Below are positions 1 through 64,000 of a stretch of DNA of 64,000 nt, one piece after another. How positions within the stretch are numbered: position 1 is the first letter of the stretch; each line of letters begins with the position of its first letter. The notes below the pieces were generated by a model. The model did not search any database. It saw only the letters and a list, made by a program, of their open reading frames with translations, and was not told where the DNA came from. The stretch comes from an uncultured Verrucomicrobiota bacterium (lineage in GTDB: Bacteria > Verrucomicrobiota > Verrucomicrobiia > Limisphaerales > AAA164-E04). A program made the position numbers and the translations under genes. The stretch lies in NCBI GenBank assembly GCA_964342825.1, contig CAYFHO010000003.1:42971-106970 (forward strand), in the 5' to 3' direction.

Positions 1-1
1 T

Positions 2-607
2 GGACGTTCCTCCAATACCTACAACCATTACACTTGGCATTTGAACCAAGCACAGAACGAACCTTCAGTCCTATTTTACATGATGTTCGGTTCATGGTTC
101 GGAGATTGGAATTTAACCGATGAAAACTGGCTCCGAGGTGTTCTCGCCACACCTAATTATGGTTTAATATCCGCTTACTATCCTAAATTTTGGAAGCTTC
201 AAAAAATGGCACTGGGTGCACCGTTTGCAGTGGCCATGCTTGAGATGGGAGATACAACAGATATTTTCCGAGAAGCACCACGCATGCTTAGCATCATGGG
301 TGATCCTACTCTGCGAGTTCACCCGCTCAGTCCTCCCAGCAATCTCACAGGCCAGTTGCTCGATCAACAAATCGAATTGACCTGGGATGCTTCTCCTGAA
401 GATGGATGCCTGTATTTTGTCTACAGAAAAGATCCGGTTGAAGGCTTCCAACTCATGAATACAACTCCGGTGGAGGGAACGTCATTCACCGATGAAGATC
501 CAATTTTCCTGAATCCCCTTTACATGGTCCGAGCAGTCAAATCTCAACCAAGCGGAAGCGGAAGTTACCGCAATTTGAGTCAGGCCGCCTACTCGACGAT
601 CGACTGA
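2..607 (+). CDS. C-terminal part of a larger protein (5' end outside window) with an Fn3-like tail
   Basis: The frame is open from position 2, with no stop before the TTG at 41, so the ORF enters from upstream. The tail LSPPSNLTGQLLDQQIELTWDASPEDGCLYFVYRKD...GTSFTDEDP has a fibronectin-III-like pattern. Confidence 0.5.
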   Translation, partial: GRSSNTYNHYTWHLNQAQNEPSVLFYMMFGSWFGDWNLTDENWLRGVLATPNYGLISAYYPKFWKLQKMALGAPFAVAMLEMGDTTDIFREAPRMLSIMGDPTLRVHPLSPPSNLTGQLLDQQIELTWDASPEDGCLYFVYRKDPVEGFQLMNTTPVEGTSFTDEDPIFLNPLYMVRAVKSQPSGSGSYRNLSQAAYSTID

Positions 608-2920
608 TCATCTCGCCAGAAAGGCAACTCCACTGCGATCATCACGGCATTCTTTGATCAGTTTTTGATAAGTTTGCCGTGCGTGATCGTAGGCGCTGAT
701 GGCATCCTGCATTTCCCTTTTGGCAATGAAACGTTCCTTATTCTTCCAACATTGTTCGACACCGGCCAGACACCACTCGGCACTGCGACGAGAAGCCCGA
801 ATGGGTTGATCATCGACAATCACAAAGACCGGATTGGTGTGAGCACTGGGCAATATACGTACGGCCACCCAGCTGCTGAATTGGATTGGCGTCTTAAATT
901 CCAGGTCATTCACCTTGCCATCCGCCAAAATCTCCTGACGAGCAACGGGATATCCGTTCACAATCAACTCAACCGGCACTTTGCGTGAATCACCGATGCG
1001 AGCACGTTCAACATGCCAGTAAGGTTTTTGCTGATAAGGCCGGTCCCTGAGGGCGGGATTAGGGTTTTCATTGAGTCGAGACGCAACGCGCACTTTCACT
1101 GATACCTCTTGCCCTTGGTCCAACTTCAGCTCACTCCCCATTTCTCCCATGGCACGATGTTCCACCTTGAAATCCATCAGATGGCTGTACCCATCACTGA
1201 CATAATTCTTTCCTTCACGAATCCCCTCACACCAGGCTTCGTAATTGAGTTGGCTGCCAAGTTTGACATAACTGCGCCCCAACCCAACGCGCTCTCCATA
1301 AATGCACGGGAAGTCTGTTTCCCCGCTGATGCGGGTGCGATAACCCACGTTAAGAGTGTGATACCAGATATTAAGCTCCCAGGCGTACGGAGTGTCCACG
1401 GTTGAAAGAAAATCGACGGCTGGCACTAGCCGGCCATCGGGTCCGGGAATCTGGTGAGTCACATCCACGATATATTCGTTGGCACCAATTCCGTCAAATG
1501 GAGGCACCTCGTAGTTGGGCAAAGCGGCTCCTGCGACTTCCAGCCCCCATCCCGAGTGGGCCGGCCCCACCAATGCGCCTTGCGCCTTGGCCCAGCGCAG
1601 GGTGTTCAAACAGAGAGTAGGCCAATGATGTTTCGATTCCCCACCTGGAAATATCTGTTCTTTAAGCCTCAATAAACATAAATGCCCGGATTGATGGGAA
1701 CCAAATCCAGAGACTTCCACATCATATCTCAATAAATAAGGATAGAGGGATACCTTATCGTCTTCTCCGGTGAAGAATTGCTTCTGATAGTCAAAGCAAG
1801 GTCCCCAGGTCAAATTGGCTCCTACTTTCAAATCTTCACCCAAAATGTGGCGCAACATATCGGGGGCATGAACTCCCTCCGTGGGGTCTGTATAATGCGC
1901 ACACCCCGCCGCATGGATATGATGATCCCCACTCCAGTATCCAAACAAAGACGGATCAATCCATCTTTGAACTGAAAAATGAAGATTCCTGGTTTGTTCC
2001 GTTATTTTAACCGTTCTCGTGCTGGGGATGGATTCAGGTCCGCGGGCAAATTTGAATTGATAAGTCCCAGCAGGTAAGCGAAGTGTTTCTCCGTCATTTC
2101 GATAAATTTGTGGATGAAAGGCAAAATCTGGCGCAAGTCGTTTGGCTTGGGATGGATAAACTCTCCCTAATGAATCTCGAATCTCAAACATTCCTGTGGT
2201 GGGTTTCCCTTCTTCATCTTGTATGTTGAGAGTGATTTCAACCGCAGGACGACAGGTAAAAAGCAGGTCCACTTCATTACGAAATCCAATATCCTGAGTT
2301 CCCTGCCCCACATTAAAACCCATTCTGGCTTCACGTTTGCCTGAATCACGACTGTATAGCTGGATCAGCCGATATTCCAATTCCAGGCCTGACAAGGTCT
2401 TTGTCAGCGGTTGAGCATCAAACATCTGAACCTCCAACCAACGATCTTCAACGGTTTCAGCCGGAGAATTATGAAGCCGAATAGCGTTTGGACTTTGCGC
2501 TTTTAGCGAGGCGGTAACCCCTGCCTGATTGTTAACCTTGACCAAAAACTGAGTCCAACCATGCTGCATCAGTTCAGGAGCAGCAGGTCCCTTGGCGACT
2601 TTCACCCTCATTTCCGGATTGATATTCACCAAATAGAGACAGTGCTTGTCCAAAATCGACTGTATCTGCCGCGAGCCAAATGCAGCGTCTGGTGCTTTCA
2701 TGGCTGATTCGATGGCAGTTTTCTCGTTATCTGAGAAAGGAACACCCAGGTAATCCGTCGCTTCAATGATTCTTCTCACCTGTGCCTTCAAAGGCTGCCA
2801 GGCAACATCCGCTACAACAGGCACTTCTGCGGAAATCACGGAAGCAGCTGGAGCCATGATGGAAAAAATTAGCACCCAAATGAGGATGCCACCGTTGGAA
2901 GAAATAGAAGGAGATTTCAT
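608..2920 (-). CDS. secreted metallohydrolase candidate (PHP / CehA-McbA-like)
   Basis: 770-aa ORF with an N-terminal hydrophobic signal (ILIWVLIFSIMAPAASVISAE). YWSGDHHIHAAGCAHY is an HxH metal-binding motif. The family assignment is tentative. Confidence 0.55.
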   Translation of the reverse strand: MKSPSISSNGGILIWVLIFSIMAPAASVISAEVPVVADVAWQPLKAQVRRIIEATDYLGVPFSDNEKTAIESAMKAPDAAFGSRQIQSILDKHCLYLVNINPEMRVKVAKGPAAPELMQHGWTQFLVKVNNQAGVTASLKAQSPNAIRLHNSPAETVEDRWLEVQMFDAQPLTKTLSGLELEYRLIQLYSRDSGKREARMGFNVGQGTQDIGFRNEVDLLFTCRPAVEITLNIQDEEGKPTTGMFEIRDSLGRVYPSQAKRLAPDFAFHPQIYRNDGETLRLPAGTYQFKFARGPESIPSTRTVKITEQTRNLHFSVQRWIDPSLFGYWSGDHHIHAAGCAHYTDPTEGVHAPDMLRHILGEDLKVGANLTWGPCFDYQKQFFTGEDDKVSLYPYLLRYDVEVSGFGSHQSGHLCLLRLKEQIFPGGESKHHWPTLCLNTLRWAKAQGALVGPAHSGWGLEVAGAALPNYEVPPFDGIGANEYIVDVTHQIPGPDGRLVPAVDFLSTVDTPYAWELNIWYHTLNVGYRTRISGETDFPCIYGERVGLGRSYVKLGSQLNYEAWCEGIREGKNYVSDGYSHLMDFKVEHRAMGEMGSELKLDQGQEVSVKVRVASRLNENPNPALRDRPYQQKPYWHVERARIGDSRKVPVELIVNGYPVARQEILADGKVNDLEFKTPIQFSSWVAVRILPSAHTNPVFVIVDDQPIRASRRSAEWCLAGVEQCWKNKERFIAKREMQDAISAYDHARQTYQKLIKECRDDRSGVAFLAR

Positions 2921-3070
2921 ACTAGTGTCGTTCAGGATTCAGAAAGGAGAATATCAATCCACGCCCAATTGTCATGGGATTTTTTGATCACAAGGGATGG
3001 GAAGTTGACTGCGAATTCCTCCAAGCCACCCTTGAATCGGTGAAGGATAAGGTTTAGGGGTGAACATTGA

Positions 3071-3931
3071 ATGGAAACCAAGTTGAAATCATCTACCCTG
3101 ATATTGGCCATACATGGTTCTACGGAAGACAATCGACCAGCCTTGGCCGGACAAAGATTGGCAGATACTATTCGTAAGCATGGACTTTTTCGGGAAGTCA
3201 AAGCGGCTTTCCACAAACATGCGCCCCTGCTCCATGAAACCATTGATCAAGCAGATGGGAATCCCGTCGTCATTATTCCCATGTTGATGAGCAGTGGTTT
3301 TTTCGCGGAGAAAATATTTCCCAAAGCACTCCAATTGGATGCCGTTCCAATTGATCGATTCCCGAAGGTAACCGGGTATAAAGGGAAAACTGTCGTGTAT
3401 GCTCATCCCATCGGCTTGCATTCAGGGATGAAATCGTTGGTGATTGAATCGGCAAAAACTGTCCTGGAGCAACACCCTTTCCCGTTCAAGACACCCCTCA
3501 GCAAGACTTCCATAGCCTTGATTGGGCACGGCACATCCCAGCACACAAAATCTCGAGGATCGGCGGATGCACTGGCAGAGGAGTTGTCTTCAGATCCTGA
3601 TATTTGTCAAGGATCTCGCACATTCTTTATTGAGGAGAATCCTGCCATTAAGGAGATATACCAATGGAACACACCAACCAGGAACGTGGTTGTGGTTCCT
3701 TTCATGCTCGCTGACGGTCCACATGCTATTCAGGATATCCCAATAGCTCTGGGACAACCCGAGAGGGAGATTGAAGAAAGACTGGAAAAGGGCAATGCGA
3801 CCTGGCGAAACCCTACAGAAAGAAATGGTAAACGGATTTGGATCAGTCAGCCCGTCGGCTTATCCCCGCTGCTTCCTGATCTCATTATCGATTATGTGCG
3901 AAAAGAGATTCCAAAAGTTTTGATAGATTGA
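3071..3931 (+). CDS. CbiX/SirB-type sirohydrochlorin chelatase-like protein
   Basis: Two CbiX-like half domains, each starting with a beta-strand plus His-Gly motif (LILAIHGS..., ALIGHGTSQH). Confidence 0.55.
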   Translation: METKLKSSTLILAIHGSTEDNRPALAGQRLADTIRKHGLFREVKAAFHKHAPLLHETIDQADGNPVVIIPMLMSSGFFAEKIFPKALQLDAVPIDRFPKVTGYKGKTVVYAHPIGLHSGMKSLVIESAKTVLEQHPFPFKTPLSKTSIALIGHGTSQHTKSRGSADALAEELSSDPDICQGSRTFFIEENPAIKEIYQWNTPTRNVVVVPFMLADGPHAIQDIPIALGQPEREIEERLEKGNATWRNPTERNGKRIWISQPVGLSPLLPDLIIDYVRKEIPKVLID

Positions 3932-4017
3932 TTCGGTTTCCAAATCCATATAACCTTCACGCCCGGATGGAAAAACCATCGGCTCGGTTATCATTATTGA
4001 GCCCACGTGATAGTAAA

Positions 4018-4914
4018 ATGGAGTGGAACAAAGTTAGTTTACTGGGATTAGGCCTGCTAGGAGGTTCCCTGGGAAAAGCGCTGATTGCCGGCAACCATGC
4101 AAAGAGGGTCGCCGGTTTTGTGCGTCGTCCTGAGCGCATAAAAGAAGCATTGGATGCTGGAGTTGTCCATGAGGCTTCCATGGATTTGGAAAACGTGGTG
4201 AGAGATGCTGATTTGGTAGTGCTTTGCACGCCTGTTCTGAAAATGCTTCCCATTTCCAAATCAATGCAACCCTTTCTAAGTCCAGGTGCTCTGGTTACAG
4301 ATGTTGGCAGTGTCAAAGGTCCTTTGGTAAACTCGTTGGATCCCATTATCTCCAAAGCCAAAGCCTCTTACATCGGCTCCCATCCGATGGCAGGCAGCGA
4401 ACAGCAAGGGCTCATCCATGCCAAAACAAATCTCTTTGATGGGGCTACCTGTGTGATCACCCCAACTGCGTCAAACTCCAACGATGATCTGTTGAGGATA
4501 AAAAGCTTGTGGCAACAGGTGGGAGGTATCCCTGAAATGATGGATCCGGAAGAGCATGACATCATGGTAGCTCGCTGCAGTCACCTGCCCCATTTAGCGG
4601 CCAGTATGCTTGCAGACTGGGTATTGGATCCCAATCATGGTGACCAACAATCGAGACTCTGCAGCACCGGATTCAAAGATACCACGCGCGTCGCATCCGG
4701 ATCCCCTGATATGTGGGGAGATATCCTGACATCCAATAAGCACGCACTCATCCAATCACTGAATTCCTTTGAGGAACAATGCCAAAAGGTTAAGAGTTGG
4801 ATACAAGAGGAAAATCATGATGCCCTCTATCGCTGGCTCAAAGACAGCAAAACGAAACGAGACGCATGGTTGGAGTACTTTAGAGAACGCAGGCTCAACC
4901 AAGAAGCTGAATGA
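4018..4914 (+). CDS. tyrA: prephenate/arogenate dehydrogenase
   Basis: Rossmann motif VSLLGLGLLGGSLGKAL and the GSHPMAGSE motif. The ORF is open from TTG 3928, but ATG 4018 gives the canonical N-terminus, so the start is uncertain. Confidence 0.8.
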   Translation: MEWNKVSLLGLGLLGGSLGKALIAGNHAKRVAGFVRRPERIKEALDAGVVHEASMDLENVVRDADLVVLCTPVLKMLPISKSMQPFLSPGALVTDVGSVKGPLVNSLDPIISKAKASYIGSHPMAGSEQQGLIHAKTNLFDGATCVITPTASNSNDDLLRIKSLWQQVGGIPEMMDPEEHDIMVARCSHLPHLAASMLADWVLDPNHGDQQSRLCSTGFKDTTRVASGSPDMWGDILTSNKHALIQSLNSFEEQCQKVKSWIQEENHDALYRWLKDSKTKRDAWLEYFRERRLNQEAE

Positions 4915-4956
4915 CCCGTTCATGCCAATTTCCTTTTCTCCAGAAGGTCCAACAAA

Positions 4957-6246
4957 ATGCCATTACCAGAAAACATTCTCCTACATCCCCTTGAAACGCC
5001 TGTCAAAGCTGTCATAGGCATTCCGGGCTCAAAGAGCATCACCAACCGGGCGTTGATTCTTGCGGCATTAGGTAACGGGATCACCACACTCAAGGGAGCG
5101 CTTTGGAGTGAAGATACTCAGGTGATGGTGGAGTGCCTGCGAAAGATTGGATTCCAGATCCAGGTGTCAGCTGATCCTGGCGACAATGCAAACCGGCAGA
5201 TCGAAATAGAAGGATTAAGCGGTAAACTCCCGCCAAAATCATCATCCTCTCAACCTCTGAATTTACATGTCGGCAATGCGGGAACAGCGGCGCGGTTTCT
5301 GTTGGCGATGACTTGTCTGGGCCATGGACAATATCGCCTGTCTGGAGTCGATCGAATGCATGAACGCCCTCAAAAAGAGTTGATCATGGCCCTCCGTGAA
5401 CTCGGATATCAAATTGAATCTGAAAATGGAAACCTGCCCGCAATCGTTCACGCTGAAGGGCCCAAACCGGGCAACTCTTGCAAGGTATCGATGCATGGGA
5501 GTTCACAATTTGCCTCGGCATTGTTGCTCTCAGGAAAAGCAGGAGGTTGGAAAGTTGACATCTCGCAGGAGGAATCGGAGCATGCTCCCTATGTGGACAT
5601 GACCCGATCCATGATCGAGTCATTCCCAAAATCTGATAGAGCCGAATATCAAATTGAACCAGACTCATCGGGAGGAAGCTATTTTTGGGCAATCAGACAC
5701 CTGTTGGCAACCAACAAAGGGAATCCCCACGAAAACATTCAAATCCCCAACTGGCCAAAAACTTCCTGGCAGATTGACACGGAATTCCCCAACTTTTTGC
5801 CTCTACCACCTTCGGTTTCCCGAGCAGTCGACTTGGGAGACAGCATTATGACCGCTATCGTCCTGGCACCTTTCGCAAAAGAACCAGTCACTTTTACCGA
5901 ATTGGGACGACTTCGAGTGCAGGAATGTGAACGGGTCGAAGCTTTAAGGGTGGAACTCACCAAGTGCGGAGCAAGAGTTGAAGAGAAAGGAGATACGCTC
6001 ACCGTGCATCCCGGCCCACTTCACGGTGCAAGCATCGACACTTACAACGATCACCGGATGGCCATGTGTTTTGCGGTGGTGGGGGCCATTGTCCCGGACA
6101 TCACCATTAAAAACCCAGCGTGCGTGAAAAAAACTTTTCCAAATTTCTTCCAAAAGTTAGCTTCTCATGCCCCGGCGGGCTTGGGTATGAAGATGAGCGA
6201 TGCCTCGACCGGAGAATTACTCGATCCAAACAATTTAATTGCCTAG
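4957..6246 (+). CDS. aroA: 3-phosphoshikimate 1-carboxyvinyltransferase (EPSP synthase)
   Basis: 429 aa. Motifs: IPGSKSITNRALILAALG, LHVGNAGTAARFL, NDHRMAMCFAV. Confidence 0.9.
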   Translation: MPLPENILLHPLETPVKAVIGIPGSKSITNRALILAALGNGITTLKGALWSEDTQVMVECLRKIGFQIQVSADPGDNANRQIEIEGLSGKLPPKSSSSQPLNLHVGNAGTAARFLLAMTCLGHGQYRLSGVDRMHERPQKELIMALRELGYQIESENGNLPAIVHAEGPKPGNSCKVSMHGSSQFASALLLSGKAGGWKVDISQEESEHAPYVDMTRSMIESFPKSDRAEYQIEPDSSGGSYFWAIRHLLATNKGNPHENIQIPNWPKTSWQIDTEFPNFLPLPPSVSRAVDLGDSIMTAIVLAPFAKEPVTFTELGRLRVQECERVEALRVELTKCGARVEEKGDTLTVHPGPLHGASIDTYNDHRMAMCFAVVGAIVPDITIKNPACVKKTFPNFFQKLASHAPAGLGMKMSDASTGELLDPNNLIA

Positions 6247-6254
6247 ATAAACCC

Positions 6255-6926
6255 ATGAAGAAGGATTCCCCCATCGTGATTGCCATAGATGGCACGAGCG
6301 CAAGTGGAAAGAGCACAAATGCCAAACTTGTTGCCAGTAAGTTGGGTTTTGTCTATGTAGATACAGGTGCCATGTATCGGACTCTCGCCTGGTATTGCCT
6401 CAAGTCACGCGTCGACATTCACGATCCAAAAGCCGTCGCACAATTGTGTAAAAAATGGAAAACAAAGCTGATGTGCTTTGACGGCCATGTCAGACTGCTG
6501 GTCGATGGTTATTATCCCGAAGCCGAGATTCGCACGGCGGAAACCAGTGCAGCCGTCCCCCATGTCGCTGCAGTTCCCAAAGTGAGGGAGTGGATGAAAT
6601 TCAAGCAAAGGGATTGCATCGAGTTTGGTTCCATTGTCATGGAGGGGCGTGATATTGGCACTCAAATCTTTCCTGAAACCGAGCATAAATTTTACCTGGA
6701 TGCCAATCTAGCAGAACGCTCCAAAAGGCGGGAAGCCGAAGGTGTGCAGGAGGACCTCGCCAAGCGCGACCAACGTGACAGCCAGCGTTCCACCGCCCCT
6801 TTGATGGTTCCACTGGGCGCCATGATTGTGAACACTTCTGGTTTATCTCCCGATGAATCCAGTCAGCAGATCATTGACGCGATCAAAGAGAAATCACCCG
6901 CCATCCAGGAAGTGTCCCAGGTATAA
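6255..6926 (+). CDS. cmk: cytidylate kinase
   Basis: P-loop IAIDGTSASGKST followed by YVDTGAMYR. ATG 6255 was chosen over the 6120 start, which would overlap aroA. Confidence 0.9.
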   Translation: MKKDSPIVIAIDGTSASGKSTNAKLVASKLGFVYVDTGAMYRTLAWYCLKSRVDIHDPKAVAQLCKKWKTKLMCFDGHVRLLVDGYYPEAEIRTAETSAAVPHVAAVPKVREWMKFKQRDCIEFGSIVMEGRDIGTQIFPETEHKFYLDANLAERSKRREAEGVQEDLAKRDQRDSQRSTAPLMVPLGAMIVNTSGLSPDESSQQIIDAIKEKSPAIQEVSQV

Positions 6927-6989
6927 TATCAGATTTTCTGAAAAGAGCTGACGGCAGATTTTTGGGCAAACCTTAGAACAAGACAAGAA

Positions 6990-7646
6990 ATGCGATTTGG
7001 TTACTTCTTATTTTGGTGCGGGTTTCGGTCCATCTTCCGAGTTTTTTTTGGTTGCCGCATTTATCACCCCGAAAGGGTTCCCGGGGATGGGCCAGTTTTA
7101 TTGGCTGCCAATCATGCAAGTTTCATGGACCCCCCCTTGATTGGATCCAGTTTAAACCGTGAAATTCATTACCTCGCACGCAATACACTGTTTCGCTTTC
7201 CGATTTTTGGAAGCATTTTAAGATACATCAATGTGATTCCTGTGGATCGGGATGGCAGAAGCCCAAAAGGCCTGAGGGTTGTTTCCAATAAACTCAAGGA
7301 AGGTCATCCAGTGATCCTCTTTCCCGAAGGAACGCGCAGCCCTGATGGCAAGTTGCATGAAGCCAAATCAGGAGTGGGGCTGCTAGTTATTAAATCCGAT
7401 GCCCCTGTGGTACCCATAAGAGTTTTTGGCACATTTGAAACCTACGGCCGCCATCTCAAATGGCCCAAACCAGGCCGGGTGCAAATCAAAGTTGGCCATC
7501 CGATGCAGTTTGACGCATTACGACAAGAAGCCAGGACTGCCAACAAGGATCGTATCAAGCAAATATATCAAGAGGCAGCTGATGAGATCATGATCGCCAT
7601 TGCAAATCTGACCCCCAATGAGGATTGCCTGAAATTTGGAAACTAA
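6990..7646 (+). CDS. plsC: 1-acyl-sn-glycerol-3-phosphate acyltransferase
   Basis: Acyltransferase motifs NHASFMDP (HX4D) and FPEGTRS. Confidence 0.85.
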   Translation: MRFGYFLFWCGFRSIFRVFFGCRIYHPERVPGDGPVLLAANHASFMDPPLIGSSLNREIHYLARNTLFRFPIFGSILRYINVIPVDRDGRSPKGLRVVSNKLKEGHPVILFPEGTRSPDGKLHEAKSGVGLLVIKSDAPVVPIRVFGTFETYGRHLKWPKPGRVQIKVGHPMQFDALRQEARTANKDRIKQIYQEAADEIMIAIANLTPNEDCLKFGN

Positions 7647-7703
7647 CTCGTAAGAGCTTGCCGCTTGCTTCCCTCATCGCAGAGATGCAAGATTTCCCAA
7701 ACA

Positions 7704-8516
7704 ATGTCTGATAAAAGCAAAAATTTCATTCACCTGACATCACACGTTCACGAGCTATCCTGGAAAACCGAGGTAATCGCAGAAGGCGGCTCATGGATCT
7801 GCCTCAACAAACAAACACACCTCAACACAGAGTATGATCACCATCATCAGGATCGCCCACACATGGAAGCGATTGTGGAACAGGATTTGCAGCGTCAGGC
7901 AGGTTGGATACGAGAGAGAAACATTGGGTTTCTTAAACCTGTAAATATTCTGGATTTTGAAACAACTGGCGTAAGTTTATGGGCAAAAAGTGAACCTGCG
8001 GAAATTTTTCTTAAAGACTGCATTCATTCCGAACAACCCAATAGAATATTCCACGCACTGGTTCACGGAAGTCCCGAAGAAGATCAATTTGAAATCGATC
8101 TCAAACTCATACCCCACCGATTTCAACCCTGGGTCATGAAAGCGAGCAAAGACGGAAAAAAATCAATCACCCAATGCGAAGTCCTTGAACGGTTTCGGGG
8201 CTATACTCTTTTAAAATGCATCCCAATAACCGAGCGCTACCACCAGGTAAGAGTACATCTGAGCTGCCGCCAATTCCCCATTGTAGGGGATTCGATTTAC
8301 GGGGGGGGACTTCTGATGCTTTCGGAAATGAAACGGAATTACCGCCACAAGAAAAACAGACCTGAGCGCCCACTGCTGGATCGAGCGGCCATTCATCTTG
8401 CAGAATTTTCTTTTCCAGATCCTGATTCACAAGAAACCCAGAGTGTCGCAGCTCCAATGCAACATGATTGGGAGGTGGCTTTCAAATACCTCCGGAAATA
8501 TGCCTCTGAATTCTGA
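7704..8516 (+). CDS. RluA-family pseudouridine synthase-like protein
   Basis: ILDFETTGVSLWAK resembles the HRLDxxTSG catalytic-Asp motif, and HQVRVHL is a family motif. The N-terminus is atypical and there is no S4 domain. Confidence 0.5.
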   Translation: MSDKSKNFIHLTSHVHELSWKTEVIAEGGSWICLNKQTHLNTEYDHHHQDRPHMEAIVEQDLQRQAGWIRERNIGFLKPVNILDFETTGVSLWAKSEPAEIFLKDCIHSEQPNRIFHALVHGSPEEDQFEIDLKLIPHRFQPWVMKASKDGKKSITQCEVLERFRGYTLLKCIPITERYHQVRVHLSCRQFPIVGDSIYGGGLLMLSEMKRNYRHKKNRPERPLLDRAAIHLAEFSFPDPDSQETQSVAAPMQHDWEVAFKYLRKYASEF

Positions 8517-8531
8517 GCTTGAAAGCGTGAT

Positions 8532-9815
8532 CTAAAACCGGAAGAAGCTCTCCGCATTTTTAGACAGGATTTTCTTACCAAGGGAAAGTGCCTGCTTGGA
8601 ACTGATGTACCCGCCTGAAACTTTCTCATTCAACACTTCAACCAGCAGCTTGCGAAAATTCTGCATTGTTCCAACTGTTTCTTCTATATGCCAATTGTCT
8701 CCGCCCAACATCATCCTTCCCTCGTCCGGCAGAATCTCGATTGCTTCGTGCAGAGCCAACTTGAAATGCGATGGACTCAATAACCAGGACCAGGTGAGAT
8801 CAATCCAAATATTACGGTAGACAAACGCCATACCAAGCAAGTCCCGACTCCACGGATAAGCCAGATGCATCAGGAGAAACCGTGTACCGGGGTTTCTTTC
8901 AATCAAGGAGGCGACTTGCATTGGGTGAGAGTCACGAATGATGGCGGTCCCCAGATGCATTTGGATGGGAATATCCATTTCCGCCGCCAACCGGCAGATA
9001 AAATCAACAACATAGTCGCCAAAAGCCAATTTCTCTTCTGTAGTTGGATTCCTTTTTCCCCATGCCATTTCGGCTAATGTTTTATTGGGTTTCTTAAACT
9101 CAATGCTTCGATCATAGGCCAGGGCATTTTTAAAAGCCAAATGACCCTTTGACAACATTTGGGTTGCAAGTCCACGGATGGACTCAAGATAGTCCTCAAA
9201 GGTTTCAGGGAAATAACCGGCCGAATTCAATAATTTTATGGCTGCATTGCCATTATGATCTCGAGCATCCGAATGCCATCCTAACGCAAAAGCATTGATC
9301 CTGATAACAGACCGATATTCTGATCCAATTGAATCTTTCGCAATAAGCAATGGATTGGTGTAATCATCTGTGATCACACGGGAGATGTTAGCTTCGGAAA
9401 GAATTCTGGATTGGAAACCTGCTTCCAATCGACTCTCCTGAACACGCTGATTCAGTGTTTCCCAATTATCACGATCAATCCATTTCCAATCTGAATCTCC
9501 GTGCACAGCCAGGATCCCACTACAAACATTTCTAACAAAACTATTGGATCCACGGTCTTCCAGATATGGCCTCAGAGCATCCCATCCAAAAGGTTTGAGA
9601 GTTGGTTCCAAGAGCACTTCTTCACGATCTTCACTTGGCAATGGGTAAGGTCTGTCAATCGTCCACCCGGCATAACTCTGCTGAAACAACGCCAGGAGAT
9701 TTACCTTGGGCGATAGATAAATTTTTGGAATGTGATGTTCATGTACGTCCAGAATGGGCGCAGTCAATAATTCCTCATACCACCGCTCAATTTTAGTCAT
9801 CGCTGACTGAAGCAA
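8532..9815 (-). CDS. amidohydrolase-family metal-dependent hydrolase
   Basis: 427 aa with an N-terminal DVHEHH metal-binding motif and a TIM-barrel-like length. The substrate is unknown. Confidence 0.55.
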   Translation of the reverse strand: MLQSAMTKIERWYEELLTAPILDVHEHHIPKIYLSPKVNLLALFQQSYAGWTIDRPYPLPSEDREEVLLEPTLKPFGWDALRPYLEDRGSNSFVRNVCSGILAVHGDSDWKWIDRDNWETLNQRVQESRLEAGFQSRILSEANISRVITDDYTNPLLIAKDSIGSEYRSVIRINAFALGWHSDARDHNGNAAIKLLNSAGYFPETFEDYLESIRGLATQMLSKGHLAFKNALAYDRSIEFKKPNKTLAEMAWGKRNPTTEEKLAFGDYVVDFICRLAAEMDIPIQMHLGTAIIRDSHPMQVASLIERNPGTRFLLMHLAYPWSRDLLGMAFVYRNIWIDLTWSWLLSPSHFKLALHEAIEILPDEGRMMLGGDNWHIEETVGTMQNFRKLLVEVLNEKVSGGYISSKQALSLGKKILSKNAESFFRF

Positions 9816-9860
9816 TTTTGAATACTCAAAATAAACACCTGTTTCGATGTAACCGGTAAA

Positions 9861-11117
9861 TTAATTTTGAAATTTGAACAATTGCGATTCTGTTCGCACA
9901 TACATCGAGTCTTGATCAAAAGCAGGAGTGGTATGAGTTTTGGCGTCAAGGTCGACGCGATTGAGAATTTTAAATTCTTTACTGGCGGCTGCGACGACTA
10001 TTTCCCCGGTGGTTGAAACACAGATGATTTCGTTATCCACAGAAACCGGCGAACCGAAATACCTTCCACGAACACGTTCCTGATAGTGGATCTTTCCGGT
10101 CGATGGATCAACGCACGATAAAATACCACCGTCACTCCAGAAAAATGCCAAGTCGCCAACCGCGACGGGGGTTGGTACATAATTGGCTGAACGCCTGATT
10201 TCATAGGATAGCTTGGGTTTGTTTACTGATGGATCGTTCGGAGGTTCGATGGCCACAATATAATTTCCACCTCCCCCACTTCCGCAGGATCCAAAGACCT
10301 TACCTCCCGCAACGATAGGTGAACTGCAACTTCTTTTGTCGAATGCATCAGCATATGACCACAGTAATTTGCCGTTGTCGGGATCAAGTCCACTGATTCC
10401 ATCAGCTGCACTGTTGACGATCAGTTGTTCATGCCCATCTGGACCTTCATAAATACAGGGGGTGGAGTAAGCTGCCTTATCGCTTTGGCGCTGGGTTTTC
10501 CAGGCAATACTCCCACTAGCCTTGTCCAGGGCGATGATGAAACTTTTTCCCAACTGATCATTTGCAACAATCAATTTATCCTTAAACACAATCGGCGAGA
10601 CTCCCACACCATGCTGGCTTTTAAAGGGCCCCAGATCTTTCTTCCAAAGCCATTCTCCGGCATGATCCATAGCTGCAACAAAATAATGATCAGGAGTCGC
10701 CCAGCTCACATAAATCCGATCACCATCAACCACGGCAGAGGGAGAAGCAAAGCTGTTGAAATCATGTTTCCTGTATGTCTGATAAGGCACTTCCTTACTC
10801 CATGTGATGTTCCCGGTTGACGCGTTGACAGCGAGAACATGAAACTTGGAAGCTCCCTCATTCATACTGGTTAAATAAATCATGTCTTCCCAAATCACTG
10901 GAGAAGAATGTCCCTTACCAGGAAGATCCAACTTCCAAACAATGTCAGTCTTGTTTAGGGTGGAAGGTTTAACCGAAGATAGAGCACGGCCTGTTCCGTT
11001 TGGTCCACGAAACCTGCTCCAATGTTCAGCACCCAAACTGGTCAGGGTAGTGAGTATTAACAGACAAAGGAGAGGAGATATGTGGGCGAAAGACTTCTTC
11101 TCTAGCATAGGATTCAT
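9861..11117 (-). CDS. PQQ-like beta-propeller repeat protein, secreted
   Basis: Signal peptide, and repeated W/G-rich blades of about 40 aa (HSSPVIWEDMIYL, GDRIYVSWA, AGGKVFGSCG, and others). Confidence 0.65.
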   Translation of the reverse strand: MNPMLEKKSFAHISPLLCLLILTTLTSLGAEHWSRFRGPNGTGRALSSVKPSTLNKTDIVWKLDLPGKGHSSPVIWEDMIYLTSMNEGASKFHVLAVNASTGNITWSKEVPYQTYRKHDFNSFASPSAVVDGDRIYVSWATPDHYFVAAMDHAGEWLWKKDLGPFKSQHGVGVSPIVFKDKLIVANDQLGKSFIIALDKASGSIAWKTQRQSDKAAYSTPCIYEGPDGHEQLIVNSAADGISGLDPDNGKLLWSYADAFDKRSCSSPIVAGGKVFGSCGSGGGGNYIVAIEPPNDPSVNKPKLSYEIRRSANYVPTPVAVGDLAFFWSDGGILSCVDPSTGKIHYQERVRGRYFGSPVSVDNEIICVSTTGEIVVAAASKEFKILNRVDLDAKTHTTPAFDQDSMYVRTESQLFKFQN

Positions 11118-11212
11118 GAAGTCAATAGTCGCTTGCCAGAGCGGATAATCAAGGCAAAACCGAAGAAATCAAACCTTGTAAGGCAAAGTGAAACGAGTTG
11201 AAAAAACGAGAC

Positions 11213-11431
11213 TCAACGATGACAATATTCGCCCAATGCTTCCGTAAAAACGGCATCAGAAACAAGGTCCGGATCTAGGTTGTCGGCGGAGACTTCGCTT
11301 TCACTCACAGCGACAACCTCAACATCTTCATCAAGTTTTCCCTGCAACACCTCACAGAAATCATCCAAATCAAAATCTTCAGGCAAATCGCTTCCGCACA
11401 TGGCTGGTGTGACGTAAAATAGTTTTTTCAT
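11213..11431 (-). CDS. small acidic hypothetical protein
   Basis: 72-aa ORF rich in D/E, lying between well-supported genes. No recognisable motif. Confidence 0.35.
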   Translation of the reverse strand: MKKLFYVTPAMCGSDLPEDFDLDDFCEVLQGKLDEDVEVVAVSESEVSADNLDPDLVSDAVFTEALGEYCHR

Positions 11432-11486
11432 GATCCAATCAGGTATGAATAATATTCAAATTGATCCCGGGAAAACCGTTCATCAT

Positions 11487-11535
11487 AGAAAAACAAACAG
11501 CCCCGGATTCACCTGAACGGTAACGCTCCGGGGCT
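11487..11535 (-). terminator. intrinsic terminator after the SPFH gene
   Basis: 8-bp stem AGCCCCGG/CCGGGGCT (11499-11506 and 11528-11535) with a 21-nt loop. On the minus strand it is followed by a T-rich tract (GTTTGTTTTTC). Confidence 0.4.
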
Positions 11536-11560
11536 TGAATAACAACCTCGAGAATCCAAA

Positions 11561-12454
11561 TTATGAAGAATGCTCCTCGGGGGGTGTATCGATCTCTCCC
11601 AACTGCGTGTTCACCTGTTCTCCGGCAATCATCGCGTTACGGATTTGCCCAGCCAGATCATTCATGTGTCCGGGGGAATGAGGAATCATGATGGTGTTTG
11701 TGCGGGATTGATGACCGAGGTCTTTCAGGGTATCAAAGTACTGAGTCATCAACACCATGTTCATGACATCGGATGCACTGGCGGAGCGAATGGTTTTTTG
11801 AAACTCATCCACTGATTCCCGCAAACCTTCGACAATGGCCCGCCTTTGATCTGCGATCCCCTTTCCTGATAATGCCTTGCTTTCAGCCTCAGCTTCGGCG
11901 GATTTGACCATCAATATTTTCTCTGCTTCTCCTTTTTCGGTGGCAGCAACCCGTAGTCGTGTGGCCGCGTTGATTTCATTCATAGCAGCTTTAACCTTGG
12001 CATCTGGATCAATGTCGGTCACAAGAGCCTTTAAAATACCATAACCAAAATCATCCATGACCTGTTGCAGCTCACTTTTCACAACGTCTGCAATTTCATC
12101 TTTCTTTTCAAAAACATCATCCAGTCGGATACGAGGCACTCGAGCACGCACCACATCAAACACGAAGGATTTGATCTGACGTTCGGGATTTTCAAGTCGA
12201 TAGAATGCTTCATAAATTTTTTCGGGAAGCACGTAAAACTGAACCGAAACCAAAACTTTAACAAAGACATTGTCCTCTGTCTTAGTTTCGACCTCTACGT
12301 CCAACTGCCTGACACGCAAATTGACATGCCCGGCTACTCGCTCAAGAAATGGAATAAGGATGTTCAGTCCAGGATTAGCGATGCGCGTAAATTTACCAAA
12401 ACGGGTGATGACACCAGCTGTTTGTTGCTTGACGGTAAAGAATGGTACGACCAT
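11561..12454 (-). CDS. SPFH/band-7 (stomatin/HflC-like) domain protein
   Basis: N-terminus VKQQTAGVITRFGKF..., the RVRQLDV...T.DNV pattern, and a coiled Ala/Glu-rich C-terminal part. Confidence 0.8.
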   Translation of the reverse strand: MVVPFFTVKQQTAGVITRFGKFTRIANPGLNILIPFLERVAGHVNLRVRQLDVEVETKTEDNVFVKVLVSVQFYVLPEKIYEAFYRLENPERQIKSFVFDVVRARVPRIRLDDVFEKKDEIADVVKSELQQVMDDFGYGILKALVTDIDPDAKVKAAMNEINAATRLRVAATEKGEAEKILMVKSAEAEAESKALSGKGIADQRRAIVEGLRESVDEFQKTIRSASASDVMNMVLMTQYFDTLKDLGHQSRTNTIMIPHSPGHMNDLAGQIRNAMIAGEQVNTQLGEIDTPPEEHSS

Positions 12455-12633
12455 GAGTTCACTTTCTGTTAAGGGTTATAAGTCAATATTGGGGCAAAGA
12501 TGAATAACCGCAATTACAAACAGAAAGCGCGAATAGAACCGCAACAATCTACCTTGCTGGACAGCAACTAGGGAAAAACGATCGCGGTTTATTAGAAAGT
12601 GAACGAACGGAGGAACTAGTTCGAGGAAAGCCA

Positions 12634-13401
12634 TCAAGGACTCGAGGAAACGGCAGTGTTATCAAATTCCAAAACGGAAGTCGATTTATCACGCAAGTTA
12701 CGGATTTTTAATTCCTTGAGGTACCACTGCCCTTCTATCTTCTCTACACCATTCACTTCGAATATCTTGATCTTTCGATCTTCAATATCAAAGGCTTCAG
12801 CATAGACCACCCCACCATGCTCTACCGAAATCCAGGAGCGAACTTTGTAATACCCCAATCCGGAACGTGAAGGTCGTGAACTCTCGAGCAATTTACAGCC
12901 GACACCCTTACGACGTGTGATTTTGGATTCAAAAAGTCGTTGGTCTGGCCAGTGTAAAAAATCCAATCCTAAATCAGCTGCCCAAAAATCACTTTCCCCC
13001 AGCGGACTCATGGTCTGTTCAGAATCCAAAACCTTGAAAGCAGTTTCATCAACTGGCAATTGATCCGACAGCGCCAATCTGTATCGGGGAGGTTGGTTTG
13101 CAGGATGATCGATCCAAAGCCATTCGCTATTGTTTGTACCGTCATTTTCGATTTCGAACAAATCTCTCCAACCTGCATCAAAGGTTTGAGTATGCTTTTT
13201 CACCAAATGTTCCATCCGAGATCCATCCCGCTTTCTGACTTTTAGAGTTGCCTGGATGGAACCCGGAATCCCCATCTGGATGGAGCGGAGCTGTTCGGCC
13301 AATACCTGCCCCTCACGGATAGGATCTGCCTGAATACTTCCCAATATTAAAGTGATCCCCAAAATAAACACACTGCACAAGTTTGAGTTTCTCTTCTTCA
13401 T
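12634..13401 (-). CDS. LolA-like outer-membrane lipoprotein-sorting family protein
   Basis: Signal peptide, and a length and beta-rich pattern like the LolA_like family (ESDFWAADLGLDFL). Tentative. Confidence 0.45.
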   Translation of the reverse strand: MKKRNSNLCSVFILGITLILGSIQADPIREGQVLAEQLRSIQMGIPGSIQATLKVRKRDGSRMEHLVKKHTQTFDAGWRDLFEIENDGTNNSEWLWIDHPANQPPRYRLALSDQLPVDETAFKVLDSEQTMSPLGESDFWAADLGLDFLHWPDQRLFESKITRRKGVGCKLLESSRPSRSGLGYYKVRSWISVEHGGVVYAEAFDIEDRKIKIFEVNGVEKIEGQWYLKELKIRNLRDKSTSVLEFDNTAVSSSP

Positions 13402-13429
13402 AATGGGCCTTAAGATATTTCACGAAAGA

Positions 13430-15850
13430 TCAACTTCGCTGTGATCTTGCTGATGTTCCGAACAAGGTCGGCAACATCTCTTCGACGTGACGCACCCAAT
13501 GGATGTTCAATTTCTTTTGAACTTCGGGCGGAGCTTCGATCCAATCCTTTTTGTTGGCTTCAGGAAGGATGACCTGTTTGATTCCACTTCGTGCAGCGGC
13601 CAAAAGCTTCTCTTTGATGCCACCCACAGGCAAGACTCTGCCTCTCAGGCTAATTTCACCTGTCATGGCCACTTTTGAAGAAATCAATTTTTTGCTGAAC
13701 AAAGAGGCAAGGGCGGCAAAAATGGCGATTCCGGCGCTGGGACCATCTTTAGGAGTGGCTCCGGCAGGAACATGAATGTGGATGTCTTGATCTTCCATGA
13801 TAGGAAGCGAGAAACCCATTGCGTCGGCTTGACTTCTCAGATGTGTCAAAGCGGCCTGCGCACTCTCTTTCATGACGTCGCCAAGCGATCCTGTAAGCAT
13901 TAGCTTTCCTTTGCCTGGCAGAGAGCTTGCCTCGACGAACAAAATCTCTCCACCGGTTGGAGTCCACCCAAGCCCAACGGCAATTCCGCAATCTTCAATG
14001 ATTTCGTGGTCAGGAGCAGGATGTTTGGGTTGCCCCAATTGTTTATGAATCCATGCTTCTGAAATCTCCGTGGTCCCATTGTGGTCCATTTGTTCAAGCT
14101 GCTCCCTTGCCGCTTTGCGCAAGGTCGAAGCAATCGTCCTTTCCAACTGCCGGACCCCTGCCTCACGTGTATACAATTCCACCAACACACGAATGCTGCT
14201 TGATGGAAGCTTTACCTGACGCGCTTTAAGGCCGTGGTCCTTGAGTAATCTGGGGATCAAGTGACGTCGTGCGATTTTGATTTTTTCGGCTGTGGTATAA
14301 CTGGGTAGTTCGATCACTTCCAGTCGATCTCTCAATGCAGGTTGCACCGGATCAAGCCAATTGGCGGTTGTGATAAACAGGATTTCGCTGAGATCAAAAG
14401 GAAGCTCAAGGTAATGGTCGCTGAAATGCTTGTTTTGCTGGGGGTCCAACACTTCAAGGAGGGCAGAAGCCGGATCCCCCCTGAAGTCAGAACCTAATTT
14501 GTCTATTTCATCCAGCAAGATCACCGGATTCTTGACCTTTAATCGTTTTAGCGTTTGCAGAATGCGTCCGGGCATCGATCCAACGTAGGTTCGCCGGTGC
14601 CCACGAATTTCCCCTTCATCCCTGACACCTCCGAGTGAGATCCGAGCAAAAGGTCTCCCCAAGGATTCAGCAATACTGCGCCCCAACGAAGTTTTCCCCA
14701 CTCCGGGAGGACCGACCAGGCAAAGGATGGGTCCGGGGAGAGGGTTCTGGAATTTCATGACCGCCAAATGTTCTAACAATCGGTCCTTAACATGAGTAAG
14801 GCCAAAATGCTCAGCATCTAAAATTCTGGATGCCTCCTCCAGATCCAGTTGATCTTTAACCTTATTGCTCCAAGGCAAAGCCGCCAACCACTCAACGTAA
14901 TTCCTGGCCACAGTGTATTCCGGAAGGGAGGTAGGAATGGATTTCAATCGATCCAATTCTTTAAGTGCCGTTCCGTGCGTTTCAGGGGGCATGCCGCTCT
15001 CATCAATCAGCGCTTTGAGTGCGGTCATTTCCCGACCAGCAGGATCATCCTCGCCTAATTCACGCTGAATGACTCGAAGCTGCTCACGAAGGTAGTAATT
15101 CCGCTGACTCTTGGAGACAGAAGCTGTCACTTCTTTCTGAATGCGGGCACCTATGGACTGAAGTTCAAGTTCGTGCTTTAAAAGAGGCAACAATACCTTC
15201 AGTCGCTCAGTGACTATATGAGAACTTAAAAGTCTTTGATGGTCCTCGAGCCCAAGGTTCAAATTGGCACCGATCAGGTCAGAAAGTTTTTCAGGATCGT
15301 CTGTGTTCAGGTTGGTAGATTTGACCTGATCTGTCAGCGTGGGTGATTTCTGTAGAATTTCCTCGAAAAGTTTCTTAGCCGAACGAGCGAGAGCTTTGGC
15401 TTCCACGCTTGCTTCTGACGGCTCATGCAAATATTCAACATTCGCCAACAAATAAGGATTCGTCTGTTTGAAGTCACGCAATCGAATACGCTTTAAACCT
15501 TCGATTAAGATCCTGACCGATTCGTTGGATTGTTTCACCATTTTCTGCACACGAGCCAAGCATCCATAGGGGTGCAGGTCTTTTGGCCCGGGCTCCTCAA
15601 TTTCCGGAGATGTTTGAAGTACCAGCCCAATAAGTCGATTTCCTGAAACAACATCATCTACCAAACTGGAACTGGGAGCTGACTCAATCAACAGAGGGGC
15701 TACCATGCCTGGGAAAATGACAATATCCGAAAGCCCGAGTATGGGAAGTTGATCTGGTAACGCAGCGGGAGGGTGGTCTTCAGAGGCTTCCATGGATTTG
15801 GTGGAAGCCTTGATCTTGAGTATGTCTATGATGTCCTGGTCCAAATGCAT
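13430..15850 (-). CDS. lon: ATP-dependent Lon protease
   Basis: 806 aa. Walker A GPPGVGKTS, the segment RGHRRTYVGSMPGRI, and the catalytic Ser motif PKDGPSAGIA. Confidence 0.95.
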   Translation of the reverse strand: MHLDQDIIDILKIKASTKSMEASEDHPPAALPDQLPILGLSDIVIFPGMVAPLLIESAPSSSLVDDVVSGNRLIGLVLQTSPEIEEPGPKDLHPYGCLARVQKMVKQSNESVRILIEGLKRIRLRDFKQTNPYLLANVEYLHEPSEASVEAKALARSAKKLFEEILQKSPTLTDQVKSTNLNTDDPEKLSDLIGANLNLGLEDHQRLLSSHIVTERLKVLLPLLKHELELQSIGARIQKEVTASVSKSQRNYYLREQLRVIQRELGEDDPAGREMTALKALIDESGMPPETHGTALKELDRLKSIPTSLPEYTVARNYVEWLAALPWSNKVKDQLDLEEASRILDAEHFGLTHVKDRLLEHLAVMKFQNPLPGPILCLVGPPGVGKTSLGRSIAESLGRPFARISLGGVRDEGEIRGHRRTYVGSMPGRILQTLKRLKVKNPVILLDEIDKLGSDFRGDPASALLEVLDPQQNKHFSDHYLELPFDLSEILFITTANWLDPVQPALRDRLEVIELPSYTTAEKIKIARRHLIPRLLKDHGLKARQVKLPSSSIRVLVELYTREAGVRQLERTIASTLRKAAREQLEQMDHNGTTEISEAWIHKQLGQPKHPAPDHEIIEDCGIAVGLGWTPTGGEILFVEASSLPGKGKLMLTGSLGDVMKESAQAALTHLRSQADAMGFSLPIMEDQDIHIHVPAGATPKDGPSAGIAIFAALASLFSKKLISSKVAMTGEISLRGRVLPVGGIKEKLLAAARSGIKQVILPEANKKDWIEAPPEVQKKLNIHWVRHVEEMLPTLFGTSARSQRS

Positions 15851-16005
15851 GCCGTTTGGGGGCAGGAAGAAATTGGTACGACGACTCCCTCGCCTATCGT
15901 GCTGAGAACCTATCCATTATAGCTTAGCTTGACGAGTGAAAAGTCGAGATTTCGTATTTATTCGAGGCGAAAGAAAATTCAGATCAATTTTTTCCAAGTC
16001 AGGCT

Positions 16006-16032
16006 TTGCACAACGCCCTTGAACCGTATAAT
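16006..16032 (+). promoter_or_regulatory. possible sigma-70 promoter of the DAHP synthase gene
   Basis: TTGCAC (16006-16011), a 15-nt spacer, then a perfect TATAAT (16027-16032), 20 nt before ATG 16052. The spacer is shorter than optimal. Confidence 0.3.
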
Positions 16033-16051
16033 GCCTCACCACTAAAACAGT

Positions 16052-17113
16052 ATGATACAGGATACAGACGATTTAAGGATACAGTCGCTTCACCCGTTGC
16101 TTTCGCCCGCCATCTTACAGGAGGAGATACCCCTCTCAGAAAAAGCATCTGTGGTAGTTTCAAACGCGCGTCTCGAGGCTGAGCAGATTATTCGCGGTCA
16201 AAATGATCGCCTGCTGGTCATTACCGGACCTTGCTCCATCCATGACACCAAGGCAGCAATGGAATATGCAGAGAAACTCAAAGCAACATGTGAGCAGTTT
16301 AAGGAAGATCTTTGCATTTTGATGCGTGTTTATTTTGAGAAGCCTAGAACAACCGTCGGTTGGAAGGGTTTGATCAATGATCCAAATATCGACAACAGCT
16401 TTAAGATCAACCAGGGATTACGACAAGCTAGGCAATTGCTTCAGAACCTGGCCGACATGGAAATCCCTGCGGCAACCGAATTTCTCGACACCATCGTTCC
16501 CCAATTCATTGCTGACTTGATCGCATGGGGAGCTATCGGAGCCCGCACAACGGAAAGTCAGGTTCATCGTGAACTTGCTTCAGGCCTGTCCATGCCTGTG
16601 GGATTTAAGAATGGAACAGATGGAAACGTACAAATTGCAATTGATGCAGTCAGTGCTTCCAGACAGCCTCACCATTTCCTTTCAGTCACCAAACAGGGAA
16701 TTGCCGCTATTGTTCAGACAAAAGGCAATGATAGCTGCCACCTGATATTGCGTGGCTCCAAAGCTGGCCCCAACTACGATAAAGACAGTATCCAGAAGGT
16801 CTGTGACGCACTCCAAAAACGTCAGTTGCACCAGGCAGTCATGGTCGATTGCAGCCATGGAAATTCGGCAAAAGACCATCGCAAACAACCTGAAGTTGCA
16901 GAATCCGTTGCGGAACAGATCGCCAATGGGTCGACGCAGATCTCAGGAGTCATGCTCGAAAGTCATCTGGTCGAAGGGAATCAATCCTACAAACCCGATG
17001 GTAGCTCCGTTTATGGAAAAAGCATTACGGATGCGTGTATGTCTTGGGATCAAACACTGCCTGTGCTGGAAAAACTGGCTTCGGCGGTGAGCAAGCGACG
17101 TCATTCCAGTTAG
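16052..17113 (+). CDS. aroG: 3-deoxy-7-phosphoheptulonate (DAHP) synthase, class I
   Basis: 353 aa. Motifs: LLVITGPCSIHD, YFEKPRTTVGWKGLINDP, GARTTESQVHRELASG. Which isozyme (F/G/H) it is cannot be resolved. Confidence 0.85.
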   Translation: MIQDTDDLRIQSLHPLLSPAILQEEIPLSEKASVVVSNARLEAEQIIRGQNDRLLVITGPCSIHDTKAAMEYAEKLKATCEQFKEDLCILMRVYFEKPRTTVGWKGLINDPNIDNSFKINQGLRQARQLLQNLADMEIPAATEFLDTIVPQFIADLIAWGAIGARTTESQVHRELASGLSMPVGFKNGTDGNVQIAIDAVSASRQPHHFLSVTKQGIAAIVQTKGNDSCHLILRGSKAGPNYDKDSIQKVCDALQKRQLHQAVMVDCSHGNSAKDHRKQPEVAESVAEQIANGSTQISGVMLESHLVEGNQSYKPDGSSVYGKSITDACMSWDQTLPVLEKLASAVSKRRHSS

Positions 17114-17715
17114 TCCACTTTAAATTCCTCGATTTTCGCAAATCCATTAGCACCTAGTCGTGCTAATGGATTAATAGCATTGGATGATATTTCGGGCACG
17201 CGTGAGGCATTCGTACCAGTGATAATATCTTCGGCAAGATAAACCTTGTAGATTTCCCCAAGAATCAACGCCTGTGGCCCAACACCTAGGGGAACAATGT
17301 CATACTTTTTGCAATAATAAGCAATGGGAGCTGTGGCCAATCTAGGTAAAGGTAATCCATCAAAATCAGCCAAATCCAATCCGCATTGATCTATTTCCGA
17401 TTCGCCTTGAGGCAATGATTCTGCAGATTGAAGCACATGATGCACATGGTGGACTCGTGGTATATGCACTACAAAATGGGAGCGAAGTTCAATATTGAGC
17501 CAAGTATCTTTTTTAAAACCATCCTTTTTGTGACCTACTGAAATCGACAAAATCGGAGGTTCACTGCAAACAGCATTAAAATAAGAAAAGGGGGCCAAGT
17601 TGTATTTTCCATTCTCATGCTCACTTAATACCCACGCAACAGGGCGAGGAATAATCGTCTGCGTCATGGTGTGATAAACCTGGCTTTTTGAAAACTGCTG
17701 AAAATCGATAATCAC
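17110..17715 (-). CDS. flavin reductase-like (FMN-binding split-barrel) protein
   Basis: 201 aa. PRPVAWVLS...NLAPFSYFN is typical of the flavin reductase domain. Confidence 0.65.
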   Translation of the reverse strand: MIIDFQQFSKSQVYHTMTQTIIPRPVAWVLSEHENGKYNLAPFSYFNAVCSEPPILSISVGHKKDGFKKDTWLNIELRSHFVVHIPRVHHVHHVLQSAESLPQGESEIDQCGLDLADFDGLPLPRLATAPIAYYCKKYDIVPLGVGPQALILGEIYKVYLAEDIITGTNASRVPEISSNAINPLARLGANGFAKIEEFKVD

Positions 17716-17747
17716 TGGTGAAATGCAATCTGAGTTTATCCTGAAAC

Positions 17748-17781
17748 ATAAAAAAAGCCCTCTGGAAAATCCAAAGGGCTT
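17748..17781 (-). terminator. intrinsic terminator after the 17801-18610 gene
   Basis: 7-bp stem AAGCCCT/AGGGCTT (17755-17761 and 17775-17781). The A-run at 17748-17756 becomes a T-run after the hairpin on the minus strand. Confidence 0.5.
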
Positions 17782-17800
17782 ACAAAATTAAGGAACAATC

Positions 17801-18610
17801 TTAGTTGAGTCCTGGAGGGCCATCAGGACCACCGCCTGGGCCACCAGGTCCATGACCACCGTCCGGATGATCACCACCGCCTTGTTGTGCATCACCCAAT
17901 GGAGGTGAAATGAAAAAGTTGAAAGGGCGTGTGACCAACTGGGTTGTAGGAGGAGTTCCGCCAGTGGGTGGTCCAAGTCTGTTGATAAGATCGGCAAGAA
18001 TTGTAGGCGGAATTGGAATGATTCCACCAGTGGTTGGGTTGAACTGATTGCCCCCGCCAATGCGAACGCTACGGACGACACCATCACGGGTGTAAACGTA
18101 TACGCCATATCCAGCTAAAATTGCAATCTCATCAGGTGTGCAAATGTGGTAGCTGGTGGTTTCATCGCCAGCGTCAATACCGACTACACCCGTTGGAACT
18201 TTGATTTCAAACTTGGAGAGAGCGGAGGAAAATTTTTCGACCTCACCAAGAACACAGCCTTCGCGAAGATCAAGTTGAGTGTCGGTGACTGTTCCAGCAC
18301 CCGTCTTTTCATAACTCAACCGGTCGACCACCACAATGGTGTCTGACTGCACGGTAATAGTGCCGGCTTTGTTACTCAATTTGAATGTCACCTCGCCACC
18401 CTCACCGGTTGTAACAACGGTGCCAGGGCCAATTTTTGTGCCCTTTGTCAGAGTCGCCGCTCCACTGCCATTATCAAATGTGGCCCCACCCTCAACTGAG
18501 GTTACGGTAGCACTACCTGTAGCTGCGTGCGTTGACGCGTAAAATCCCAAAGTGAGCAGCGCAACCGCTGTCAGAAGGAGTTTCGATTGGATACCAGTCT
18601 TGTTCATCAT
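17801..18610 (-). CDS. secreted FecR-domain-like protein with a Gly/Pro-rich tail
   Basis: Signal peptide. VTSVEGGATFDNG...GTKIGPGTVVTTGEGGEVTF has a FecR-like pattern. The C-terminus is GGGDHPDGGHGPGGPGGGPDGPPG. Confidence 0.5.
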   Translation of the reverse strand: MMNKTGIQSKLLLTAVALLTLGFYASTHAATGSATVTSVEGGATFDNGSGAATLTKGTKIGPGTVVTTGEGGEVTFKLSNKAGTITVQSDTIVVVDRLSYEKTGAGTVTDTQLDLREGCVLGEVEKFSSALSKFEIKVPTGVVGIDAGDETTSYHICTPDEIAILAGYGVYVYTRDGVVRSVRIGGGNQFNPTTGGIIPIPPTILADLINRLGPPTGGTPPTTQLVTRPFNFFISPPLGDAQQGGGDHPDGGHGPGGPGGGPDGPPGLN

Positions 18611-19209
18611 ATATGCTCCTACAATGATCGATGTGAATTCGATTTCACACCAGCTTGCAAATCATTTTAATTTTGTCAATCAGATTCCACACAGAACCTC
18701 CTTTTAAGGAGAGGACTGAGATGGAGTTTTTTACTGCGAGACAGAAACTAACGCAGATCAAGGGGATGATCAAGGATGGAATTAAGAAATAATCCTGCAG
18801 CCCACACATAGGAGACCTGGCCTAAACAGCATCGCCACAGATTTATCAAGCTGGCTGATTACAGAGAAGATTTTGATGGAGATCTGAACCACAATCATTG
18901 GTTCGTAAAAATGGCCAACATTCAAAAAAGCCACACATGCCAAAATCGAAAAAAAGAAATCTACAAGAAAAAAAGCATCTCCAAAAATCCAGTTAGGGAG
19001 AGAAAAAGTACAGCTCAAGGAGCGGTAAACACTTCGTAATAAACACTAAAACACAAACAAAACCTGCAACACAGATCTGAAATGGTGAGTTGAAATAATC
19101 GTAAAAAAAAGTTGTCACTTCTGAGAAATTGTAACAAACTATTCCAAATGCGGTCATCGGCCCTTTCTGGATCGGTGGCCTAGTTTGTTAAAAAATTAGA
19201 GGAACTGAT

Positions 19210-20379
19210 ATGAAATTTAACAAATGGACAGTCGCACTGGCAGCCGCAGGGTTAGTCAGTTTTGGACACAATACGCAAGCGGAAGAAGCCGGCAATGCCG
19301 TGATGACCGCTCTCTCGAAAACCACCCTCAGCGGTTATGTTGACACCTCGGTGTCTTGGTCTGACACAAGTGCAGCCGTACCTCTATGGGGTCGTGTTGC
19401 CTATCAGAACACCGCAAAGATGGACGGATTCAATCTGGACGTCATCGGGTTGACCCTGGAACAGCCACTGGATGAAAGTGACTGGGCCGCTGGTTACCAC
19501 GTTGATCTCTTGATCGGTCCTGATGCTAGCTGGTACTCTGGCATTTCTCCAATCGCAACAGCTGGTGCAGCAAATGATACCATTGGTATCAAGCAAGCCT
19601 ACGTTGCTACCCGTGCTCCTATCGGAAACGGACTGGACCTCAAATTGGGTGTTTACGACGCAATCATCGGATACGAAGTATTCACCAATGGAGCCAACCC
19701 TAACTACAGCCGCTCCATGGCTTACAACTTGGAACCATTCTCCCACACTGGAGCATTGGCTTCCTACCAGGTCAACGAAATGATCGGATTGAGCGCTGGT
19801 ATTGCAAACACCTCCCGCTCAGTACTCAATGATCGCCCTGGCACACTGGGCGCCAGCTCATCACACTTCTCCTACATGGCAGCGATCGCAATCGTTGCAC
19901 CTGAAAGTGCTGGAGTTTTGAGCGGAGCAACCTTGTATGCCGGTTTCCTCGATGGTCTCGCAGGAAACACAAGCACCCAGCCTGACACCGTTAACTACTA
20001 CGTCGGTGCGGCACTTCCAACCCCTGTTGAAGGTTTGGCCTTGGGTCTTGCATACGATCGTGTTGAAGACGCACCAGCTGGTGTTGCAGGTATCGACGCT
20101 GACGTGATCGGTGCTTATGCCTCTTACCAGGCTACCGATAAACTGGCTGTTCATGGACGTATCGAATACCTCAGCGGTGACGCAGGTGTTCTTGGCTACG
20201 GCGGTGTAGACGACGAAGAATTGCTCGGTTTGACCGCTACATTGGATTACAGCCTCTGGGACAATGTCATCACCCGTCTGGAAGGTCGCTGGGACCAACA
20301 GTTGGATGACAATCCTGACGCTTATGGCAGCGGTGATGATGTATTCACCCTGACCTTGAATGCGATCTACAACTTCTAA
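19210..20379 (+). CDS. outer-membrane beta-barrel porin-like protein
   Basis: Signal peptide ending AEE, alternating amphipathic beta-strand pattern, and a C-terminal aromatic residue (YNF) typical of outer-membrane proteins. Confidence 0.6.
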   Translation: MKFNKWTVALAAAGLVSFGHNTQAEEAGNAVMTALSKTTLSGYVDTSVSWSDTSAAVPLWGRVAYQNTAKMDGFNLDVIGLTLEQPLDESDWAAGYHVDLLIGPDASWYSGISPIATAGAANDTIGIKQAYVATRAPIGNGLDLKLGVYDAIIGYEVFTNGANPNYSRSMAYNLEPFSHTGALASYQVNEMIGLSAGIANTSRSVLNDRPGTLGASSSHFSYMAAIAIVAPESAGVLSGATLYAGFLDGLAGNTSTQPDTVNYYVGAALPTPVEGLALGLAYDRVEDAPAGVAGIDADVIGAYASYQATDKLAVHGRIEYLSGDAGVLGYGGVDDEELLGLTATLDYSLWDNVITRLEGRWDQQLDDNPDAYGSGDDVFTLTLNAIYNF

Positions 20380-20405
20380 TCTTATCGATTAAGAAACCTT
20401 TACTT

Positions 20406-20438
20406 GGCCCCGTGAACATAAGTTCGCGGGGCTTTTTT
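20406..20438 (+). terminator. intrinsic terminator after the porin gene
   Basis: Stem of about 8 bp (GCCCCGTG/CGCGGGGC, including one G-U pair), a 10-nt loop, then TTTTTT (20433-20438). Confidence 0.6.
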
Positions 20439-20486
20439 GTGCGCACCCTTGTATCGCCGATGGAGGGTGATATATTGCTGTTGTCT

Positions 20487-21512
20487 ATGAATCACAAAGT
20501 CAAAATCTCTTTGTTATTATTACTGTCGTGCGGAGTTTTTAGCTCCGTGAGCACCTCAAATGCAGCGGAAGGATCCACTGATTTTGATCAGGCGAAAAAA
20601 GCCGAATTAAGGGAGCTTGCCAATAGTCTTTTCGGCCCATTGCCGGATGCCATGCCAGGATCGGAAAACGATACAGACTACCTTCGACACTTGGGGGAAA
20701 AGCTTTATTTCGACACCAGGCTTTCCAAAAACAACAGTATCTCATGTAATTCATGCCACCGCGTGGATCAGGGTCTGGGTGGAGTGGACAACGCTTCAGG
20801 TTCCACAGGTGCTTTCGGTGACATCGGTGATCGAAATGCTCCAACCGTGCTGAATGCTGGTTTTCAACTGGCCCAGTTCTGGGACGGCAGAGCTGAAGAT
20901 TTAAAGGCACAAGCTAAAGGTCCCATACTGAATCCTGTTGAAATGGCCATGCCGCATGAAGCAGCGGTTCTAGATCGAATCAGGCTCGATGACACCTATC
21001 GCTCTCTCTTCAAAAAGGCATTTCCAAAATCAAACCCAGCCATCACTTATGACAATGTAGCCGAGGCGATTGCTGCATTCGAGCGGACTCTCATCACGGA
21101 GGACCGGTTTGATGATTTCCTGGGAGGGGATGATGAAGCACTTACGCAGAAAGAACTGGAAGGTTTGGAAACATTCACTGCCATAGGATGCACCACCTGC
21201 CACACCGGACCGCTCTTGGGAGGCTCCATGTATCAAAAAGTCGGACTTGTGAATCCATACGAAAATTTTAGTGATATTGGACGTGAAGCTGTGACTAAGG
21301 ATGAAAACGATAAATATAAGTTCAAGGTGCCCACCTTGCGTAATGTTGCGATCACGGAACCTTATTTCCATGACGGGGGTGTGGCTACGCTTGGATTTGC
21401 TGTTCGAAAAATGGCCTACATGCAGTTAGGTCTTCAACTGACTTCGGAACAAACAGAGTCTATTGTGGCTTTTCTGGGGGCATTGACCGACAAGTCACGC
21501 TCAGGGAAATAG
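20487..21512 (+). CDS. di-haem cytochrome c peroxidase (CcpA/MauG family)
   Basis: Signal peptide from ATG 20487. Two CxxCH haem motifs (CNSCH, CTTCH) and the segment PTLRNV...PYFHDG. Confidence 0.85.
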   Translation: MNHKVKISLLLLLSCGVFSSVSTSNAAEGSTDFDQAKKAELRELANSLFGPLPDAMPGSENDTDYLRHLGEKLYFDTRLSKNNSISCNSCHRVDQGLGGVDNASGSTGAFGDIGDRNAPTVLNAGFQLAQFWDGRAEDLKAQAKGPILNPVEMAMPHEAAVLDRIRLDDTYRSLFKKAFPKSNPAITYDNVAEAIAAFERTLITEDRFDDFLGGDDEALTQKELEGLETFTAIGCTTCHTGPLLGGSMYQKVGLVNPYENFSDIGREAVTKDENDKYKFKVPTLRNVAITEPYFHDGGVATLGFAVRKMAYMQLGLQLTSEQTESIVAFLGALTDKSRSGK

Positions 21513-21540
21513 GGACCGAATCAACTTAGAAAACAGAAAA

Positions 21541-21567
21541 CCCCCTTGAAATGAACTTTCAAGGGGG
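21541..21567. terminator. bidirectional intrinsic terminator between the convergent ccp and ilvB genes
   Basis: Perfect 10-bp stem CCCCCTTGAA/TTCAAGGGGG with a 7-nt loop, flanked by an A-rich tract upstream and TTTTGTTT downstream. Confidence 0.7.
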
Positions 21568-21599
21568 TTTTGTTTAAATAGAAACCAGACAAACTTCGA

Positions 21600-23486
21600 T
21601 CAAGAAATAATCATATCGGCAACTGTGTGTGCAGCTGGAATGAAGGGTAGGACGTGCTCGGTGTATGGAACGACCACATCCAAAAGATATGGTTGATCTG
21701 AATCAAGCATCCTCTGCATGGCAGCCTTAAGATCCTTCCTGAACATGACTCGCTCGCAGGGGACATTAAACCCTTTGGCCATGGCAACATAATCCGGGTA
21801 AATGGCTTTCATGTTTTCAGGATCACCCAGGTAAGTATTGCCACGATTGCCCTGATAAAAACGGTCTTCCCACTGCATGACCATTCCAAGATGCTGATTA
21901 TTGAGGACAATTGCTTTGGCTGCGATTTTTTCAATATGAGCGGTCGCCAGCTCCTGAATGTTCATCAAGAATGAGCCATCCCCGTCAATATCGATAACAT
22001 GTTTGTCGGGGCACGCTACCTTGGCCCCCATGGCCGCAGGATAGCCAAAGCCCATGGACCCCAGACCTGCGCTGGTAATATACCTGCGTGGCTCATCATA
22101 TTTAAACCATTGCCCAGCCCACATCTGGTGCTGCCCCACCCCAGTGGTGATGATGGCGTCACCACCTGTCAATTCATAGAGCATGTCAATGGTCATTTGG
22201 GGCAGTATGACTTGATCCTCCATACCTTGAAGGTGATCTCTCATGTGCTGTGAACGCATGACCTCTTCATCCACACTGTAACGGAAAGCCCCACGTTGTT
22301 TCCAATCCTCAATGCGCCGATGCCAGGCATCGAACTTGTTTTGGATAGGACGTTTTCGAATCATCTCGACCAAGCGGCCCAGTGCGTACTTCACATCACT
22401 AACGACTGGCAATTGAACCTTACGATTCTTGTTATGCTCGGACTCATCGATATCAACGTGAACAATGGTTCCTTTTTCGCAAAATTTTTCTACCTTGCCG
22501 GTCACTCGATCATCAAATCGAACACCAAAAGCAAGCAGGAGATCTGCACCAGGGTGAACCTCTGTAACTCGAACTTCGCCGTTGGCATCAGCTTCCTTCT
22601 TGAATTCACCACTTACCGCCCAATTCGCAAATGCTGCCCCATGCATGCCGAGCCACCTCAAGGAGAGCGGATCCGTTTCAGGAAAGGCCCCGCACCCCAT
22701 GATGGTCGAAGTTACAGGAATACCAGTCAAACGCACCAGCTCACGGAGTTCGTGATGGGCTTCACCACTGATGATGCCACCACCGACATACAGAACCGGA
22801 CGTTCTGCTTTTTGGATCAGGCCAACGATCTCGTTTAATTCCAAATCGCTTGCTCGACGCATCGGGTCGTATCCGCGAATGTTGACTGATTTTGGAAAAA
22901 CCGGTTGAGCTTTTGCCTGTTGAATATTTTTCGGAATGTCAATGACGACGGGCCCTGGTCGCCCCGTTGAGGCGATGTGGAAAGCTTCCTTGACCAGTCT
23001 GGGGATGTCGGCGATGTCGGTAACCAGAAAACTGTGCTTCACAATGGGAAGGGTCATCCCAAAGAAATCTGTTTCCTGAAAAGCGCCCTTCCCGATCATA
23101 GCCTGAGGAACCTGCCCCGTAATGGCAACCAATGGAGTCGAGTCCATGAAGGCGTCCGCGATACCAGTCACCAAGTTGGTGGCACCTGGTCCACTTGTTG
23201 CCATACACACGCCAGGCTTGCCTGATGCTCTGGCGTAACCTTCAGCCGCAAAAACACCCCCTTGTTCATGCCGGGGAAGAATAACTCGGATCTTGTCTGA
23301 TCGAGTCAATGCTTGGTGAAGTTCCATACTGGCACCACCAGGGTAGGCAAATATGGTATCGACCATTTCTCGCTCCAATGCAGCTACAAGGATTTCGCTG
23401 CCACTCATTGTGGGACCGATTTCGGGTTTGTCGTTGGTGTTGGACTCAATGTCCGTTCCTGACTTTTTTGTTTTGGTATCGCTCAT
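21600..23486 (-). CDS. ilvB: acetolactate synthase (acetohydroxy-acid synthase) large subunit
   Basis: 628 aa. Thiamine-diphosphate motifs [15 protein letters not shown] ... [10 protein letters not shown], and N-terminus [24 protein letters not shown]. Confidence 0.9.
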
Positions 23487-23526
23487 TGCGGTTTTTTGGT
23501 TTCAAACAGCCGGCCTGCCTGAGTCA

Positions 23527-23559
23527 TAAAAAAACCCACGACCGTTTCCAGCCGTGGGT
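23527..23559 (-). terminator. intrinsic terminator in the ilvB leader (candidate attenuator)
   Basis: Read on the minus strand: ACCCACGGCU-GGAAAC-GGUCGUGGGU (10 bp including 2 G-U pairs), then UUUUUUU. It ends only 41 nt upstream of the ilvB ATG. Confidence 0.65.
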
Positions 23560-23577
23560 TGTTGTCAAAAAATCTTC

Positions 23578-23679
23578 TTAGCATCGACAAGCCCCGGCCA
23601 GTTGGAGTACGACTACCACTACACTCTGCAGTGGAAGGACTCCCGGACCAAAGACGACCTGTCGTAGATTGTTTCTCAT
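23578..23679 (-). CDS. putative ilvB leader peptide (33 codons, Val/Leu-rich)
   Basis: Hand-translated: MRNNLRQVVFGPGVLPLQSVVVVVLQLAGACRC. It has five consecutive Val codons (23608-23622). The TAA stop lies 18 nt upstream of the terminator stem. It is below the size cut-off of the ORF track. Confidence 0.5.
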   Translation of the reverse strand: MRNNLRQVVFGPGVLPLQSVVVVVLQLAGACRC

Positions 23680-23757
23680 ATAAGAAACAGGACTATTAAC
23701 GAAACAAATCGAAGAGGTCAAATGCGAAATGTTCAAAAAAACTGCCCTGGCCGATGA

Positions 23758-24759
23758 TTAGAGGCTGTTTCTCGGATACAAAACGATGAATCCATCATTT
23801 ACTTCCACCCGGTCCAATGCCAATGCCAAGTCATGCAATCTGGAATGGACCCTGAACAATCGATTTAAGGCACGTTTCTGGACGGGCTCTGCAATCACAT
23901 TCATAATTCCATTTCCTTGATAGATAATGGACTCAAACATGTCACCCGTCGAATCTTTAGAAAGTGCCAGGTTAGCTTTCACGGACTTGGTAGATGAAGA
24001 TATTTTCACATCCTTTCCCAACCAACCCAAAGGAATGTTAGCAATACGTTTTAGTCCATTGGAAGCCATCTGCCGCACACTTGAGTTGTGAATGCGGTGC
24101 AACCATCGATGAAAATTCTTGTGATTAACATTCAGAGAATCAACTGCAAGTCGTATTTGGCCGCCATGCATACCCAGTCTAAAAGCACCAGATCCTTTGA
24201 CGTGGATAGGATCGCTACCAAAAAATTTTGAGTCGCCAATATTGATATCGAAGAAAGTCTGCACACGGTTTTTGTGAATCTTTACCGAGGCTGAATCACG
24301 TAAATTACCCAATCGAGTGTCGTGCTTTAAGAAAGCATTTACTTCTCTTTCCCCGAGGCGAATGGGCTTTTGAGCATTACCAGCTGAAGCTAGTGTAAAG
24401 AACTGATGCAGTTTGTCCTTAACAACCTTAAATTCTTCAAACTTGATTTCCTCCTCGGGATTCAACTGTTCTTGTGTCGAAGAAAAACCCAGCTCTACTT
24501 TGCTTTGATTCATTTCAGGAACCAAAACAGATTTCATGACCAAAACGGTCACCAGCGCGAAAAGAGAAATTCCGGCCAAGGTAAAGGCTGCGAAGCTAAG
24601 AAGAATCATTGAAGGATTGATCCGCTTCGGGCGTGACTCAATGACATGCTGGTCACGCTGCTCGTGTCGCGTCAGCGTCTCTAAGGACCCATACAATCCA
24701 CTCTGTTGAAGATCAGGTTGCTGAGAAATAAGATTTGGCTGTTCAATTAAGTCTTTCAT
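23758..24759 (-). CDS. hypothetical single-pass membrane protein
   Basis: 333-aa ORF with one transmembrane segment (MILLSFAAFTLAGISLFALVTVLVM). No recognised domain. Confidence 0.55.
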   Translation of the reverse strand: MKDLIEQPNLISQQPDLQQSGLYGSLETLTRHEQRDQHVIESRPKRINPSMILLSFAAFTLAGISLFALVTVLVMKSVLVPEMNQSKVELGFSSTQEQLNPEEEIKFEEFKVVKDKLHQFFTLASAGNAQKPIRLGEREVNAFLKHDTRLGNLRDSASVKIHKNRVQTFFDINIGDSKFFGSDPIHVKGSGAFRLGMHGGQIRLAVDSLNVNHKNFHRWLHRIHNSSVRQMASNGLKRIANIPLGWLGKDVKISSSTKSVKANLALSKDSTGDMFESIIYQGNGIMNVIAEPVQKRALNRLFRVHSRLHDLALALDRVEVNDGFIVLYPRNSL

Positions 24760-25041
24760 GACGCTCTGAATTCCTTAGAGCATCCAGAATGCCAACCATG
24801 TCAAAACAGGATCAATGAACGGAAAGAGTGAGGATTTTCTCAAATTTGAAAGTGCAACAGGACTTACAAACAGGAAAATCAAACCTTAGAAACGTGGTTA
24901 AATACTGGATTACAACAAGTTAATCCGCCTCAAGGCTAGAAAAACTAAAATCCGACAATTGAGCTTTTCTCAAAAATGCAATGTCTCGCTAACACTGCAA
25001 TACCTATCTTTTGCAATGCGTTTAAAGCCTTTCGCATGATT

Positions 25042-26514
25042 TCATTTCATGCCTTCATGCTCGGCACGACTCAAGAAGTTGCCGTCAAAAAGGTGCGTTC
25101 GGATTAAAGATTGGTCCTTAATCTTGTCGGCAGATTTTATCACTTCACCCGTCTCTTCCAGCTGTGTAATGGAGTAACCGCGCGAGAGTACTTGAACGGG
25201 GCCCAATAATTTTAATTGAGTGGAGGCTTGGTGAACGCGGTATTGATGACGCGTTAATTCAGCAGAGAAAGCGCTGCTAAAATGCTGTTTAACCTGTTCC
25301 AACTGCCGAAACCTTTCGGCCAGTCTATGTCTGGGATGCATGGTTCTAATCAAGTTGATATCCTGCGCAAGTCGTTCTTTCAACGTATTCAGCCAAAGCG
25401 TAGAAGAACGTGAAAGACTGTCCTGAAGGTCATCAATGCGCTGATTATGTCTTTCAATAACCCGTTTGGGATGGAGGTAATCCAAGCGGCGCCTGACCTG
25501 CCCCAGATGAACTTGAGCCTGCTCGCAAAAAGCCTCAATGCAGGAACGCATCCGAGGACTGGCTTCCTGCAGAAATGAAACCGCAGCTAAGGGGCCTTCA
25601 GAAATTATTTCAGCAGCGGCACTTGGAGTGGCTGCTCTAAAATCCGCCACAAAATCGCTGATGGTAAAATCAATTTCGTGCCCGACAGCGGAAATGACCG
25701 GAACGTCAGAGCTGGCAATGGCCCTGGCAACCACCTCTTCGTTGAATGCCCATAAATCTTCCAAACTTCCCCCCCCGCGAGTCACAAGGATCATGTCCAA
25801 AGGATGAGATTCAGAATCCAGGGCATGCCACTGATTGAGGCTCCTGATTGCAGCGGCTATTTCCTCTGCTGCCCCCTGACCTTGAACTCTACAACCTGCA
25901 ACCACTAACTTGAGCCCGGGGTGCCGCCTGCCAAGTACGTGAGCCACATCACGAATGGCCGCCCCACTGCAGGAAGTCACCACCCCAATTTGGTGAGGGT
26001 ACCTGGGTAACGGGCGTTTCCTTTCTGAATCAAAAAGCCCTTCCTCCTTAAGCTTCTTCTTTAATTTTTCAAATGCCAACTGAAGCGCCCCTATTCCGTC
26101 CAGTTCAATGCCGCGGACGATTAACTGATATTGGCCACGGGGCATGTAAACAGAAATGTCACCCTTCAGGATCAATTTGACTCCCTGCTCCAGTTGCTCT
26201 CGATGCGAAACTCGTTCTCCTCTAAAAAGCACGCAAGATAATTGGGCATCACCATCTTTGAGCGTGAAATAGCAGTGTCCGGAGCTTTGGGCTCTGAAAT
26301 TACTGATTTCTCCAGAAACACGTATAGACCGAAATCCGCCTTCGAGCATGTTTCTGATCTTTCGAGTCAGGTCTCCAACAGATAATACTTCTGGTTTACT
26401 GGTGGGCTGAGTTGAGGCAGGTTTATCAACCCTTTTGGGCTTGACCGGATTCACTTCCGGTTCGGCATCGAACAGATTTTGAAACTCCCATTGGGACGAT
26501 TGACGACGAGGCAT
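25042..26514 (-). CDS. xseA: exodeoxyribonuclease VII large subunit
   Basis: LSVGDLTRKIRNMLE...IRVSGEISNF...SGHCYFTLKD (OB-fold N-terminus), followed by the catalytic and coiled C-terminal parts. Confidence 0.85.
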   Translation of the reverse strand: MPRRQSSQWEFQNLFDAEPEVNPVKPKRVDKPASTQPTSKPEVLSVGDLTRKIRNMLEGGFRSIRVSGEISNFRAQSSGHCYFTLKDGDAQLSCVLFRGERVSHREQLEQGVKLILKGDISVYMPRGQYQLIVRGIELDGIGALQLAFEKLKKKLKEEGLFDSERKRPLPRYPHQIGVVTSCSGAAIRDVAHVLGRRHPGLKLVVAGCRVQGQGAAEEIAAAIRSLNQWHALDSESHPLDMILVTRGGGSLEDLWAFNEEVVARAIASSDVPVISAVGHEIDFTISDFVADFRAATPSAAAEIISEGPLAAVSFLQEASPRMRSCIEAFCEQAQVHLGQVRRRLDYLHPKRVIERHNQRIDDLQDSLSRSSTLWLNTLKERLAQDINLIRTMHPRHRLAERFRQLEQVKQHFSSAFSAELTRHQYRVHQASTQLKLLGPVQVLSRGYSITQLEETGEVIKSADKIKDQSLIRTHLFDGNFLSRAEHEGMK

Positions 26515-26515
26515 A

Positions 26516-28804
26516 TCAGTGTTTCAGAAGTTTGACGAAATCATCCAAAGTATGAACCGGGCGCTGGCAAACGTAATCCTCGCAAACGTATGCAGTAGGT
26601 TTGCCTTCAATACGAACCACAGATTGAATGAAATCCAAGTGCTTGGATAGGTACGATTGACCTTCAGAGGCGTCGGCAAGCAGCAAAATTTTTCCCGGAA
26701 TAAAACGTGAATGAAGTTCGCGTTGCATTTCAAGCAGTTCAGGGGAGTCAGGGTCAGCAGCGAATACAATTTGCCGGGTTGGATGGAGTGAGTGATCCAA
26801 AGCCACCAGCATTTGTGGCATGCCTGATGGTTGCTTGCTTAAATTGGCAGAAAAATAATCCAAAGCAGATTGAGCTTTCTGGAGCTTTGTTTCATCACCA
26901 AGAATATGACTCAGCCGCAGAAGATTCATTACGGCGACGGAATTTGCCGAAGGTTCTGCACCATCATAATCATCTTTCATCCTTAACAGAAGATTCTTGC
27001 TTCCTGCTTGAGTTGCAAAATAACCCCCGTGCTTCGGATCCCAAAACATGGTGTCCTGTCGCGACTGAAGCTCTACCGCCCATTGGATCCACCTGATGTC
27101 AAAAGTGGTTTCGTACAAATCAAGCAGACCCTGGATTAAAAAAGCATGATCATCCAGGAATCCCTGAATTTCGGATCGCTCTCCACGATAGATACGATAA
27201 AGTGTCTGCTCTGATTCACTGTAGAGTTGTTCCTTGATGAAGGAAGCGGCTTTGACGGCTGCACTTTTGTATTTGGTCGCATTGGGTAAAATCTGCCCAG
27301 CCTTGGCAAAGGCGGTAATCATCAGGCCGTTCCATGCGGTGATGATCTTGTCATCAAGATGAGGTCTGGGGCGTTTGTCCCGCTCCGAATACAATTTTTG
27401 CCGGGCAGCATTGATGGCTTCTTCCACGACTTCAGCATTTACCTGAAATTGGCCGGCAACTTCAGAAATGCTCAGGCGCTGAATCAATATGTTCTTATTC
27501 TTGAATTCGCCATGTGGATCACTTCCAAGAGGTGCATTTCCACCTTTGACAACTCCGTACATGGCATTGAACCAGGCGGCACTTTGCTCTCCCAGAATGT
27601 TGTTGATTTCTTCATGGCTCCAAACATAAAACGCTCCTTCAGCATGGTCGGGCTTGCCGTGTTCAATCAGGCTGTCAGCATCTTCCGCTGAATAAAACCC
27701 GCCTTCATCCGATGTCATATCCCGGAGCACGTAATCCAGTATATCTCGCACTACCTGAGCATATTCCTCTTTCCTGGTAATTTGAAATGCTTCGAGGTAA
27801 GCAACCGCTAACTGCGCTTGATCATAAAGCATTTTTTCAAAATGAGGAACATGCCAGTGTCGATCTACGGCATACCGGTGGAACCCGCCTCCAAGGTGAT
27901 CATTTATTCCTCCCTTAGCCATGACATCCAATGTCTCCAGCGTCATGGATAAGGCTTCTTTTCCTTCATCCGATGTCCTGCCTTTACGAAACATGTGACG
28001 CAGAAGGAAATTGAAAGTCACGGGTCTAGGAAATTTAGGAGCAGCACCAAACCCCTTGTTTTCTGTATCGAATTGGGAGGCGATTCGCACATAAGCCTGG
28101 TCGAGAATTGATGGATCAAGTTTCGCGGATGAAGTTGGAGTTGCAGTAAAAGCTTCACGCAACTTTTCAATCACCTCGTTACCACTATCAATTAAACGCT
28201 GTCGATCATTTTTCCAAGCGTCCCCGATCTGCCTGCAAATATCCGGAAACCCTGGTCGCCCAAACTTACCCTCTGGTGGAAAATAGGTTCCTCCCACGAC
28301 AGGCTTAAGGTCCGGGGTCAACCAGACACTCATTGGCCAACCACCACTTCCTGTGGTCGCCTGAACAAATGTCATGTAGATCTTGTCCACATCAGGTCGC
28401 TCTTCCCTGTCCAGTTTGACGCAAACAAAATGTTCGTTCATGACTTTGGCTATCTCCTCATTTTCAAACGACTCATGAGCCATCACATGACACCAATGAC
28501 ATGTGGAATATCCTATCGAAAGGAATATCATTTTATTCTCGGATCGCGCCTTCTCGAATGCTTCCTCACCCCAAGGATACCAATCCACGGGGTTGTGGGC
28601 GTGTTGAAGCAGGTAAGGTGATTTTTCTTTGGCGAGTCGATTCGTAAAGCTCATGGCGCCTTCCTGTGTGGCTGCCTCTGCGTTGGACTTCTTCATGAAA
28701 TGAAAACCAAGAAACAACGTACTCGTCGTGATCACCATCGTGCCCAGAAATATCTGAAACGGCAAAATGGACTTGGGAGTGGTTTTGGATTCGCCTGGAT
28801 TCAT
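26516..28804 (-). CDS. thioredoxin-domain protein (DUF255 / YyaL / SPATA20-like)
   Basis: [20 protein letters not shown]...[11 protein letters not shown], followed by a long alpha/alpha-toroid-like C-terminus. ATG 28804 was chosen; a TTG at 28819 is also possible. Confidence 0.8.
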
Positions 28805-28855
28805 TCCTGATCTAAACAAATTCTGTAATCGCGGTTATCCTCTGGTGCTGGTGAC

Positions 28856-29692
28856 TCAGTCTTCCAGCAATCGGATCTCAACCTTGCGGTATTCCACAGG
28901 ATGACTTTCGGACTGCAAGGAGATGCTTCCACCAAAAATCCGTGCATCGCCGCCGTTGGCTTCTATCAATAGTTTGGAATGCGGATCACCTTCATCCAAC
29001 ACCGGATGTGTCAGTTCGAAGACCGTTTCCCCCTCCATGATGCATTTGAGTGATTCATGGCCCCTCACTTCGACTTCCACGGTTACCCACTGCTCTCCAT
29101 GATAAGTTTTGGAACTCGAGTTGGTGCAGTGCCGTTTGGTGAGTCTGCCATCTAATGAAATATGGGTACCAGGTGTGCAGATGTTGGCAGTGGACCTTTT
29201 ATTTTTTCCGTCGCCGCCAAGTAACTGAACTTCAATCGAAGCGGGAAAATCCTGATCCACATCCATTGTTTCAGGAAGCTCCCCATGTAGCATCAATCCA
29301 CTGTTCCGGATCGCCCAACCAGGTCCACCTTTGACCTGTTGACCAACAAAACGGTATTCCGCTCGAAGTACATAATTGCTGTAAGGGGCATGATAAAACA
29401 AATGCCCAAAAGTCTCCTTGAATTCGGGGTAAGCCTTTGGATCATATCCCACCTTGAGAATCCCATCCTCAACCCGGAATGTGTTGCCATAGTTTTCACC
29501 CAGTTTGTGGTATCGGATCTTGGGGATCCATCCATCGAGGTTCTTTCCATTGAATAACTGAATCCAACCTTCTTCAGACGATTCACCCTGAACATTTTGT
29601 GTTGAGAAAAAATAAGAAGTGGCAACGAAAGCTACCACTAGAAACGTTAAAAGCCGCTGAAAAGAAAAATTGGATTTCATGGACAGATTCAA
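28856..29692 (-). CDS. DUF1080 (3-keto-disaccharide hydrolase-like) protein, secreted
   Basis: Signal peptide, then GWIQLFNGKNLDGW and a C-terminal VEYRKVEIRLL, both hallmarks of DUF1080. Confidence 0.75.
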   Translation of the reverse strand: MNLSMKSNFSFQRLLTFLVVAFVATSYFFSTQNVQGESSEEGWIQLFNGKNLDGWIPKIRYHKLGENYGNTFRVEDGILKVGYDPKAYPEFKETFGHLFYHAPYSNYVLRAEYRFVGQQVKGGPGWAIRNSGLMLHGELPETMDVDQDFPASIEVQLLGGDGKNKRSTANICTPGTHISLDGRLTKRHCTNSSSKTYHGEQWVTVEVEVRGHESLKCIMEGETVFELTHPVLDEGDPHSKLLIEANGGDARIFGGSISLQSESHPVEYRKVEIRLLED

Positions 29693-30221
29693 TCAGGATT
29701 ATGGTCGGGACACAAGCTCATGAAACAGAATAAAGGAAGCTTACTGTGTTGAGATGTAACCCACTTAATTAGATGAGCTGCATCGTCGACCTGCACTGCT
29801 TGCTGCGAAAAGGTGATTACAAGACGCAAGTTCCCCGATAATCCAGACCATTCCGAGCGATGCTGATTATTTGAGCAAAGGGGGCACCCGCTCTGTTGCG
29901 TGGTTCCTATCTCTCAGTAACGGAGAGGCATAAATAATTTGGAAATGTGGAAAATTTATGATGATTGCAAGGGCACCTGGGTTATCACCTCATTAAAGAA
30001 ACACATCCTGATGGATGAACCCCAACAAAAACATCCGATGACATTAGCGGGTAGATGCGGAGGACAGTGCTTGTTTTGGGATTCAGGAAAAGCAAAACCC
30101 AACATTCCCTTGCCTGATTTGATAAAACCCCAATTATTCATTACGCTGATCAAAAAATGACCTTCAACAAGCTTTAAGATTTAAGGACGAAGACATTTGG
30201 AAAAATCGTTACCTCTAACCA

Positions 30222-30554
30222 ATGAGTAATCGAAGAGAAGAAAAAATGGTTGCTGGATTTTTGGCAACGATTACCTACGGGATCATCGCTTTGCCCACAG
30301 TGGTTGCCGGATGGTCAAAGTGGCCTCCAAGATTTTCTTTGTCGTCGGCATTATTGGCCCCTTTCGGACAAATTGCCGTGCAACACAATTCGAGTGCTTC
30401 TGTGGCCTTCCTTTTAACCATTATTCCAATGATTACCTTGGGTATGCTGATTACCAAATCCTGGGTTGCACAGCAGGTTCAACGTAGCCTGATTTGGTCA
30501 ATAGTTATTTATTTTGCTGCCGTCATCGCTGCCATTTTTTTGAGCAACTCATAA
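30222..30554 (+). CDS. hypothetical small membrane protein
   Basis: 110-aa ORF with 3-4 hydrophobic segments. No motif. Confidence 0.35.
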   Translation: MSNRREEKMVAGFLATITYGIIALPTVVAGWSKWPPRFSLSSALLAPFGQIAVQHNSSASVAFLLTIIPMITLGMLITKSWVAQQVQRSLIWSIVIYFAAVIAAIFLSNS

Positions 30555-30724
30555 TGCACTTATCTGATTCTCTACCTGGTGCACACCACTTCGGGTTTGA
30601 AAAAAACGTTCCCAAAAACATACTGACAAAATATGCACGTTTACTATGATTCGAATCAATGAATCCAGCTAGACGCACACCTGCTCCATGCACAATTTTC
30701 GGGCATTCAGGTCCGCTTTGTCCA

Positions 30725-33418
30725 ATGAAGCCTGTGATTATCTCAATGGTATTAATTCTTTGGGCACTCATTCTTTATTCCGAAGAACCCACCGAAGGAG
30801 AAAAACTCTTTGCCCTGAAAGTTAAACCGCTTTTTGCTGAAAAATGCATGGCATGCCATGGAGCTGATCCAGAAAAAATCAAGGGGGGATTCGACATGAG
30901 TACGTTGGATACGATCCTAAAGGGTGGCGAAAGTTTCGGGGACGAAGTCCTCATTTCAGGAAAAGGTGAAGATAGTTTCCTTTATAAACTCACTACTCGA
31001 ACCATCGAAGACTATGAAATGCCCCCAAAGGAAGCAGACAAGCTTTCGCAGGAGCAAACCTGGTGGATCCGAGATTGGATCAACGCTGGTGCTCCCTGGC
31101 CTGATGACACACTTGTCGCCCAAATTCAGGATCAATACGGTGAGGGTGTCAAAGCTCCCACTTCGGGTGGACTGGATGAGGAATGGACCCAACGTCGTTA
31201 CAATCCCGAGCACCTCTGGGCCTACCAACCACTCCATGTGGAAACACCGCCTCAAGACAGTCATCCCATTGATTGGTTTATTAATCGTAAACTCAAAAAC
31301 TCAGGCATGCGTGCGGCGAATGAGGCTGATACAATCGAACTCGCACGACGCCTGAGTTTTGGACTCACAGGATTGCCGCCAGCTCCCAAGCAGGTACGTA
31401 AGTTCACTTCCAACCGAAAGAAGGACCCCAAAAAAGCGGTCCGCAAATACGCAAAGCAGCTCATGAAGTCTGAACATTATGGTGAACATTTTGGACGACA
31501 GTGGCTGGATGTAGCCCGTTATGCAGACACAGCTGGATTTGCAAACGATTATTCACGCCCCAATGCCTGGCGGTATCGCGATTATGTGATCCGTTCTTTC
31601 AATTTGGATAAACCATATGATCAGTTTGTTCGCGAACAGTTGGCTGGTGACGAGATCGACTCCTCAGATCCCGAGAAACTCATTGCAACTGGTTTCCTTC
31701 GTATGGGCCCCTGGGAGCAAACCGGTATGAGTGTGTTCAAAGTCACACGACAACAATGGTTGGATGATGTGACGGATTCAGTGGGTCAAACTTTTTTGGG
31801 CCATGCACTCCAGTGTGCCAAATGCCATGATCACAAATTCGACCCCATTCCGACCAGAGATTACTACAGCATGATGGCCGTATTCTCGACGACTCAGTTT
31901 GCAGAAAGAGAGGCACCGTTCCTTGAAAAGGAAAACAAAACAGGGTTCAAAGCCATTCAGAATTGGACCCAGGCAAAGATCGAGGCCTATCAGCGGCAGC
32001 ACAAAGCACTGCAAGAACAAGTTAATCGAAATCGAACAAAGGAAACGGGAGATGCAAAAATTGGAGATAACGGACTGGACCCGGGAGATGAAGCCTCTTT
32101 GGCCCGCATGAACAAGAATATTTCACGGCACAAATGGGAATTGGACAAAACGCTCCCTATCGCATTTTCGGTTCACACGGGTAAAACTGTTCAAAGAAAC
32201 AACGTCAGCAGCCGAATTCCTTTACCAGATGATCCGTGGAAGAAAGGGTATATTGAGAAAGATACGATACTGATGGGGGGAAGCGCTTTTGCGCCTGGTG
32301 AGCCTGTGCATCCGGGAGCCTTGAGCGTCGCAGAACTCCTCGGGGGAATGAAGAGCTCCTCATTCCCTGAAGGAAAAGGCCAACGCAGAAAAGCTCTTGC
32401 CGATTGGGTCACTGATCCCAAAAATCCTCTCACGGCCAGAGTGATGGTGAACCGCGTCTGGTCCTGGCACTTTGGAAAAGGAATCGCTGGCAATCCAAAC
32501 AATTTTGGAGCAACCGGAAGCTTGCCAACCCACCCGGCACTCCTGGATTTCCTGGCAGATTGGTTTATAAAAAATGATTGGTCGGTGAAAAAGCTGAATG
32601 AACTCATCATTACTTCGTCTGCGTATCAACGAAGTTCTCGTCACCCGGAGCCAGACCTGCTTTCAACAAAGGATCCTAAGGGCGAGCTTTACGCAACTTT
32701 CAAGCCAAGGCGACTGACAGCAGAGGAATTGCGCGATGCGATGCTAAGTACGAGTGGGGAACTCAATCGTCAGGTGGGAGGTGTCCCTTGTCGTCCAGAA
32801 ATCAATGAAGAAGTAGCTCTTCAACCCAGGCAAATCATGGGAGGGACTGCCTCTGTTTACGAGCCAGACCCACTTCCTGCCCAAAGAAATCGTCGCAGTG
32901 TGTATGCGGAAAAAATCCGAGGACTACGCGATCCTTTTCTGGAAACCTTCAATCAGCCAGGACCGGACAAATCTTGTGAAATGAGGGAAAATTCTACGGT
33001 GGCCCCACAGGCTTTGACTTTATTCAACAGCGAAGAAATTCATGATCGTGCCTTGGCCTTTGCCTCTCGATTGTTGAATGAAAAGGAGCAACCCAAAGCG
33101 GTTGTCAAGCGCGCCTTTGCTCTGGCCTTGGGACGTCCACCCTCGGCTGAAGAATTAAGGGTTTGCCTCCAGCATTGGAACAAAGCCACTCTGGAGGAAT
33201 CATCCATAGATTACGAACCATCTGTTTTTCCAGTCGATATCAAGAGAACAGTCATGGCTGAGAAAACGGGCCAACCCTATGACTTTATCGAATCCAGACC
33301 TGCGTACCGTAATTATGTTCCAGACCTTCAGCCATGCGATACGGATCCACGTACTCGTGGATTAGCCCAGGTTTGTCTGGTTTTGTTCAACCTGAACGAA
33401 TTTGCCTATATCGATTAA
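30725..33418 (+). CDS. PSCyt / DUF1549 / DUF1553 (PSD1) domain protein
   Basis: Signal peptide from ATG 30725. N-terminal cytochrome-like CMACHG, and the segments HYGEHFGRQWLDVARYADT and CAKCHDHKFDPI, which are typical of this PVC family. Confidence 0.8.
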   Translation: MKPVIISMVLILWALILYSEEPTEGEKLFALKVKPLFAEKCMACHGADPEKIKGGFDMSTLDTILKGGESFGDEVLISGKGEDSFLYKLTTRTIEDYEMPPKEADKLSQEQTWWIRDWINAGAPWPDDTLVAQIQDQYGEGVKAPTSGGLDEEWTQRRYNPEHLWAYQPLHVETPPQDSHPIDWFINRKLKNSGMRAANEADTIELARRLSFGLTGLPPAPKQVRKFTSNRKKDPKKAVRKYAKQLMKSEHYGEHFGRQWLDVARYADTAGFANDYSRPNAWRYRDYVIRSFNLDKPYDQFVREQLAGDEIDSSDPEKLIATGFLRMGPWEQTGMSVFKVTRQQWLDDVTDSVGQTFLGHALQCAKCHDHKFDPIPTRDYYSMMAVFSTTQFAEREAPFLEKENKTGFKAIQNWTQAKIEAYQRQHKALQEQVNRNRTKETGDAKIGDNGLDPGDEASLARMNKNISRHKWELDKTLPIAFSVHTGKTVQRNNVSSRIPLPDDPWKKGYIEKDTILMGGSAFAPGEPVHPGALSVAELLGGMKSSSFPEGKGQRRKALADWVTDPKNPLTARVMVNRVWSWHFGKGIAGNPNNFGATGSLPTHPALLDFLADWFIKNDWSVKKLNELIITSSAYQRSSRHPEPDLLSTKDPKGELYATFKPRRLTAEELRDAMLSTSGELNRQVGGVPCRPEINEEVALQPRQIMGGTASVYEPDPLPAQRNRRSVYAEKIRGLRDPFLETFNQPGPDKSCEMRENSTVAPQALTLFNSEEIHDRALAFASRLLNEKEQPKAVVKRAFALALGRPPSAEELRVCLQHWNKATLEESSIDYEPSVFPVDIKRTVMAEKTGQPYDFIESRPAYRNYVPDLQPCDTDPRTRGLAQVCLVLFNLNEFAYID

Positions 33419-33455
33419 AAGCAGCTCGCCTGTAAACTATTTAAATTCAAAAACC

Positions 33456-34853
33456 ATGAAACCATCCCGCATCATTACACAGCCAAGTCGTCGCGACTTC
33501 CTTTACGGATTGGGAGCCGGACTGGGTGCTGTTGCTTTTAGCTCCATGTTGAATGGAGCGAACTCCAAACCCACTTCACCGCACCATGCCGCACGTGCTA
33601 AAAGATGCATTTTTCTAATGATGGAAGGAGGGCCATCGCACATTGACACCTTTGATCCCAAACCCGAATTAACAAGGCGACACCTGCAAGAATTTTCAAG
33701 GTCGGGAGAAATGGAAAGTGCCATGTCTTCAGGCAAAAGGTATTTTGTCAAAAGCCCATTTGATTTCATCAAAGCCGGACAGAATGGAACGGACATTTGT
33801 TCGCAATGGGTTCATTTGAAAGATTGTGTGGATGACATGTGCTTTTTTCGCGGTGCACAAGTCGAATCGGTCAATCACCCAACTGCCTGCTATCATGTGA
33901 ACACCGGAAATCGATTCGGCGGAGACCCTGCGATTGGGGCATGGATGACTTACGGATTAGGAACCCTGAATCAAAATCTACCCGGATTTGTCGTTTTACC
34001 CAGAACAAGCTACCCGCAAGGTGGGCCTGCAAATTGGTCGAACGGCTTCCTGCCCGCACAATTTCAGGGCACTCCGTTTCGTGCCAAGGGTAGCCCGATT
34101 CTGGACTTGAATCCACCCCATGGCACGTCACCGATCCGCCAAAGAAGCAACCTCGACTTGTTAAGCAAACTAAATACGAAACACCTCGAGGCAAGGCCTG
34201 GGCGAAGCGAACTGGAAGCTCGCATGCAGTCCTATGAATTGGCGTTTCGCATGCAATCCGAGGTCCCCGAAGTGCTGGATCTGAAAGCCGAAAACCAGGC
34301 AACGCTAGATCTGTATGGCATAGGGCAATCCAACACTGACGCATTCGGTAGAAAATGCCTGATGGCCCGTCGACTCATTGAGAAAGGGGTTCGATTTGTT
34401 CAAGCCTACGCCGGTAACTGGGATAGTCATGACTATATTGAAAGAGCACATGGCAACCTGATCCACTCGGTCGACCGCCCTATAGCAGGTCTGCTGAAAG
34501 ATCTGAAAAACAGGGGATTATTGGAAGAAACATTGGTCTTTTTCTGCGGAGAATTTGGACGTACCCCAGACAACGGTCTGCGTGGAGGTGGAAAATCCTA
34601 TGGCCGTGACCATAATGCCAAAGCAATGGCGATGTGGTTTGCCGGAGGCGGAACCAAAGGAGGCCACACTATAGGTGCGACCGACGAAATAGGGGCGGAA
34701 GCGGTCGAAAACGTACACCACATCCGCGATGTTCATGTTACCCTGCTTCATCTTCTCGGACTGGATGACAATAAATTAACCTACTACCATGCCGGTAGGT
34801 TCAAACAACTCAGTCAGTTTGGTGGACAGGTGATTCAGGAAATTATAGCATGA
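33456..34853 (+). CDS. DUF1501 (sulfatase-like) protein with a Tat signal
   Basis: Twin-arginine signal SRRDFLYGLGAGLGAVAF, plus MEGGPSHIDTFDPKP and GEFGRTP. It is paired with the upstream PSCyt protein, as is usual for this family. Confidence 0.8.
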   Translation: MKPSRIITQPSRRDFLYGLGAGLGAVAFSSMLNGANSKPTSPHHAARAKRCIFLMMEGGPSHIDTFDPKPELTRRHLQEFSRSGEMESAMSSGKRYFVKSPFDFIKAGQNGTDICSQWVHLKDCVDDMCFFRGAQVESVNHPTACYHVNTGNRFGGDPAIGAWMTYGLGTLNQNLPGFVVLPRTSYPQGGPANWSNGFLPAQFQGTPFRAKGSPILDLNPPHGTSPIRQRSNLDLLSKLNTKHLEARPGRSELEARMQSYELAFRMQSEVPEVLDLKAENQATLDLYGIGQSNTDAFGRKCLMARRLIEKGVRFVQAYAGNWDSHDYIERAHGNLIHSVDRPIAGLLKDLKNRGLLEETLVFFCGEFGRTPDNGLRGGGKSYGRDHNAKAMAMWFAGGGTKGGHTIGATDEIGAEAVENVHHIRDVHVTLLHLLGLDDNKLTYYHAGRFKQLSQFGGQVIQEIIA

Positions 34854-34857
34854 ACGG

Positions 34858-35715
34858 ATGACTGAGACATCGACATTAATTCATGTTTTCCCCGGCCAAG
34901 GTTCTCAAAAGAAAGGCATGGGAGAGGGATTATTTGAACAATTCCCCGACATCACCGCGGCGGCGAATGCAGTTCTCGGGTATTCCATAAAGGACCTTTG
35001 CCTTGAAGATGCCAATGATCAACTGAATTTAACGCAGTTCACTCAACCTGCACTCTACACCGTCAACGCCCTGACCTATCTCAATCTTAAGCAGGAATCC
35101 AACCCTGCACCTGACTTTGTAGCTGGACACAGTCTGGGGGAATACAATGCTTTGCTGGCAGCGGGTGTTTTTGATTTTGAGACTGGTTTAAAATTGGTGC
35201 AAAAGCGTGGTGCCTTGATGGCCGAAGCCAAAGGTGGTGGAATGGCTGCCGTTCTTGGAATGCCTATTGCAGAAATCGAAGCAGTCATCAAAAGCCATGG
35301 CAGCAAGGAAGTCGGGATCGCCAATCTCAACGCGCCTCAGCAAACTGTCCTGACAGGCAGTAAAGAAGCCATCCTCGACATTAAAACCGCTTTTGAATCA
35401 GCAGGAGCGAAAAGATACATTCCGCTCAAAGTGAGTGGAGCCTTTCATTCCCCCTTCATGGAACCCGCCCGTCAGGAGTTTTCAAATTTTCTCAAGACCT
35501 TCACCTTCAATCCACCTGCGATTCCAGTGATCTCCAATGTGGAAGCTGCCCCTTACCCAGACGAAGGCATCGCAAACCTGCTGGCACAACAAATCACCTC
35601 TCCAGTTCGCTGGGTTGAAACCATCCAGTACCTCAAGCAACAACCCAATCCCGAGTTCCACGAAGTCGGCCCCGGAAAAGTCCTCCAAGGGCTAATCCGT
35701 CAAATCACCATTTGA
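34858..35715 (+). CDS. fabD: ACP S-malonyltransferase
   Basis: FPGQGSQKKGMG, the active-site GHSLGEY, and VSGAFHSP. Confidence 0.9.
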   Translation: MTETSTLIHVFPGQGSQKKGMGEGLFEQFPDITAAANAVLGYSIKDLCLEDANDQLNLTQFTQPALYTVNALTYLNLKQESNPAPDFVAGHSLGEYNALLAAGVFDFETGLKLVQKRGALMAEAKGGGMAAVLGMPIAEIEAVIKSHGSKEVGIANLNAPQQTVLTGSKEAILDIKTAFESAGAKRYIPLKVSGAFHSPFMEPARQEFSNFLKTFTFNPPAIPVISNVEAAPYPDEGIANLLAQQITSPVRWVETIQYLKQQPNPEFHEVGPGKVLQGLIRQITI

Positions 35716-35772
35716 TGGTACTGGACCAAGGATTGGGATGAGAGCTAATCACCGATTTCCCAATCCATGAAA

Positions 35773-35821
35773 TCCCCAAACGTCGTAATCCCGAACCAAT
35801 GCGAAAATAAAGTGTTGGAAA
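35773..35821 (+). repeat. 49-bp repeat, copy A (48/49 identical to 37174-37222)
   Basis: TCCCCAAACGTCGTAATCCCGAACCAATGCGAAAATAAA[G/C]TGTTGGAAA was read at both places. There is a single mismatch, at 35812 versus 37213. Confidence 0.85.
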
Positions 35822-35898
35822 AACGAATTCTGGCGACAGGCAGGCACCATACTGCACCTGCTCGAGTGAAAAGTTTATCGAACGAAGGCAACGTCAAT

Positions 35899-36117
35899 CT
35901 ACAGTTCCTCTTTTGATACAGACCGAGTCACCGTTTGACCTCCTTTTGTTGGGATTCTCGTGACCATACGTTCGGGATGCTGCCGTTGGTTAGCGCGTGC
36001 GGCTTCGGCAATCTTTCGAAAATCGTATCCGTGTTTTGCAGCATTCTGCTCTTTCAACCTGCGCACGTCTTCAATGATCGAATCCTTCGTTTCTTCAACT
36101 ATCGCGTTCATCACCAA
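35899..36117 (-). CDS. small partner protein of the PIN-like gene (putative antitoxin-type protein)
   Basis: 72 aa. The pattern VRRLKEQNAAKHGYDFRKIAEAARANQRQHPERMV recalls small proteins encoded directly downstream of this PIN-like family. It overlaps the PIN-like gene by 23 nt. Confidence 0.45.
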   Translation of the reverse strand: MVMNAIVEETKDSIIEDVRRLKEQNAAKHGYDFRKIAEAARANQRQHPERMVTRIPTKGGQTVTRSVSKEEL

Positions 36118-36580
36118 TAAATTCTTCTGGGGTACAAATTACGGGTAAACTGACTCCGTGTCGATCAAAGCATCGTTGGATCTGACGCCTATTGTGGGGA
36201 TTTGCTATATGCCTGCAATTCCAAGTCAGTAAGAAATCCACGTTGTGCACACCTGCACAAGCAATGTGAAGGGCGTCATCAATGGCTTTGGATGGAATCA
36301 CTCCGTCAGTATGCAGATTTTCAGCCAACTCTACGACCTTATCGTCGATAACAAGAAGCCGAACATCTTCTAGCAATTGCACTCGTTTTTGAGCCATGCT
36401 GACTTCTCCTTGTGCGAGTTCATCAATGACAATTTGGGAAGTCAGTAATTCGTATCGACTGCGATGTCCGTCCCACCAATCAATCGTGAGCTGTTGCCGG
36501 GCAGCTTGAATAATATCTCGCGGCTGACGAGCAACATAGTAACTCGGAATCGTCGTTTCTATGAATACTTAGTCAGGCAT
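36095..36580 (-). pseudogene. PIN-like (VapC-type) toxin gene with an in-frame TAA at codon 4
   Basis: Minus-strand reading gives ATG CCT GAC TAA (36580-36569), then an open frame VFIETTIPSYYVARQPRDII...DDALHIACAGVHNVDFLLTWNCRHIAN... down to 36095. The first canonical start after the stop is ATG 36397, which would remove about 60 N-terminal residues. Confidence 0.55.
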
Positions 36581-36767
36581 TTCCCAACAATCCCCATTCA
36601 ACGTCCTTCAAAATCTGCGCTTCATTTAGGTCGCAACCATGGGAATCCACATAGCGCTGCAAAGCCTCTATGACTACCTCTTCCGCAGTCTTGATCCATC
36701 CAGCATGTACCATCTGCTCTAATTGACCATGAATACGGTCAAGGCATTCTACCGTGATCCTTTTCAT
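36573..36767 (-). CDS. ribbon-helix-helix / ParD-like antitoxin-type protein
   Basis: 64 aa. MKRITVECLD... forms the beta-strand, and GWIKTAEEVVIEALQRY is ParD/CopG-like. Its TGA stop overlaps the ATG of the PIN-like gene (AATGCCTGA). Confidence 0.5.
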   Translation of the reverse strand: MKRITVECLDRIHGQLEQMVHAGWIKTAEEVVIEALQRYVDSHGCDLNEAQILKDVEWGLLGNA

Positions 36768-37046
36768 AACCTAAAAATACCTGTTGGGCTACCAACTGAC
36801 AAGATTGGACATTGTGGGGGAACAGTCATTTGAGCAGGAGAATTGCCGGAATCATTTTCGATGGTCCCGATACATGTTTTTGAGAAACCTGAATTTGTCG
36901 AATTGTGCAGTGCTGGGTAAAAGAATTACATTCCTTCCCGACAGTCGCATCCATCACTGATGGCGAACTGGGTGGTAAGAGGGGGAAAAGCCTTTAAAGC
37001 TATCCTTAGTTGGTCGGGACAGCGGTATATAGGAGTTTAATAAAGC

Positions 37047-37093
37047 TGGTACTCCTGCCGGGACTCGAACCCAGATCGACGGTTTAGGAAACC
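37047..37093 (-). repeat. attL-type 47-bp copy of tRNA-Arg positions 30-76
   Basis: TGGTACTCCTGCCGGGACTCGAACCCAGATCGACGGTTTAGGAAACC is identical to 45902-45948. Sequence diverges immediately outside the repeat on both sides. Confidence 0.9.
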
Positions 37094-37173
37094 TCCTCAC
37101 AACAACCGGGACCGTTCGGGATAACGACCCCTTAACAACATGACTACAACGCGTTATGAATCGCGCTCCAATT

Positions 37174-37222
37174 TCCCCAAACGTCGTAATCCCGAACCAA
37201 TGCGAAAATAAACTGTTGGAAA
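37174..37222 (+). repeat. 49-bp repeat, copy B (island-internal arm)
   Basis: 48/49 identical to 35773-35821. It lies 81 bp inside attL. Confidence 0.85.
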
Positions 37223-37242
37223 TTGTTGGAAATTGTTGGAAA
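37214..37242 (+). repeat. three tandem TGTTGGAAA motifs with 10-bp period
   Basis: TGTTGGAAA occurs at 37214-37222, 37224-37232 and 37234-37242. The same 9-mer recurs at 45741-45749, 45753-45761 and 35813-35821, always in the same orientation. Confidence 0.8.
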
Positions 37243-37323
37243 ACCTGCGACTCCCCGTAAAAAAGATATCACGTTCATAGATTGGAGTGAAATATAGCTG
37301 AAAGGAAGCTGAGGTATTAGATT

Positions 37324-37521
37324 TCAGTCATGTTGAGTACTGAAGTCTTGATTACGGTTGGATTTCTGATGATGGGTTTTGCTTGCTGAAGCTGCATATT
37401 CATCCACGCTTTTATGCGCGACTTCTCTGACATATGGTGTGAGATACATCCCTGCCTCCTGATCGAGGTATTCCAGGATTTGGGTTGCGGATAATATGAG
37501 GTTCTTTATTTTGACATACAT
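37324..37521 (-). CDS. hypothetical 65-aa protein downstream of jetD
   Basis: The ATG is 9 nt after the jetD stop, preceded by TGAGGCAGAGGA (GAGG/AGGA Shine-Dalgarno-like). No recognisable motif. Confidence 0.35.
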   Translation of the reverse strand: MYVKIKNLILSATQILEYLDQEAGMYLTPYVREVAHKSVDEYAASASKTHHQKSNRNQDFSTQHD

Positions 37522-37530
37522 TCCTCTGCC

Positions 37531-38703
37531 TCATTTGATTAATGCATCGGTTTGATTTAAAGATCTAATTGCAGATACTATGGCTGTGTGCGGAATTTTT
37601 TCTTGCTCGATGCGTTGGTTTTTCATTTTGCACTGCTCGTATGCGTCATATTCCTCCGCAGTAAGATTATCTGAGATTTGGGAGGTCGATTTTTTACCGC
37701 GGCCAGCGAAATGCTGCCAACGAACCAGTGCTGCTGAGTCCATAAACATGCTTGTGGTGTGCGGATACAATGCTCTAAAAAGGGAGAGAATTTCGAAACC
37801 ATGAACATCTAAATCACCCCAGTATGTGATCTCGACATCATGAAGCCACTGAAACCGACGATAGTTCGCTACTGCAAAACCATGGCCAAGCATAGCGAAA
37901 GTGTTGGGAATGGTCGGAAGTGTAAGCAGGCTGATTTTGTTTTCTACGATGATGAGTCGGCATTTTGGTGGATTCAAATTTGAGACATGCCATGATGGCA
38001 GCGTCAATTCATCGACAGGAAATCCCATTGCTTCTTGGAGACCTTGGTCTAAGAACCGAATCAACACATGGGAATCCAGCCATCGAAGACCAAAGCGTGG
38101 CTCAAACTTAGACTCTTCCGCCACGATCTGTGAGGGTTTGAGTACCAGGTCAAGCCACTGATGAAGAATCGCTTTGTTTTGCTCTACCAACTTGGTATTT
38201 ACATCAACAGGGATCTCGCGTGCGTAGCAGTGAGGTCGTGGATGATTCACGAGGAAGTTGGCCACCAGAATCAGGTCTTCTATCACATCTACGACGCCAT
38301 TGAAGCGCTTCAGATTCTGGAGCAGCCATCTATCGATTAGAGTGGGGAATGCACGCTGAAGGCATTCGACCGCATCCATGTATTCAATGTATTCATTGGT
38401 TTTTGAAACCATCTTTAGGAAATCTTCCCGCGTTTCAATTTCGATTCGAACAGGAAACTGGTTCTTTCCGAACTTTCGGGATTTCTTTTCTTCCCAACGA
38501 ACCGAATAGCCATAACCCACCGCTTCTTTGCTCTTGGATCGCAGTAAATGAACTCCGAGATTTGCCTTTTGTAGATCATCCGATTGCCGAACAAGTTGGC
38601 ATCGGATCGGAAGAGGGAAGATCGTCTCTTCGTTAAGGCTGGCGCGAACAACATCCCAGTATTTGTTGAGAGCTTTCTTCTTTATTTCTTCTGGGGAAAT
38701 CAT
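37531..38703 (-). CDS. jetD: Wadjet JetD (Toprim-type nuclease subunit)
   Basis: 390 aa. The C-terminal module has the Toprim-like Glu in IIVENK (E254) and the DxD in YWGDLDVHGF (D297/D299, 37807-37815). There is a 4-nt overlap with jetC. Confidence 0.8.
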   Translation of the reverse strand: MISPEEIKKKALNKYWDVVRASLNEETIFPLPIRCQLVRQSDDLQKANLGVHLLRSKSKEAVGYGYSVRWEEKKSRKFGKNQFPVRIEIETREDFLKMVSKTNEYIEYMDAVECLQRAFPTLIDRWLLQNLKRFNGVVDVIEDLILVANFLVNHPRPHCYAREIPVDVNTKLVEQNKAILHQWLDLVLKPSQIVAEESKFEPRFGLRWLDSHVLIRFLDQGLQEAMGFPVDELTLPSWHVSNLNPPKCRLIIVENKISLLTLPTIPNTFAMLGHGFAVANYRRFQWLHDVEITYWGDLDVHGFEILSLFRALYPHTTSMFMDSAALVRWQHFAGRGKKSTSQISDNLTAEEYDAYEQCKMKNQRIEQEKIPHTAIVSAIRSLNQTDALIK

Positions 38704-41700
38704 GAGCCGGTTTTGTCAGTCAGTTCCTTGAATTCTCGTGAGTTCATGGTAAGTACCTCAGATTTTGAGGTATTCGGATCGATCATGGTTTGCACGTAAT
38801 ACTGCACGTACCTTTCGGCAACGCGGGCTTTGGCATCCAAGGGGGCAACAATCAAGAGCTGCAAGCCAAAGCTGGCAAATAGATCGAGGGCGTATTCCGC
38901 AAAATGGTCGTCGATTTTCGAGAACATCTCGTCCACCATGACGAAGTGGAAACGATCACTTTCGTCGGCGGCTGGGTCGATATCGTATTGGTAGGCAATG
39001 GCGGCAACCAGAATGGTGAACGCGAGCTTGGCCTTTTGGCCGCCCGACTGCCCTGCACTGTCTGAGTAGGAACTTCGCTCGTCTCCGGATTCCTGATCGA
39101 GTTCACGAGCGATAAAATCAAACCATCGTCGCACATCAGAGACTTTATTTCGCCACCGCTCTTCCTCGCCGAGGCGTCTGATGAGTTTTTCGATTCGTTT
39201 GAATCTGGCTTCGTTGGCTTCCAATGAATCTTCGAAACCACCACTGATGCACTCGCTGAGCTGTTGTTTGAATTCCGTGATTTCGCGATCGAAGACGTCC
39301 CTAGGCTCCAACCGCATAACTGTCCCGGGATTGAATTCCACGTTTTTCAAGGCTTGATTTAGAATCGCGATCTTGTTCCGAATTCGCCCTTGTTCAGTCT
39401 GCAAATTGCCATTTAGCAGGCCGATTTCATGCGTGACTTTTTCGTTCAGCCGTTCCTTGAAGCGTTTTTCATGGTGCGGCAATCCTTCCGACTCGATTTT
39501 TTCCAATCTATCTAAAAATGACCCGAGATACTCCGACTGAGGTTTCATATCGCGTTCAAATTGCGCGAATTTACGCAAAAAGCGCCCCATACTCTGTTCG
39601 AGGTTGGCGCGGATGGGATCCAGTTCCTTGCGTGCCATTTCAATTTGTTCGTAGTTGTCGCGATTAAAATTCTGCTCAGCCTGATTGAGATTTTCAGGAG
39701 TCAAAGTGCCTTTCGGGTATTCGGTATCCAATCGTGAAAAATATCCTTGGTGTATGGTTAGTTCACCTGAAGCTTCGAATTTAGTCCAAGCCGAAGAAGC
39801 ATTGGCCAATCGTTGTTCCAGATTATCACGTGTGTCCTTCAAGCGAGCTTCCTGCCGTAGTGAGTCGTCGCGGTCATCATTGAGTTTCGCTTTGCGTTCT
39901 ACTGCACGTTTCAGTTCGGTCTTAAGTACGCGGATACTGTCATCAGCTTGCTCTAGCTCCTCCTTTTCCTTTTTCAACCGATAGATTGTGAGGGCTTCAC
40001 TCCGGTAATCGATCTGCTCGTAGGAATTAAACTTCAATGCTTGTTCAATGGCGTGAAGGCGTCTGTTAATACGGCCGAGTGCCCCCTTTTTTCGGTCTCT
40101 CTTTTCAGTCAGCTGATGGACGGTGGAGCCGAAGTCTTTGATTCGCATTTCTAAGTGCTGGATTTTAGCTTTGTTGTCCCAACCAAGAACATAGCGCCCG
40201 GGGTCCACCTGCTTGGTTCGGTCGTCTTTAACGTGGTATACGCTGCTAGTCTTGACGTGCCGCTCTTTCGTCATTGCAAATTCTTTAGCAGAGCGAAATT
40301 CATCCATGGTTTCGCAGCACGTATAATTGAAGCGTTGTTCCAATTGAATTTGTAACCATGGAAGGAGTGAGTGATTGGATTTGAGATTGATTTTGTTAAG
40401 AAGTGAATTCGGGAGAATGAGGGATTCGTGAGACGTGGTGACATCAGATTCCACCTTGAGGTAAACCAGACGCTGCCCTTCATTTCGGTTGTTGGCCAAT
40501 CTCGTACGTTCTACGTAGTTGCTGACCTGTCGGTAATGTTCCTTTGGAACGAGTAAGCTGAGGCCAAAGCTGCGCAGTACCATTTCGATGGAACTCTCCC
40601 ATTCGCGGTGTTCCTGTTTTACCGAAATCAGTTCAGCTGCATAAGGCAGACTTGCTTCCTGTAGCCCGAGATTTCGACAGATCTCAGCCCTAAGTTCCAC
40701 CAAACTTTCATCCATGTTGGTCCGCCTCTGTTTGAGCGCGTTTCGTTCCCGTTCCAGGTTCTCCTTTTGTTTTGTCGCTTCGCGTAATTCAATAGCGAGG
40801 TTAGTTACCTCATCGTCGAAGCGCCTGAATTCCGGCTTCAGCCTACTCTGAAGTTCGTTGAGTTCTTTTCGTTTTGCGACGAAGCTGTCCGCGTCGCTGA
40901 TTTCCGGTCGAAGTTCAGCCGATTTCAACGTTTCACCGAATTCGTTGAACGCCCGTTCTTTGTGTGATCTTTCAGTTTCGTGTAATTTGATCAAATTCGG
41001 GATCTCTTTCAGTCGATCACCTCCAGCATTCTCAATGTCATTTGTCAGCTTGGTGATATCAGAATCCGCCCGACCAATTTCCTCCTTTAGTTGTTGGATC
41101 GTTGTCCTGATCCGTTGAAGTTGATCGGAGACCTCATTGAATAGCGGGCGGAGCAATTTAAGTGTTCGCAACACGAAGTATGCCTCGGCCGCTGCTTTGA
41201 GAGCTTGCAGTTCCGTGAGTCGTTTTGATTGCTCATTAAATGATTCTCCAAATTTGGCAACCGGCAGCAGCAGATCCCGCTGATCGCGAATATCCACCAA
41301 GGAATTGTATGCTTCCGAAAGGTCCGCGAAGTGTCCAAGGATACCCTTGATTTGATGACCACAGTCAGGTTTTTCCAACATATGGGCACGAATGAAATCG
41401 TTGAGACTGCGAATGTCTTTTACTGCGACGGTCTGATTGAAGACGTCCATCGCCTTTTCTTGCATGCCGGCATAGGTGCGGATCCTTTTCGAGTACTCAG
41501 CAAAATGGGGCGATGCTTCCCAGCCTTTTCGTATTATCTTCTTTCGTAGCTGTGCCGTGCCTTGAATGCCGTTCAAGTGGTCTGCGATTGAGCGTTCTTG
41601 TTCCGAGAAACAGAAAACCTTGTGAATCTTCTCATCAGTTCCGGGAACCAGCACTTGTGCGATGGTGAACTCTTTTTGACTCCCTGAATTGACGAAGTGG

Positions 41701-42068
41701 GCTAGCAGACAGGAATAGAACTGATATCCGGTTCGGAGGTAGCGAGTCTGGGCACGATTACTTTCTTCAGAACTTCCATGGCCGTAAGCCCCCTTTACGT
41801 AACTGGACTCATTCCGTTCACGCTTACCCGTTGTTCCAGCTGCGACATTGTAATTTCGAATATTCTGAGGAACCAACAGAGTGAGAATGGCGTCGACCAA
41901 CGTGGATTTGCCTGAACCGTTCAGGCCGACCAAAAGCGTCGCTCTTCCATTCGGGCGAACGGTGTAAACCTGCCCGTCTGAACTGTCGAAAGTGCCCCAA
42001 TTGAACACCTCCATCTTGCTCAGACGAAATCCAGGAAAGGCAGGCAACTTATGGAAATGTTCATCCAT
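38700..42068 (-). CDS. jetC: Wadjet JetC (SMC/MukB-like ABC ATPase)
   Basis: 1122 aa. Walker A GLNGSGKST (41901-41927), about 800 aa of coiled-coil-like E/K/R/L-rich sequence, then the signature-like SGGQKAKL and Walker B FHFVMVDEMFSKID. Confidence 0.85.
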   Translation of the reverse strand: MDEHFHKLPAFPGFRLSKMEVFNWGTFDSSDGQVYTVRPNGRATLLVGLNGSGKSTLVDAILTLLVPQNIRNYNVAAGTTGKRERNESSYVKGAYGHGSSEESNRAQTRYLRTGYQFYSCLLAHFVNSGSQKEFTIAQVLVPGTDEKIHKVFCFSEQERSIADHLNGIQGTAQLRKKIIRKGWEASPHFAEYSKRIRTYAGMQEKAMDVFNQTVAVKDIRSLNDFIRAHMLEKPDCGHQIKGILGHFADLSEAYNSLVDIRDQRDLLLPVAKFGESFNEQSKRLTELQALKAAAEAYFVLRTLKLLRPLFNEVSDQLQRIRTTIQQLKEEIGRADSDITKLTNDIENAGGDRLKEIPNLIKLHETERSHKERAFNEFGETLKSAELRPEISDADSFVAKRKELNELQSRLKPEFRRFDDEVTNLAIELREATKQKENLERERNALKQRRTNMDESLVELRAEICRNLGLQEASLPYAAELISVKQEHREWESSIEMVLRSFGLSLLVPKEHYRQVSNYVERTRLANNRNEGQRLVYLKVESDVTTSHESLILPNSLLNKINLKSNHSLLPWLQIQLEQRFNYTCCETMDEFRSAKEFAMTKERHVKTSSVYHVKDDRTKQVDPGRYVLGWDNKAKIQHLEMRIKDFGSTVHQLTEKRDRKKGALGRINRRLHAIEQALKFNSYEQIDYRSEALTIYRLKKEKEELEQADDSIRVLKTELKRAVERKAKLNDDRDDSLRQEARLKDTRDNLEQRLANASSAWTKFEASGELTIHQGYFSRLDTEYPKGTLTPENLNQAEQNFNRDNYEQIEMARKELDPIRANLEQSMGRFLRKFAQFERDMKPQSEYLGSFLDRLEKIESEGLPHHEKRFKERLNEKVTHEIGLLNGNLQTEQGRIRNKIAILNQALKNVEFNPGTVMRLEPRDVFDREITEFKQQLSECISGGFEDSLEANEARFKRIEKLIRRLGEEERWRNKVSDVRRWFDFIARELDQESGDERSSYSDSAGQSGGQKAKLAFTILVAAIAYQYDIDPAADESDRFHFVMVDEMFSKIDDHFAEYALDLFASFGLQLLIVAPLDAKARVAERYVQYYVQTMIDPNTSKSEVLTMNSREFKELTDKTGS

Positions 42069-42711
42069 CGCGTGAATCGCCGGAATTTTGGGCGTCGTGC
42101 TTAACTACGTGTTCGTTTAGCATTTGCCGAATGTCTTCCAATTGTTGCACCCCGATTCGTGCCTTGAGAATTCGGCGAATTTCTAAGTCGTCGCCGTCTG
42201 GATTCAACGGCTTTAGAAAACCAAGATCCTTGACCGTTCTGATGGCTGAATCGAAGTCTCGCTGAAGTTTTCCTTCATTGCTGTTCTCTGGAACGAATGC
42301 TTTCCAATCTTCATATAAATCGGCCTTACGAACCACACAACGTGTTGAGTCTACCTGTTCGTCATCAAAACGACGAAGTTCATCACGAAGCATTACGCAA
42401 AGCACAGTTGCTGCATATCCCAAGCGGCTCTTCTGAAACAGCTTCGGCAGATTCTCATAACCTTCTGGTGCTTGGTCGTCTTCCCCGATCGGACGGAGGA
42501 ATGCGTAGCCTTCCGGTTCATCCAAAATCAACACCATCCCAATGAATGCGAAATGCCTCTCCAGACGGGAGCGATGTGTCAATACGATTTCCCAAACCCG
42601 CTCGTCAGATTCGTAAACCACCCCTTGCAAGAGTCTGACAGCTGCGGTGCTAGCGTCATGAAAGTCTGGAAATGTGAATCCTACCGCTGTGCGTTGTTGC
42701 GCGTCGTCCAT
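42061..42711 (-). CDS. jetB: Wadjet JetB (DUF4194-like, MukE/KITE analogue)
   Basis: 216 aa. LLQGVVYESDERVWEIVLTHRSRLERHFAFIGMVLILDEPEGYAFLR matches my memory of the DUF4194 core. There is an 8-nt overlap with jetC. Confidence 0.75.
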   Translation of the reverse strand: MDDAQQRTAVGFTFPDFHDASTAAVRLLQGVVYESDERVWEIVLTHRSRLERHFAFIGMVLILDEPEGYAFLRPIGEDDQAPEGYENLPKLFQKSRLGYAATVLCVMLRDELRRFDDEQVDSTRCVVRKADLYEDWKAFVPENSNEGKLQRDFDSAIRTVKDLGFLKPLNPDGDDLEIRRILKARIGVQQLEDIRQMLNEHVVKHDAQNSGDSRDG

Positions 42712-44177
42712 TATTCCTCTTTGGCTTGGTTTCGAAATACCACATGAGGTAAATCAATGACTCGGGTGGATTTGCCCTCCTCTTCTAGTCGGATCTCGTC
42801 TGTGAGATCTGCATCAACATAATGATCATCCTGTCGCGCGATCTGCAAGTAACCTAACAATTCCACGGCACCAGCCTTGGGAGGATGAAGGCCGACAAGT
42901 TCCGGCAGACTGATCGCGGGCTTCGCATCTAAACATTGGCGGATTTTGTCGCGCATCCCTTTCCAATCCAGTCGGGCCATCTGTGCCAACATCCGAAATG
43001 CCGCGCCCCGTTTATTCTCGCCTGGCGAATGCTCGCTGACAGAAACTGGATCGAATGTCTGGGGAGGATTCCAGAATGTTCGATGAAACGGATTGGAGAT
43101 CGCGATTCCATGGTCAATTTCGATTGAAAAGTCTCCTTTCGGTGGATTATCAACGCATCTCGTGGCCAAACCCTTGATCTCTTTAAGCAAATGCCGGAGC
43201 CGTCGACGATCATTCACCGCATCCTCGTCCAGCAATCGTCGCAATGCAGTGGTCAGACGCTGGTTCGTGCTCATGATCTTGCGAGCTTCAGCCAGCAACA
43301 TAGGAACCATCTCGTGGAGATGCCGAAGACCATCATTGTGATCAGACAATTCCTTCAGCTCGCTGATGCGCGCGGTCCTCTCCTGAAGTTGCGACTGCTG
43401 CTTGGGCGAAAGAATCAGGCTTACGAAGGCATAGAAGCTGACACCTTGATCGTCCTGCTTTAGACAGTCTTCCTCATCCAATGCGAAACCTAGCAAACCT
43501 CCCCTACTATCGCTTTCGGCGATCTGCCGTTTCTGCACTTCTCTTGTAATGGACTTGAATCGTTCCTCGACCATTCTGAAATCGCCGAGCAATTCCTTGA
43601 GTTGTCTCAAGACGAAGAAAAACAACTCCCGAATCTGGGCTGCTTCGTAACGAAGTACATCACCGGTTCTCTGTATGTCATTCATTTCCGCTTCGATTTG
43701 ACACTTTTTTTCTTGAAGGTGCTGCAGTCGCCCCTCCGGATCATCAGAAGCGTGTATCACGATTTCCTCTAGTTTCTGCAGTACAAGTCGAATTCTAGAT
43801 TCTGTAGCAATTGAGCCGAGATCCTTTTGCACAGCACGGTCCAGAAATTGAATGACATCCTCTGTATGCGGTGTGAGTTGAAATTGAGCCTCGTCAGACC
43901 CTTTGTCGTAATAACGGGTTAGATAGCGCGAATCTTCGTGACACCATTCGTTGAGATAGTCTTCGGGACGTTGCACCAGTGCATCAGGCTCTGTTTCCTG
44001 TATCTCGTCGCGATAGGCACGAAGTTCAACGAGCAATTCAGTTTCTGGAATTGTGATACGTCCGCCTGTTTTGAACTGGCGAAACAGGAATTCGATGACG
44101 TAGGGAGCTGTTCCTGCCCGAAGGAGTTTTACCGAGGGCGAAGTCTTAAAGAATGTCTGCAGATCACGAAGCTTCAC
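42711..44177 (-). CDS. jetA: Wadjet JetA (DUF3375-like, MukF/kleisin analogue)
   Basis: 488 aa with a GTG start. The N-terminus PSVKLLRAGTAPYVIEFLFRQFKTGGRITIPETELLVEL is typical of DUF3375. There is a 1-nt overlap with jetB (TAATG). Confidence 0.75.
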   Translation of the reverse strand: MKLRDLQTFFKTSPSVKLLRAGTAPYVIEFLFRQFKTGGRITIPETELLVELRAYRDEIQETEPDALVQRPEDYLNEWCHEDSRYLTRYYDKGSDEAQFQLTPHTEDVIQFLDRAVQKDLGSIATESRIRLVLQKLEEIVIHASDDPEGRLQHLQEKKCQIEAEMNDIQRTGDVLRYEAAQIRELFFFVLRQLKELLGDFRMVEERFKSITREVQKRQIAESDSRGGLLGFALDEEDCLKQDDQGVSFYAFVSLILSPKQQSQLQERTARISELKELSDHNDGLRHLHEMVPMLLAEARKIMSTNQRLTTALRRLLDEDAVNDRRRLRHLLKEIKGLATRCVDNPPKGDFSIEIDHGIAISNPFHRTFWNPPQTFDPVSVSEHSPGENKRGAAFRMLAQMARLDWKGMRDKIRQCLDAKPAISLPELVGLHPPKAGAVELLGYLQIARQDDHYVDADLTDEIRLEEEGKSTRVIDLPHVVFRNQAKEE

Positions 44178-44986
44178 AGTGCAAAACGGAATGTTGCCAT
44201 TTCATTCGAAAAAATAGTGCATACCATTGGACAAATACCGTCCAAGGCTGAAGTTTTTAGGATTAGGTTGCCTCTTCGTCATAAATTTTTTGCAGCGGCT
44301 CGGCATTGGTGGAAAGCGAGTCGGAGTGGGATAGCCTGGTCTAAACGCTCTTCCCTCCCAATAGACCCAAGTATTTATTGTATCGGCCACTTTCCGATTT
44401 CCATATCAATCTTCCCCTGAATGCTGCATAGCATGAAACTTATTGACGCTCATTCAATTTTTGAACCAACCAGATTGATAGCATGTTACGTCACAGTAGG
44501 ATCTGATTTTCTGGTTGTCAAGATCCTTGCATCGAGAAGGCCATAGGTTGAAGCGACCAAGGACCAAAGTCGTTCATTTCAGCCATCCAAACATGGAATC
44601 ATGGCTTGAGTGGAGGAGTCTGTCGAAGCTGTATTGAGGTTTGCAATAGCGGCGTACTCACACCGAATCACCTATAGTGTGGAGGGCGTTCGAAACTTTC
44701 TATGCCTTATCGCTTTGGGTTTGTAGAAACCATACGGGGAGATTTTGGTAGCGAAATTGCCGTGATGACTTGTGCAAATTGGATATGGACAGGCTCGATT
44801 CATTGTAAGAGAGGAGGACAATGGATCTGTCTTTTTTTTGATCAATGCCCAACTTATACAAGCAGAGAGAGGTGCGCGGCTACCAATAGCTAAATTCCAC
44901 AATTGACGGCAGAAGCACAGGTTTAACCTTTCTTTACTGCCAATTGTAGAAGATTGTAAGTGTGCACTTCGATGATTTTTGGGAAT

Positions 44987-45388
44987 TCACGTAGGTGTGA
45001 TGAGATTGATGTTGGGAAAATAAGTTCGATAGCGAGCCACGTCCCGGGTGACTAGTGTGTAGCCTTCGACCTCAGCGTGCGCTCCAATGTAGAAATCTGG
45101 CATCGGCGACATCTTCGTACCTCCGCTGCGTCTGTATTTCAAAAACGCTTGCGAGGCGAGCCATCCCGCGGAGTAGGGCAATGATAATCGTTGAAACACC
45201 TCTGGATCGAGCCAACGATCAAGGTCTGCAGCTGTGGCGAATGCTGGGGCAAGCTCGGCGTAGATGATAGGATTGATAGGAATCGGCCCCTTCGCAGCAG
45301 CACGACGGAATTCTTCTTCCGACCATGCCAGCCAGGCGGTATCAGCGGTGGCGATATCGAGCAGGACGTTCGTGTCGAAAAGAATCAT
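44987..45388 (-). CDS. vapC: PIN-domain toxin VapC
   Basis: 133 aa. MILFDTNVLLD carries the first acidic PIN residue, and there is a later ...HAEVEGYTLVTRD segment. There is a 4-nt overlap with the upstream antitoxin gene. Confidence 0.75.
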   Translation of the reverse strand: MILFDTNVLLDIATADTAWLAWSEEEFRRAAAKGPIPINPIIYAELAPAFATAADLDRWLDPEVFQRLSLPYSAGWLASQAFLKYRRSGGTKMSPMPDFYIGAHAEVEGYTLVTRDVARYRTYFPNINLITPT

Positions 45389-45588
45389 TCCTCGCTTCGA
45401 GTGAGTTTCATCACATCCTCGGTTTTCAAGTCAGGCTTCGCCGCACCGCGTGCACTTTGCAGCCAATTTTCAACTGGCGGAGGCGTGGCACGTTCTTGAC
45501 GGAAAGCTTCAAACCAACGCGCCAATTGATCCACTTGCGGCTTGGGCAATTTTTCAATCGCGGCTTCAATTTCAGCAACGCTACTCAT
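45385..45588 (-). CDS. VapB-type antitoxin (addiction-module component)
   Basis: 67 aa. EIEAAIEKLPKPQVDQLARWFEAF plus the C-terminal RGAAKPDLKTEDVMKLTR is a pattern common in partners of PIN toxins. Confidence 0.6.
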   Translation of the reverse strand: MSSVAEIEAAIEKLPKPQVDQLARWFEAFRQERATPPPVENWLQSARGAAKPDLKTEDVMKLTRSEE

Positions 45589-45740
45589 AGCAGCAATCTA
45601 GCACGCCACCCCCTCGGCAGGCAAGAATCGAACTGCTCATCTTGGATAGCACGTGCATTCGCCTATAGGTATTAGAACATGCTTGTAGTTTGTGAGGATG
45701 AATGATCGAGTGTAGGAATGTTGATTCAGTTACTACCAGC

Positions 45741-45761
45741 TGTTGGAAAAGTGTTGGAAAA
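45741..45761 (+). repeat. two TGTTGGAAA motifs on the tRNA-proximal island arm
   Basis: TGTTGGAAA occurs at 45741-45749 and 45753-45761, about 140-160 bp from the 47-bp core at 45902. Confidence 0.75.
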
Positions 45762-45901
45762 ATTGTGCCACTTGAAGAATTGGATCAGAAAGGTGAGCAG
45801 CGTCCCCCTTTCTTCCCGAATTCTCTCCCAATGATCCCGAAAACGAAAACTGCGGTTCTTTAAACCGTCGATATAAAAATATAATAATATTTACATCTTA
45901 G

Positions 45902-45977
45902 TGGTACTCCTGCCGGGACTCGAACCCAGATCGACGGTTTAGGAAACCGATGTTCTATCCAGTTGAACTACAGGAGC
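45902..45977 (-). tRNA. tRNA-Arg (anticodon CCT), 76 nt with encoded CCA
   Basis: Hand-folded. Acceptor GCTCCTG/CAGGAGT; D arm GTTC-AACTGGATA-GAAC; anticodon arm TCGGT-TTCCTAA-ACCGT (U33, CCT, A37, with a 27:43 T-T mismatch); 4-nt variable loop; T arm CTGGG-TTCGAGT-CCCGG; A73 and CCA. Confidence 0.85.
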
Positions 45978-46065
45978 ACGTAGGAGTCGAGGTTTAGCAT
46001 GGGTAAATTGGTTTGCGAAGCCAAAAAATGATTGGAACAGGAGTTTCTTCTCGATTTCCAGATTT

Positions 46066-46935
46066 TTACGGGTTTTGTTTGCTGAGTCTTTGAACCTGTC
46101 TCAAAAGGATTGGAAAGGCAGGCTCGGTCATTCCGTGACCGTAGCCTTGGAGTTCGTAGAGGATCGTTTCTTTGTGTCCGGCGACTTTCATCATACGCAT
46201 CATGTAGGCGTTTTCTTCATATCTGCCGAGCAATTCCAATTCACGATCTCCGGTAATAAGTATGAGTGGTGGAGCATCGGCCCTGACATGATAGAGCGGT
46301 GCCAATGCATCAATGATGGGTTGTTCGCCGGCAATGCCCCTCTCCTCACGGACGGTGAAGTGTGTGATGGTGTGTCCGCTGAATGGTATCAAACCGGCAA
46401 TCGAGTTGGCATCTATGGAATGAGCCGCGAGCCATTGCTTGTCCAAACCGATCATGGATGCAAGGTATCCTCCTGCGGAATGTCCAGAGAGGTAGATTAA
46501 GTTAGGATCACCTCCATATTCTGATATATGTTTGAATACCCAGGCAACTGCGGCAGCAGCATCCTGGATATAGACGGGGCTTTTAACTTTCGGAAACAAT
46601 CGGTAGTTCGGGGCTACGATGATCATTCCCTGTTCTCTGAGCCTGGAGGGAATCTGCTTTTCCCCACTGCGCAATCCCCCACCATGGAACCAGATGATAG
46701 TTGGTGCATGGTTGGCTTCTTCCGGAACGTAAATATCCAACTTACATCTTTGTGCGGCATAGGCATCGAAACCTGGTTGATGGGCGACAAGGTAGGGAAT
46801 ATCGCTATGTGATTGTTGCTGTTTTTTCTCTGAAGCTGAAAGATCCAGGCCAGGAATGGCTTTTCCTGATAGGATCAAAATCAACATCAGGAGATGAAAA
46901 ATATCCTGTTTTAGGGACAGACGATTTGAATTCAT
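46066..46935 (-). CDS. alpha/beta hydrolase (esterase/lipase-like), secreted
   Basis: Oxyanion motif WFHGGG and nucleophile elbow GHSAGG. Signal peptide present. Confidence 0.7.
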   Translation of the reverse strand: MNSNRLSLKQDIFHLLMLILILSGKAIPGLDLSASEKKQQQSHSDIPYLVAHQPGFDAYAAQRCKLDIYVPEEANHAPTIIWFHGGGLRSGEKQIPSRLREQGMIIVAPNYRLFPKVKSPVYIQDAAAAVAWVFKHISEYGGDPNLIYLSGHSAGGYLASMIGLDKQWLAAHSIDANSIAGLIPFSGHTITHFTVREERGIAGEQPIIDALAPLYHVRADAPPLILITGDRELELLGRYEENAYMMRMMKVAGHKETILYELQGYGHGMTEPAFPILLRQVQRLSKQNP

Positions 46936-46967
46936 GACTGGTAAAAGTTAAGCGGAAAAACCAAAGG

Positions 46968-47609
46968 CTACTGAGTGATGACTCCACCCTCCCCTGGTTG
47001 TTCCTGGTAATTCATGTAAGCCAGATAAGCCATCATCATGCACAAGAAAACTCGGTTCATTTGCAAAGCCCAAACGGCAACCAGACTTGCAATCACAACC
47101 CCAACCCAGCGGACGGTTTCTCGTCGGGACGGCCCCATGAAATCTCTAAAAATTTGTCCACCATCCAGTGGTTGAATGGGAAGAAGGTTGAGAATTGTCC
47201 AAAAGGTATTGATCCAGATCGTGAATGCCAATAGGTAGCCTAGAATAGGTGAAACACTTGAAACCAATGGGTAGCCCAGGAAAGCAATCAGTCCCAGTAT
47301 CAAGCTGGCGAGTGGCCCTGCAAAACTCACGAACATGCTTTGATTACGGGAAAAATAAGCGCCTGGCAAAGTCGTCACGCCACCAAAACCATGCAGATGA
47401 ATGCTCGGAACAGCCCCGTATTTGCGTCCAGCAAAAGCATGCCCCAGTTCATGGACCATGATGGATATAAAAGCTGCCACCATGAACAATACCGGCCCCA
47501 GGAGCTGATCGGCCCTCTGAAGGTGAATGCCACCGCCCAGCAGAAACATGGTCAGCCAGAACCACCAATGAACCGTTACAGGGAAACCCATGAATTGAAA
47601 TCGCCACAT
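46968..47609 (-). CDS. site-2 protease (M50) family membrane metalloprotease
   Basis: A polytopic membrane protein with an HELGH zinc motif inside a transmembrane segment. Confidence 0.7.
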   Translation of the reverse strand: MWRFQFMGFPVTVHWWFWLTMFLLGGGIHLQRADQLLGPVLFMVAAFISIMVHELGHAFAGRKYGAVPSIHLHGFGGVTTLPGAYFSRNQSMFVSFAGPLASLILGLIAFLGYPLVSSVSPILGYLLAFTIWINTFWTILNLLPIQPLDGGQIFRDFMGPSRRETVRWVGVVIASLVAVWALQMNRVFLCMMMAYLAYMNYQEQPGEGGVITQ

Positions 47610-48092
47610 ATTCGCGAGAAAACTACTCCCCTTGCCCCTTCAACACAAGAGTCGGTTGACACGCATCTTAAACCGGGAGCGATTAAAAGTGGATGCAATA
47701 TTGGATTCAAAGGGCTACCATTTGAAGGGTAGTGATGCTACGCCGTCATAATGTATCCATTTGTAATTGAGCAGGAATAGCTTCAATTGCGCTCGCGGAC
47801 CTGCGGCAACAGGTCCCATATTTGGGTATCTACCCGCTCTTGACTAGGCTCTCCCGAACCGGAGGAAATTTATGCAGAATGAGGTCACGCGATTCGGGAT
47901 TTGAACACGTTTAACTTAGGCCCCCGTTTCATTTCATTGCCGGGCTGAAAGCCTTAAGGTTGGACTCCAACTCAATCATTGAGGTTCATCGGGATAATTC
48001 CGGGGCCGGGAAACCTCGAACAAGTTGACTTTTGGTGTTTTTCGCGTTGAATCGTGCGCCCGGACTATTGTTTTCCGGAAATCAAGAATACG

Positions 48093-49133
48093 ATGACAAA
48101 ACAAGAGCTAACTCGACGAGAGAGATTTGTCAGGGCCTGTCGATGTGAGTCCACTGATCGACCTCCCATTTGGATGATGCGACAAGCAGGGCGTGCTCTG
48201 CCCGAATACCGGGCGGTTAAGGAAAAGCACAGTTTTGTCGAAATTGTTCAAACTTCCGAACTTGCCACTGAAGTTACTCTGCAACCCATACGCCGGTTTG
48301 GATTTGATGCGGCGATTCTTTTTAGCGACATACTAGTCATCTGCGAGGCACTGGGCCAAAGCTATTCTTTTCGGGAAGCAGGTGGTATTGAGATGGCATT
48401 CCCGGTAAGCAGTGCTGGTGATGTGCAGCGACTCAATGTAAATGGTGCGATAGAACGGTTAAATTATGTGGACCAAGCAGTGAGGATGATTCGACGAGAA
48501 CTTGATCCGAATACTGCACTCATAGGTTTTAGTGGTTCCCCTTGGACCTTGGCTAATTTCATGATGGAAGGCGGTAGTTCAAGAGAATTTGTTCAAGCTA
48601 AGCGGGCTATGTATGCTGAACCTGCTTTATTTGAGAGTCTTTGCCAAAAACTGACGGACGTGATCGTTGACTACCTGAATATGCAGATAGCCGCCGGAGT
48701 GGATGCCGTTCAAATTTTCGACACACTTGGCGGAACTCTGTCAGGCAATCAAGTGGAAGAAGGCTCTCTGAGATGGATACGAGAAATTGTCGATCGATTG
48801 GACAAATCGGTTCCGGCCATCGTTTTTTCGAAGAGCACTCGCGACTGGAATGCACTGGTCAAAACAGGGGGCAATGTATTAGGAGTCGACTGGGCAGAAT
48901 CACTTCCTTCGATTGCCTCTCAGCTTCCATCGAACGTGGGGGTTCAAGGGAATCTGGATCCGACAGTATTGGAGACTTCACCAGAGGTTGCCATTCGTGA
49001 AACAAAGCGTATTCTTGAAGACATGAAAGATCGCGACGGATTTATCTTTAATCTCGGACATGGAGTGCGTCCCTCATCACAAGTTGAAATGATGCAAGCT
49101 GTCGTAGAAACCGTCCAGTCCTCGACCCGCTAG
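48093..49133 (+). CDS. hemE: uroporphyrinogen decarboxylase
   Basis: RPPIWMMRQAGRALPEY and the typical length. ATG 48093 is preferred over GTG 48054. Confidence 0.9.
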   Translation: MTKQELTRRERFVRACRCESTDRPPIWMMRQAGRALPEYRAVKEKHSFVEIVQTSELATEVTLQPIRRFGFDAAILFSDILVICEALGQSYSFREAGGIEMAFPVSSAGDVQRLNVNGAIERLNYVDQAVRMIRRELDPNTALIGFSGSPWTLANFMMEGGSSREFVQAKRAMYAEPALFESLCQKLTDVIVDYLNMQIAAGVDAVQIFDTLGGTLSGNQVEEGSLRWIREIVDRLDKSVPAIVFSKSTRDWNALVKTGGNVLGVDWAESLPSIASQLPSNVGVQGNLDPTVLETSPEVAIRETKRILEDMKDRDGFIFNLGHGVRPSSQVEMMQAVVETVQSSTR

Positions 49134-49135
49134 AA

Positions 49136-50509
49136 ATGACAATGAAAGTCGATCTTGATCTGATAAGAAAGTACAACGTTCCCGGACCGCGTTATACTTC
49201 CTATCCTCCTGCCACACATTTTACGGATGAAGTGGATAAGGATGCCCTGATGGATAGCATCCGGAAAAACAACGAGACCCAACGCGACCTTTCACTCTAT
49301 TACCATCTTCCATTTTGCGAATCGCTTTGCTGGTTCTGCGGTTGCACCACAGTGATCACCACCGATCATAGTCGCAGTGAGAATTATTTGAATCACATTG
49401 ATCGTGAAATGGATTTAATGAGGCAACACCTCAATCCAAACCGCAAGGTGGTTCAAGTTCACCTGGGTGGAGGTACCCCCACCTTTCTTCAGCCGGACGA
49501 ACTCCGACGTTTGGGCAATCACATTCGGGAGAGATTCCAGTTTTCTGAAAAGGTCGAAGCCGGTGCAGAGATTGATCCACGCCGTATCACACGGGACAGC
49601 ATTCAGGCTCTCAAAGATGCAGGATTTAATAGAGCATCCATGGGAGTCCAGGACCACAACCCCGAGGTCCAAAAAGCCATCCACCGCATACAACCATATG
49701 AAATGACCAAGCAGGCCATTGACTGGCTTCGTGAATGCGACTTTGAATCTCTGAATGTGGACTTGATATACGGACTTCCACACCAGACTGTGGCTTCATT
49801 CGAGCAAACACTCGATGACACCCTGAAACTACAACCTGATCGACTGGCAGTTTTCAGCTACGCTCACGTACCCTGGATCAAACCTGCCCAAAAGATATTA
49901 CAGGAGCGCATGCAACTGCCATCTCCTGAAACAAAACTGGAATTGCTGAAACTCACCATTGAGAAGCTGACCTCCGAAGGTTACGTTTACATTGGGATGG
50001 ATCACTTCGCAAAAGAGAATGATGAACTGACCATTGCACAGAGAACAAAAACCCTTCAAAGAAACTTTCAGGGTTATAGTACTCGGGGGGGTGTGGATAT
50101 TTATGCATTTGGCATGTCATCCATTTCACAATCACAAGATGCCTATTGGCAAAACCTGAAAGAGTTGCCTGATTACCTGAAATCGGTGGATGAAGACAAA
50201 CTTCCCATTCATCGCGGATACTTATTAACCGAGGAAGATCACATACGACGACGAACCATCATGCGTTTGATGTGCGATTTGGAACTCGACTATGCACATA
50301 TGTCGGAGCTGCTGGGATTGGATTTCAAGGCCAAATATGTAGAGGAACTGGCCTCTCTCGATGACATGGAAGCGGATGGATTGATTCAAAAGTCAGAAGA
50401 CGGATTAACAGTCACCGAATTGGGAAGACTCTTGATTCGAAACATCGCCATGCGATTCGACGGCTATCAAAAAGAACGCAAAGAAGGGCGGTTTTCTAAA
50501 ACTATTTAG
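49136..50509 (+). CDS. hemN: oxygen-independent coproporphyrinogen III oxidase (radical SAM)
   Basis: PRYTSYPPA and the radical-SAM cluster CESLCWFCGC. 457 aa. Confidence 0.9.
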   Translation: MTMKVDLDLIRKYNVPGPRYTSYPPATHFTDEVDKDALMDSIRKNNETQRDLSLYYHLPFCESLCWFCGCTTVITTDHSRSENYLNHIDREMDLMRQHLNPNRKVVQVHLGGGTPTFLQPDELRRLGNHIRERFQFSEKVEAGAEIDPRRITRDSIQALKDAGFNRASMGVQDHNPEVQKAIHRIQPYEMTKQAIDWLRECDFESLNVDLIYGLPHQTVASFEQTLDDTLKLQPDRLAVFSYAHVPWIKPAQKILQERMQLPSPETKLELLKLTIEKLTSEGYVYIGMDHFAKENDELTIAQRTKTLQRNFQGYSTRGGVDIYAFGMSSISQSQDAYWQNLKELPDYLKSVDEDKLPIHRGYLLTEEDHIRRRTIMRLMCDLELDYAHMSELLGLDFKAKYVEELASLDDMEADGLIQKSEDGLTVTELGRLLIRNIAMRFDGYQKERKEGRFSKTI

Positions 50510-50520
50510 CAACCAACGGT

Positions 50521-51900
50521 ATGGGGACATCAGCAAAATCCATAGCCATTCTGGGAGGAGGCATCACAGGACTGGCTGCAGCATATGAGTTGATCCAGTT
50601 GGGACATAAGCCCACCCTTTTCGAAGCCTCCCCACGTATTGGAGGTGTCATTGAAACAGTCAAGAGCGATGGATTTTTGGCTGAATGTGGTCCAAACACC
50701 TTACTGGAAACATCCCCACGCATTGGAAAACTGATCAACGATTTGGGATTGGAATCAAGAAAGCGATATGCCAATCCCGAGATGAAAAACCGTTATATTG
50801 TCAAGGGGGGGAAACCAGTTGCCATGCCCCTGTCTCCGGGCCAATTTATCACCACCAAGCTCTTCTCCTTAGGAACTAAGCTGAATCTGATCAAAGAACC
50901 TTTCATCCCCCCCTGCCCTTCCGATAAAGAGGAAAGCTTGGCGGAATTTGTCGTTCGACGCCTGGGGCAGGAATTTCTCGATTATGCAATCAACCCGTTC
51001 GTAGCAGGAGTTTACGCAGGTGACCCCACCAAGTTGTCGGTGCAACACGCGTTTCCAAAACTACACGCACTGGAACAAAAATATGGTTCCATGATCAAAG
51101 GTCAGATTCTTGGAGCACGTGAACGCAAGAAACGTGGAACCGTTTCCAAGGATAAAGCAAAGATGGTTTCCTTTGACCAGGGATTGCAGGTATTGATCGA
51201 TGAACTGGGTCGGAAGATTGGAGACGGCATTAAAGTATCTTCGAAAGTTGAATCGATCGAAAAAAGCCAGACGGGGTGGAAGGTCCAAAGTTCTGGTCAT
51301 TCATCAGAATTTGAAGTTGTACTTCCAGCTCTGCCGACTCACAAAATGACGGACATCGTCTTCAAAGATTCGGAGATATTGGATCTGTCGATGTTGAAAG
51401 ACATCATTTACCCGCCTGTGGCAAGCGTCGTGATGGGGTTCAAGCGAGAACAAATCGAACATTCACTCAACGGTTTTGGCATGCTGATTCCAGAAGTCGA
51501 AAAACGGCATGCATTGGGAACCATTTTCACTTCTTCTTTATTTGAAGGTCGCGCACCCGATGGACATGTCACATTAACCAACTACATTGGAGGCATGCGC
51601 GCTCCTGAAAAAGCATTGTTACCCGAAGGAGAAATGGATGCCTTGATCCTCGAGGATCTGCATACGTTGATTGGGGTTCGTGGCGATCCCGTCTTTGTGA
51701 ACAGACGTGTTTACAAGCATGCCATCCCACAATACGTCGTGGGATACGGGCGATATAAGGAATTTTTTGACCAACTGGAATCTCGACATTCCGGATTGTT
51801 TTTTGCGGGGCACTACCGCAACGGAATTTCACTGAGTGACTCCCTGCTGGCAGGCTTGGAAGTCGCTGGACGCATCAATCAATTTTTAGAAAAGCAATGA
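50521..51900 (+). CDS. hemY: protoporphyrinogen oxidase (FAD-dependent, HemY type)
   Basis: N-terminal dinucleotide fold ILGGGITGLAAAYEL, 459 aa, located between hemN and hemH. Confidence 0.8.
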   Translation: MGTSAKSIAILGGGITGLAAAYELIQLGHKPTLFEASPRIGGVIETVKSDGFLAECGPNTLLETSPRIGKLINDLGLESRKRYANPEMKNRYIVKGGKPVAMPLSPGQFITTKLFSLGTKLNLIKEPFIPPCPSDKEESLAEFVVRRLGQEFLDYAINPFVAGVYAGDPTKLSVQHAFPKLHALEQKYGSMIKGQILGARERKKRGTVSKDKAKMVSFDQGLQVLIDELGRKIGDGIKVSSKVESIEKSQTGWKVQSSGHSSEFEVVLPALPTHKMTDIVFKDSEILDLSMLKDIIYPPVASVVMGFKREQIEHSLNGFGMLIPEVEKRHALGTIFTSSLFEGRAPDGHVTLTNYIGGMRAPEKALLPEGEMDALILEDLHTLIGVRGDPVFVNRRVYKHAIPQYVVGYGRYKEFFDQLESRHSGLFFAGHYRNGISLSDSLLAGLEVAGRINQFLEKQ

Positions 51901-52931
51901 GTAAAACGGGTGTTTTATTGGTGAATTTGGGGTCACCCGATTCCACTTCAGTCTCAGATGTTCGCAAGTATTTGCGGGAATTTTTAATGGATGGACGGGT
52001 ATTGGATGCCCCTTGGCCCATTCGCTGGTTTGTGGTCAATCTGTTGATCCTTCCCAAACGCCCCAAAGAATCCGCCGAAGCGTACGAACAAATTTGGACC
52101 AAGGAAGGTTCACCTCTGGTGGTCACAAGCAAGAAGGTTCACCAACTCTTGAAAGAACGCATGGACCACCCCGTTGAACTGGCCATGCGATATCAGAATC
52201 CATCCATCGATTCTGCTCTGGAAAAATTACAAGCAAGCGGTGTTACCGATCTGTTCATGATTCCGTTGTTCCCTCATTATGCCATGAGCAGTTTTGAAAC
52301 AGCCGTGGAACGGGTCAAAGAGTTGATCGCTCAAAAGTATTCGGGAATCAAACTGACCACCCAAGCCCCTTACTTCGAAGATGCCGATTATGTAGATGCT
52401 TTGGTTGCCACGATACAACCTCATCTAGAAAAACCGTTTGATAAATTATTGTTCAGTTACCATGGCATACCGGAAAGGCACCTTCGAAAATCAGATCCAA
52501 CGGGATCTCATTGCCTCAGCAAACCCGATTGCTGCGAAGGATGTCACCCCGCGCATGACTTTTGTTACCGTGCACAATGCCTCAAGACCACAGAAGCGGT
52601 TGTCGGGACACTCGGATTAAAACCTGAGCAATATGCAGTTTCATTCCAGTCAAGACTGGGCCGGGACCCGTGGTTAAAACCTTACACCGATTTTGAACTG
52701 GAACGTTTTGCCAAAGAAGGTGTGAAGCGAATCCTCGTTGTCTGCCCGGCCTTTGTCTCGGATTGCCTGGAAACGATCGAAGAAATCGGCATGAGGGGAA
52801 AGGAATCTTTTGTGTCCTGTGGGGGAGAATCTCTGGAGCTCATTCCTTGTTTGAACGAACACCCTCAATGGATCAATACCCTGGAGCGCATGGTGAAGGA
52901 TTTTGAGGAAAGCCGCACCAGCGACTCATGA
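51897..52931 (+). CDS. hemH: ferrochelatase
   Basis: VLLVNLGSPDS, PLFPHYAMSS, SYHGIPE and CPAFVSDCLETIEEI. There is an ATGA overlap with hemY. Confidence 0.9.
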   Translation: MSKTGVLLVNLGSPDSTSVSDVRKYLREFLMDGRVLDAPWPIRWFVVNLLILPKRPKESAEAYEQIWTKEGSPLVVTSKKVHQLLKERMDHPVELAMRYQNPSIDSALEKLQASGVTDLFMIPLFPHYAMSSFETAVERVKELIAQKYSGIKLTTQAPYFEDADYVDALVATIQPHLEKPFDKLLFSYHGIPERHLRKSDPTGSHCLSKPDCCEGCHPAHDFCYRAQCLKTTEAVVGTLGLKPEQYAVSFQSRLGRDPWLKPYTDFELERFAKEGVKRILVVCPAFVSDCLETIEEIGMRGKESFVSCGGESLELIPCLNEHPQWINTLERMVKDFEESRTSDS

Positions 52932-52968
52932 CGCCAGCCATCGCATAATACAAACCTGGTATCCTCAG

Positions 52969-53961
52969 TTAGTGATCCATCAACTCCTGTATCCTTGAAT
53001 CCATTTCTCTGGCCTTTTCCAATGCTTGGTCTATGGGTAATCCTTTGGACATGCCAGGACGCAGATGACCGGTCTTCGTCAGCCAGGCATCACACATCAG
53101 GCGCTGCCGCTTTTGGATGAGTGAAACAAATTCGATTCCATTTTCAACCGTGGACGAAGCCATGGCTTCAGGTGTGGGCCAGGCAGAGAAATCATCAGGG
53201 GCGCCCAGGCTCTTCAAGATCCACTGAGCGGTCAACCAATGAGCTTCCGGATTCATATGAATTCCGTCACCCGCGAATCGGAATGAAGGATTTGCATCGC
53301 GTCGAGTGCGAAGCAATTCATTCATAGGATCATGAATATCCACAACCTTCCAACCCTCAGCCCGCATGGCTTTCAACCAGGCAGCATATAAATTCAACAC
53401 TTCATTATATCCTTCATAAGGTCCTTTGTATGAGGACAAACCTGCAGGAAGAGTTCGTTTGGCAATGGGGACCGGATCGAATACAGGAGGAGTCACATGG
53501 ATCATGTCAGTTCCTGAAGCAATCACTCGGCTTCTAAGTCGGCGCATGCCAACTTTGAATGCTTCAAAACGCGAGACACTGTAAGGATGGTAAATCCCGC
53601 AATTCATCCCATAGCAGGCCAAAACAACCTCGGGTTTGATTTGTTCAATAACCCGATCCAACCGCTCATGAAGATCCGGACGGGGAAACCTTCCTCCCGC
53701 ATGACCTTCCTCTGACAATCCTGAAACGGTTTCACTGGGGAGCCCCATGTTCAGGATATCGAGTTTTCGATCGGGAAATTGCAATCGCAAGTAGGCTTCC
53801 ATATATGCCACGTAATTTCCCCCATAGGTGATACTATCCCCCAATACCAGGACTCGCTTTAGAGTTAGATCAGACCACCGAATCTCATCAGCTTTTACCG
53901 AAAGTGACGAGACCAGCAGAATCCAAACCGACGCAATGGAAATTACTGATTGGCAGTTCAT
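52969..53961 (-). CDS. SGNH/GDSL-family hydrolase, secreted
   Basis: The VLGDSITYGG block I motif and a signal peptide from ATG 53961. The ORF is also open up to GTG 54042. Confidence 0.65.
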   Translation of the reverse strand: MNCQSVISIASVWILLVSSLSVKADEIRWSDLTLKRVLVLGDSITYGGNYVAYMEAYLRLQFPDRKLDILNMGLPSETVSGLSEEGHAGGRFPRPDLHERLDRVIEQIKPEVVLACYGMNCGIYHPYSVSRFEAFKVGMRRLRSRVIASGTDMIHVTPPVFDPVPIAKRTLPAGLSSYKGPYEGYNEVLNLYAAWLKAMRAEGWKVVDIHDPMNELLRTRRDANPSFRFAGDGIHMNPEAHWLTAQWILKSLGAPDDFSAWPTPEAMASSTVENGIEFVSLIQKRQRLMCDAWLTKTGHLRPGMSKGLPIDQALEKAREMDSRIQELMDH

Positions 53962-54038
53962 GCGGATGCTTCGATTTTTTTCTTTAAGAAACAAGTTTTT
54001 CAAAACGCTATTCATGTTGTCAGTTAACGCTACGAGAA

Positions 54039-55466
54039 TCACAAACCAACATCCATGCGATCCTTGTGCGAGGCATCCATGAGTCGTTTCATTTCGGCTA
54101 CCAATTGTGGATACTGGTGACTGACGTCCTCTGTTTCAGCCAAGTCCTGCGTCAGATCGTAAAGTTCGACAGGTGCATGATCGCTGCGAAGGATGTTGCG
54201 TTGAACGGCCTTCCAATAACCCTTTCGCAGGGCTCGCTTCCCACCTTGTTCATAAAACTCCCAATAAAGGAAGGGGTGTTTTTTCTGGATATCTGAGTTA
54301 CCCATTAAAGTTGGTAAAAAACTGATACCGTCCGTCATCGCAACATCCTTGCCGGCAATTTCAGCCAAAGTCGGCATCACATCCTGAAATCCGGACAGAT
54401 GGTTGGATTCGGAACCTGGTTGAATGTGACCAGGCCAACGAGCAATCATAGGAACACGAATCCCCCCTTCATAGAGGTCACGTTTCATGCCTTTGAGTGG
54501 CCCGTTAGAATCGAAAAACGGCATCTTGTGCCCTCCTTCCTGGTGAGGTCCGTTGTCACTGGAAAACATTACCAATGTATCATCAGCCAAACCAAGTTCA
54601 TCCAATTTCCCCAGGATTCTACCAACGTCCGTATCGATGATTTCCATCATGCGGGCGAATCCTTTTTCCTGTGCGGGCCAATCTTTTTCAACGAAGGTTC
54701 CATGATCGGGAACCTCCATGCCGTTTCGATTTGCTCTTTTGTCACCGCCAGCTTCATTGTTGGCGTGTGGGATATTCATGGCGAAATAAAGGAAGAATGG
54801 CCCATCACGATAGTCTTCAATGAATTTGAGTCCGGCTTGAGTGATCAGTTCCGGTGCGTAATCCACTTTTTGGGAGGCAACGCCTCGCCCTTCACGATCC
54901 ACTGGCTTGTCATAATCATCATAAACGATGTTTCGCAATTTTACTTTTTTTCCATTTTCAACCAGCCACTCCGGATAAAAATTGTGGGCATGAAACATGT
55001 TCACATAGCCATAGAAATAATCAAAACCGTGGCGTTGGGGGTCATCCAACGGAGGAGGATGTCCGACACCCCATTTCCCTACGCACCCGGTTGCGTAACC
55101 TGCATCCTTTAAAACCTCCGCGATAGTCACGTCCTGTGTTCGGAGAAGTGATCGATCATTTCCCCGGATCCGTGTGTTTCCTGTATGAAGGCCGGTCATC
55201 AATACACAACGAGAAGGGGCACAAACGGTGGAGCCTGCGTAGTGTTGGGTAAAACGCATGCCTGCCCTGGCCATTTGATCCAGATGGGGAGTTTTGAGAG
55301 TTTTCTGTCCGTAACAACTTAAATCCCCATAGCCCAAATCATCTGCCAGTATATAAATGATATTGGGCAACTGCGCTGACTGAACAGAGACAGGCATTTG
55401 CAAAAAGGTAGCAACAAGCAGGCATTTCAGTACGCCATGAAGACAGCGATGGTGTTGTTGTTTCAT
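54039..55466 (-). CDS. arylsulfatase (formylglycine-dependent sulfatase family)
   Basis: Signal peptide, the CAPSRCVLMTG (CxPxR) motif and GKWGVGH. Confidence 0.85.
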   Translation of the reverse strand: MKQQHHRCLHGVLKCLLVATFLQMPVSVQSAQLPNIIYILADDLGYGDLSCYGQKTLKTPHLDQMARAGMRFTQHYAGSTVCAPSRCVLMTGLHTGNTRIRGNDRSLLRTQDVTIAEVLKDAGYATGCVGKWGVGHPPPLDDPQRHGFDYFYGYVNMFHAHNFYPEWLVENGKKVKLRNIVYDDYDKPVDREGRGVASQKVDYAPELITQAGLKFIEDYRDGPFFLYFAMNIPHANNEAGGDKRANRNGMEVPDHGTFVEKDWPAQEKGFARMMEIIDTDVGRILGKLDELGLADDTLVMFSSDNGPHQEGGHKMPFFDSNGPLKGMKRDLYEGGIRVPMIARWPGHIQPGSESNHLSGFQDVMPTLAEIAGKDVAMTDGISFLPTLMGNSDIQKKHPFLYWEFYEQGGKRALRKGYWKAVQRNILRSDHAPVELYDLTQDLAETEDVSHQYPQLVAEMKRLMDASHKDRMDVGL

Positions 55467-55710
55467 AATGATCCGTGCATGTTGAAACCACGGACCTTAG
55501 ATTTCAATTCGATAATCTGATGAAAAAGGCGCTGCGGAAGGTTAGCCCGCACGTTTGAAATGACATTTATCTGTAGTTACAATCGAATGCGCCACAGCTG
55601 TGCAGCAGCACAGCCCTACCGATACATGATCAATGAAGAGGATTTTCCGTCCATATTTGAATCACACGCCAAGCATTTACCCTAAACCAAACTTCCACTG
55701 AATAGGCAGT

Positions 55711-56346
55711 TTAGTTTTGGAGGTATTGTTTGAATTTTTTCAGCTTTGGACGAATCACAAAATTGCAATAACCTGCGTTTGGATTCTTTTTGAAATAGTC
55801 CTGATGGTAATCTTCTGCCGGATAAAAAGTATCAAGCTTTTCTATTTTGGTGACAATGGGACGAGCAAATAAAGATGCAGCCTCTTTCATCGACGCTTCA
55901 GCTATCTTCTTTTGCTCTTCATCGTGCCACATGATGGTGGATCTGTATTGAGTTCCTACGTCAGCACCTTGGCGATTAAGGGTCGTAGGATCATGGGATC
56001 GCCAGAACAATTCCAACAAGCGTTTGTAAGTGATGGTCTCTGGATCATACGTGACCTGGACTACTTCGGCGTGTCCCGTAGTGCCTTCACATACGTGCCG
56101 ATAGGTAGGATTTTTAACATGACCGCCTGCATAGCCTGAGACAACCGATAAAATTCCGTCGACATCTTCCAGCATCGCCTCGGTGCACCAGAAGCAACCA
56201 CCCCCAAAAGTCGCCTTTTGACTCCGTTCCAAAACCTCAGGTGAAGGAGCTGGTTTATTATCTGCTAAAGTTTGAGTTTCCGAATTCATGGTCATCCACG
56301 CGAGGACTACCGCCAATACGACACAGGGCCCAATCCATACTTTCAT
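55711..56346 (-). CDS. msrA: peptide-methionine (S)-S-oxide reductase, exported form
   Basis: The GGGCFWCTEA active-site motif, with an N-terminal hydrophobic segment from ATG 56346. Confidence 0.85.
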   Translation of the reverse strand: MKVWIGPCVVLAVVLAWMTMNSETQTLADNKPAPSPEVLERSQKATFGGGCFWCTEAMLEDVDGILSVVSGYAGGHVKNPTYRHVCEGTTGHAEVVQVTYDPETITYKRLLELFWRSHDPTTLNRQGADVGTQYRSTIMWHDEEQKKIAEASMKEAASLFARPIVTKIEKLDTFYPAEDYHQDYFKKNPNAGYCNFVIRPKLKKFKQYLQN

Positions 56347-56509
56347 GACCACAGTGTCCTTCAATAATTCCAAAAATCAAGTGCGAGGTTCATTGGGGGT
56401 CAGTCCCAACTATTGACACTTTTAGTCATCAGATCCTCTTGGCACTCTTTCCTTGTTGAATTCAGGTATGCTTAGCAGAGGGCACAATTAGTGCCGAAGG
56501 ATGATTCGG

Positions 56510-57175
56510 CTATTTAACGATGGCCATCAAAAAACCATCATAGCCTTTGGATCCAACCGTTTGCATGGAGACAGCATCCAGTTGAGGATGTTCGGAAACC
56601 AACTCATTAAACTTTCTCACGCCCTGCACGCGCGAATCGGGATTGTGTTCATCGATGATGGCTCCTTCACGAACGACATTGTCAGCTATGATGACCGTTC
56701 CAGGGCGGGAAAGTCTTAGTATGCCTGGTAAATAATCAGGATACCCCTCCTTGTCTGCATCAAGAAAGATAAAGTCAAATGGCACTTCGTTTTTCTCAGC
56801 TAGCACAGAAAGTGACTGCAATGCAGGCCCCTCAATGATCTCGACGATGCGATCAAGACCCGCCAGAGTCACATTATTCCGCGCGACTTCGGCGTGGTGT
56901 GGATCAAATTCCAGGGTGATTAATTTTCCATCATCCGGAAGAGCCCTTGCCATCCAGATGGTGCTGTAGGCCCCAAGTGTTCCCAACTCCAATACTCGCT
57001 TTGCGCCACTGATTCGAATGAGAAGATTGAGAAATTTGCCTTGAGCTGCAGAAACCTGGATGTCTGGTAAACCCGCTTTCAGGCATGTTTGGAGAGCAGC
57101 ATCCATAACCGAATCGGGTTCATGCAGTAGGTTTTCAAAATAGCGATCAACGGCTTGAAAGGTCTGTGAGATCAT
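56510..57175 (-). CDS. class I SAM-dependent O-methyltransferase (caffeoyl-CoA OMT-like)
   Basis: 221 aa. VLELGTLGAYS is the SAM-binding motif, and FDFIFLDADK is also present. Confidence 0.7.
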   Translation of the reverse strand: MISQTFQAVDRYFENLLHEPDSVMDAALQTCLKAGLPDIQVSAAQGKFLNLLIRISGAKRVLELGTLGAYSTIWMARALPDDGKLITLEFDPHHAEVARNNVTLAGLDRIVEIIEGPALQSLSVLAEKNEVPFDFIFLDADKEGYPDYLPGILRLSRPGTVIIADNVVREGAIIDEHNPDSRVQGVRKFNELVSEHPQLDAVSMQTVGSKGYDGFLMAIVK

Positions 57176-57273
57176 GATTCAAGATTGAAAAGGTTTGTGC
57201 GAAATTCAAAGTTAAATCGGCATAGGAAATCTTGCTTCAAAACAAATACTTTAAGCAAATATTTCCTTGGATC

Positions 57274-57477
57274 ATGAATTCTAATCAATTGTTCAGTAAT
57301 GGTCAGATTCAAGCGGTAAGACTACCGAAGCAGTTTCGATTTGAAGGTGAAGGGGTTTACATGAGCAAAATGGGGAATGGAATCGTTTTAACTCCAACCG
57401 TTACTTCATGGGAACATCATGCCAAGTGTTGGTTCGGTAAGGTCGGGTACCCATCAAAAACTTTTCCACCTCACTAA
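57274..57477 (+). CDS. orphan AbrB/SpoVT-type VapB antitoxin remnant
   Basis: LFSNGQIQAVRLPKQFRFEGEGVYMSKMGNGIVLTP matches the VapB/MazE swapped-hairpin domain. There is no vapC downstream, and the last 77 nt overlap the convergent kinase gene. Confidence 0.45.
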   Translation: MNSNQLFSNGQIQAVRLPKQFRFEGEGVYMSKMGNGIVLTPTVTSWEHHAKCWFGKVGYPSKTFPPH

Positions 57478-60400
57478 GTGGCGATTGGAAGGTGAATTTC
57501 GCAACCATTAATCCTGAGTCGGGGAAACCGCTGTTTGAACGACCAGAGCGAATGAGCGTTTCTCCCTTTTTAGTGATCAATTGAGCATCGAAAGATCGAT
57601 GACCTAATTTTTTGTTATTGTAAGCGATCGATATAAAAGCCTTTCCATCGGCATCCTCACCCACTCCACTTAATTGCCCCTCACCCTCGAGTGAAATAGC
57701 TTGTGAATGACCGGGAGAAATCTCCTTGATATTCTCCAGTGGCCCGATCACATAGGACAATTGAATATCAAGTTTCTTAGGAATTTCGGACGGAACACCA
57801 GGACTGAATGTCCAGTAGTGCCAACCTAACCATCCATTTTCTTCCCGAGGTTCCTGGACCCCATGTGTCACGCTGGACATCCCTGCAAACATGATAGGAA
57901 CTCCCGAGGAATCAAAGAGGTTTACCTTCGTTTCCGAAGCATGATCAAAAGCCGGATGAGAAAACCACACATGTAAAAATCTTGGTTCGGGGTCCAGTTC
58001 CATCGCACTGATATCCATGCCAGCGGGTGGAACGTGCTGAAGCCAACCCAAGAAATCGGTATCACCTTGGGGGATGCTTTCCACCCTCCATACGGCATTA
58101 GTTCCCCCTTTATTCCATTCATCCTGCCAGGCAAGAAACTGTAGCGCGGGTTTTTCGTTTAAATCCTGCACAGAAAGTTCTGATACTGCAGTCGCTGGTT
58201 TCAAGATATCAGTTGATTTCTTCGGTTCCCGTTTAACCCGGGACCACAGTAAATACTTCCAACCCTCGCGATGTTCAATTTGCGCGAACTCAGGAGCCGC
58301 TCCCAAAGGCAAGAATGTCCATTGCCTTGCATTTCTTTCCACATCATGAAGCCCTTTCTGAATTTCCTCTTCGCTAAGTGATTCAGGCAATCGCCAAACA
58401 AGCACGTTGGAATCTTCTGCGCCGACCCACTTGGTCTGATGACCGTACTCCTCCCAAAAATCAGAAGGGATTTGTTCGCCATTGGGACCTGCCAGGTAGG
58501 TTTGAGTTACTTCGATCCCATACCCCGGACGCTTTTCACTCTCAAAATGCACTTCAATGCGATTGGACCCTTTGGGCGAAAGGGCTTTGATAAATTTAAA
58601 AGGTATGCCAGGTAAACCATCATCCACCGTTTCCAGCACTGGCTTTGTCACCAGCTGAGGGACGGAAGAGCGAACATCGCGAATGATTTTCCACAAGACG
58701 GATTGAGGCCAGAAAACCAATACCGAAAGAATAATGAAATAGACTATCAGGGAAATCGGCTTAGCATGACGAATGGAAAGTAGTTGCAACTTATCGTTTC
58801 CTACCAATTGTGCCTCAACCCCGTTTTCCCGAGACCACTGAGTGGTGCAAAGCAATCGACGCTGCATGGTCCAGATGATTGGTAAACTGGCGAAAAAGAG
58901 AAAAAAAGCCGTAACCCATACTACGACATCCCAATTGTCTTCCGTATATTTTGAGATGAAGAAAGACCCGAAACTGAGTCCTGAAATCCAAATACCTATC
59001 AGGAGACCGTAGAAGTTCATTTCTGCTCTTTCCCTTCGAGTCATATGAGAAATAATTTCTCTGGCAATCGGAGAAGTGAAAGGAGAAATAAACCAGGTAG
59101 ATCGCTTTTGATTCGAAGAAAGCTTCTTCACCTTTTCGATGCTCGCCGGTGGCGGCACTTCTATGTGATAGTCTTCAACTTTCCACTCCCCGTTGGTCTG
59201 CAAGCCGCAGGTGATCGATTCCAACGCTGTCTTGCCGTTCTCAAATTCGGTCAAACAACGTTGCTCAAAACGTCTGGCAGGTTCGGTAAAATCAAGCGAA
59301 AGCGTTTTCCTTGTCGATGCTTTTGCCAAAGATCGACGGGATAACTCCATTTTCCTTATCCAGTCATCCTTCCTGTACAAATCCTGAAAAGAGGCAGCAG
59401 TGTTGGACCAGCACCTATCATAATCCCGAGATTCCAATAGTTTCCAAAAATTAAAAACATACTGGGAATGTTCTGCATGATGGATCGTTTGCCCCTTTCC
59501 TTTCAGAGCACGTTTAAGCATAACGCCCACCAAAACCGCACCCATTACCGAATTCCAGATCATGACCGTGCCTGGGGAGGGAGCTCCACCCAAAACCAAT
59601 TGCATGAGAACGACCATCAGACATGACATCACGCAAATAATCGCGATCATCATGGTGAATGTCAGACCAAGTCTTGGCCAATCTACTCTTAATTCATGGT
59701 CGTGGTTTTTAACTAAATCCCAAACAAAGACACGGTCCTTGCGCGGTAAACGGCTTCCAGCTTGCCATTCCGTGCGACTCAAACAAACGAAACAAATCCA
59801 ATGGAGACAAGCGAGCAAGCCAACTGCAAAGCTTTTCGTGCTTGTGTGCAACTCCCCAATATTATGTCCTTTGGTGAAATCACGAATCGATTCATACCAG
59901 GGTTCCCATAATCCAAAAGACCACGTTTCAACGGAAACTAGATGACTCACCGGACTCAAGGTGAGTTCAGGTGTTGGCCAACAAAAAAGGGTGGTCATTC
60001 CAACACCGGCTACCATCATGATTTGAAAAATGAATAATCGATGTATCTTGGGAAGCGATATCCAACGCAATTGCCAGTGCTCTAATAGAGGCTCATCTTG
60101 CGTCGCCTTTTCGCTCATTGGTAAATTCTCATCAGAACCCTGAGCAATGCTTTCAATTTGAGTTTTGAGTGCGCTTGCTTGCTGGTATCGTTGTTCTGGT
60201 TTTTGCTCCAAAGCACGCATGACGACTTCATCCAGCCTGACATCAATCAAAACTTTTTTCGAAGGAGGTTCCAATCGCTGATCAGGCAACTCTCCCGTCA
60301 GCATTTGATAAAAAACCACTCCCAAGGCGTATATGTCAGCACGATGATCCACGGATTGTGGAGAATGCGTTTGCTCAGGAGACATGTACTTTGGGGTTCC

Positions 60401-61198
60401 CATTATTTTCCCTGCCTCCGTGACCTCTTCCTTGGTATGGCTGACAATCTTTTTGGATTCAGGCAATTCTGCTTCCTGACCGTTTGCAATCATCTTGGCC
60501 AATCCAAAGTCGGCAACTTTGACATTGCCTCGTCGATCCATGAGAATATTTTCAGGTTTGATATCGCGATGAACAATGCCGTGGTCATGAGCAAATTGCA
60601 GGGAGTCACAAATTTGAGGAACGATGGCCAAAGCTTCACGAGAAGAAATCCGTTCACCCTGGAGCAACTGACGTAAATTGACTCCGTCCACATACTCCAT
60701 CAAAAAGAAATAGAGCGGCTCCCCAGGCAATTTCGATTGTTTTTCCTGTATCATGCCTTGTGCCTGAGATTCCGCAGTGGATTTTCCTTCGAAGGGCAAC
60801 TCCACCTTTCCGAAATCGTAAATCGTGATGATCCCTGGGTGATTCAGCTTGGCAAGCGCTTTGGCTTCTCTGGAAAATCTCTGAGCAAAGTTTTCATTGT
60901 GCCCAATATCAGGAGGAAGAATTTTAAGAGCGACAATACGATCGAGTTCTTTCTGTCTGGCTTTATATACAGCACCCATCCCCCCCTGACCAATCAACCC
61001 AAGAATTTCAAGCTGTGGAAATAATTCGGTCATAATCTCCAATGCAGGAGGGGTAAATCCTGGCCCGGGACCTGTCTCGGTTTCCAATCCACTTTGAAAT
61101 CCCGCCTGCATCAGACATTCCGGGCACAATCCCAAAGGAACGTTTGAGGCAAGAGGTTTTTTGCAACTGGGACAATAACGATCCGTTTTCATAATCAA
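57401..61198 (-). CDS. membrane Ser/Thr protein kinase with N-terminal zinc ribbon and a large C-terminal extracytoplasmic region
   Basis: 1265 aa. CPSCKKPL...CPECL zinc ribbon; kinase motifs GQGGMGAVYKA, HRDIKPENIL, DFGLAK and GTPKYMSPEQ; several transmembrane segments; a C-terminal region of about 500 aa with no recognised motif. Confidence 0.85.
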   Translation of the reverse strand: MIMKTDRYCPSCKKPLASNVPLGLCPECLMQAGFQSGLETETGPGPGFTPPALEIMTELFPQLEILGLIGQGGMGAVYKARQKELDRIVALKILPPDIGHNENFAQRFSREAKALAKLNHPGIITIYDFGKVELPFEGKSTAESQAQGMIQEKQSKLPGEPLYFFLMEYVDGVNLRQLLQGERISSREALAIVPQICDSLQFAHDHGIVHRDIKPENILMDRRGNVKVADFGLAKMIANGQEAELPESKKIVSHTKEEVTEAGKIMGTPKYMSPEQTHSPQSVDHRADIYALGVVFYQMLTGELPDQRLEPPSKKVLIDVRLDEVVMRALEQKPEQRYQQASALKTQIESIAQGSDENLPMSEKATQDEPLLEHWQLRWISLPKIHRLFIFQIMMVAGVGMTTLFCWPTPELTLSPVSHLVSVETWSFGLWEPWYESIRDFTKGHNIGELHTSTKSFAVGLLACLHWICFVCLSRTEWQAGSRLPRKDRVFVWDLVKNHDHELRVDWPRLGLTFTMMIAIICVMSCLMVVLMQLVLGGAPSPGTVMIWNSVMGAVLVGVMLKRALKGKGQTIHHAEHSQYVFNFWKLLESRDYDRCWSNTAASFQDLYRKDDWIRKMELSRRSLAKASTRKTLSLDFTEPARRFEQRCLTEFENGKTALESITCGLQTNGEWKVEDYHIEVPPPASIEKVKKLSSNQKRSTWFISPFTSPIAREIISHMTRRERAEMNFYGLLIGIWISGLSFGSFFISKYTEDNWDVVVWVTAFFLFFASLPIIWTMQRRLLCTTQWSRENGVEAQLVGNDKLQLLSIRHAKPISLIVYFIILSVLVFWPQSVLWKIIRDVRSSVPQLVTKPVLETVDDGLPGIPFKFIKALSPKGSNRIEVHFESEKRPGYGIEVTQTYLAGPNGEQIPSDFWEEYGHQTKWVGAEDSNVLVWRLPESLSEEEIQKGLHDVERNARQWTFLPLGAAPEFAQIEHREGWKYLLWSRVKREPKKSTDILKPATAVSELSVQDLNEKPALQFLAWQDEWNKGGTNAVWRVESIPQGDTDFLGWLQHVPPAGMDISAMELDPEPRFLHVWFSHPAFDHASETKVNLFDSSGVPIMFAGMSSVTHGVQEPREENGWLGWHYWTFSPGVPSEIPKKLDIQLSYVIGPLENIKEISPGHSQAISLEGEGQLSGVGEDADGKAFISIAYNNKKLGHRSFDAQLITKKGETLIRSGRSNSGFPDSGLMVAKFTFQSPLSEVEKFLMGTRPYRTNTWHDVPMK

Positions 61199-61281
61199 TC
61201 CTTCATACCTTTCTTGGGAGAAAATGGATGAAGGTTACAAATGATCCGGTAATTTTATGACCGGAAGCTTGATTGGACCAT

Positions 61282-62037
61282 TCAATTTCCTGAAAGAACC
61301 GACATCAGGTAGCGTAATTCCTCCTCCAGGTCCTGGGCATTATGGAGTGTCTGAGCTATGTTCTGCCGCAAGATTTGCCGATACCGTTTGCGCAGCCGGT
61401 GCACCGCAACTTTAACGGCTGATACGGAGATTCCCAAGCTTGATGCCAAATCTGCGTAGGGTTGCGATTCGCTTCGACCTTGCAAAGCAGGATTCAAGGC
61501 TTCAAACAAACCGCTCTTACCTTCCTTCTCGTATTCAGCCTGGAGTTGTTTCAATACTTGATCCAAAAGAGCTAAGGCCCATTGACGTTCGTACCACTGC
61601 TCAGGAGTCGCTTTATTTTCGGGTTCAAGTCCGTACCTGGTCTCAGCATCGCCGATTTGAATGGGAATATGAGCCACGCCTCCACCTCTTTTCATGGCAT
61701 TTGATTTGTCCCATTGGTCCGACAGAAAGCGGCTCATCGCGGTGAGAAGAAAAGTGCGAAACCTTCCCTTGGTCTGATCTGCGCCCTCTACCCAACGACG
61801 CTCCAAAAGGCGTGCAAAAAATGCCTGTGTCAGGTCTTGGGCATCATGTGAAGAATAACCTCGTCGACGAACATAGGCATAAAGCGGATACCAGTAAACA
61901 CCACAAAGATGCTCCAACGCGGTAGATGCCTGCTCTGTGTCATGGTGAGCAGCAGAAAGCACAAGTGACCAATGCGTCGTCAGGAAGACAGCTGGTTTGG
62001 GGTCATTCTGAAGTATGGTTTTGTCATCTGCTCCCAT
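61282..62037 (-). CDS. ECF-type sigma-70 family factor (kinase-associated, ECF43-like)
   Basis: 251 aa. THWSLVL...YWYPLYAYVRRRG is sigma-2-like, and the C-terminal ISVSAVKVAVHRLRKRYR is the sigma-4 helix-turn-helix. The group assignment needs an HMM check. Confidence 0.75.
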   Translation of the reverse strand: MGADDKTILQNDPKPAVFLTTHWSLVLSAAHHDTEQASTALEHLCGVYWYPLYAYVRRRGYSSHDAQDLTQAFFARLLERRWVEGADQTKGRFRTFLLTAMSRFLSDQWDKSNAMKRGGGVAHIPIQIGDAETRYGLEPENKATPEQWYERQWALALLDQVLKQLQAEYEKEGKSGLFEALNPALQGRSESQPYADLASSLGISVSAVKVAVHRLRKRYRQILRQNIAQTLHNAQDLEEELRYLMSVLSGN

Positions 62038-62118
62038 CGTTTGAATATTAGGAACAGGATGGAAAAGGTTACAGAAAAAAGAACTTCACAGTCGGGATCA
62101 CCGTTTCGTGATGCCAAG

Positions 62119-64000
62119 TTAAAACCAGACAGGGATGTACATCCTTCCAGCCCACACGGCCACTACAAAACTGATGGTGACAGCCACTATTCCCAATAGA
62201 AGTTTCCTGGCTGGCATAAATATCATTCCGGCAATCAAAGCAATCGCTCCACCTACCGCGATCATGATTGCGTCTCCTGTTGCGATCAGTAACAACATCA
62301 AGACCACACCAATAATACTTAAAATCTCACCACCGTTTGGGTCATTGGTATTTTGATTTACACTTGATTTGCCTGGGTGAGATTTGGTCTCAGGCAATGA
62401 ATCAACATGGGCACGTTTCCAGAAATACCAACCAGAACATGGTAGAACAAATGCACACAACCATGTGAAAGGAACAAAGAAGGCCTCGGAAGGAGACGGA
62501 TTCCATCCACCTGTTTCACTCATCAAAGCACTGATAAAAAAGAGTCCAAACGTAATTGCAGGCAATGCAAGCAACCAGGAAAGCAAGGCAAGAGACTTGT
62601 AATGTGTCGAGTGTTGCGAATCGTGATTGGATCGTTTCGCAGAATCATCAAAATAGAAGCCATACTGAGAACCAGCTAAAATGAGTAGCAGTAAATTGAC
62701 CATCGCAACCATGGTTTGTGAGATGGCGAAGTATAATACGTGGATACTTAAAAGTATCAGCGCAGTTGCATACATGATTTTCCATCGCACCAAAAGCCCG
62801 GTGATGAGAGCCGCCTTGGCAATCAGCCATATTGCAGCGCCAGGCTGGTTGGGAATGGAAAAGAGATTTGCGATCCCCTCCAAACCAAGAACGGAAACCA
62901 CAATCCAAATGGGCCACGGAATATTACTGAAACCGGCCGCTTTACCAAGGTTCACTGGCATGGAGGACGAGGGGCTTTTATCGGCCTTGGGTTGGGAGGA
63001 TGAAACGGATTCGAGCTGCGTCTTGAGGGCAGATACACTTTGATATCGCCTGGTTGGATTTTTCTCCAATGCTTTCACCACTATCTCATCCAGCCGCACA
63101 TCGACACCGACTCTTTTTGAAGGAATTTCAAAATTCTTGTCAGGCAATTTTCCGGTCAGCATTTGATAAAAAACGATTCCAAGCGCATAAATATCAGACC
63201 GATGATCCACAGTCTCGGGTGATTCGATCTGTTCCGGAGACATGTATTTGGGAGTTCCCAAAACCTTGCCTGATTCGGTTAAGTCCTGTTGCTCATTGAA
63301 AGCTGACTGGCACTCATCTGCCTGAGATAGGTCCTCATTGTTTGAATCCAAAACGTCTGCCATGATCTTGGCCAATCCAAAATCCGCCACCTTAACGTGC
63401 CCACGTCGATCCATGAGAATATTTTCAGGCTTGATATCACGATGCACTACTCCGTGATCATGCGCGTATTGAAGCGCATCACAAATTTGAGGAACGATAG
63501 ATAGAGCTTCGCGCGAGGAGATACGGTTTCCATTGAGAAGTTGCTGCAAGTTCACTCCATCCACATATTCCATCAGAAAATAAAACAACGAAGGATTCCC
63601 TTGATCTTCAGTCTGTTTTCCTGAAGCTCCACTTGCGGAAGTTTCCGAGTTGGAATTGTTTTTCTGCGGTGTATCAACCAAACCAAAATCATGAATCGTC
63701 ACAATTCCGGGATGATTCAGTTTGGCGAGGGTCTTGGCTTCGCGTGAAAAGCGATCCGCAAAGGCTTTTTCGTGCCCGATATCTGGAGGAAGAATTTTTA
63801 GGGCGACAATACGGTCCAATTTTTTTTGCCGCACCTTATAAACGGCTCCCATCCCCCCCTGCCCGATCCATTCCAATATCTCAAGTTGCGGAAAGGCAGT
63901 CTCCAATTCTGAAATGGTGGGTGCTGTAAATTTTACCCGCCTTGGGCCAGTTTGCGTCCTGGTGTCCTCACCTAGCTCCACTCCGGTTTCCAATCCACCT
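62119..64000 (-). CDS. paralogous membrane Ser/Thr protein kinase (5' end outside window)
   Basis: It has the same kinase motifs as 57401-61198 (GQGGMGAVYKV, HRDIKPENIL, DFGLAK). The frame stays open beyond the TTG at 63993 to the window edge. The C-terminus is polytopic membrane. Confidence 0.8.
   Translation of the reverse strand, partial: GGLETGVELGEDTRTQTGPRRVKFTAPTISELETAFPQLEILEWIGQGGMGAVYKVRQKKLDRIVALKILPPDIGHEKAFADRFSREAKTLAKLNHPGIVTIHDFGLVDTPQKNNSNSETSASGASGKQTEDQGNPSLFYFLMEYVDGVNLQQLLNGNRISSREALSIVPQICDALQYAHDHGVVHRDIKPENILMDRRGHVKVADFGLAKIMADVLDSNNEDLSQADECQSAFNEQQDLTESGKVLGTPKYMSPEQIESPETVDHRSDIYALGIVFYQMLTGKLPDKNFEIPSKRVGVDVRLDEIVVKALEKNPTRRYQSVSALKTQLESVSSSQPKADKSPSSSMPVNLGKAAGFSNIPWPIWIVVSVLGLEGIANLFSIPNQPGAAIWLIAKAALITGLLVRWKIMYATALILLSIHVLYFAISQTMVAMVNLLLLILAGSQYGFYFDDSAKRSNHDSQHSTHYKSLALLSWLLALPAITFGLFFISALMSETGGWNPSPSEAFFVPFTWLCAFVLPCSGWYFWKRAHVDSLPETKSHPGKSSVNQNTNDPNGGEILSIIGVVLMLLLIATGDAIMIAVGGAIALIAGMIFMPARKLLLGIVAVTISFVVAVWAGRMYIPVWF

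Follow-up and report, generated by a model that had tools for sequence, protein, structure and literature searches.

A conserved ilvB leader in Verrucomicrobiota with the predicted anatomy of a ribosome-mediated attenuator

Upstream of ilvB in the window, the whole 64,000-nucleotide stretch of DNA analyzed here, lies a compact element that we read, with a probability of roughly 85%, as a ribosome-mediated leader-peptide transcription attenuator through which ilvB expression follows the supply of charged tRNA-Val and probably tRNA-Leu. ilvB encodes the first step of valine and leucine (and isoleucine) synthesis. Leader-peptide attenuation is textbook material for the Proteobacteria and is documented in Actinobacteria. 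A first-pass annotation of the sequence had proposed a classical attenuator at this position, and promoter, leader open reading frame (ORF), terminator, antiterminator, and anti-antiterminator were all found to be present and conserved. Anatomy, conservation, coding signature, and three alternative folds with covariation were each computed, and members of the family were found in about 180 related environmental genomes in total.

Results

Anatomy of the ilvB leader

The ilvB product carries three TPP-enzyme Pfam domains. The gene and the features that surround it are as follows, in the direction of transcription:

23716 to 23721, minus strand: predicted −35 box TTGACC (promoter scan), with TTGAC invariant in 64/64 aligned sequences
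23692 to 23698, minus strand: predicted −10 box, either TAATAG (17-nt spacer) or AATAGT (18-nt spacer); family consensus TAnnnT
23578 to 23679, minus strand: leader ORF of 33 codons plus TAA, peptide MRNNLRQVVFGPGVLPLQSVVVVVLQLAGACRC (33 aa), by direct sequence reading
23656 to 23664, minus strand: segment A (box A), CGACAGGUC, codons R-Q-V, the predicted anti-antiterminator 5′ strand; partner 23593-23585 in the window fold
23658-23653 and 23640-23638, minus strand: further Val codons (codons 8, 9, and 14)
23604 to 23651, minus strand: predicted inner hairpins of the 1:2 fold, which hold the Val run (23637-23627 with 23623-23613; 23643-23638 with 23610-23604)
23608 to 23622, minus strand: five consecutive Val codons, putatively regulatory (GUA GUG GUA GUC GUA), by direct reading
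23584 to 23601, minus strand: segment 2, the predicted antiterminator 5′ half, comprising B = CUGGCCGGGG (23601-23592) and B′ = UUGUCGA (23590-23584)
23562 to 23568, minus strand: segment C (box C), UUGACAA, which repeats box A after the stop codon; partner B′, forming the predicted apical antiterminator helix
23528 to 23560, minus strand: predicted intrinsic terminator, with 5′ arm 23560-23549, GAAA loop 23548-23545, 3′ arm 23544-23533, and U run 23534-23528
21600 to 23486, minus strand: ilvB, biosynthetic acetolactate synthase large subunit, 628 aa (TIGR00118, 668 bits against a cut-off of 538)
21537 to 21571, minus strand: predicted terminator 3′ of ilvB (terminator scan)

The leader ORF starts with an ATG at 23679 and stops with TAA at 23580-23578 on the minus strand, where the coordinates given earlier for a 33-codon ORF with five consecutive and eight total Val codons were verified. 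The peptide as read holds 8 Val and 5 Leu residues, correcting a previous count of 6 Leu; it is hydrophobic. When the 271-nt intergenic region was shuffled with dinucleotide composition preserved, a Val run of at least five in an ATG ORF arose in 0/5000 shuffles and one of at least four in 2/5000, while a hairpin of at least 10 bp with a T-rich tail arose in 71/5000.

An intrinsic terminator is predicted between the leader ORF and ilvB. Its hairpin, AACCCACGGCUG-GAAA-CGGUCGUGGGUU (23560-23533), comprises 12 bp, 7 of them G-C, followed by U7, with a computed energy in the window of about −20.3 to −20.9 kcal/mol. The leader stop codon lies 17 to 18 nt before the hairpin, and 41 nt separate the U run from the ilvB ATG. 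These values match the strong hairpin and U7 first described 41 nt before ilvB, except that the stem extends to 12 rather than 10 bp. The terminator motif occurs once in the window (0 expected), and no other terminator within the window follows a small ORF that contains one residue repeated in succession. No further attenuator-like unit was found in the window, including upstream of the DAHP synthase gene at 16052.

A promoter is likewise predicted ahead of the leader, and from the terminator to ilvB (23527-23486) the promoter scan returned no promoter-like site. The candidate named at the outset (TTGACC, a 17-nt spacer, and TAATAG) is present and conserved in relatives, the −10 consensus TAnnnT being kept at its T in 61, A in 61, and final T in 58 of 64 sequences. 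The accompanying argument, that too little room remains before ilvB for an independent promoter, is better replaced by the stronger observation, given below, that the whole unit travels with ilvB. The distance from the end of the −10 box to the leader ATG is 12 to 13 nt in the window, compared to 6 to 8 nt in 45/64 relatives, and a Shine-Dalgarno-like sequence precedes the ATG in only 2/64.

Downstream of ilvB, the next gene is convergent (20412-21512, plus strand) and the terminator 3′ of ilvB intervenes; the regulated unit is therefore monocistronic. Neither ilvN nor ilvC was recognized by eye in the first 60 residues of the ORFs downstream of ilvB in related loci.

The unit accompanies ilvB in related genomes

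Relatives were 80 genomes picked by ilvB similarity alone (69 to 92% identity), all of them Verrucomicrobiota. The unit of promoter, Val-run ORF, and terminator was present in 77/80 ilvB loci, 63 of which served to build the model and 14 of which were further matches; by script, a V/I/L-run ORF stopping 12 to 21 nt before the terminator was found in 71/80. Among metagenome loci found through the terminator motif, 110/112 contained a Val-run leader, and among the 111 with sufficient sequence, 108 had the motif followed by ilvB. Alignment of related ilvB upstream regions, which the first-pass annotation had proposed as a check, thus bore out conservation of the Val run and hairpin. Its guess of a PVC-type genome is also correct: the closest ilvB loci are Verrucomicrobiota and in several cases labelled Limisphaerales.

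A covariance model, R1, was built from 64 sequences, namely the window and 63 Verrucomicrobiota loci. The window (23526-23625, minus strand), itself a training sequence, matched model positions 1-102 at 72.1 bits (E = 3e-14), compared to 90 to 110 bits for typical members, and the match spans the Val run, B/B′, the stop codon, box C, and the terminator. R1 also matched 14 nontraining loci at E ≤ 6e-6 and 100/100 metagenome loci. The palindromic terminator attracts weak reverse-strand matches, and the search threshold was therefore set at E ≤ 1e-5. The leader of the window falls in a divergent sub-family (the window and loci L001 and L160) with an 8-codon insert that forms an inner hairpin, and the consensus GDAVG reads LQLAG in this leader.

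Genes on either side of the unit are less constant. The upstream gene (24759-23758), on the same strand as ilvB, is shared with two loci only (L001 and L002), and downstream genes differ among related loci. As the upstream gene varies while the unit stays, promoter, leader, and terminator travel with ilvB.

The leader ORF carries a coding signature

In its ATG starts, in-frame indels, kept stop position, and Val enrichment, the leader ORF behaves as coding sequence. These statistics were computed on the 64 aligned sequences (the window and 63 Verrucomicrobiota loci). The start codon is ATG in 62/64, and the stop codon is conserved in position but variable in type (TAA 30, TGA 18, TAG 16). Indels in the family alignment are in frame, and the spacing from box A to box B′ leaves the same remainder modulo 3 in 30/32 loci. 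Valine accounts for 26% of leader residues versus 7% in ilvB, threonine accounts for 2.9%, and a Val or V/I/L run of at least three is kept throughout the family. In at least 58/64 leaders, an ATG ORF is absent from the other two frames. Peptide length ranges from 23 to 33 residues across the family, the Val-run ORF typically having about 25 codons. The conserved “AVGACR” residues are explained by RNA pairing and not by the peptide, because codon positions 2 and 3 are conserved and position 1 is variable.

Three mutually exclusive folds are predicted

Three mutually exclusive predicted folds are conserved in the family, two of them with compensatory changes. Helices were evaluated by pair counting on explicit structures, and the same structures with their 3′ partners slid by 1 to 3 columns served as controls. 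RNAalifold on a 253-column alignment recovered the terminator only, because the upstream part of the alignment is gappy.

The window antiterminator would join 23601-23584 with 23568-23548 in two helices (−21.8 kcal/mol in the nascent-transcript fold with a stalled ribosome; z = −2.9 versus shuffled segment 2). In the apical helix, B′ pairs with box C, whose family form is UUUCGACAAG, and the leader stop codon (23580-23578) sits in the apical loop. In the lower helix, B pairs with terminator positions 23558-23548, that is, with the 5′ arm and the first loop base. Segment 2 encodes the leader codons L-A-G-A-C-R. The candidate antiterminator put forward initially, GGCCGGGGC (23599-23591), falls within the 5′ strand of the lower helix (23601-23592), but the second helix, formed by CUUGUCGA (23590-23584) and the UUGACAA box that follows the stop codon (23568-23562), had been overlooked. 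The antiterminator was 79.7% paired in the genome-locus alignment (A2) versus 32 to 48% in slid controls, and 87.3% paired versus 26 to 50% in 98 distinct metagenome sequences (A4), which lay outside model building but were aligned to that structure. The B′:C helix covaries in these metagenome sequences (CG 72, UA 21 at one pair). Compensatory change is nearly absent from the helix between B and the 5′ arm (a single sequence, at one pair), so the case for this helix is one of conservation, and roughly one-third to one-half of sequences lack its U-A pair.

The anti-antiterminator helix, A:B′, was 82.9% paired in the family versus 36 to 53% in slid controls, with compensatory changes at 5 pairs (for example, GC 21, UA 19, CG 4). 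In the 1:2 fold of the window, UUGGUC (23651-23646) also pairs with GGCCGG (23599-23594), and the antiterminator strand would thereby be sequestered; folded by itself, the leader ORF reaches −35.7 kcal/mol. The family terminator stem was 97.7% paired, with an A-U to G-C compensatory change in three sequences, and its core shows little or no variation among loci with ilvB identities of only 69 to 92%. Median energies were comparable, at −24.7 kcal/mol for the antiterminator, −21.2 for the terminator, and −30.2 for the 1:2 fold.

The effect of ribosome position was simulated thermodynamically on nascent transcripts that end before the terminator 3′ arm. A ribosome placed on the first or middle Val codon left 60% or more of the terminator 5′ arm paired upstream in 64/64 loci; one placed on the stop codon did so in 0/64. 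Full-leader equilibrium minimum free energy folds retained the terminator with any ribosome mask or none, and switching would therefore have to be kinetic. The untranslated nascent transcript preferred the antiterminator at equilibrium in 51/64 loci, window included, which leaves the translation-free default state uncertain. Only 6 nt separate the Val run of the window from strand B, and a ribosome on the last Val codons left the 5′ arm only 30% paired. A stall late in the run would cover B, so that only early-run or V8-V9 stalls would antiterminate here.

Comparison with described leaders

Searches of Rfam did not place the element in a known family. The window leader (E ≤ 10) came closest to NsiR1, with 16.2 bits against a cut-off of 39, and to His_leader, with 14.9 against 49; for 11 related loci (E ≤ 1), the best was His_leader at 31.6 bits (cut-off 49); and at gathering thresholds, the whole window yielded one tRNA only. 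With no match of the leader at threshold in these scans, assignment to a riboswitch, T-box, or known leader family was rejected. No record of leader-peptide attenuation in Verrucomicrobia was found in Rfam 15 or in the searchable literature, a scope outside which the multi-phylum attenuator survey of Lopatovskaya et al. (2010; PMID 20198868) falls. The statement in the first-pass annotation that the mechanism is little documented in PVC bacteria agrees with these searches.

In Escherichia coli, ilvBN (ivbL) and ilvGMEDA (ilvL) are controlled by leader-peptide attenuators with tandem codons for pathway products. The Verrucomicrobiota element resembles these and the trp/his paradigm (reviewed in PMC1183508) in its tandem codons, its 1:2, 2:3, and 3:4 pairings, and a terminator before the first structural gene, and its stop codon is similarly sited so that a terminating ribosome would block segment 2. 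Enterobacterial leaders differ in having a 5′ untranslated region with a Shine-Dalgarno sequence, and their sequence is unrelated.

The ilvBNC attenuator of Corynebacterium glutamicum, with leader IlvL (MTIIRLVVVTARRLP), is known as the ilvB-II motif and follows a three-hairpin AAT/AT/T model, and its valine dependence has been shown experimentally (PMC11857589, PMC10272879). It likewise has a Val/Ile/Leu-rich leader ORF before ilvB, three proposed alternative hairpins, and a transcription start essentially at the leader start codon, a leaderless arrangement also proposed here for most relatives. It belongs to another phylum, the Actinobacteria, and a sequence relationship is undetectable. The C. 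glutamicum leader has 15 codons in a 292-nt regulatory region before an ilvBNC operon, whereas here 23 to 33 codons and a gap of about 41 nt precede a monocistronic ilvB, and the duplicated UUCGACAAG box flanking segment 2 sets the Verrucomicrobiota element apart.

Two motifs from the Breaker laboratory, ilvB-OMG (41 representatives) and the Leptospira ilvB motif, have been reinterpreted as upstream ORF (uORF) attenuators, the Leptospira uORF having at least three consecutive Val codons (PMC10272879, section 14). They share with the present element an in-frame uORF rich in branched-chain codons before ilvB, and attenuation is proposed on sequence in both cases. The ilvB-OMG and Leptospira uORFs are also Thr-rich, unlike the leader described here. 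In the one ilvB-OMG row that was compared, the motif is about 210 nt long and appears unrelated; neither CCCACGG nor GUCGUGGG occurs in the supplementary alignments of PMC10272879, which does not mention Verrucomicrobia for the Breaker-laboratory ilvB motifs.

Discussion

Proposed mechanism

From these data we infer the response to valine and leucine, the start site, and the kinetics of the switch, as follows. The TTGACC/TAnnnT promoter would direct transcription from a point a few nucleotides ahead of the leader ATG or, in most relatives, from the ATG itself, which would make the mRNA leaderless there. A ribosome would then translate the 33-codon leader as RNA polymerase advances. When Val-tRNA is plentiful, the ribosome would reach the UAA and cover B′ and the post-stop box C; with the antiterminator blocked, the 12-bp hairpin and U7 would form and transcription would end about 41 nt short of ilvB. 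Under Val-tRNA shortage, the ribosome would stall at Val codons 8-9, on box A, or at the first few codons of V20-V24. Box A and the Val-run hairpins would then be occupied or melted and segment 2 released, allowing CUGGCCGGGG and UUGUCGA to pair with the emerging UUGACAA and CCCACGGCUGG, so that the terminator 5′ arm would be sequestered and polymerase would enter ilvB. In an untranslated leader, the 1:2 fold, made up of the A:B′ stem with the inner hairpins, would be expected to form first and hold segment 2.

Alternative readings

An additional Verrucomicrobiota-specific layer, either a trans-acting protein or RNA or a coupling between leaderless 70S initiation and polymerase, would turn the attenuator into a hybrid switch. 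The invariant or nearly invariant stem core, the duplicated UUCGACAAG boxes, and an obligatory 5′-terminal AUG could form its basis, and a trans-acting factor might recognize either the hairpin or the boxes. Coding, together with the triple pairing that constrains each strand, already explains the conservation; the extra layer is therefore not required, and we consider it unlikely.

Still less weight is given to an RNA switch worked by a ligand, a protein, or uncharged tRNA, with translation of the ORF irrelevant. Constraint at the RNA level is strong, as the pairing that accounts for “AVGACR” and the almost invariant terminator stem attest. However, the ATG, the in-frame indels, the stop codon of fixed position and variable type, and the Val enrichment in one frame would be unexpected in an untranslated RNA, and the positions of the ribosome footprint fit the alternative folds. 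Riboswitch and T-box families gave no match even at E ≤ 10, and the three simple helices were accompanied by no visible conserved bulge or junction of the kind that might serve as a ligand pocket.

A similarly small chance attaches to a leader that is translated but acts otherwise, through Rho access, mRNA stability, or as an approximately 150-nt small-protein mRNA or sRNA. A terminated leader transcript would accumulate, the peptide is hydrophobic, and the reading as a termination device is drawn from sequence. Against this, the peptide outside the Val run follows RNA pairing and not amino acid properties, and its length varies between 23 and 33 residues. A hairpin and U run directly before ilvB, with an antiterminator that exactly overlaps the 5′ arm, are what control of a terminator calls for, and the element was found only before ilvB (108/111 usable metagenome loci).

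Least probable of all, and rejected on synteny, is that the hairpin simply terminates the upstream gene (24759-23758), with ilvB read from its own promoter and the small ORF fortuitous: this gene is co-oriented, no other convincing terminator lies between its stop codon (23758) and the hairpin, and the hairpin could well also halt read-through from it, but the gene is kept only in L001 and L002 whereas the whole promoter-leader-terminator unit goes with ilvB in 77/80 loci, the conserved TTGAC/TAnnnT promoter separates it from the leader with none in 23527-23486, and a fortuitous ORF sits poorly with the coding constraints and with a Val run of at least five in 0/5000 shuffles.

Implications

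Read as a leader-peptide attenuator, the element adds little that is new in mechanism. It would provide a well-delimited cis-regulatory RNA family for the Verrucomicrobiota, of about 180 members, with a covariance model and a clear consensus that are usable in annotation pipelines. It would also indicate, indirectly, that the coupling of translation to transcription in these bacteria is tight enough to permit ribosome-timed control, and it would supply a set of probably leaderless mRNAs from a lineage rich in uncultured members. In practice, the leader marks single-gene ilvB as the proposed Val/Leu-controlled step in these genomes, and it exposes metagenome-assembled genome contigs with implausible taxonomic labels.

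A valine-run leader and an intrinsic terminator precede ilvB

Direct reading and scanning of the minus strand around ilvB located the following features in the window.

23679 to 23578, minus strand: leader ORF of 33 codons, MRNNLRQVVFGPGVLPLQSVVVVVLQLAGACRC, from ATG at 23679 to TAA at 23580-23578 (direct read)
23622-23608, minus strand: Val run of five consecutive codons (direct read)
23560-23533, minus strand: terminator hairpin AACCCACGGCUG-GAAA-CGGUCGUGGGUU, 12 bp, 7 of them G-C
23534-23528, minus strand: U run of the terminator, ending 41 nt before the ilvB ATG
23486, minus strand: ATG of ilvB (628 aa; TIGR00118, 668 bits against a cut-off of 538)
21571-21537, minus strand: ilvB's own terminator (sequence scan)

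The ORF, its Val run and its total of 8 Val residues agree with the first-pass annotation, as does the distance from the end of the U run to ilvB; direct counting gives 5 Leu rather than the 6 reported there. The strong stem followed by seven U residues after the TAA also stands (17 nt separate stop codon and hairpin), although the stem is 12 bp and not 10. The downstream gene was correctly named, as its product carries three TPP-enzyme domains and matches TIGR00118, the biosynthetic acetolactate synthase large subunit. With a terminator of its own and a convergent gene next to it downstream, ilvB is monocistronic. A run of at least five Val codons in an ATG ORF arose in 0 of 5,000 dinucleotide shuffles of the 271-nt intergenic region, and the terminator hairpin motif has a single occurrence in the window against an expectation of 0; leader and hairpin are unlikely to be due to chance.

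The element is conserved upstream of ilvB

Relatives were selected by ilvB similarity without regard to the leader, one genome per species being scanned, and 80 ilvB loci with 69 to 92% identity to that of the window were obtained. All fall in the PVC group, as first proposed for this genome, and apparently in Verrucomicrobiota; many carry the label Limisphaerales, Pedosphaera or subdivision 3. Of the 80, 71 were shown by a script to have a small ORF that contains a V/I/L run of three or more and stops 12 to 21 nt ahead of a terminator hairpin. A covariance model trained on 64 sequences (63 loci and the window) matched 14 of the 17 remaining loci at E ≤ 6e-6. Overall, the aligned upstream regions retain the Val run and hairpin, and the element is present in 77/80 loci. 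The exceptions are L004, where other sequence replaces the 5′ part of the unit, and L005 and L063, which have a diverged variant. The least similar loci sampled (69% ilvB identity) keep the canonical element; the edge of the family thus lies beyond the sampled 69 to 92% range. The window scores 72 bits against the model versus 90 to 110 in typical members; its sub-family has an 8-codon insert (GVLPL...), common to loci L001 and L160, and LQLAG in place of the consensus GDAVG.

Scanning metagenomes by an exact pattern of the terminator motif gave at least 120 loci, a set biased by that pattern, separate from the training set and providing extra sequences for structure 5′ of the terminator. Among the metagenome loci listed, ilvB lies downstream on the same strand in 108 of the 111 with enough downstream sequence (of the remaining three, one matches by chance within a coding region), and a Val-run leader is present in 110 of the 112 with enough upstream sequence; by these counts, the element is seen only before ilvB.

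Three alternative folds are conserved

The family alignment contains these boxes, in 5′ to 3′ order.

Box A: UUCGACAAG, codons R-Q-V
Leu/Val run: CUGCUGGUnGUCGUCGUAG
GGCGAC, between the run and B
B: GCCGUnGG
B′: GCUUGUCGAA, just before the stop codon
Box C: UUUCGACAAG, a copy of A after the stop codon
Terminator: AACCCACGGCUGG, loop, CGGUCGUGGGUU, U run

The first-pass annotation called for a search for mutually exclusive terminator and antiterminator folds, and three alternative folds were found to be conserved. In the anti-antiterminator (1:2), A is base-paired to B′, and the Val run to GACGAC and B. Pairing in the A:B′ helix is 82.9%, with one pair present as GC 21, UA 19 and CG 4; with every 3′ partner slid by 1 to 3 columns as a control, the structure tested (A:B′ plus the Val-run hairpin) was 36 to 53% paired. 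In the antiterminator (2:3), a single long two-helix hairpin with the leader stop codon in its apical loop, B pairs with the terminator 5′ arm and B′ with C. It is 79.7% paired in the genome set versus 32 to 48% in slid controls, and 87.3% versus 26 to 50% in 98 distinct metagenome sequences outside the training set, where one pair occurs as CG 72 and UA 21. The lower helix (B and 5′ arm) is near-invariant, with a compensatory change in one pair of a single sequence, and is therefore backed by conservation rather than covariation. The terminator (3:4) is 97.7% paired, with compensatory A-U to G-C changes in three sequences. Median energies are −24.7 kcal/mol for the antiterminator, −21.2 for the terminator and −30.2 for the ORF folded on itself, and the antiterminator is more stable than with shuffled segment 2 (B and B′; median z = −3.0). 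The folds map to the window as follows.

23664-23656 with 23593-23585, minus strand: A:B′ stem of fold 1:2 (predicted; whole fold −35.7 kcal/mol)
23651-23646 with 23599-23594, minus strand: second stem of fold 1:2 (predicted)
23643-23638 with 23610-23604, and 23637-23627 with 23623-23613, minus strand: inner hairpins holding the Val run (predicted)
23601-23592 (CUGGCCGGGG) with 23558-23548 (CCCACGGCUGG), minus strand: lower helix of the antiterminator (whole fold −21.8 kcal/mol)
23590-23584 (UUGUCGA) with 23568-23562 (UUGACAA), minus strand: apical helix of the antiterminator
23560-23549 with 23544-23533, minus strand: terminator stem (−20.9 kcal/mol)

The leader carries a coding signature and a predicted promoter of its own

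The 64 aligned leaders, 23 to 33 codons long, start with ATG (62) or GTG (2) and end at a conserved position in TAA (30), TGA (18) or TAG (16). In 30 of the 32 leaders where it could be measured, the spacing of two conserved RNA boxes in the ORF has one and the same remainder modulo 3, so indels preserve the reading frame. Val makes up 26% of leader residues versus 7% in ilvB, and at least 58 of the 64 lack an ATG-initiated ORF across the run in the remaining two frames. The small ORF thus behaves as coding sequence. The consensus is M-x4-RQVvLLVVVV-x-GDAVGACR-x, in which the codon before UGU varies at its first position (GCU, UCU, CCU, for A, S, P) with paired positions 2 and 3 fixed; conserved residues outside the Val run are explained at the RNA level. 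A translated leader that works by some route other than the terminator, a functional small peptide, or an sRNA is an unlikely and unneeded reading; the conserved peptide positions track RNA pairing. Both the coding signature and the lack of any Rfam match argue against an untranslated riboswitch, T-box or protein-binding leader.

The possible promoter noted upstream of the leader in the first pass is conserved: TTGAC is invariant in all 64 aligned sequences and is followed after 16 to 18 nt by a TAnnnT box (T 61, A 61 and T 58 of 64). This box lies 6 to 8 nt from the ATG in 45 of the 64, and a Shine-Dalgarno-like tetramer occurs in only 2; we infer that the mRNAs of most members would be leaderless. 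The corresponding gap in the window measures 12 to 13 nt, so the predicted start would leave a 5′ UTR of about 5 to 7 nt without a Shine-Dalgarno sequence. That the hairpin terminates the upstream gene is rejected, given this intervening promoter and the synteny: among the 80 loci, the window's upstream gene is common to L001 and L002 only, and genes downstream of ilvB differ, so the unit belongs to ilvB and not to its neighbours. The upstream gene (23758-24759, minus strand) encodes 333 aa with no Pfam or NCBIfam match; these two closest loci hold one homologue at 54% identity (L001) and two homologous copies (L002).

Ribosome position would select the fold

Nascent transcripts were folded up to the terminator loop with the ribosome footprint masked. 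Pairing of the 5′ arm with upstream sequence reached at least 60% in 64/64 loci when the ribosome was stalled on the first or the middle run codon, and in 0/64 when it was at the stop codon. Without translation, the nascent transcript already favoured the antiterminator in 51 of 64. Equilibrium folds of the complete leader always kept the terminator, and any switch would therefore be kinetic. In the window, the Val run ends just 6 nt before strand B, so stalls on the last Val codons would cover B; the masked fold leaves the 5′ arm only 30% paired. Stalls at the first run codons, or at V8-V9 on box A, would antiterminate.

Classical attenuation is the best-supported reading. What computation shows is the element's anatomy and conservation, its coding signature and its alternative folds; regulatory response, start site and timing are predicted. 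With charged tRNA-Val plentiful, the ribosome would reach the UAA and occlude B′ and C, the terminator would form, and ilvB would not be transcribed. When tRNA-Val (and probably tRNA-Leu) runs short, the ribosome would stall over box A or the early run, segment 2 would pair with the emerging C and 5′ arm, and polymerase would read through. Sensing both Val and Leu would be sensible because acetolactate synthase is the first enzyme of the Val/Leu branch.

This class is typified by the Escherichia coli ivbL and ilvL leaders, and the element, known here from sequence alone, has every sequence-level feature of it. Its nearest counterpart is the Corynebacterium glutamicum ilvBNC attenuator, which has the leader MTIIRLVVVTARRLP, a transcription start 1 nt away from the start codon and a model of three hairpins, and whose dependence on valine has been shown by experiment (PMC11857589, PMC10272879). 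The ilvB-OMG and Leptospira ilvB motifs of the Breaker laboratory are likewise uORF-type candidates (PMC10272879); one ilvB-OMG sequence from the supplement looks unrelated to the window element. The element matched none of the described families, and no paper linking Verrucomicrobia with leader-peptide attenuation was found in the literature covered, which excluded one relevant multi-phylum survey.

Variant leaders and neighboring features

In L004 (2670-3006), a Limisphaerales chromosome, promoter, leader ORF and attenuator 5′ arm are gone, and unrelated coding-like sequence extends to a 3′ arm remnant, GACGGTCGCGGGC; its close relative L005 (2670-3006) keeps the full hairpin. L004 looks like a natural deletion, and its ilvB expression should be unattenuated. 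L057 (2830-2963) has a variant 16-codon leader, MKDVVVRFVVVDVVVD, with 9 Val and a different, shorter hairpin, CCACGGCAUGAAAAAGCCGUGG, plus U8. In L005 and L063, which lack a covariance model match, the leader ends ...GLGIIVRVPAGAC and the hairpin is GCCCGCGAUC/GGUUGCGGGC. Such variants suggest that the sequence family has turned over but the regulatory logic has been kept.

Within the window, the 200 nt upstream (15851 on, plus strand) of an aroF/G/H-type DAHP synthase gene (16052-17113, plus strand; TIGR00034, 529 bits) contain no aromatic-codon-run leader ORF and no terminator; in this stretch, predicted leader-peptide attenuation is confined to ilvB. The long A/U-flanked hairpin at 21537-21571, AAAACCCCCUUGAAAG...CUUUCAAGGGGGUUUU, lies between ilvB and a convergent MauG-like di-haem peroxidase gene (20412-21512, plus strand) and is likely a bidirectional terminator, since it scores as one on both strands. 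A strong terminator-like hairpin, GGCCCCGUGAAC...GUUCGCGGGGCU plus U5 (20406-20433, plus strand), lies 3′ of an OmpL-like porin gene (19210-20379) and overlaps the GTG (20412) that mechanical listing gives as the start of the MauG-like ORF; the true start of this gene is therefore probably further downstream.

A run of about 19 C between the attenuator U run and the ilvB start in L007 (2640-2720) may be an assembly artefact or a homopolymer tract. Seven MAG records (L028, L031, L035, L007, L010, L011 and L080) are labelled Klebsiella pneumoniae, Akkermansia muciniphila or Akkermansia sp., Candidatus Methylomirabilota, Proteobacteria or Candidatus Sulfotelmatobacter; their ilvB genes are 70 to 77% identical to that of the window and have the same Verrucomicrobiota-type leader, and these contigs are probably mis-binned or mislabelled.

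Follow-up and report, generated by a model that had tools for sequence, protein, structure and literature searches.

A type I Wadjet system on a probable integrase-less genomic island in the 3′ half of tRNA-Arg(CCT) in a marine Verrucomicrobiota genome

Gene content and boundaries of the Wadjet locus

Two exact copies of a 47-bp sequence in the 64-kb stretch of DNA analysed here (the window) enclose an interval of approximately 8.8 kb, which contains jetABCD, a PIN/VapC gene with a small gene upstream, and a 65-aa ORF, all on the minus strand. The jet ORFs adjoin or overlap by a few bases and were identified by profile searches as JetA (DUF3375; 42711-44177; Pfam 4.2e-91, PADLOC JetA1 3.6e-104), JetB (MksE-like; 42061-42711; Pfam DUF4194 9.5e-36, PADLOC JetB1 4.7e-50), the SMC-like ATPase JetC (38700-42068; PADLOC JetC1 1033 bits, Pfam AAA_29 and SbcC_Walker_B) and a type I JetD (37531-38703; Pfam JetD_C 3.4e-40 and DUF3322, PADLOC JetD1 9.4e-122). 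The type I Wadjet system, an anti-plasmid SMC nuclease, is complete, with JetA1, JetB1, JetC1 and JetD1 in one operon (PADLOC E values from 4.7e-50 down to 0). An 809-bp gap without a convincing gene (44178-44986), presumably the upstream region of the jet operon, holds small ORFs only, with no family match and no integrase remnant detectable by tblastn. It is followed by the gene for a PIN-domain toxin (VapC-like; 44987-45388) that scored 28.2 bits against Pfam PIN (cut-off 23.6 bits) and gave a weak NCBIfam VapC match, far below the cut-off of that family. The 67-aa ORF upstream of the PIN gene (45385-45588), which overlaps it by 4 bp, has no Pfam or NCBIfam family match and is termed a putative antitoxin on its position and overlap only. 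The 65-aa ORF (37324-37521), also called as a gene in assembly contig L030, matched nothing in Pfam, PADLOC or NCBIfam. Exact-protein look-ups returned no record identical to JetD, or to the esterase or M50 peptidase of the right flank.

The right-hand boundary is an intact tRNA-Arg(CCT) gene with encoded CCA (45902-45977, minus strand), identified by ARAGORN as the one tRNA of the 64-kb window and matched by Rfam RF00005 with 61.7 bits at 45905-45977; an Rfam search over 35600-46100 found nothing besides this tRNA. The 47-mer TGGTACTCCTGCCGGGACTCGAACCCAGATCGACGGTTTAGGAAACC occurs exactly twice in the window, at 37047-37093 and 45902-45948, with no further copy in the window at up to 3 mismatches and none in 100 shuffles. 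It spans the anticodon loop, 3 nt of the anticodon stem on the 5′ side and the whole remainder of the tRNA in the 3′ direction, with the encoded CCA. The copy within the tRNA gene is the proximal att core, and the distal copy is a displaced tRNA 3′ fragment that is no tRNA itself. The sequences flanking the two copies differ immediately on both sides (c at 37046 vs g at 45901; t at 37094 vs g at 45949). The left junction is spanned by two independent assemblies of the same organism (L030, megahit; L032, SPAdes), in which jetD, the 65-aa ORF, the att fragment, and 64-aa and 100-aa ORFs are present; among the independent assemblies obtained, no contig spanned the right junction. Logan unitigs L029, L031 and L001 end 30 nt inside the repeats, as is expected of true repeats at k=31. 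Most of this layout had been described in a first-pass annotation of the sequence: its hand-folded tRNA (45902-45977, minus strand, CCT) was confirmed by ARAGORN and Rfam, and the exact-repeat search reproduced its perfect 47-bp duplication, with instantly diverging flanks and correspondence to tRNA positions 30-76. In its inventory of the interval (jetABCD, vapBC and one small ORF), the jet and PIN genes have profile matches and the antitoxin is putative.

The att block in relatives and the distribution of the Wadjet genes

Duplication of a tRNA end is the usual scar of site-specific insertion, and in Williams' scheme islands that have a duplicated 3′ segment of a tRNA at their ends reportedly occupy the anticodon-loop-class sites of tyrosine integrases. 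A genome scan with the 47-mer matched only three related MAG loci. As a non-tRNA fragment bounding other DNA, the 47-mer is present in contigs L010, L013, L017, L018 and L022. One related species has both empty (L012, L015 and L019) and occupied (L013) sites: the left flanks of L013 and L012 are 100% identical over 847 bp, past which L013 continues into the att fragment and element DNA, and L012 into an intact tRNA and the esterase. In relatives other than this species, tyrosine integrase and prophage genes directly adjoin the tRNA: the distance from a PF00589 integrase to the att block is 95-150 bp in both L028 and L010, a further integrase is present in L021, a family A DNA polymerase is also encoded in L028, and a terminase-small-subunit-like HTH protein in L022. 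The order W-type arm, core, another element in L010 and L018 produces tandem-looking junctions. Judged by these sequence comparisons, the 47-mer functions as an attachment core among related marine Verrucomicrobiota, and the repeat at the present locus is supported as a genuine att-type duplication. As the target of integration, the tRNA-Arg(CCT) gene marks the proximal boundary of the island, and the island is located in a variable hotspot that the related marine Verrucomicrobiota group has in common.

Related contigs long enough to cover the region downstream of the tRNA lack the Wadjet block, and in six related loci, whose FabD is 82-83% identical, the 10 kb following fabD contain neither a tRNA nor jet or vapBC genes. 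Many relatives retain synteny with the right flank (esterase, M50 peptidase, hemE/N/Y/H); left of the tRNA nothing is syntenic. Since fabD and tRNA-Arg belong to different synteny blocks and are not neighbours in relatives, the locus has been rearranged. For this species only island-bearing contigs were retrieved, with neither an empty site nor an excised circle among them; all retrieved same-species contigs, and by count also longer unlisted ones, have both fabD and vapC.

The composition of the island sets it apart from its surroundings. Its tetranucleotide distance of 0.0168 (r = 0.80) is the most deviant in the window, compared with 0.008-0.012 (r = 0.89-0.96) for 8.8-kb segments with little or no island sequence, and its synonymous codon distance of 0.060 (null maximum 0.053) is likewise the most deviant. 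There is no step in GC content at the island, and the oligonucleotide deviation could partly reflect the composition of the JetC coiled coil. No JetA homologue exceeded 50% identity; those among the top matches that bear names are from Planctomycetota, and a Verrucomicrobiales match is 41% identical.

These comparisons bear on three further claims of the first-pass annotation. Its reading of the repeats as attL and attR gains from relatives in which this block delimits other elements inserted at the tRNA, from the empty/occupied polymorphism and from the adjacent tyrosine integrases. Its description of the Wadjet system as accessory and horizontally acquired agrees with the absence of the genes from the six fabD loci and from downstream of the tRNA in relatives, with the deviant composition and with the distant JetA homologues; the compositional or phyletic discontinuity whose absence it had named as part of a refutation is present in the tetranucleotide, codon and JetA data, with GC flat. 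The empty site that it expected, with fabD-proximal DNA abutting the tRNA, was found in no relative.

Island arms, mobility genes and the probably foreign DNA to the left

The left, tRNA-distal arm (37094-37330) contains a hairpin (37108-37131, minus strand), a repeat termed R2b (37174-37222) 80 bp inside the left end of the island, three tandem copies of TGTTGGAAA (at 37214, 37224 and 37234) and one AGGTATTAGA (37312-37321). The right, tRNA-proximal arm (45589-45901) contains AGGTATTAGA (45667-45676), two copies of TGTTGGAAA (at 45741 and 45752) and a block of approximately 85 bp conserved with L010 and L018 (45790-45875), within which lies a terminator-like hairpin (45853-45867, minus strand) that duplicates the anticodon arm in inverted orientation. 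The five arm copies of TGTTGGAAA are on the same strand, and the window has 7 copies in total vs 1.2 expected; one 10-mer is unique to both island arms, again on the same strand (0.03 expected). The motifs are putative binding sites, and could alternatively be replication iterons or chance. Integrase-bearing elements of relatives carry GTCAATAAAATGTCAATG in both arms, and by analogy the sharing of motifs between the arms of the present island would favour the island reading. In IMG/VR contigs TGTTGGAAA arrays adjoin primase genes, a hint that the arrays here may resemble iterons; viral contigs scanned for the 47-mer, R2 and the conserved arm contained none of them. The ~85-bp arm is ~85% identical to DNA between an ordinary-looking esterase gene and the att fragment in L010 and L018, and because of this neighbour could be chromosomal there, not element-borne. 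It is absent from the downstream flank of the tRNA in all other relatives.

No integrase, excisionase or other mobility gene was found in the island by Pfam, PADLOC and NCBIfam searches of its ORFs; a recombinase domain is present in none of these ORFs, which account for all those of the island. A tblastn search of the 64-kb window with the integrases of L021, L028 and L010 returned nothing credible at E values up to 10, and no integrase or excisionase sequence, even as a remnant, was found in the island or elsewhere in the window. The island also differs from a prophage or phage satellite (P4-like, PICI) in having no integrase, replication, packaging or capsid-interference genes. The first-pass annotation had everything between the repeats arriving as one mobile unit; such a single arrival is conjectural, and the block as it stands is no self-mobile unit, as no mobility gene was found. 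With no integrase or excisionase now present, it would be what decay has left of an element, or else a CIME-like element that is non-autonomous.

Lineage-specific DNA extends ~1.3 kb beyond the distal repeat (about 35730-37046), with small TA-like ORFs; this stretch is missing from relatives, with which synteny stops at fabD. A PIN-like gene within it has lost its start codon, its frame is open, and Pfam matches its C-terminal half only. The stretch also contains R2a (35773-35821), 58 bp after the fabD stop, a second copy of R2b with 48 of the 49 bases matching, which is absent downstream of fabD in relatives. The presence of R2a outside the island is unexplained by one simple integration, and 35730-37046 is probably the remnant of an older, related insertion. 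Three candidate signals on this side of the island were rejected. The "TGGTACT" after the fabD stop, considered as the relic of a third att, gave an insignificant alignment (p about 0.39), and a relative (L034) has similar native sequence; a tandem twin island predicted from the R2-to-att spacing would need its third att to lie in the conserved 3′ portion of fabD, and a simple tandem model therefore does not work unless a further deletion or rearrangement is added; and the 15-19 bp left of the distal repeat that resemble native downstream flanks of the tRNA in relatives are too short and too AT-rich.

Origin of the island and comparison with known systems

We consider it likely that 37047-45948 is a genomic island which entered the 3′ half of tRNA-Arg(CCT) by tyrosine-recombinase site-specific recombination and is now integrase-less, either CIME-like or decayed; it is probably an ordinary, non-autonomous island. 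The crossover would have taken place inside the 47-bp block, between the anticodon stem and the CCA end, so that the incoming DNA restored the 3′ part of the tRNA and brought the terminator-like hairpin behind it, with the original 3′ part shifted 8.8 kb away. The predicted attB is …GGAGTTTAATAAAGC followed by the full tRNA and the esterase side, and the predicted attP is the arm at 45.8 kb, the 47-mer and 37094…. The PIN toxin and putative antitoxin (VapBC-like) would stabilise the block, which, if CIME-like, would depend for any movement on the integrase of a related element. The mode of integration of this island is what we infer, as is loss versus trans supply of its integrase.

That the island is what deletions have left of a larger integrase-bearing prophage, satellite or IME, its defence and TA cargo now fixed in the chromosome, is a serious candidate, which we rate a little below an even chance. 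The lack of any mobility gene argues for such decay, as do the decayed appearance of the neighbouring 35730-37046, with its PIN gene without a start codon, the origin of fabD and the tRNA from different synteny blocks, and the TGTTGGAAA arrays beside viral primase genes, which hint at a lost replication module; however, both arms and both cores look intact, and there is no pseudogene debris, the genes being tightly packed save for the 809-bp gap, which has no integrase similarity. The intact att cores and arm sites (the arms as judged from their common motifs) would fit instead a block that is still mobile in cis or trans, excised and re-integrated by the integrase of a same-site element such as those of L010, L021 and L028, possibly after tandem accretion. 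CIMEs are a described class of such elements (PMC6323972), the 47/47 identity of a fragment free of tRNA selection suggests a recent event, same-strand repeated motifs are retained in both arms, and relatives have cognate-type integrases and tandem-looking junctions (L010, L018) at the same site. We nevertheless regard continued mobility as rather doubtful: the window contains no visible helper integrase, attP and attB junctions were not observed, the arm motifs are open to the iteron or chance readings given above, and the Wadjet system of the island would have its own 8.8-kb circle as a substrate.

The similarity of the ~85-bp arm to the DNA between esterase and att fragment in L010 and L018 raises a further alternative, namely that this block is native, that jet-vapBC arrived by another route (e.g. 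homologous recombination of a larger segment), and that the 47 bp are the scar of an older, unrelated element. The R2a/R2b pair and the synteny break do indicate more than one event at the locus. However, simple integration leaves the native flank with the displaced fragment, away from the rebuilt tRNA, so that the simplest source of an arm beside the intact tRNA is the element itself; the island ends also have three motifs in common in the same orientation, and the arm is missing downstream of the tRNA in all other relatives, which together make this reading improbable. Equally remote is a minimal active "defence hitcher" consisting of two att sites, TGTTGGAAA arm or iteron arrays and cargo, that would be excised, and perhaps replicated, by a helper of the same tRNA-Arg in marine Limisphaerales. 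Its 8.8-kb circle would be the kind of molecule that type I Wadjet destroys; such an element would thus require some way of evading what it carries; alternatively, the lack of an integrase would be where evolution has led under that conflict.

Read as a probable integrase-less island, the locus dates and delimits the acquisition of Wadjet in an uncultured marine verrucomicrobial lineage, and is one more case of a defence island in which the att sites persist without a recombinase. Wadjet cleaves circles of up to about 100 kb (bioRxiv 10.1101/2022.10.04.510915). The wider point is that a small excisable Wadjet carrier would be a target of its own cargo; otherwise this is a routine defence island. 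Defence islands of E. coli show similar behaviour: 18 hotspots are in tRNA loci, and Wadjet-carrying mobile elements have been reported (PMC10121019). Like tRNA-integrated genomic and defence islands, the present one stretches from an intact tRNA to a direct repeat of the 3′ part of that tRNA (anticodon stem to CCA), carries defence and TA cargo, and occupies a variable hotspot used by other elements in relatives; it differs from them in having no integrase beside the tRNA or anywhere in the island. CIMEs, known from Streptococcus and other genera, are defined by attL and attR flanks without integration and transfer genes (PMC6323972), and the present island resembles them in its apparently intact attL and attR and its lack of such genes. 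It differs in being without a known related ICE or IME partner, in its host, a marine Verrucomicrobiota (Limisphaerales-like) MAG, and in its att site, a tRNA at which the same-site helpers of relatives appear phage-like, not conjugative. The Wadjet system itself corresponds to type I (JetABCD / MksBEFG / EptABCD), with four genes in the order jetA-B-C-D, strong type I profiles and nothing unusual detected in the proteins; what distinguishes it is its location on a small att-bounded block.

A partial duplication of tRNA-Arg(CCT) at an integration hotspot

The sole tRNA of the window was identified by ARAGORN as tRNA-Arg(CCT) at 45902-45977 on the minus strand and was also called by Rfam (61.7 bits), in agreement with the first-pass annotation. 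The 47-mer TGGTACTCCTGCCGGGACTCGAACCCAGATCGACGGTTTAGGAAACC is present as two copies (37047-37093 and 45902-45948), with no further copy in the window when up to three mismatches were allowed and no repeat of this type in shuffles. The bases adjoining the two copies are unlike each other on both sides, confirming the perfect duplication with diverging flanks that had been reported. The 47-bp block corresponds to linear positions 30-76 of the tRNA: it takes in three bases of the 5′ anticodon stem and the anticodon loop, together with all sequence on the 3′ side of the loop, the encoded CCA included. In other assemblies of the source organism, the left (tRNA-distal) junction is spanned by a megahit contig (L030) and a SPAdes contig (L032), and Logan unitigs (L029, L031 and L001) stop 30 nt inside the 47-bp repeats, as expected of k=31 unitigs at true repeats, which supports the repeat structure. 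Downstream of the tRNA, at a distance of 30-54 nt, is a 25-nt inverted copy of its anticodon arm (45848-45872 versus 45930-45954). This copy folds into a terminator-like hairpin with a T-rich run after it on the tRNA strand, and is kept in the related loci L010 and L018.

Public genomes and metagenomes were scanned for the exact 47-mer, which was found at 26 loci, all on marine or estuarine Verrucomicrobiota-like contigs. It forms the 3′ part of the same tRNA in most of them, and the right side of the tRNA in most loci carries esterase, M50 peptidase, hemE, hemN, hemY and hemH genes as in the window (70-79% nucleotide identity). At five loci (L010, L013, L017, L018 and L022) the 47-mer exists as a fragment that leads into unrelated DNA. 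L013 shares 847 bp of left flank with L012 at 100% identity, past which L012 continues into an intact tRNA and the esterase gene, and L013 into the fragment and then element DNA; these two loci are an empty and an occupied site within one population. PF00589 integrases adjoin the att block in L028 (which also has a family A DNA polymerase), L021 and L010, and L022 has a terminase-small-subunit-like HTH protein. The fragment loci, the L012/L013 polymorphism and the adjoining integrases show that tRNA-Arg is an integration hotspot with the 47-bp block as its core, and the proposed att duplication is upheld. In some relatives, an insertion of approximately 5 kb with a truncated PF00589 integrase separates the tRNA, immediately at its 5′ side, from the esterase gene (L011 3796-5829, L016, L025 2472-7545 and L027), indicating that both sides of tRNA-Arg accept insertions. 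In the complete Verrucomicrobiota genome CP170459.1 (L004 6948-7978), the tRNA-Arg 3′ end is followed immediately downstream by ORFs that by eye resemble IS21 IstB/IstA fragments.

Cargo of the island and evidence for its foreign origin

Every gene between the 47-bp repeats (37047-45948, 8.8 kb) is on the minus strand: a 65-aa ORF (37324-37521), a complete type I Wadjet system called by PADLOC (JetD, JetC, JetB and JetA, 37531-44177) and, after a gap of 809 bp, a PIN/VapC-like gene (44987-45388) with a 4-bp overlap with a 67-aa gene (45385-45588). There is no recombinase gene among them, and tblastn of three tyrosine integrases from relatives' elements at the same tRNA site against the whole 64-kb window returned nothing credible. 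The block had been described as a mobile unit; being without an integrase, it is unable to move itself as it stands.

There is good support for the proposal that the island is accessory and was acquired horizontally. There is no conservation among relatives left of the tRNA. Genomes with a FabD 82-83% identical to that of the window (L033, a Limisphaerales MAG; L034; a JGI contig listed by genes only; and L054-L057) are collinear with 25039-35715, from xseA through the PSCyt, DUF1501 and fabD genes, as aligned for L033-L035 and read from gene order for the remaining loci. Downstream of fabD these genomes carry sulfatase, PAS kinase, PSCyt, DUF1501 and DUF1425 genes, and neither a tRNA nor jet or vapBC genes occur in this stretch. 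The tetranucleotide profile of the island is the most deviant of all 8.8-kb windows (distance 0.0168, r = 0.80, versus 0.008-0.012 and r = 0.89-0.96 in windows with little or no island sequence), and its synonymous codon distance (0.060) exceeds the maximum (0.053) seen in host gene blocks of equal size; GC content is flat and gives no island signal. The best JetA homologues are only 48-50% identical, the named ones being planctomycete, and identity to a Verrucomicrobiales protein is 41%.

DNA beyond the distal repeat

The first-pass annotation dealt with the DNA between the repeats; foreign DNA reaches further, as synteny with relatives ends a few tens of bases past the fabD stop and the stretch at ~35730-37046 is also outside it. 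Small TA-like ORFs are present in this stretch. One of them, a PIN-like gene (36095-36571, minus strand), is called as 100 aa that match the C-terminal half of the PIN domain. The frame of this gene stays open for another 58 codons upstream and reaches a typical PIN N-terminus (VFIETTIPSYY), with no ATG, GTG or TTG there, and it is probably a decayed toxin gene; a 64-aa antitoxin-like ORF (36573-36767) adjoins it. A 49-bp direct repeat, R2 (48/49 bases identical), has one copy 58 bp past the fabD stop (R2a, 35773-35821) and one 80 bp inside the island left att (R2b, 37174-37222); it is absent from the fabD flanks of relatives, and splits Logan unitigs exactly like a true repeat.

In all relatives seen, fabD (end 35716) and the tRNA (45977)-esterase-hem cluster are in different synteny blocks, indicating that the window's genome is rearranged with a breakpoint coinciding with the island region. 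The suggested empty site, in which DNA proximal to fabD would directly abut the tRNA, is therefore not expected to exist. The "FabD" gene itself (34858-35715) may be something other than housekeeping fabD, since several of its homologues in cyanobacteria, Scalindua and Bryobacterales (60-70% identity) carry the annotation trans-AT polyketide synthase acyltransferase. Elsewhere in the window, two stretches 2873 bp apart (60474-61021 and 63347-63894, repeat families D1 and D2) share 73-76% identity and probably represent paralogous genes in tandem.

Arm motifs and mode of insertion

Several motifs are common to both island ends in the same orientation. TGTTGGAAA is present as three tandem copies with 10-bp spacing at 37214-37242 (37214, 37224 and 37234) and as two copies at 45741-45760 (45741 and 45752); it is also found at 35813, and totals 7 in the window versus 1.2 expected. 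AGGTATTAGA occurs at 37312 and 45667 only (0.03 expected), and ATCCCGAA is also shared by both ends. Since integrase-bearing elements at tRNA-Arg in relatives have one motif, GTCAATAAAATGTCAATG, in both arms, the island motifs can be read as putative arm-type binding sites of one former attP. The TGTTGGAAA arrays could instead be origin-type replication iterons, as the triple array was found in only three IMG/VR contigs (L036 4841-4880, L037 1717-1745 and L038 10199-10238), each time directly downstream of primase genes encoding a DnaG-type fusion, or a Prim-Pol with PriCT_2 and AAA_25. The ~85 bp next to the tRNA (45790-45875), which hold the anticodon-arm-derived hairpin, are ~85% identical to DNA just left of the att fragments in L010 and L018. 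The simplest reading takes them as a conserved element-borne arm that has remained in tandem arrays; since the block lies next to an ordinary esterase gene in L010 and L018, its origin there could be chromosomal.

Insertion of the island into tRNA-Arg(CCT) by a tyrosine integrase is the best reading, and a likely one. Crossover would have occurred within the 47-bp block, bringing in Wadjet and the VapBC-like pair, with the integrase lost afterwards or never carried. In the hotspot the island would have come to lie next to what is left of a related, earlier insertion, and R2a would be accounted for by that remnant. That the island is now fixed and decaying is a tentative view, and mobilisation by a helper, in the manner of a cis-mobilizable element (CIME), seems rather unlikely. 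Type I Wadjet cuts circular DNA of up to ~100 kb (bioRxiv 10.1101/2022.10.04.510915), so the island, if excised as an 8.8-kb circle, would be open to cleavage by the Wadjet that it carries; such self-targeting is a speculative reason for the immobility of the island.

Mobile islands at tRNA hotspots are well documented as carriers of defence systems, Wadjet among them (PMC10121019). CIMEs, defined as att-bounded elements without their own integration or transfer genes (PMC6323972), are a named class of islands without recombinases, and the island in the window is likewise att-bounded and without a recombinase. It represents a known kind of defence island, here in an under-studied phylum.

Follow-up and report, generated by a model that had tools for sequence, protein, structure and literature searches.

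Gene content of the locus

The window (the whole 64,000-nucleotide stretch of DNA that was analysed) carries at 37531-44177 a single operon of four co-directional open reading frames on the minus strand which, in the ORF listing, code for proteins of 488, 216, 1122 and 390 aa in the order jetA-jetB-jetC-jetD, as in type I Wadjet. The successive genes overlap by 1 nt (jetA/jetB, TAATG), 8 nt (jetB/jetC) and 4 nt (jetC/jetD, ATGA). All four products are of full length relative to the profiles, with neither a frameshift nor a premature stop. The listing reproduces the genes, sizes and overlaps reported in a preliminary description of this DNA, and every motif quoted there was found at its position. 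The operon lies within an 8,855-bp island whose other contents are a VapBC-like pair and a 65-aa orphan ORF and whose ends are marked by perfect 47-nt direct repeats with a spacing of 8855 bp (Table 1).

Table 1. Features of the tRNA-Arg(CCT) island and its jet operon, in order of position in the window.
Feature	Position	Strand	Description
attR-type core	37047..37093	-	Partial tRNA-Arg copy, 47 nt, 100% identical; far island boundary; repeat D2
Three TGTTGGAAA iterons	37214..37242	+	About 120-150 nt from attR core; same orientation; overlap 49-nt repeat D1
Orphan 65-aa ORF	37324..37521	-	Starts 9 nt past jetD stop; GAGG 7 nt upstream of ATG
jetD	37531..38703	-	aCAP (DUF3322) + Toprim nuclease, 390 aa; Pfam, PADLOC, PDB, AF2
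JetD motif YWGDLDVHGF (D297/D299)	37795-37824	-	aa 294-303
JetD motif IIVENK (E254)	37936-37953	-	aa 251-256
jetC	38700..42068	-	SMC/MukB-like ABC ATPase, 1122 aa; PADLOC, Pfam, PDB
JetC Walker B FHFVMVDEMFSKID (D1046/E1047)	38910-38951	-	aa 1040-1053; motif at 1042-1047
JetC signature SGGQKAKL (S1008-GGQ)	39024-39047	-	aa 1008-1015
JetC Walker A GLNGSGKST (K54)	41901-41927	-	aa 48-56
jetB	42061..42711	-	KITE/MukE-like subunit, DUF4194/MksE, 216 aa; Pfam, PADLOC, profile-PDB match
jetA	42711..44177	-	Kleisin-like subunit, DUF3375, 488 aa, GTG start; Pfam, PADLOC, PDB
Spacer upstream of jetA	44178..44986		ORF-poor, 809 nt; presumed promoter/regulatory region
VapC-like PIN-domain toxin	44987..45388	-	133 aa; Pfam PIN 3.2e-6, 28.2 bits vs cutoff 23.6
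Putative antitoxin	45385..45588	-	67-aa ORF; upstream of PIN gene, overlaps it by 4 nt
Two TGTTGGAAA iterons	45741..45760	+	About 150 nt from attL core; adjoin 92-nt module
attL-type core	45902-45948	-	3' 47 nt of tRNA-Arg(CCT); direct repeat D2
tRNA-Arg(CCT), intact	45902..45977	-	ARAGORN; Rfam tRNA 61.7 bits

Assignment of the four proteins

All four proteins matched the PADLOC type I models (JetA1, JetB1, JetC1 and JetD1) end to end, the type II and type III models being at least 100 orders of magnitude poorer for the same proteins, and each also matched solved JetA, JetB, JetC, JetD or MksG chains in the PDB. Since the family E-values range from 1e-36 to 0, chance matches are excluded. The type I Wadjet identity proposed in the preliminary description is borne out by the PADLOC type I models, the solved structures and the Pfam families that it had predicted, all of which were found: DUF3375, DUF4194/MksE, AAA_29 with SbcC_Walker_B, and DUF3322 with JetD_C (the former DUF2220).

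JetA is a kleisin-like DUF3375 protein (Pfam 4.2e-91, profile 3-474 of 474) that matches the solved JetA chains 8dk1_A and 8q72_E at 1e-9 and 3e-9. Its PADLOC JetA1 match (3.6e-104) aligns profile positions 1-478 to residues 1-483, which validates the GTG start of the gene; no obvious Shine-Dalgarno sequence was seen before this start. The jetB gene has an AGAGGA Shine-Dalgarno sequence upstream and encodes a KITE/MukE-like DUF4194 protein (Pfam DUF4194 9.5e-36, MksE 6.4e-11; PADLOC JetB1 4.7e-50). A single-sequence search of the PDB with JetB gave no match, and only a profile of four sequences recovered the JetB chains 8as8_C/9qxt_C (1.8e-8).

JetC is, by its motifs and by alignment, an ABC ATPase with split Walker A, signature and Walker B motifs (PADLOC JetC1 E=0, 1033 bits, profile 14-1118 of 1123; Pfam AAA_29 3e-20 and SbcC_Walker_B 6.8e-20). 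Between the Walker A and the signature motif lie 951 residues, among them the hinge and what remains of the N-terminal head lobe. The match to E. coli JetC (8as8_A, 3.7e-58) consists of one collinear alignment of residues 12-1077 against 11-1052, which supports the predicted SMC architecture. In this protein E1047 aligns with E1022 of E. coli JetC, the ATPase-dead position at which the E1022Q change abolishes plasmid restriction (10.1101/2022.10.04.510915).

JetD joins an arm-CAP domain (DUF3322, 5e-26) to a C-terminal Toprim domain (JetD_C, 3.4e-40) with the conserved Glu and DxD, and matches PADLOC JetD1 at 9.4e-122. Among solved chains it was matched by sequence to MksG (8b7f, 2.3e-21, or 3e-42 with a profile) and also to JetD 7til and 8q72. 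The residues E254, N255, YWGD297xD299 and E366-Q-E368 are invariant among 50 homologues, and in the alignment with E. coli JetD(E248A) E254 is paired with A248, i.e. with E248, whose replacement by Ala abolishes plasmid restriction (10.1101/2022.10.04.510915). The Toprim nature of the C-terminus, claimed earlier from the sequence, is upheld by an AF2 model of the monomer (pLDDT 94.2), for which the best PDB matches in Foldseek were MksG (1.3e-21, TM 0.62-0.65), JetD 7til (1e-17), the Spo11 core complex (3.6e-5) and M. mazei Topo VI (5.1e-5); the Toprim fragment of E. coli JetD was matched at TM 0.70. The closest non-self JetD is just 42% identical, so that the size cutoff and other quantitative properties may not be those of the model systems.

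Taken together, these data lead us to consider 37531-44177 as a complete, apparently functional type I Wadjet system (JetABCD, also called MksBEFG or EptABCD) carried as cargo by the 8,855-bp tRNA-Arg(CCT) island, with a probability of roughly 0.92. The operon is intact and entirely conventional, with no departure from canonical type I.

Alternative readings of the operon

The spacer upstream of jetA contains no remnant gene (six-frame Pfam search at E<=1, Rfam also empty) and no convincing sigma-70-type promoter, promoter-like matches being no commoner than in shuffled sequences, a comparison in which the consensus of this phylum may differ. Such a featureless spacer would suit a relic on a decayed island, intact in structure but silent or inactive, as would the loss or initial lack of an island integrase and the PIN-like gene outside the island, which has no canonical start codon and points to local decay; as the locus is known in a single sequence variant, it offers no measure of purifying selection. 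Against this, the four reading frames are full-length and uninterrupted, all examined catalytic and family-invariant residues are conserved, and the start/stop overlaps typical of coupled translation have been kept. We therefore regard a relic as very unlikely.

It is highly improbable that the genes encode a housekeeping condensin of the MksBEF/MukBEF type, concerned with chromosome organisation and without a defence role. JetABC are indeed homologous to MksBEF/MukBEF, as seen in the Pfam MksE match of JetB and in weak NCBIfam SMC matches of JetC, but the operon is not nuclease-free: it also includes jetD, which keeps its Toprim catalytic residues and is coupled in translation to jetC, and JetD is exclusive to the Wadjet family (10.1101/2023.11.03.565488). 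Moreover, the top-scoring PADLOC models for each of the four proteins are those of type I Wadjet, and the operon belongs to an accessory island that has tRNA repeats at its ends and is apparently missing from syntenic relatives. The mis-assignment to type I of another SMC-like defence system (type II or III Wadjet, Lamassu or other) is scarcely conceivable, as the weak PADLOC matches of JetC to JetC2 (5.5e-7), JetC3 (8e-6) and LmuB (4e-6) and of JetD to JetD3 (1.2e-4) cover short stretches only, whereas the type I matches of JetC and JetD are full-length, the JetD2 model has no PADLOC match at E<=0.01, no LmuA- or LmuC-like effector is present, and gene sizes and order fit type I relatives.

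The island at tRNA-Arg(CCT)

The type I Wadjet operon lies between an intact tRNA gene and, at the far end, a direct repeat of the 3' part of this gene, the arrangement of a tRNA island. The attR-side junction recurs unchanged in L084 and L085, marine metagenome contigs of independent origin, and its reproduction by two independent assemblies makes an assembly artefact unlikely. Neither the island ORFs nor the 809-nt spacer, translated in six frames, yielded an integrase domain, the segment from the putative antitoxin to the tRNA (45589-45901) being scanned through its overlapping ORF 45325-45675(+); the neighbouring window ORFs that were scanned contain none either. The base composition is not distinct, with a GC of 0.45-0.49 inside against 0.45-0.50 outside, and no empty-site or attP junction for this island or its lineage was found in the JGI metagenomes. 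With no integrase detected in it, the island is now immobile or reliant on a recombinase encoded elsewhere, and we infer its mobility from the repeats and from a polymorphism in a sister population.

In this sister population, contig L098 is 99.8-99.9% identical to L097 and L104 over ~900 nt up to the core and diverges from them thereafter. On these alignments, L098 represents the apparent occupied allele and L097/L104 the apparent empty alleles at the same tRNA end, partial copies of which are present in 5 of the 23 metagenome contigs carrying that end. Synteny of the window with Verrucomicrobiota MAGs, at 70-79% nucleotide identity, ends exactly at the tRNA, and the closest syntenic relatives, which are marine Verrucomicrobiota MAGs, apparently do not have the jet island.

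The tRNA and the putative toxin-antitoxin neighbours of the preliminary description were found, but its view of the context as unusual was overstated, as Wadjet in PVC bacteria and in tRNA islands is already documented. In E. coli, Wadjet systems are found on mobile elements at integration hotspots, many of them in tRNA loci (PMC10121019).

Both ends of the island carry TGTTGGAAA iterons, a sequence found 7 times in the window against 1.23 expected, a count reached by 0 of 100 shuffles. The iterons near the attR core may represent arm-type recombinase sites. A 92-nt module (45783-45874), common to other elements at tRNA-Arg(CCT), is 80% identical to L095 and L103 (E 4e-21, core excluded). As for the VapBC-like pair, the PIN gene reaches 1.5e-3 with NCBIfam VapC, far under the family cutoff, and the 67-aa putative antitoxin has no match in Pfam, NCBIfam or PADLOC; the pair probably stabilises the island.

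The orphan 65-aa ORF, an extra small gene already pointed out in the preliminary description, is present 3' of jetD. A search of 5.8 billion proteins returned only the ORF itself, and an exhaustive HMMER search of 1.84 billion representatives returned itself and two matches at E~1e-4 to repeats of giant proteins. No match was obtained with Pfam, PADLOC or NCBIfam, and the ORF is absent after jetD in three related loci (L088, L089 and L090) and unconserved in any related Wadjet locus. Its AF2 single-sequence model has a pLDDT of 66 and two helices. It is probably either spurious or specific to this lineage, rather than a part that Wadjet systems conserve.

Proposed mechanism and possible mobility of the island

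The Wadjet mechanism has been established (PMC10586767; 10.1101/2023.11.03.565488; 10.1101/2022.10.04.510915), circle cleavage or plasmid restriction being known from these studies for the homologues of E. coli, B. cereus, P. aeruginosa and C. glutamicum. For the system described here, complex assembly, loop extrusion, circle sensing, cleavage and a plasmid-restriction phenotype are expected by homology, and the following scheme is modelled on the reconstituted systems of E. coli, P. aeruginosa and C. glutamicum. The kleisin JetA, together with the KITE subunit JetB, would link JetC dimers into a dimer of motor units, and the JetABC complex would load on DNA and extrude loops at the expense of ATP. 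On a small closed circle (< ~50-100 kb) extrusion would go to completion and the motors would stall against each other, so that the JetD Toprim nuclease dimer could be placed on the bent remaining DNA and cleave it independently of sequence. The chromosome and linear DNA would escape, and the outcome would be plasmid restriction.

It is conceivable, though very unlikely, that this minimal 8.9-kb defence islet without an integrase still moves, a related element at tRNA-Arg(CCT) providing the recombinase in trans; the TGTTGGAAA iterons at both ends would then serve as arm sites, the 92-nt module would be part of att, and the 65-aa gene coupled to jetD could be a lineage-specific modulator. Since Wadjet cuts any small DNA circle, the island, once excised as an 8.9-kb circular intermediate, would on this reading be open to cleavage by its own system, and the orphan gene or the disappearance of the integrase might have solved this self-restriction.

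Significance

For Wadjet biology itself this operon adds little, being a canonical type I operon with all known features, from a family that Pfam, PADLOC and DefenseFinder-type tools already recognise and whose PVC homologues already bear the Wadjet name at NCBI. What is new here concerns the 47-nt repeat boundaries, the 8,855-bp island and the occupied and empty tRNA sites in the sister population. The locus offers a small, clean example of a defence system and a putative addiction module that share an element devoid of a detected integrase, at a tRNA-Arg(CCT) site in recurrent use. It agrees with the accepted view that defence genes travel on islands which are, or once were, mobile. Its practical relevance is modest: marine Verrucomicrobiota and other PVC bacteria are difficult to modify genetically, and circular plasmid vectors would be kept out by an active Wadjet, an obstacle that linear vectors, or deletion of jetC or jetD, could circumvent.

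Comparison with known systems

The E. coli GF4-3 JetABCD system (PDB 8as8, 8bfn, 8q72, 9qx*) has the same four subunits in the same order, with JetC collinear over ~1,050 residues, matches for JetA, JetB and JetD, and both catalytic Glu residues aligned. It is nevertheless distant, a single-sequence search with JetD matching only the C-terminal half (3.9e-8), and the setting here is different, namely a tRNA-Arg island in an uncultured marine Verrucomicrobiota-like bacterium. The best solved JetD relative, both by sequence and by fold, is MksG of C. glutamicum (PDB 8b7f), which shares the VEN...YWGDLD Toprim motifs, although it belongs to an actinobacterial system, is ~21% identical in the structural alignment and aligns from residue 76-78 of our protein onwards. 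All four subunits of P. aeruginosa PA14 JetABCD (PDB 7til, 8dk1-3) are matched, the JetD fold at 1e-17, but the sequences are distant and the TM-score of JetD is lower (0.42), which is explained by a differing CAP/Toprim orientation in a closed, autoinhibited state.

Canonical jetABCD loci also occur in Planctomycetota and other phyla. JetD relatives at 38-41% identity are found in Planctomycetaceae MAGs, and L088, L089 and L090 have gene order and overlaps like those of our operon. The last of these, Allorhodopirellula solitaria (SJPK01000001.1), has a canonical jetABCD of 509/219/1131/384 aa with the same order and the same 4-nt jetC/jetD overlap, and its JetD, 40% identical, is already named a Wadjet JetD-domain protein at NCBI; it differs by the lack of a same-strand small ORF after jetD, its opposite-strand 65-aa ORF being unrelated. 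The MukBEF/MksBEF condensins share the SMC-like ATPase, the kleisin and the KITE subunit, as reflected by the MksE match of JetB, but are core chromosomal systems without a Toprim subunit, whereas the present operon includes JetD and lies on an accessory island. Finally, the CAP and Toprim arrangement of Topo VI-A/Spo11 is matched by the JetD model at 8-11% identity, whereas in known JetD proteins, which work as nucleases, the catalytic Tyr found in the CAP domain of topoisomerases is missing (PMC10586767).

The jet operon and its family assignment

Four same-strand reading frames with overlaps of 1, 8 and 4 nt had been claimed in the preliminary description, and they are present exactly as described, the first overlap lying in TAATG and the last in ATGA; all of the motifs quoted for JetC and JetD were likewise found at their coordinates (see the table). 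GTG is the correct start codon of jetA, since position 1 of the PADLOC JetA1 profile aligns to residue 1 of the protein.

Features of the jet operon, the island and the surrounding genes (window positions)
Feature	Position	Strand	Remarks
jetA	42711-44177	-	488 aa, GTG start
jetB	42061-42711	-	216 aa
jetC	38700-42068	-	1122 aa
JetC Walker A GLNGSGKST	41901-41927	-	K54
JetC SGGQKAKL	39024-39047	-	
JetC FHFVMVDEMFSKID	38910-38951	-	D1046/E1047
jetD	37531-38703	-	390 aa
JetD IIVENK	37936-37953	-	E254
JetD YWGDLDVHGF	37795-37824	-	D297/D299
Orphan ORF	37324-37521	-	65 aa, 3' of jetD
Spacer	44178-44986		809 nt, upstream of jetA
tRNA-Arg(CCT)	45902-45977	-	
Core, attL-type copy	45902-45948		47-nt 3' end of the tRNA
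Core, attR-type partial copy	37047-37093		
49-nt direct repeat, outside the island	35773-35821		
49-nt direct repeat, in the island	37174-37222		
25-nt inverted repeat, island part	45848-45872		
25-nt inverted repeat, tRNA part	45930-45954		
92-nt module	45783-45874		tRNA-proximal end of the island
PIN frame outside the island	36095-36568	-	
Partner ORF of this PIN frame	36573-36767	-	64 aa
Esterase	46066-46935	-	BD-FAE/Abhydrolase_3
Ser/Thr kinase	57401-61198	-	1265 aa, also a DUF4019 domain
Ser/Thr kinase	62119-63993	-	at least 624 aa, reaches the window edge
770-aa ORF	608-2920	-	
333-aa ORF	23758-24759	-	

In Pfam, JetA was assigned to DUF3375 (4.2e-91), JetB to DUF4194 (9.5e-36) and also to MksE, JetC to AAA_29 plus SbcC_Walker_B, and JetD to DUF3322 plus JetD_C (3.4e-40), which are the families foreseen for all four proteins from the sequence alone. 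The PADLOC type I models cover the four proteins end to end, with scores of 3.6e-104 for JetA1, 4.7e-50 for JetB1, E=0 (1033 bits) for JetC1 and 9.4e-122 for JetD1; the type II and III Wadjet models and LmuB reached merely 1e-4 to 1e-7, over short stretches. NCBIfam has no model specific to the four jet proteins. The defining features of type I Wadjet that could be tested are all present, the remaining ones being biochemical, and the initial identification of the operon as a type I Wadjet (jetABCD) is correct according to Pfam, PADLOC and the matches to solved subunits.

Relatives of JetD and the orphan ORF

One exact twin of the sequence exists in public data (NCBI, ENA), and the next-closest JetD after it shares merely 42% identity. 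JetD relatives at 38-41% identity are encoded in canonical jetABCD operons whose gene sizes and overlaps are the same, and in none of these is jetD followed by a small ORF on the same strand. Among them is the planctomycete Allorhodopirellula solitaria, whose JetD is named a Wadjet protein by NCBI; PVC bacteria with annotated Wadjet are already on record.

The closest non-self JetD proteins (42% identity) are found in three loci from JGI 3300056808 and Logan SRA assemblies (L001, 10001-11167; L086, 9001-10167; L087, 2786-3952), where they give strong PADLOC JetD1 matches and stand outside jetABCD operons. Each is directly preceded by an unannotated protein of 804-812 aa; a PIN gene intervenes in the loci L001 to L003, and in L001 alone a partner ORF of 82 aa was called upstream of it. 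These genes could be orphan JetD genes or belong to an undescribed two-gene arrangement. Two readings of their neighbours, the 804-812-aa protein as a cryptic JetC and a 535-aa protein as a cryptic JetA, were rejected, both proteins being without similarity to the respective subunit and without a Pfam or PADLOC match. The PIN pair and the small ORF were rejected as well as conserved companions of this JetD clade: the PIN protein of L001 is unrelated to that of the window, and so is the 65-aa ORF of the A. solitaria locus to the orphan ORF.

The orphan ORF found only itself among 5.8 billion proteins, and an exhaustive HMMER search of 1.84 billion representatives returned, besides itself, two marginal matches to repeats of giant proteins. 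It has no family match in Pfam, PADLOC or NCBIfam; its single-sequence model is a two-helix hairpin of low confidence, and a plausible Shine-Dalgarno sequence precedes it. The orphan ORF is not a Wadjet component and may be a real lineage-specific gene.

Structure and boundaries of the island

The sole tRNA of the window is a tRNA-Arg(CCT) (ARAGORN, Rfam), and the 47 nt of its 3' end are perfectly repeated 8,855 bp away. A direct repeat of this kind is the classical mark left by site-specific integration into a tRNA 3' end. The island between the two copies contains a PIN-domain gene and, upstream of it and overlapping it, a small ORF (together a VapBC-like pair, the PIN match being marginal), the spacer, jetABCD and the orphan ORF, while the flanks carry core genes (fabD-like, the esterase, an M50 peptidase, a hemE/hemN/amine-oxidase-type cluster, Lon, XseA and others). 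Neither an integrase nor a remnant of one was detectable in the ORFs of the island or in the spacer translated in six frames, and the island's GC content does not differ from that of the flanks.

The spacer upstream of jetA holds no ORF longer than 76 aa and is of unusual length for intergenic DNA in so gene-dense a window. Remnants of an integrase or of other pseudogenes were absent in a six-frame Pfam search (E<=1), Rfam returned nothing, and promoter and terminator scans stayed at or below shuffle expectation.

The motif TGTTGGAAA occurs seven times in the window for 1.2 expected, and six of the copies, in one common orientation, cluster near the repeat boundaries; these clusters are candidates for arm-type sites of a recombinase. 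Astride the attR-type core lies a 49-nt direct repeat (98% identical), one copy being in the island at 81 nt from the partial tRNA and the other 1.2 kb outside, beside fabD. Each copy terminates in one of these iterons, and the repeat may mark where an older tandem island, now decayed, came to its end. A third, degenerate copy of the tRNA end abutting fabD (from 35716) was rejected, being no better than shuffles (p=0.056). At the opposite end, a 25-nt inverted repeat (80% complementary), with one part in the island just outside the attL-type core and the other in the tRNA, might represent two core-type sites for recombinase binding.

A second toxin-antitoxin-like pair is located just outside the island. 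Its PIN frame matches Pfam PIN (2.9e-5) only if translation is continued 5' of the first ATG, and no canonical start codon occurs ahead of residue 59; the frame is probably a toxin gene in decay. The partner ORF preceding it has no family match.

Use of the integration site in relatives and metagenomes

Relatives' loci were taken from one genome-contig scan with the esterase that adjoins the tRNA, a protein widespread across phyla. Four loci from MAGs named 'Verrucomicrobiota bacterium' have the order hemE, M50 peptidase, esterase, tRNA-Arg at 70-79% nucleotide identity, the 47-nt tRNA end being identical in three of them, and the similarity stops exactly at the tRNA. On the Verrucomicrobiota MAG chromosome CP170459.1 (L007, 10973-12756), the orthologous tRNA-Arg has an IS21-type element as its immediate downstream neighbour, composed of an IstA-like rve/Mu-transposase ORF and an IstB fragment, so that relatives, too, vary at this site. 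The likeness of 37030-37046 to the relatives' tRNA trailers was withdrawn as an empty-site signature, as it amounts to 8-19 AT-rich bases beyond the identical core.

Two assemblies of marine metagenomes, of which one belongs to the Tara Oceans project PRJEB4352, contain the junction of jetD, orphan ORF and partial tRNA at 100% identity. An exact search of JGI metagenomes for an empty-site or attP junction of the island gave 0 matches. The 47-nt core was present on 23 JGI metagenome contigs, with partial copies on five. One of these contigs, L098, shares 99.9% identity with L097 (902 nt) and 99.8% with L104 (895 nt) up to and including the core, and diverges thereafter. L098 bears a partial copy plus foreign DNA and L097 an intact tRNA; from such alignments, L098 would represent the occupied allele, and L097 and L104 the empty one, of a sister population. 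The flank of 60 nt seen in L098 is shared by L100, and with four further contigs (L095, L102, L103, L107) the tRNA-Arg(CCT) 3' end appears to be a polymorphic integration site in related marine populations. The 92-nt module of the island is found at 80% identity beside the partial copies of L095 and L103 (E 4e-21). About 110 nt from the partial copy of L095, an ORF cut by the contig end matches Phage_int_SAM_1 at E=0.003, below the Pfam cutoff, a suggestive N-terminal integrase match that we do not accept.

Since putative occupied and empty alleles, partial copies and a shared 92-nt module are found at this tRNA end, it appears to be a recurrent integration site in the clade, and the island is an integrase-less member of the integration traffic there. 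We regard as very improbable a further proposal, in which the integrase-less islet would still be mobilised in trans and the orphan gene or the integrase loss would be related to Wadjet cutting the island's own excised circle. Mobile elements that carry Wadjet are documented at hotspots of the E. coli chromosome, and many of these hotspots are tRNA loci (PMC10121019).

Other genes of the window

Homologues of the esterase, at 58-77% protein identity, occur in Verrucomicrobiota, Bacteroidota, Calditrichota, Balneolaceae, Phycisphaerae and Colwellia, a distribution that suggests extensive horizontal spread of the gene. Two large genes for eukaryote-type Ser/Thr protein kinases lie close together. 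No Pfam match was obtained for the 770-aa ORF at E<=1e-5 or for the 333-aa ORF at E<=1.

Comparison with solved and reconstituted Wadjet systems

All four subunits match experimentally solved Wadjet subunits. JetC aligned with E. coli JetC 8as8 (3.7e-58) in a single collinear stretch over residues 12-1077, JetA with 8dk1 and 8q72, and JetD with C. glutamicum MksG 8b7f, P. aeruginosa JetD 7til and E. coli JetD 8q72, whereas JetB gave no match in a single-sequence search against solved structures and matched 8as8_C with a small profile. E1022 of E. coli JetC is the aligned partner of E1047, and residue 248 of the E. coli JetD(E248A) chain aligns with the family-invariant E254; plasmid restriction is abolished by the ATPase-dead JetC(E1022Q) and by the nuclease-dead JetD(E248A) (10.1101/2022.10.04.510915). 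In the JetD alignment (n=50 homologues), E254, N255, Y294-W-G-D297, D299, G302 and E366-Q-E368 are invariant.

The AlphaFold2 model of JetD is confident (pLDDT 94.2, pTM 0.79). Its best PDB fold match is MksG (1.3e-21, TM 0.62-0.65), followed by P. aeruginosa JetD (1e-17) and by the Spo11 core complex and Topo VI (about 4e-5), with a TM of 0.70 to the Toprim fragment of E. coli JetD. In view of these matches, the C-terminus of JetD is predicted to be Toprim-like, as had been proposed.

By homology to reconstituted systems (PMC10586767, 10.1101/2023.11.03.565488, 10.1101/2022.10.04.510915), the system would most likely work as a dimer of DNA motor units, JetC dimers closed by the kleisin JetA and carrying the KITE JetB. 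If the DNA is a small closed circle, with an upper limit of about 50-100 kb, ATP-driven loop extrusion would go to completion, and the remaining DNA, bent by the stalled motors, would then be presented to a JetD dimer, whose Toprim sites would cut it whatever its sequence; the chromosome and linear DNA would be spared. Taken together, the locus is a moderately divergent type I Wadjet, a thoroughly characterised system.
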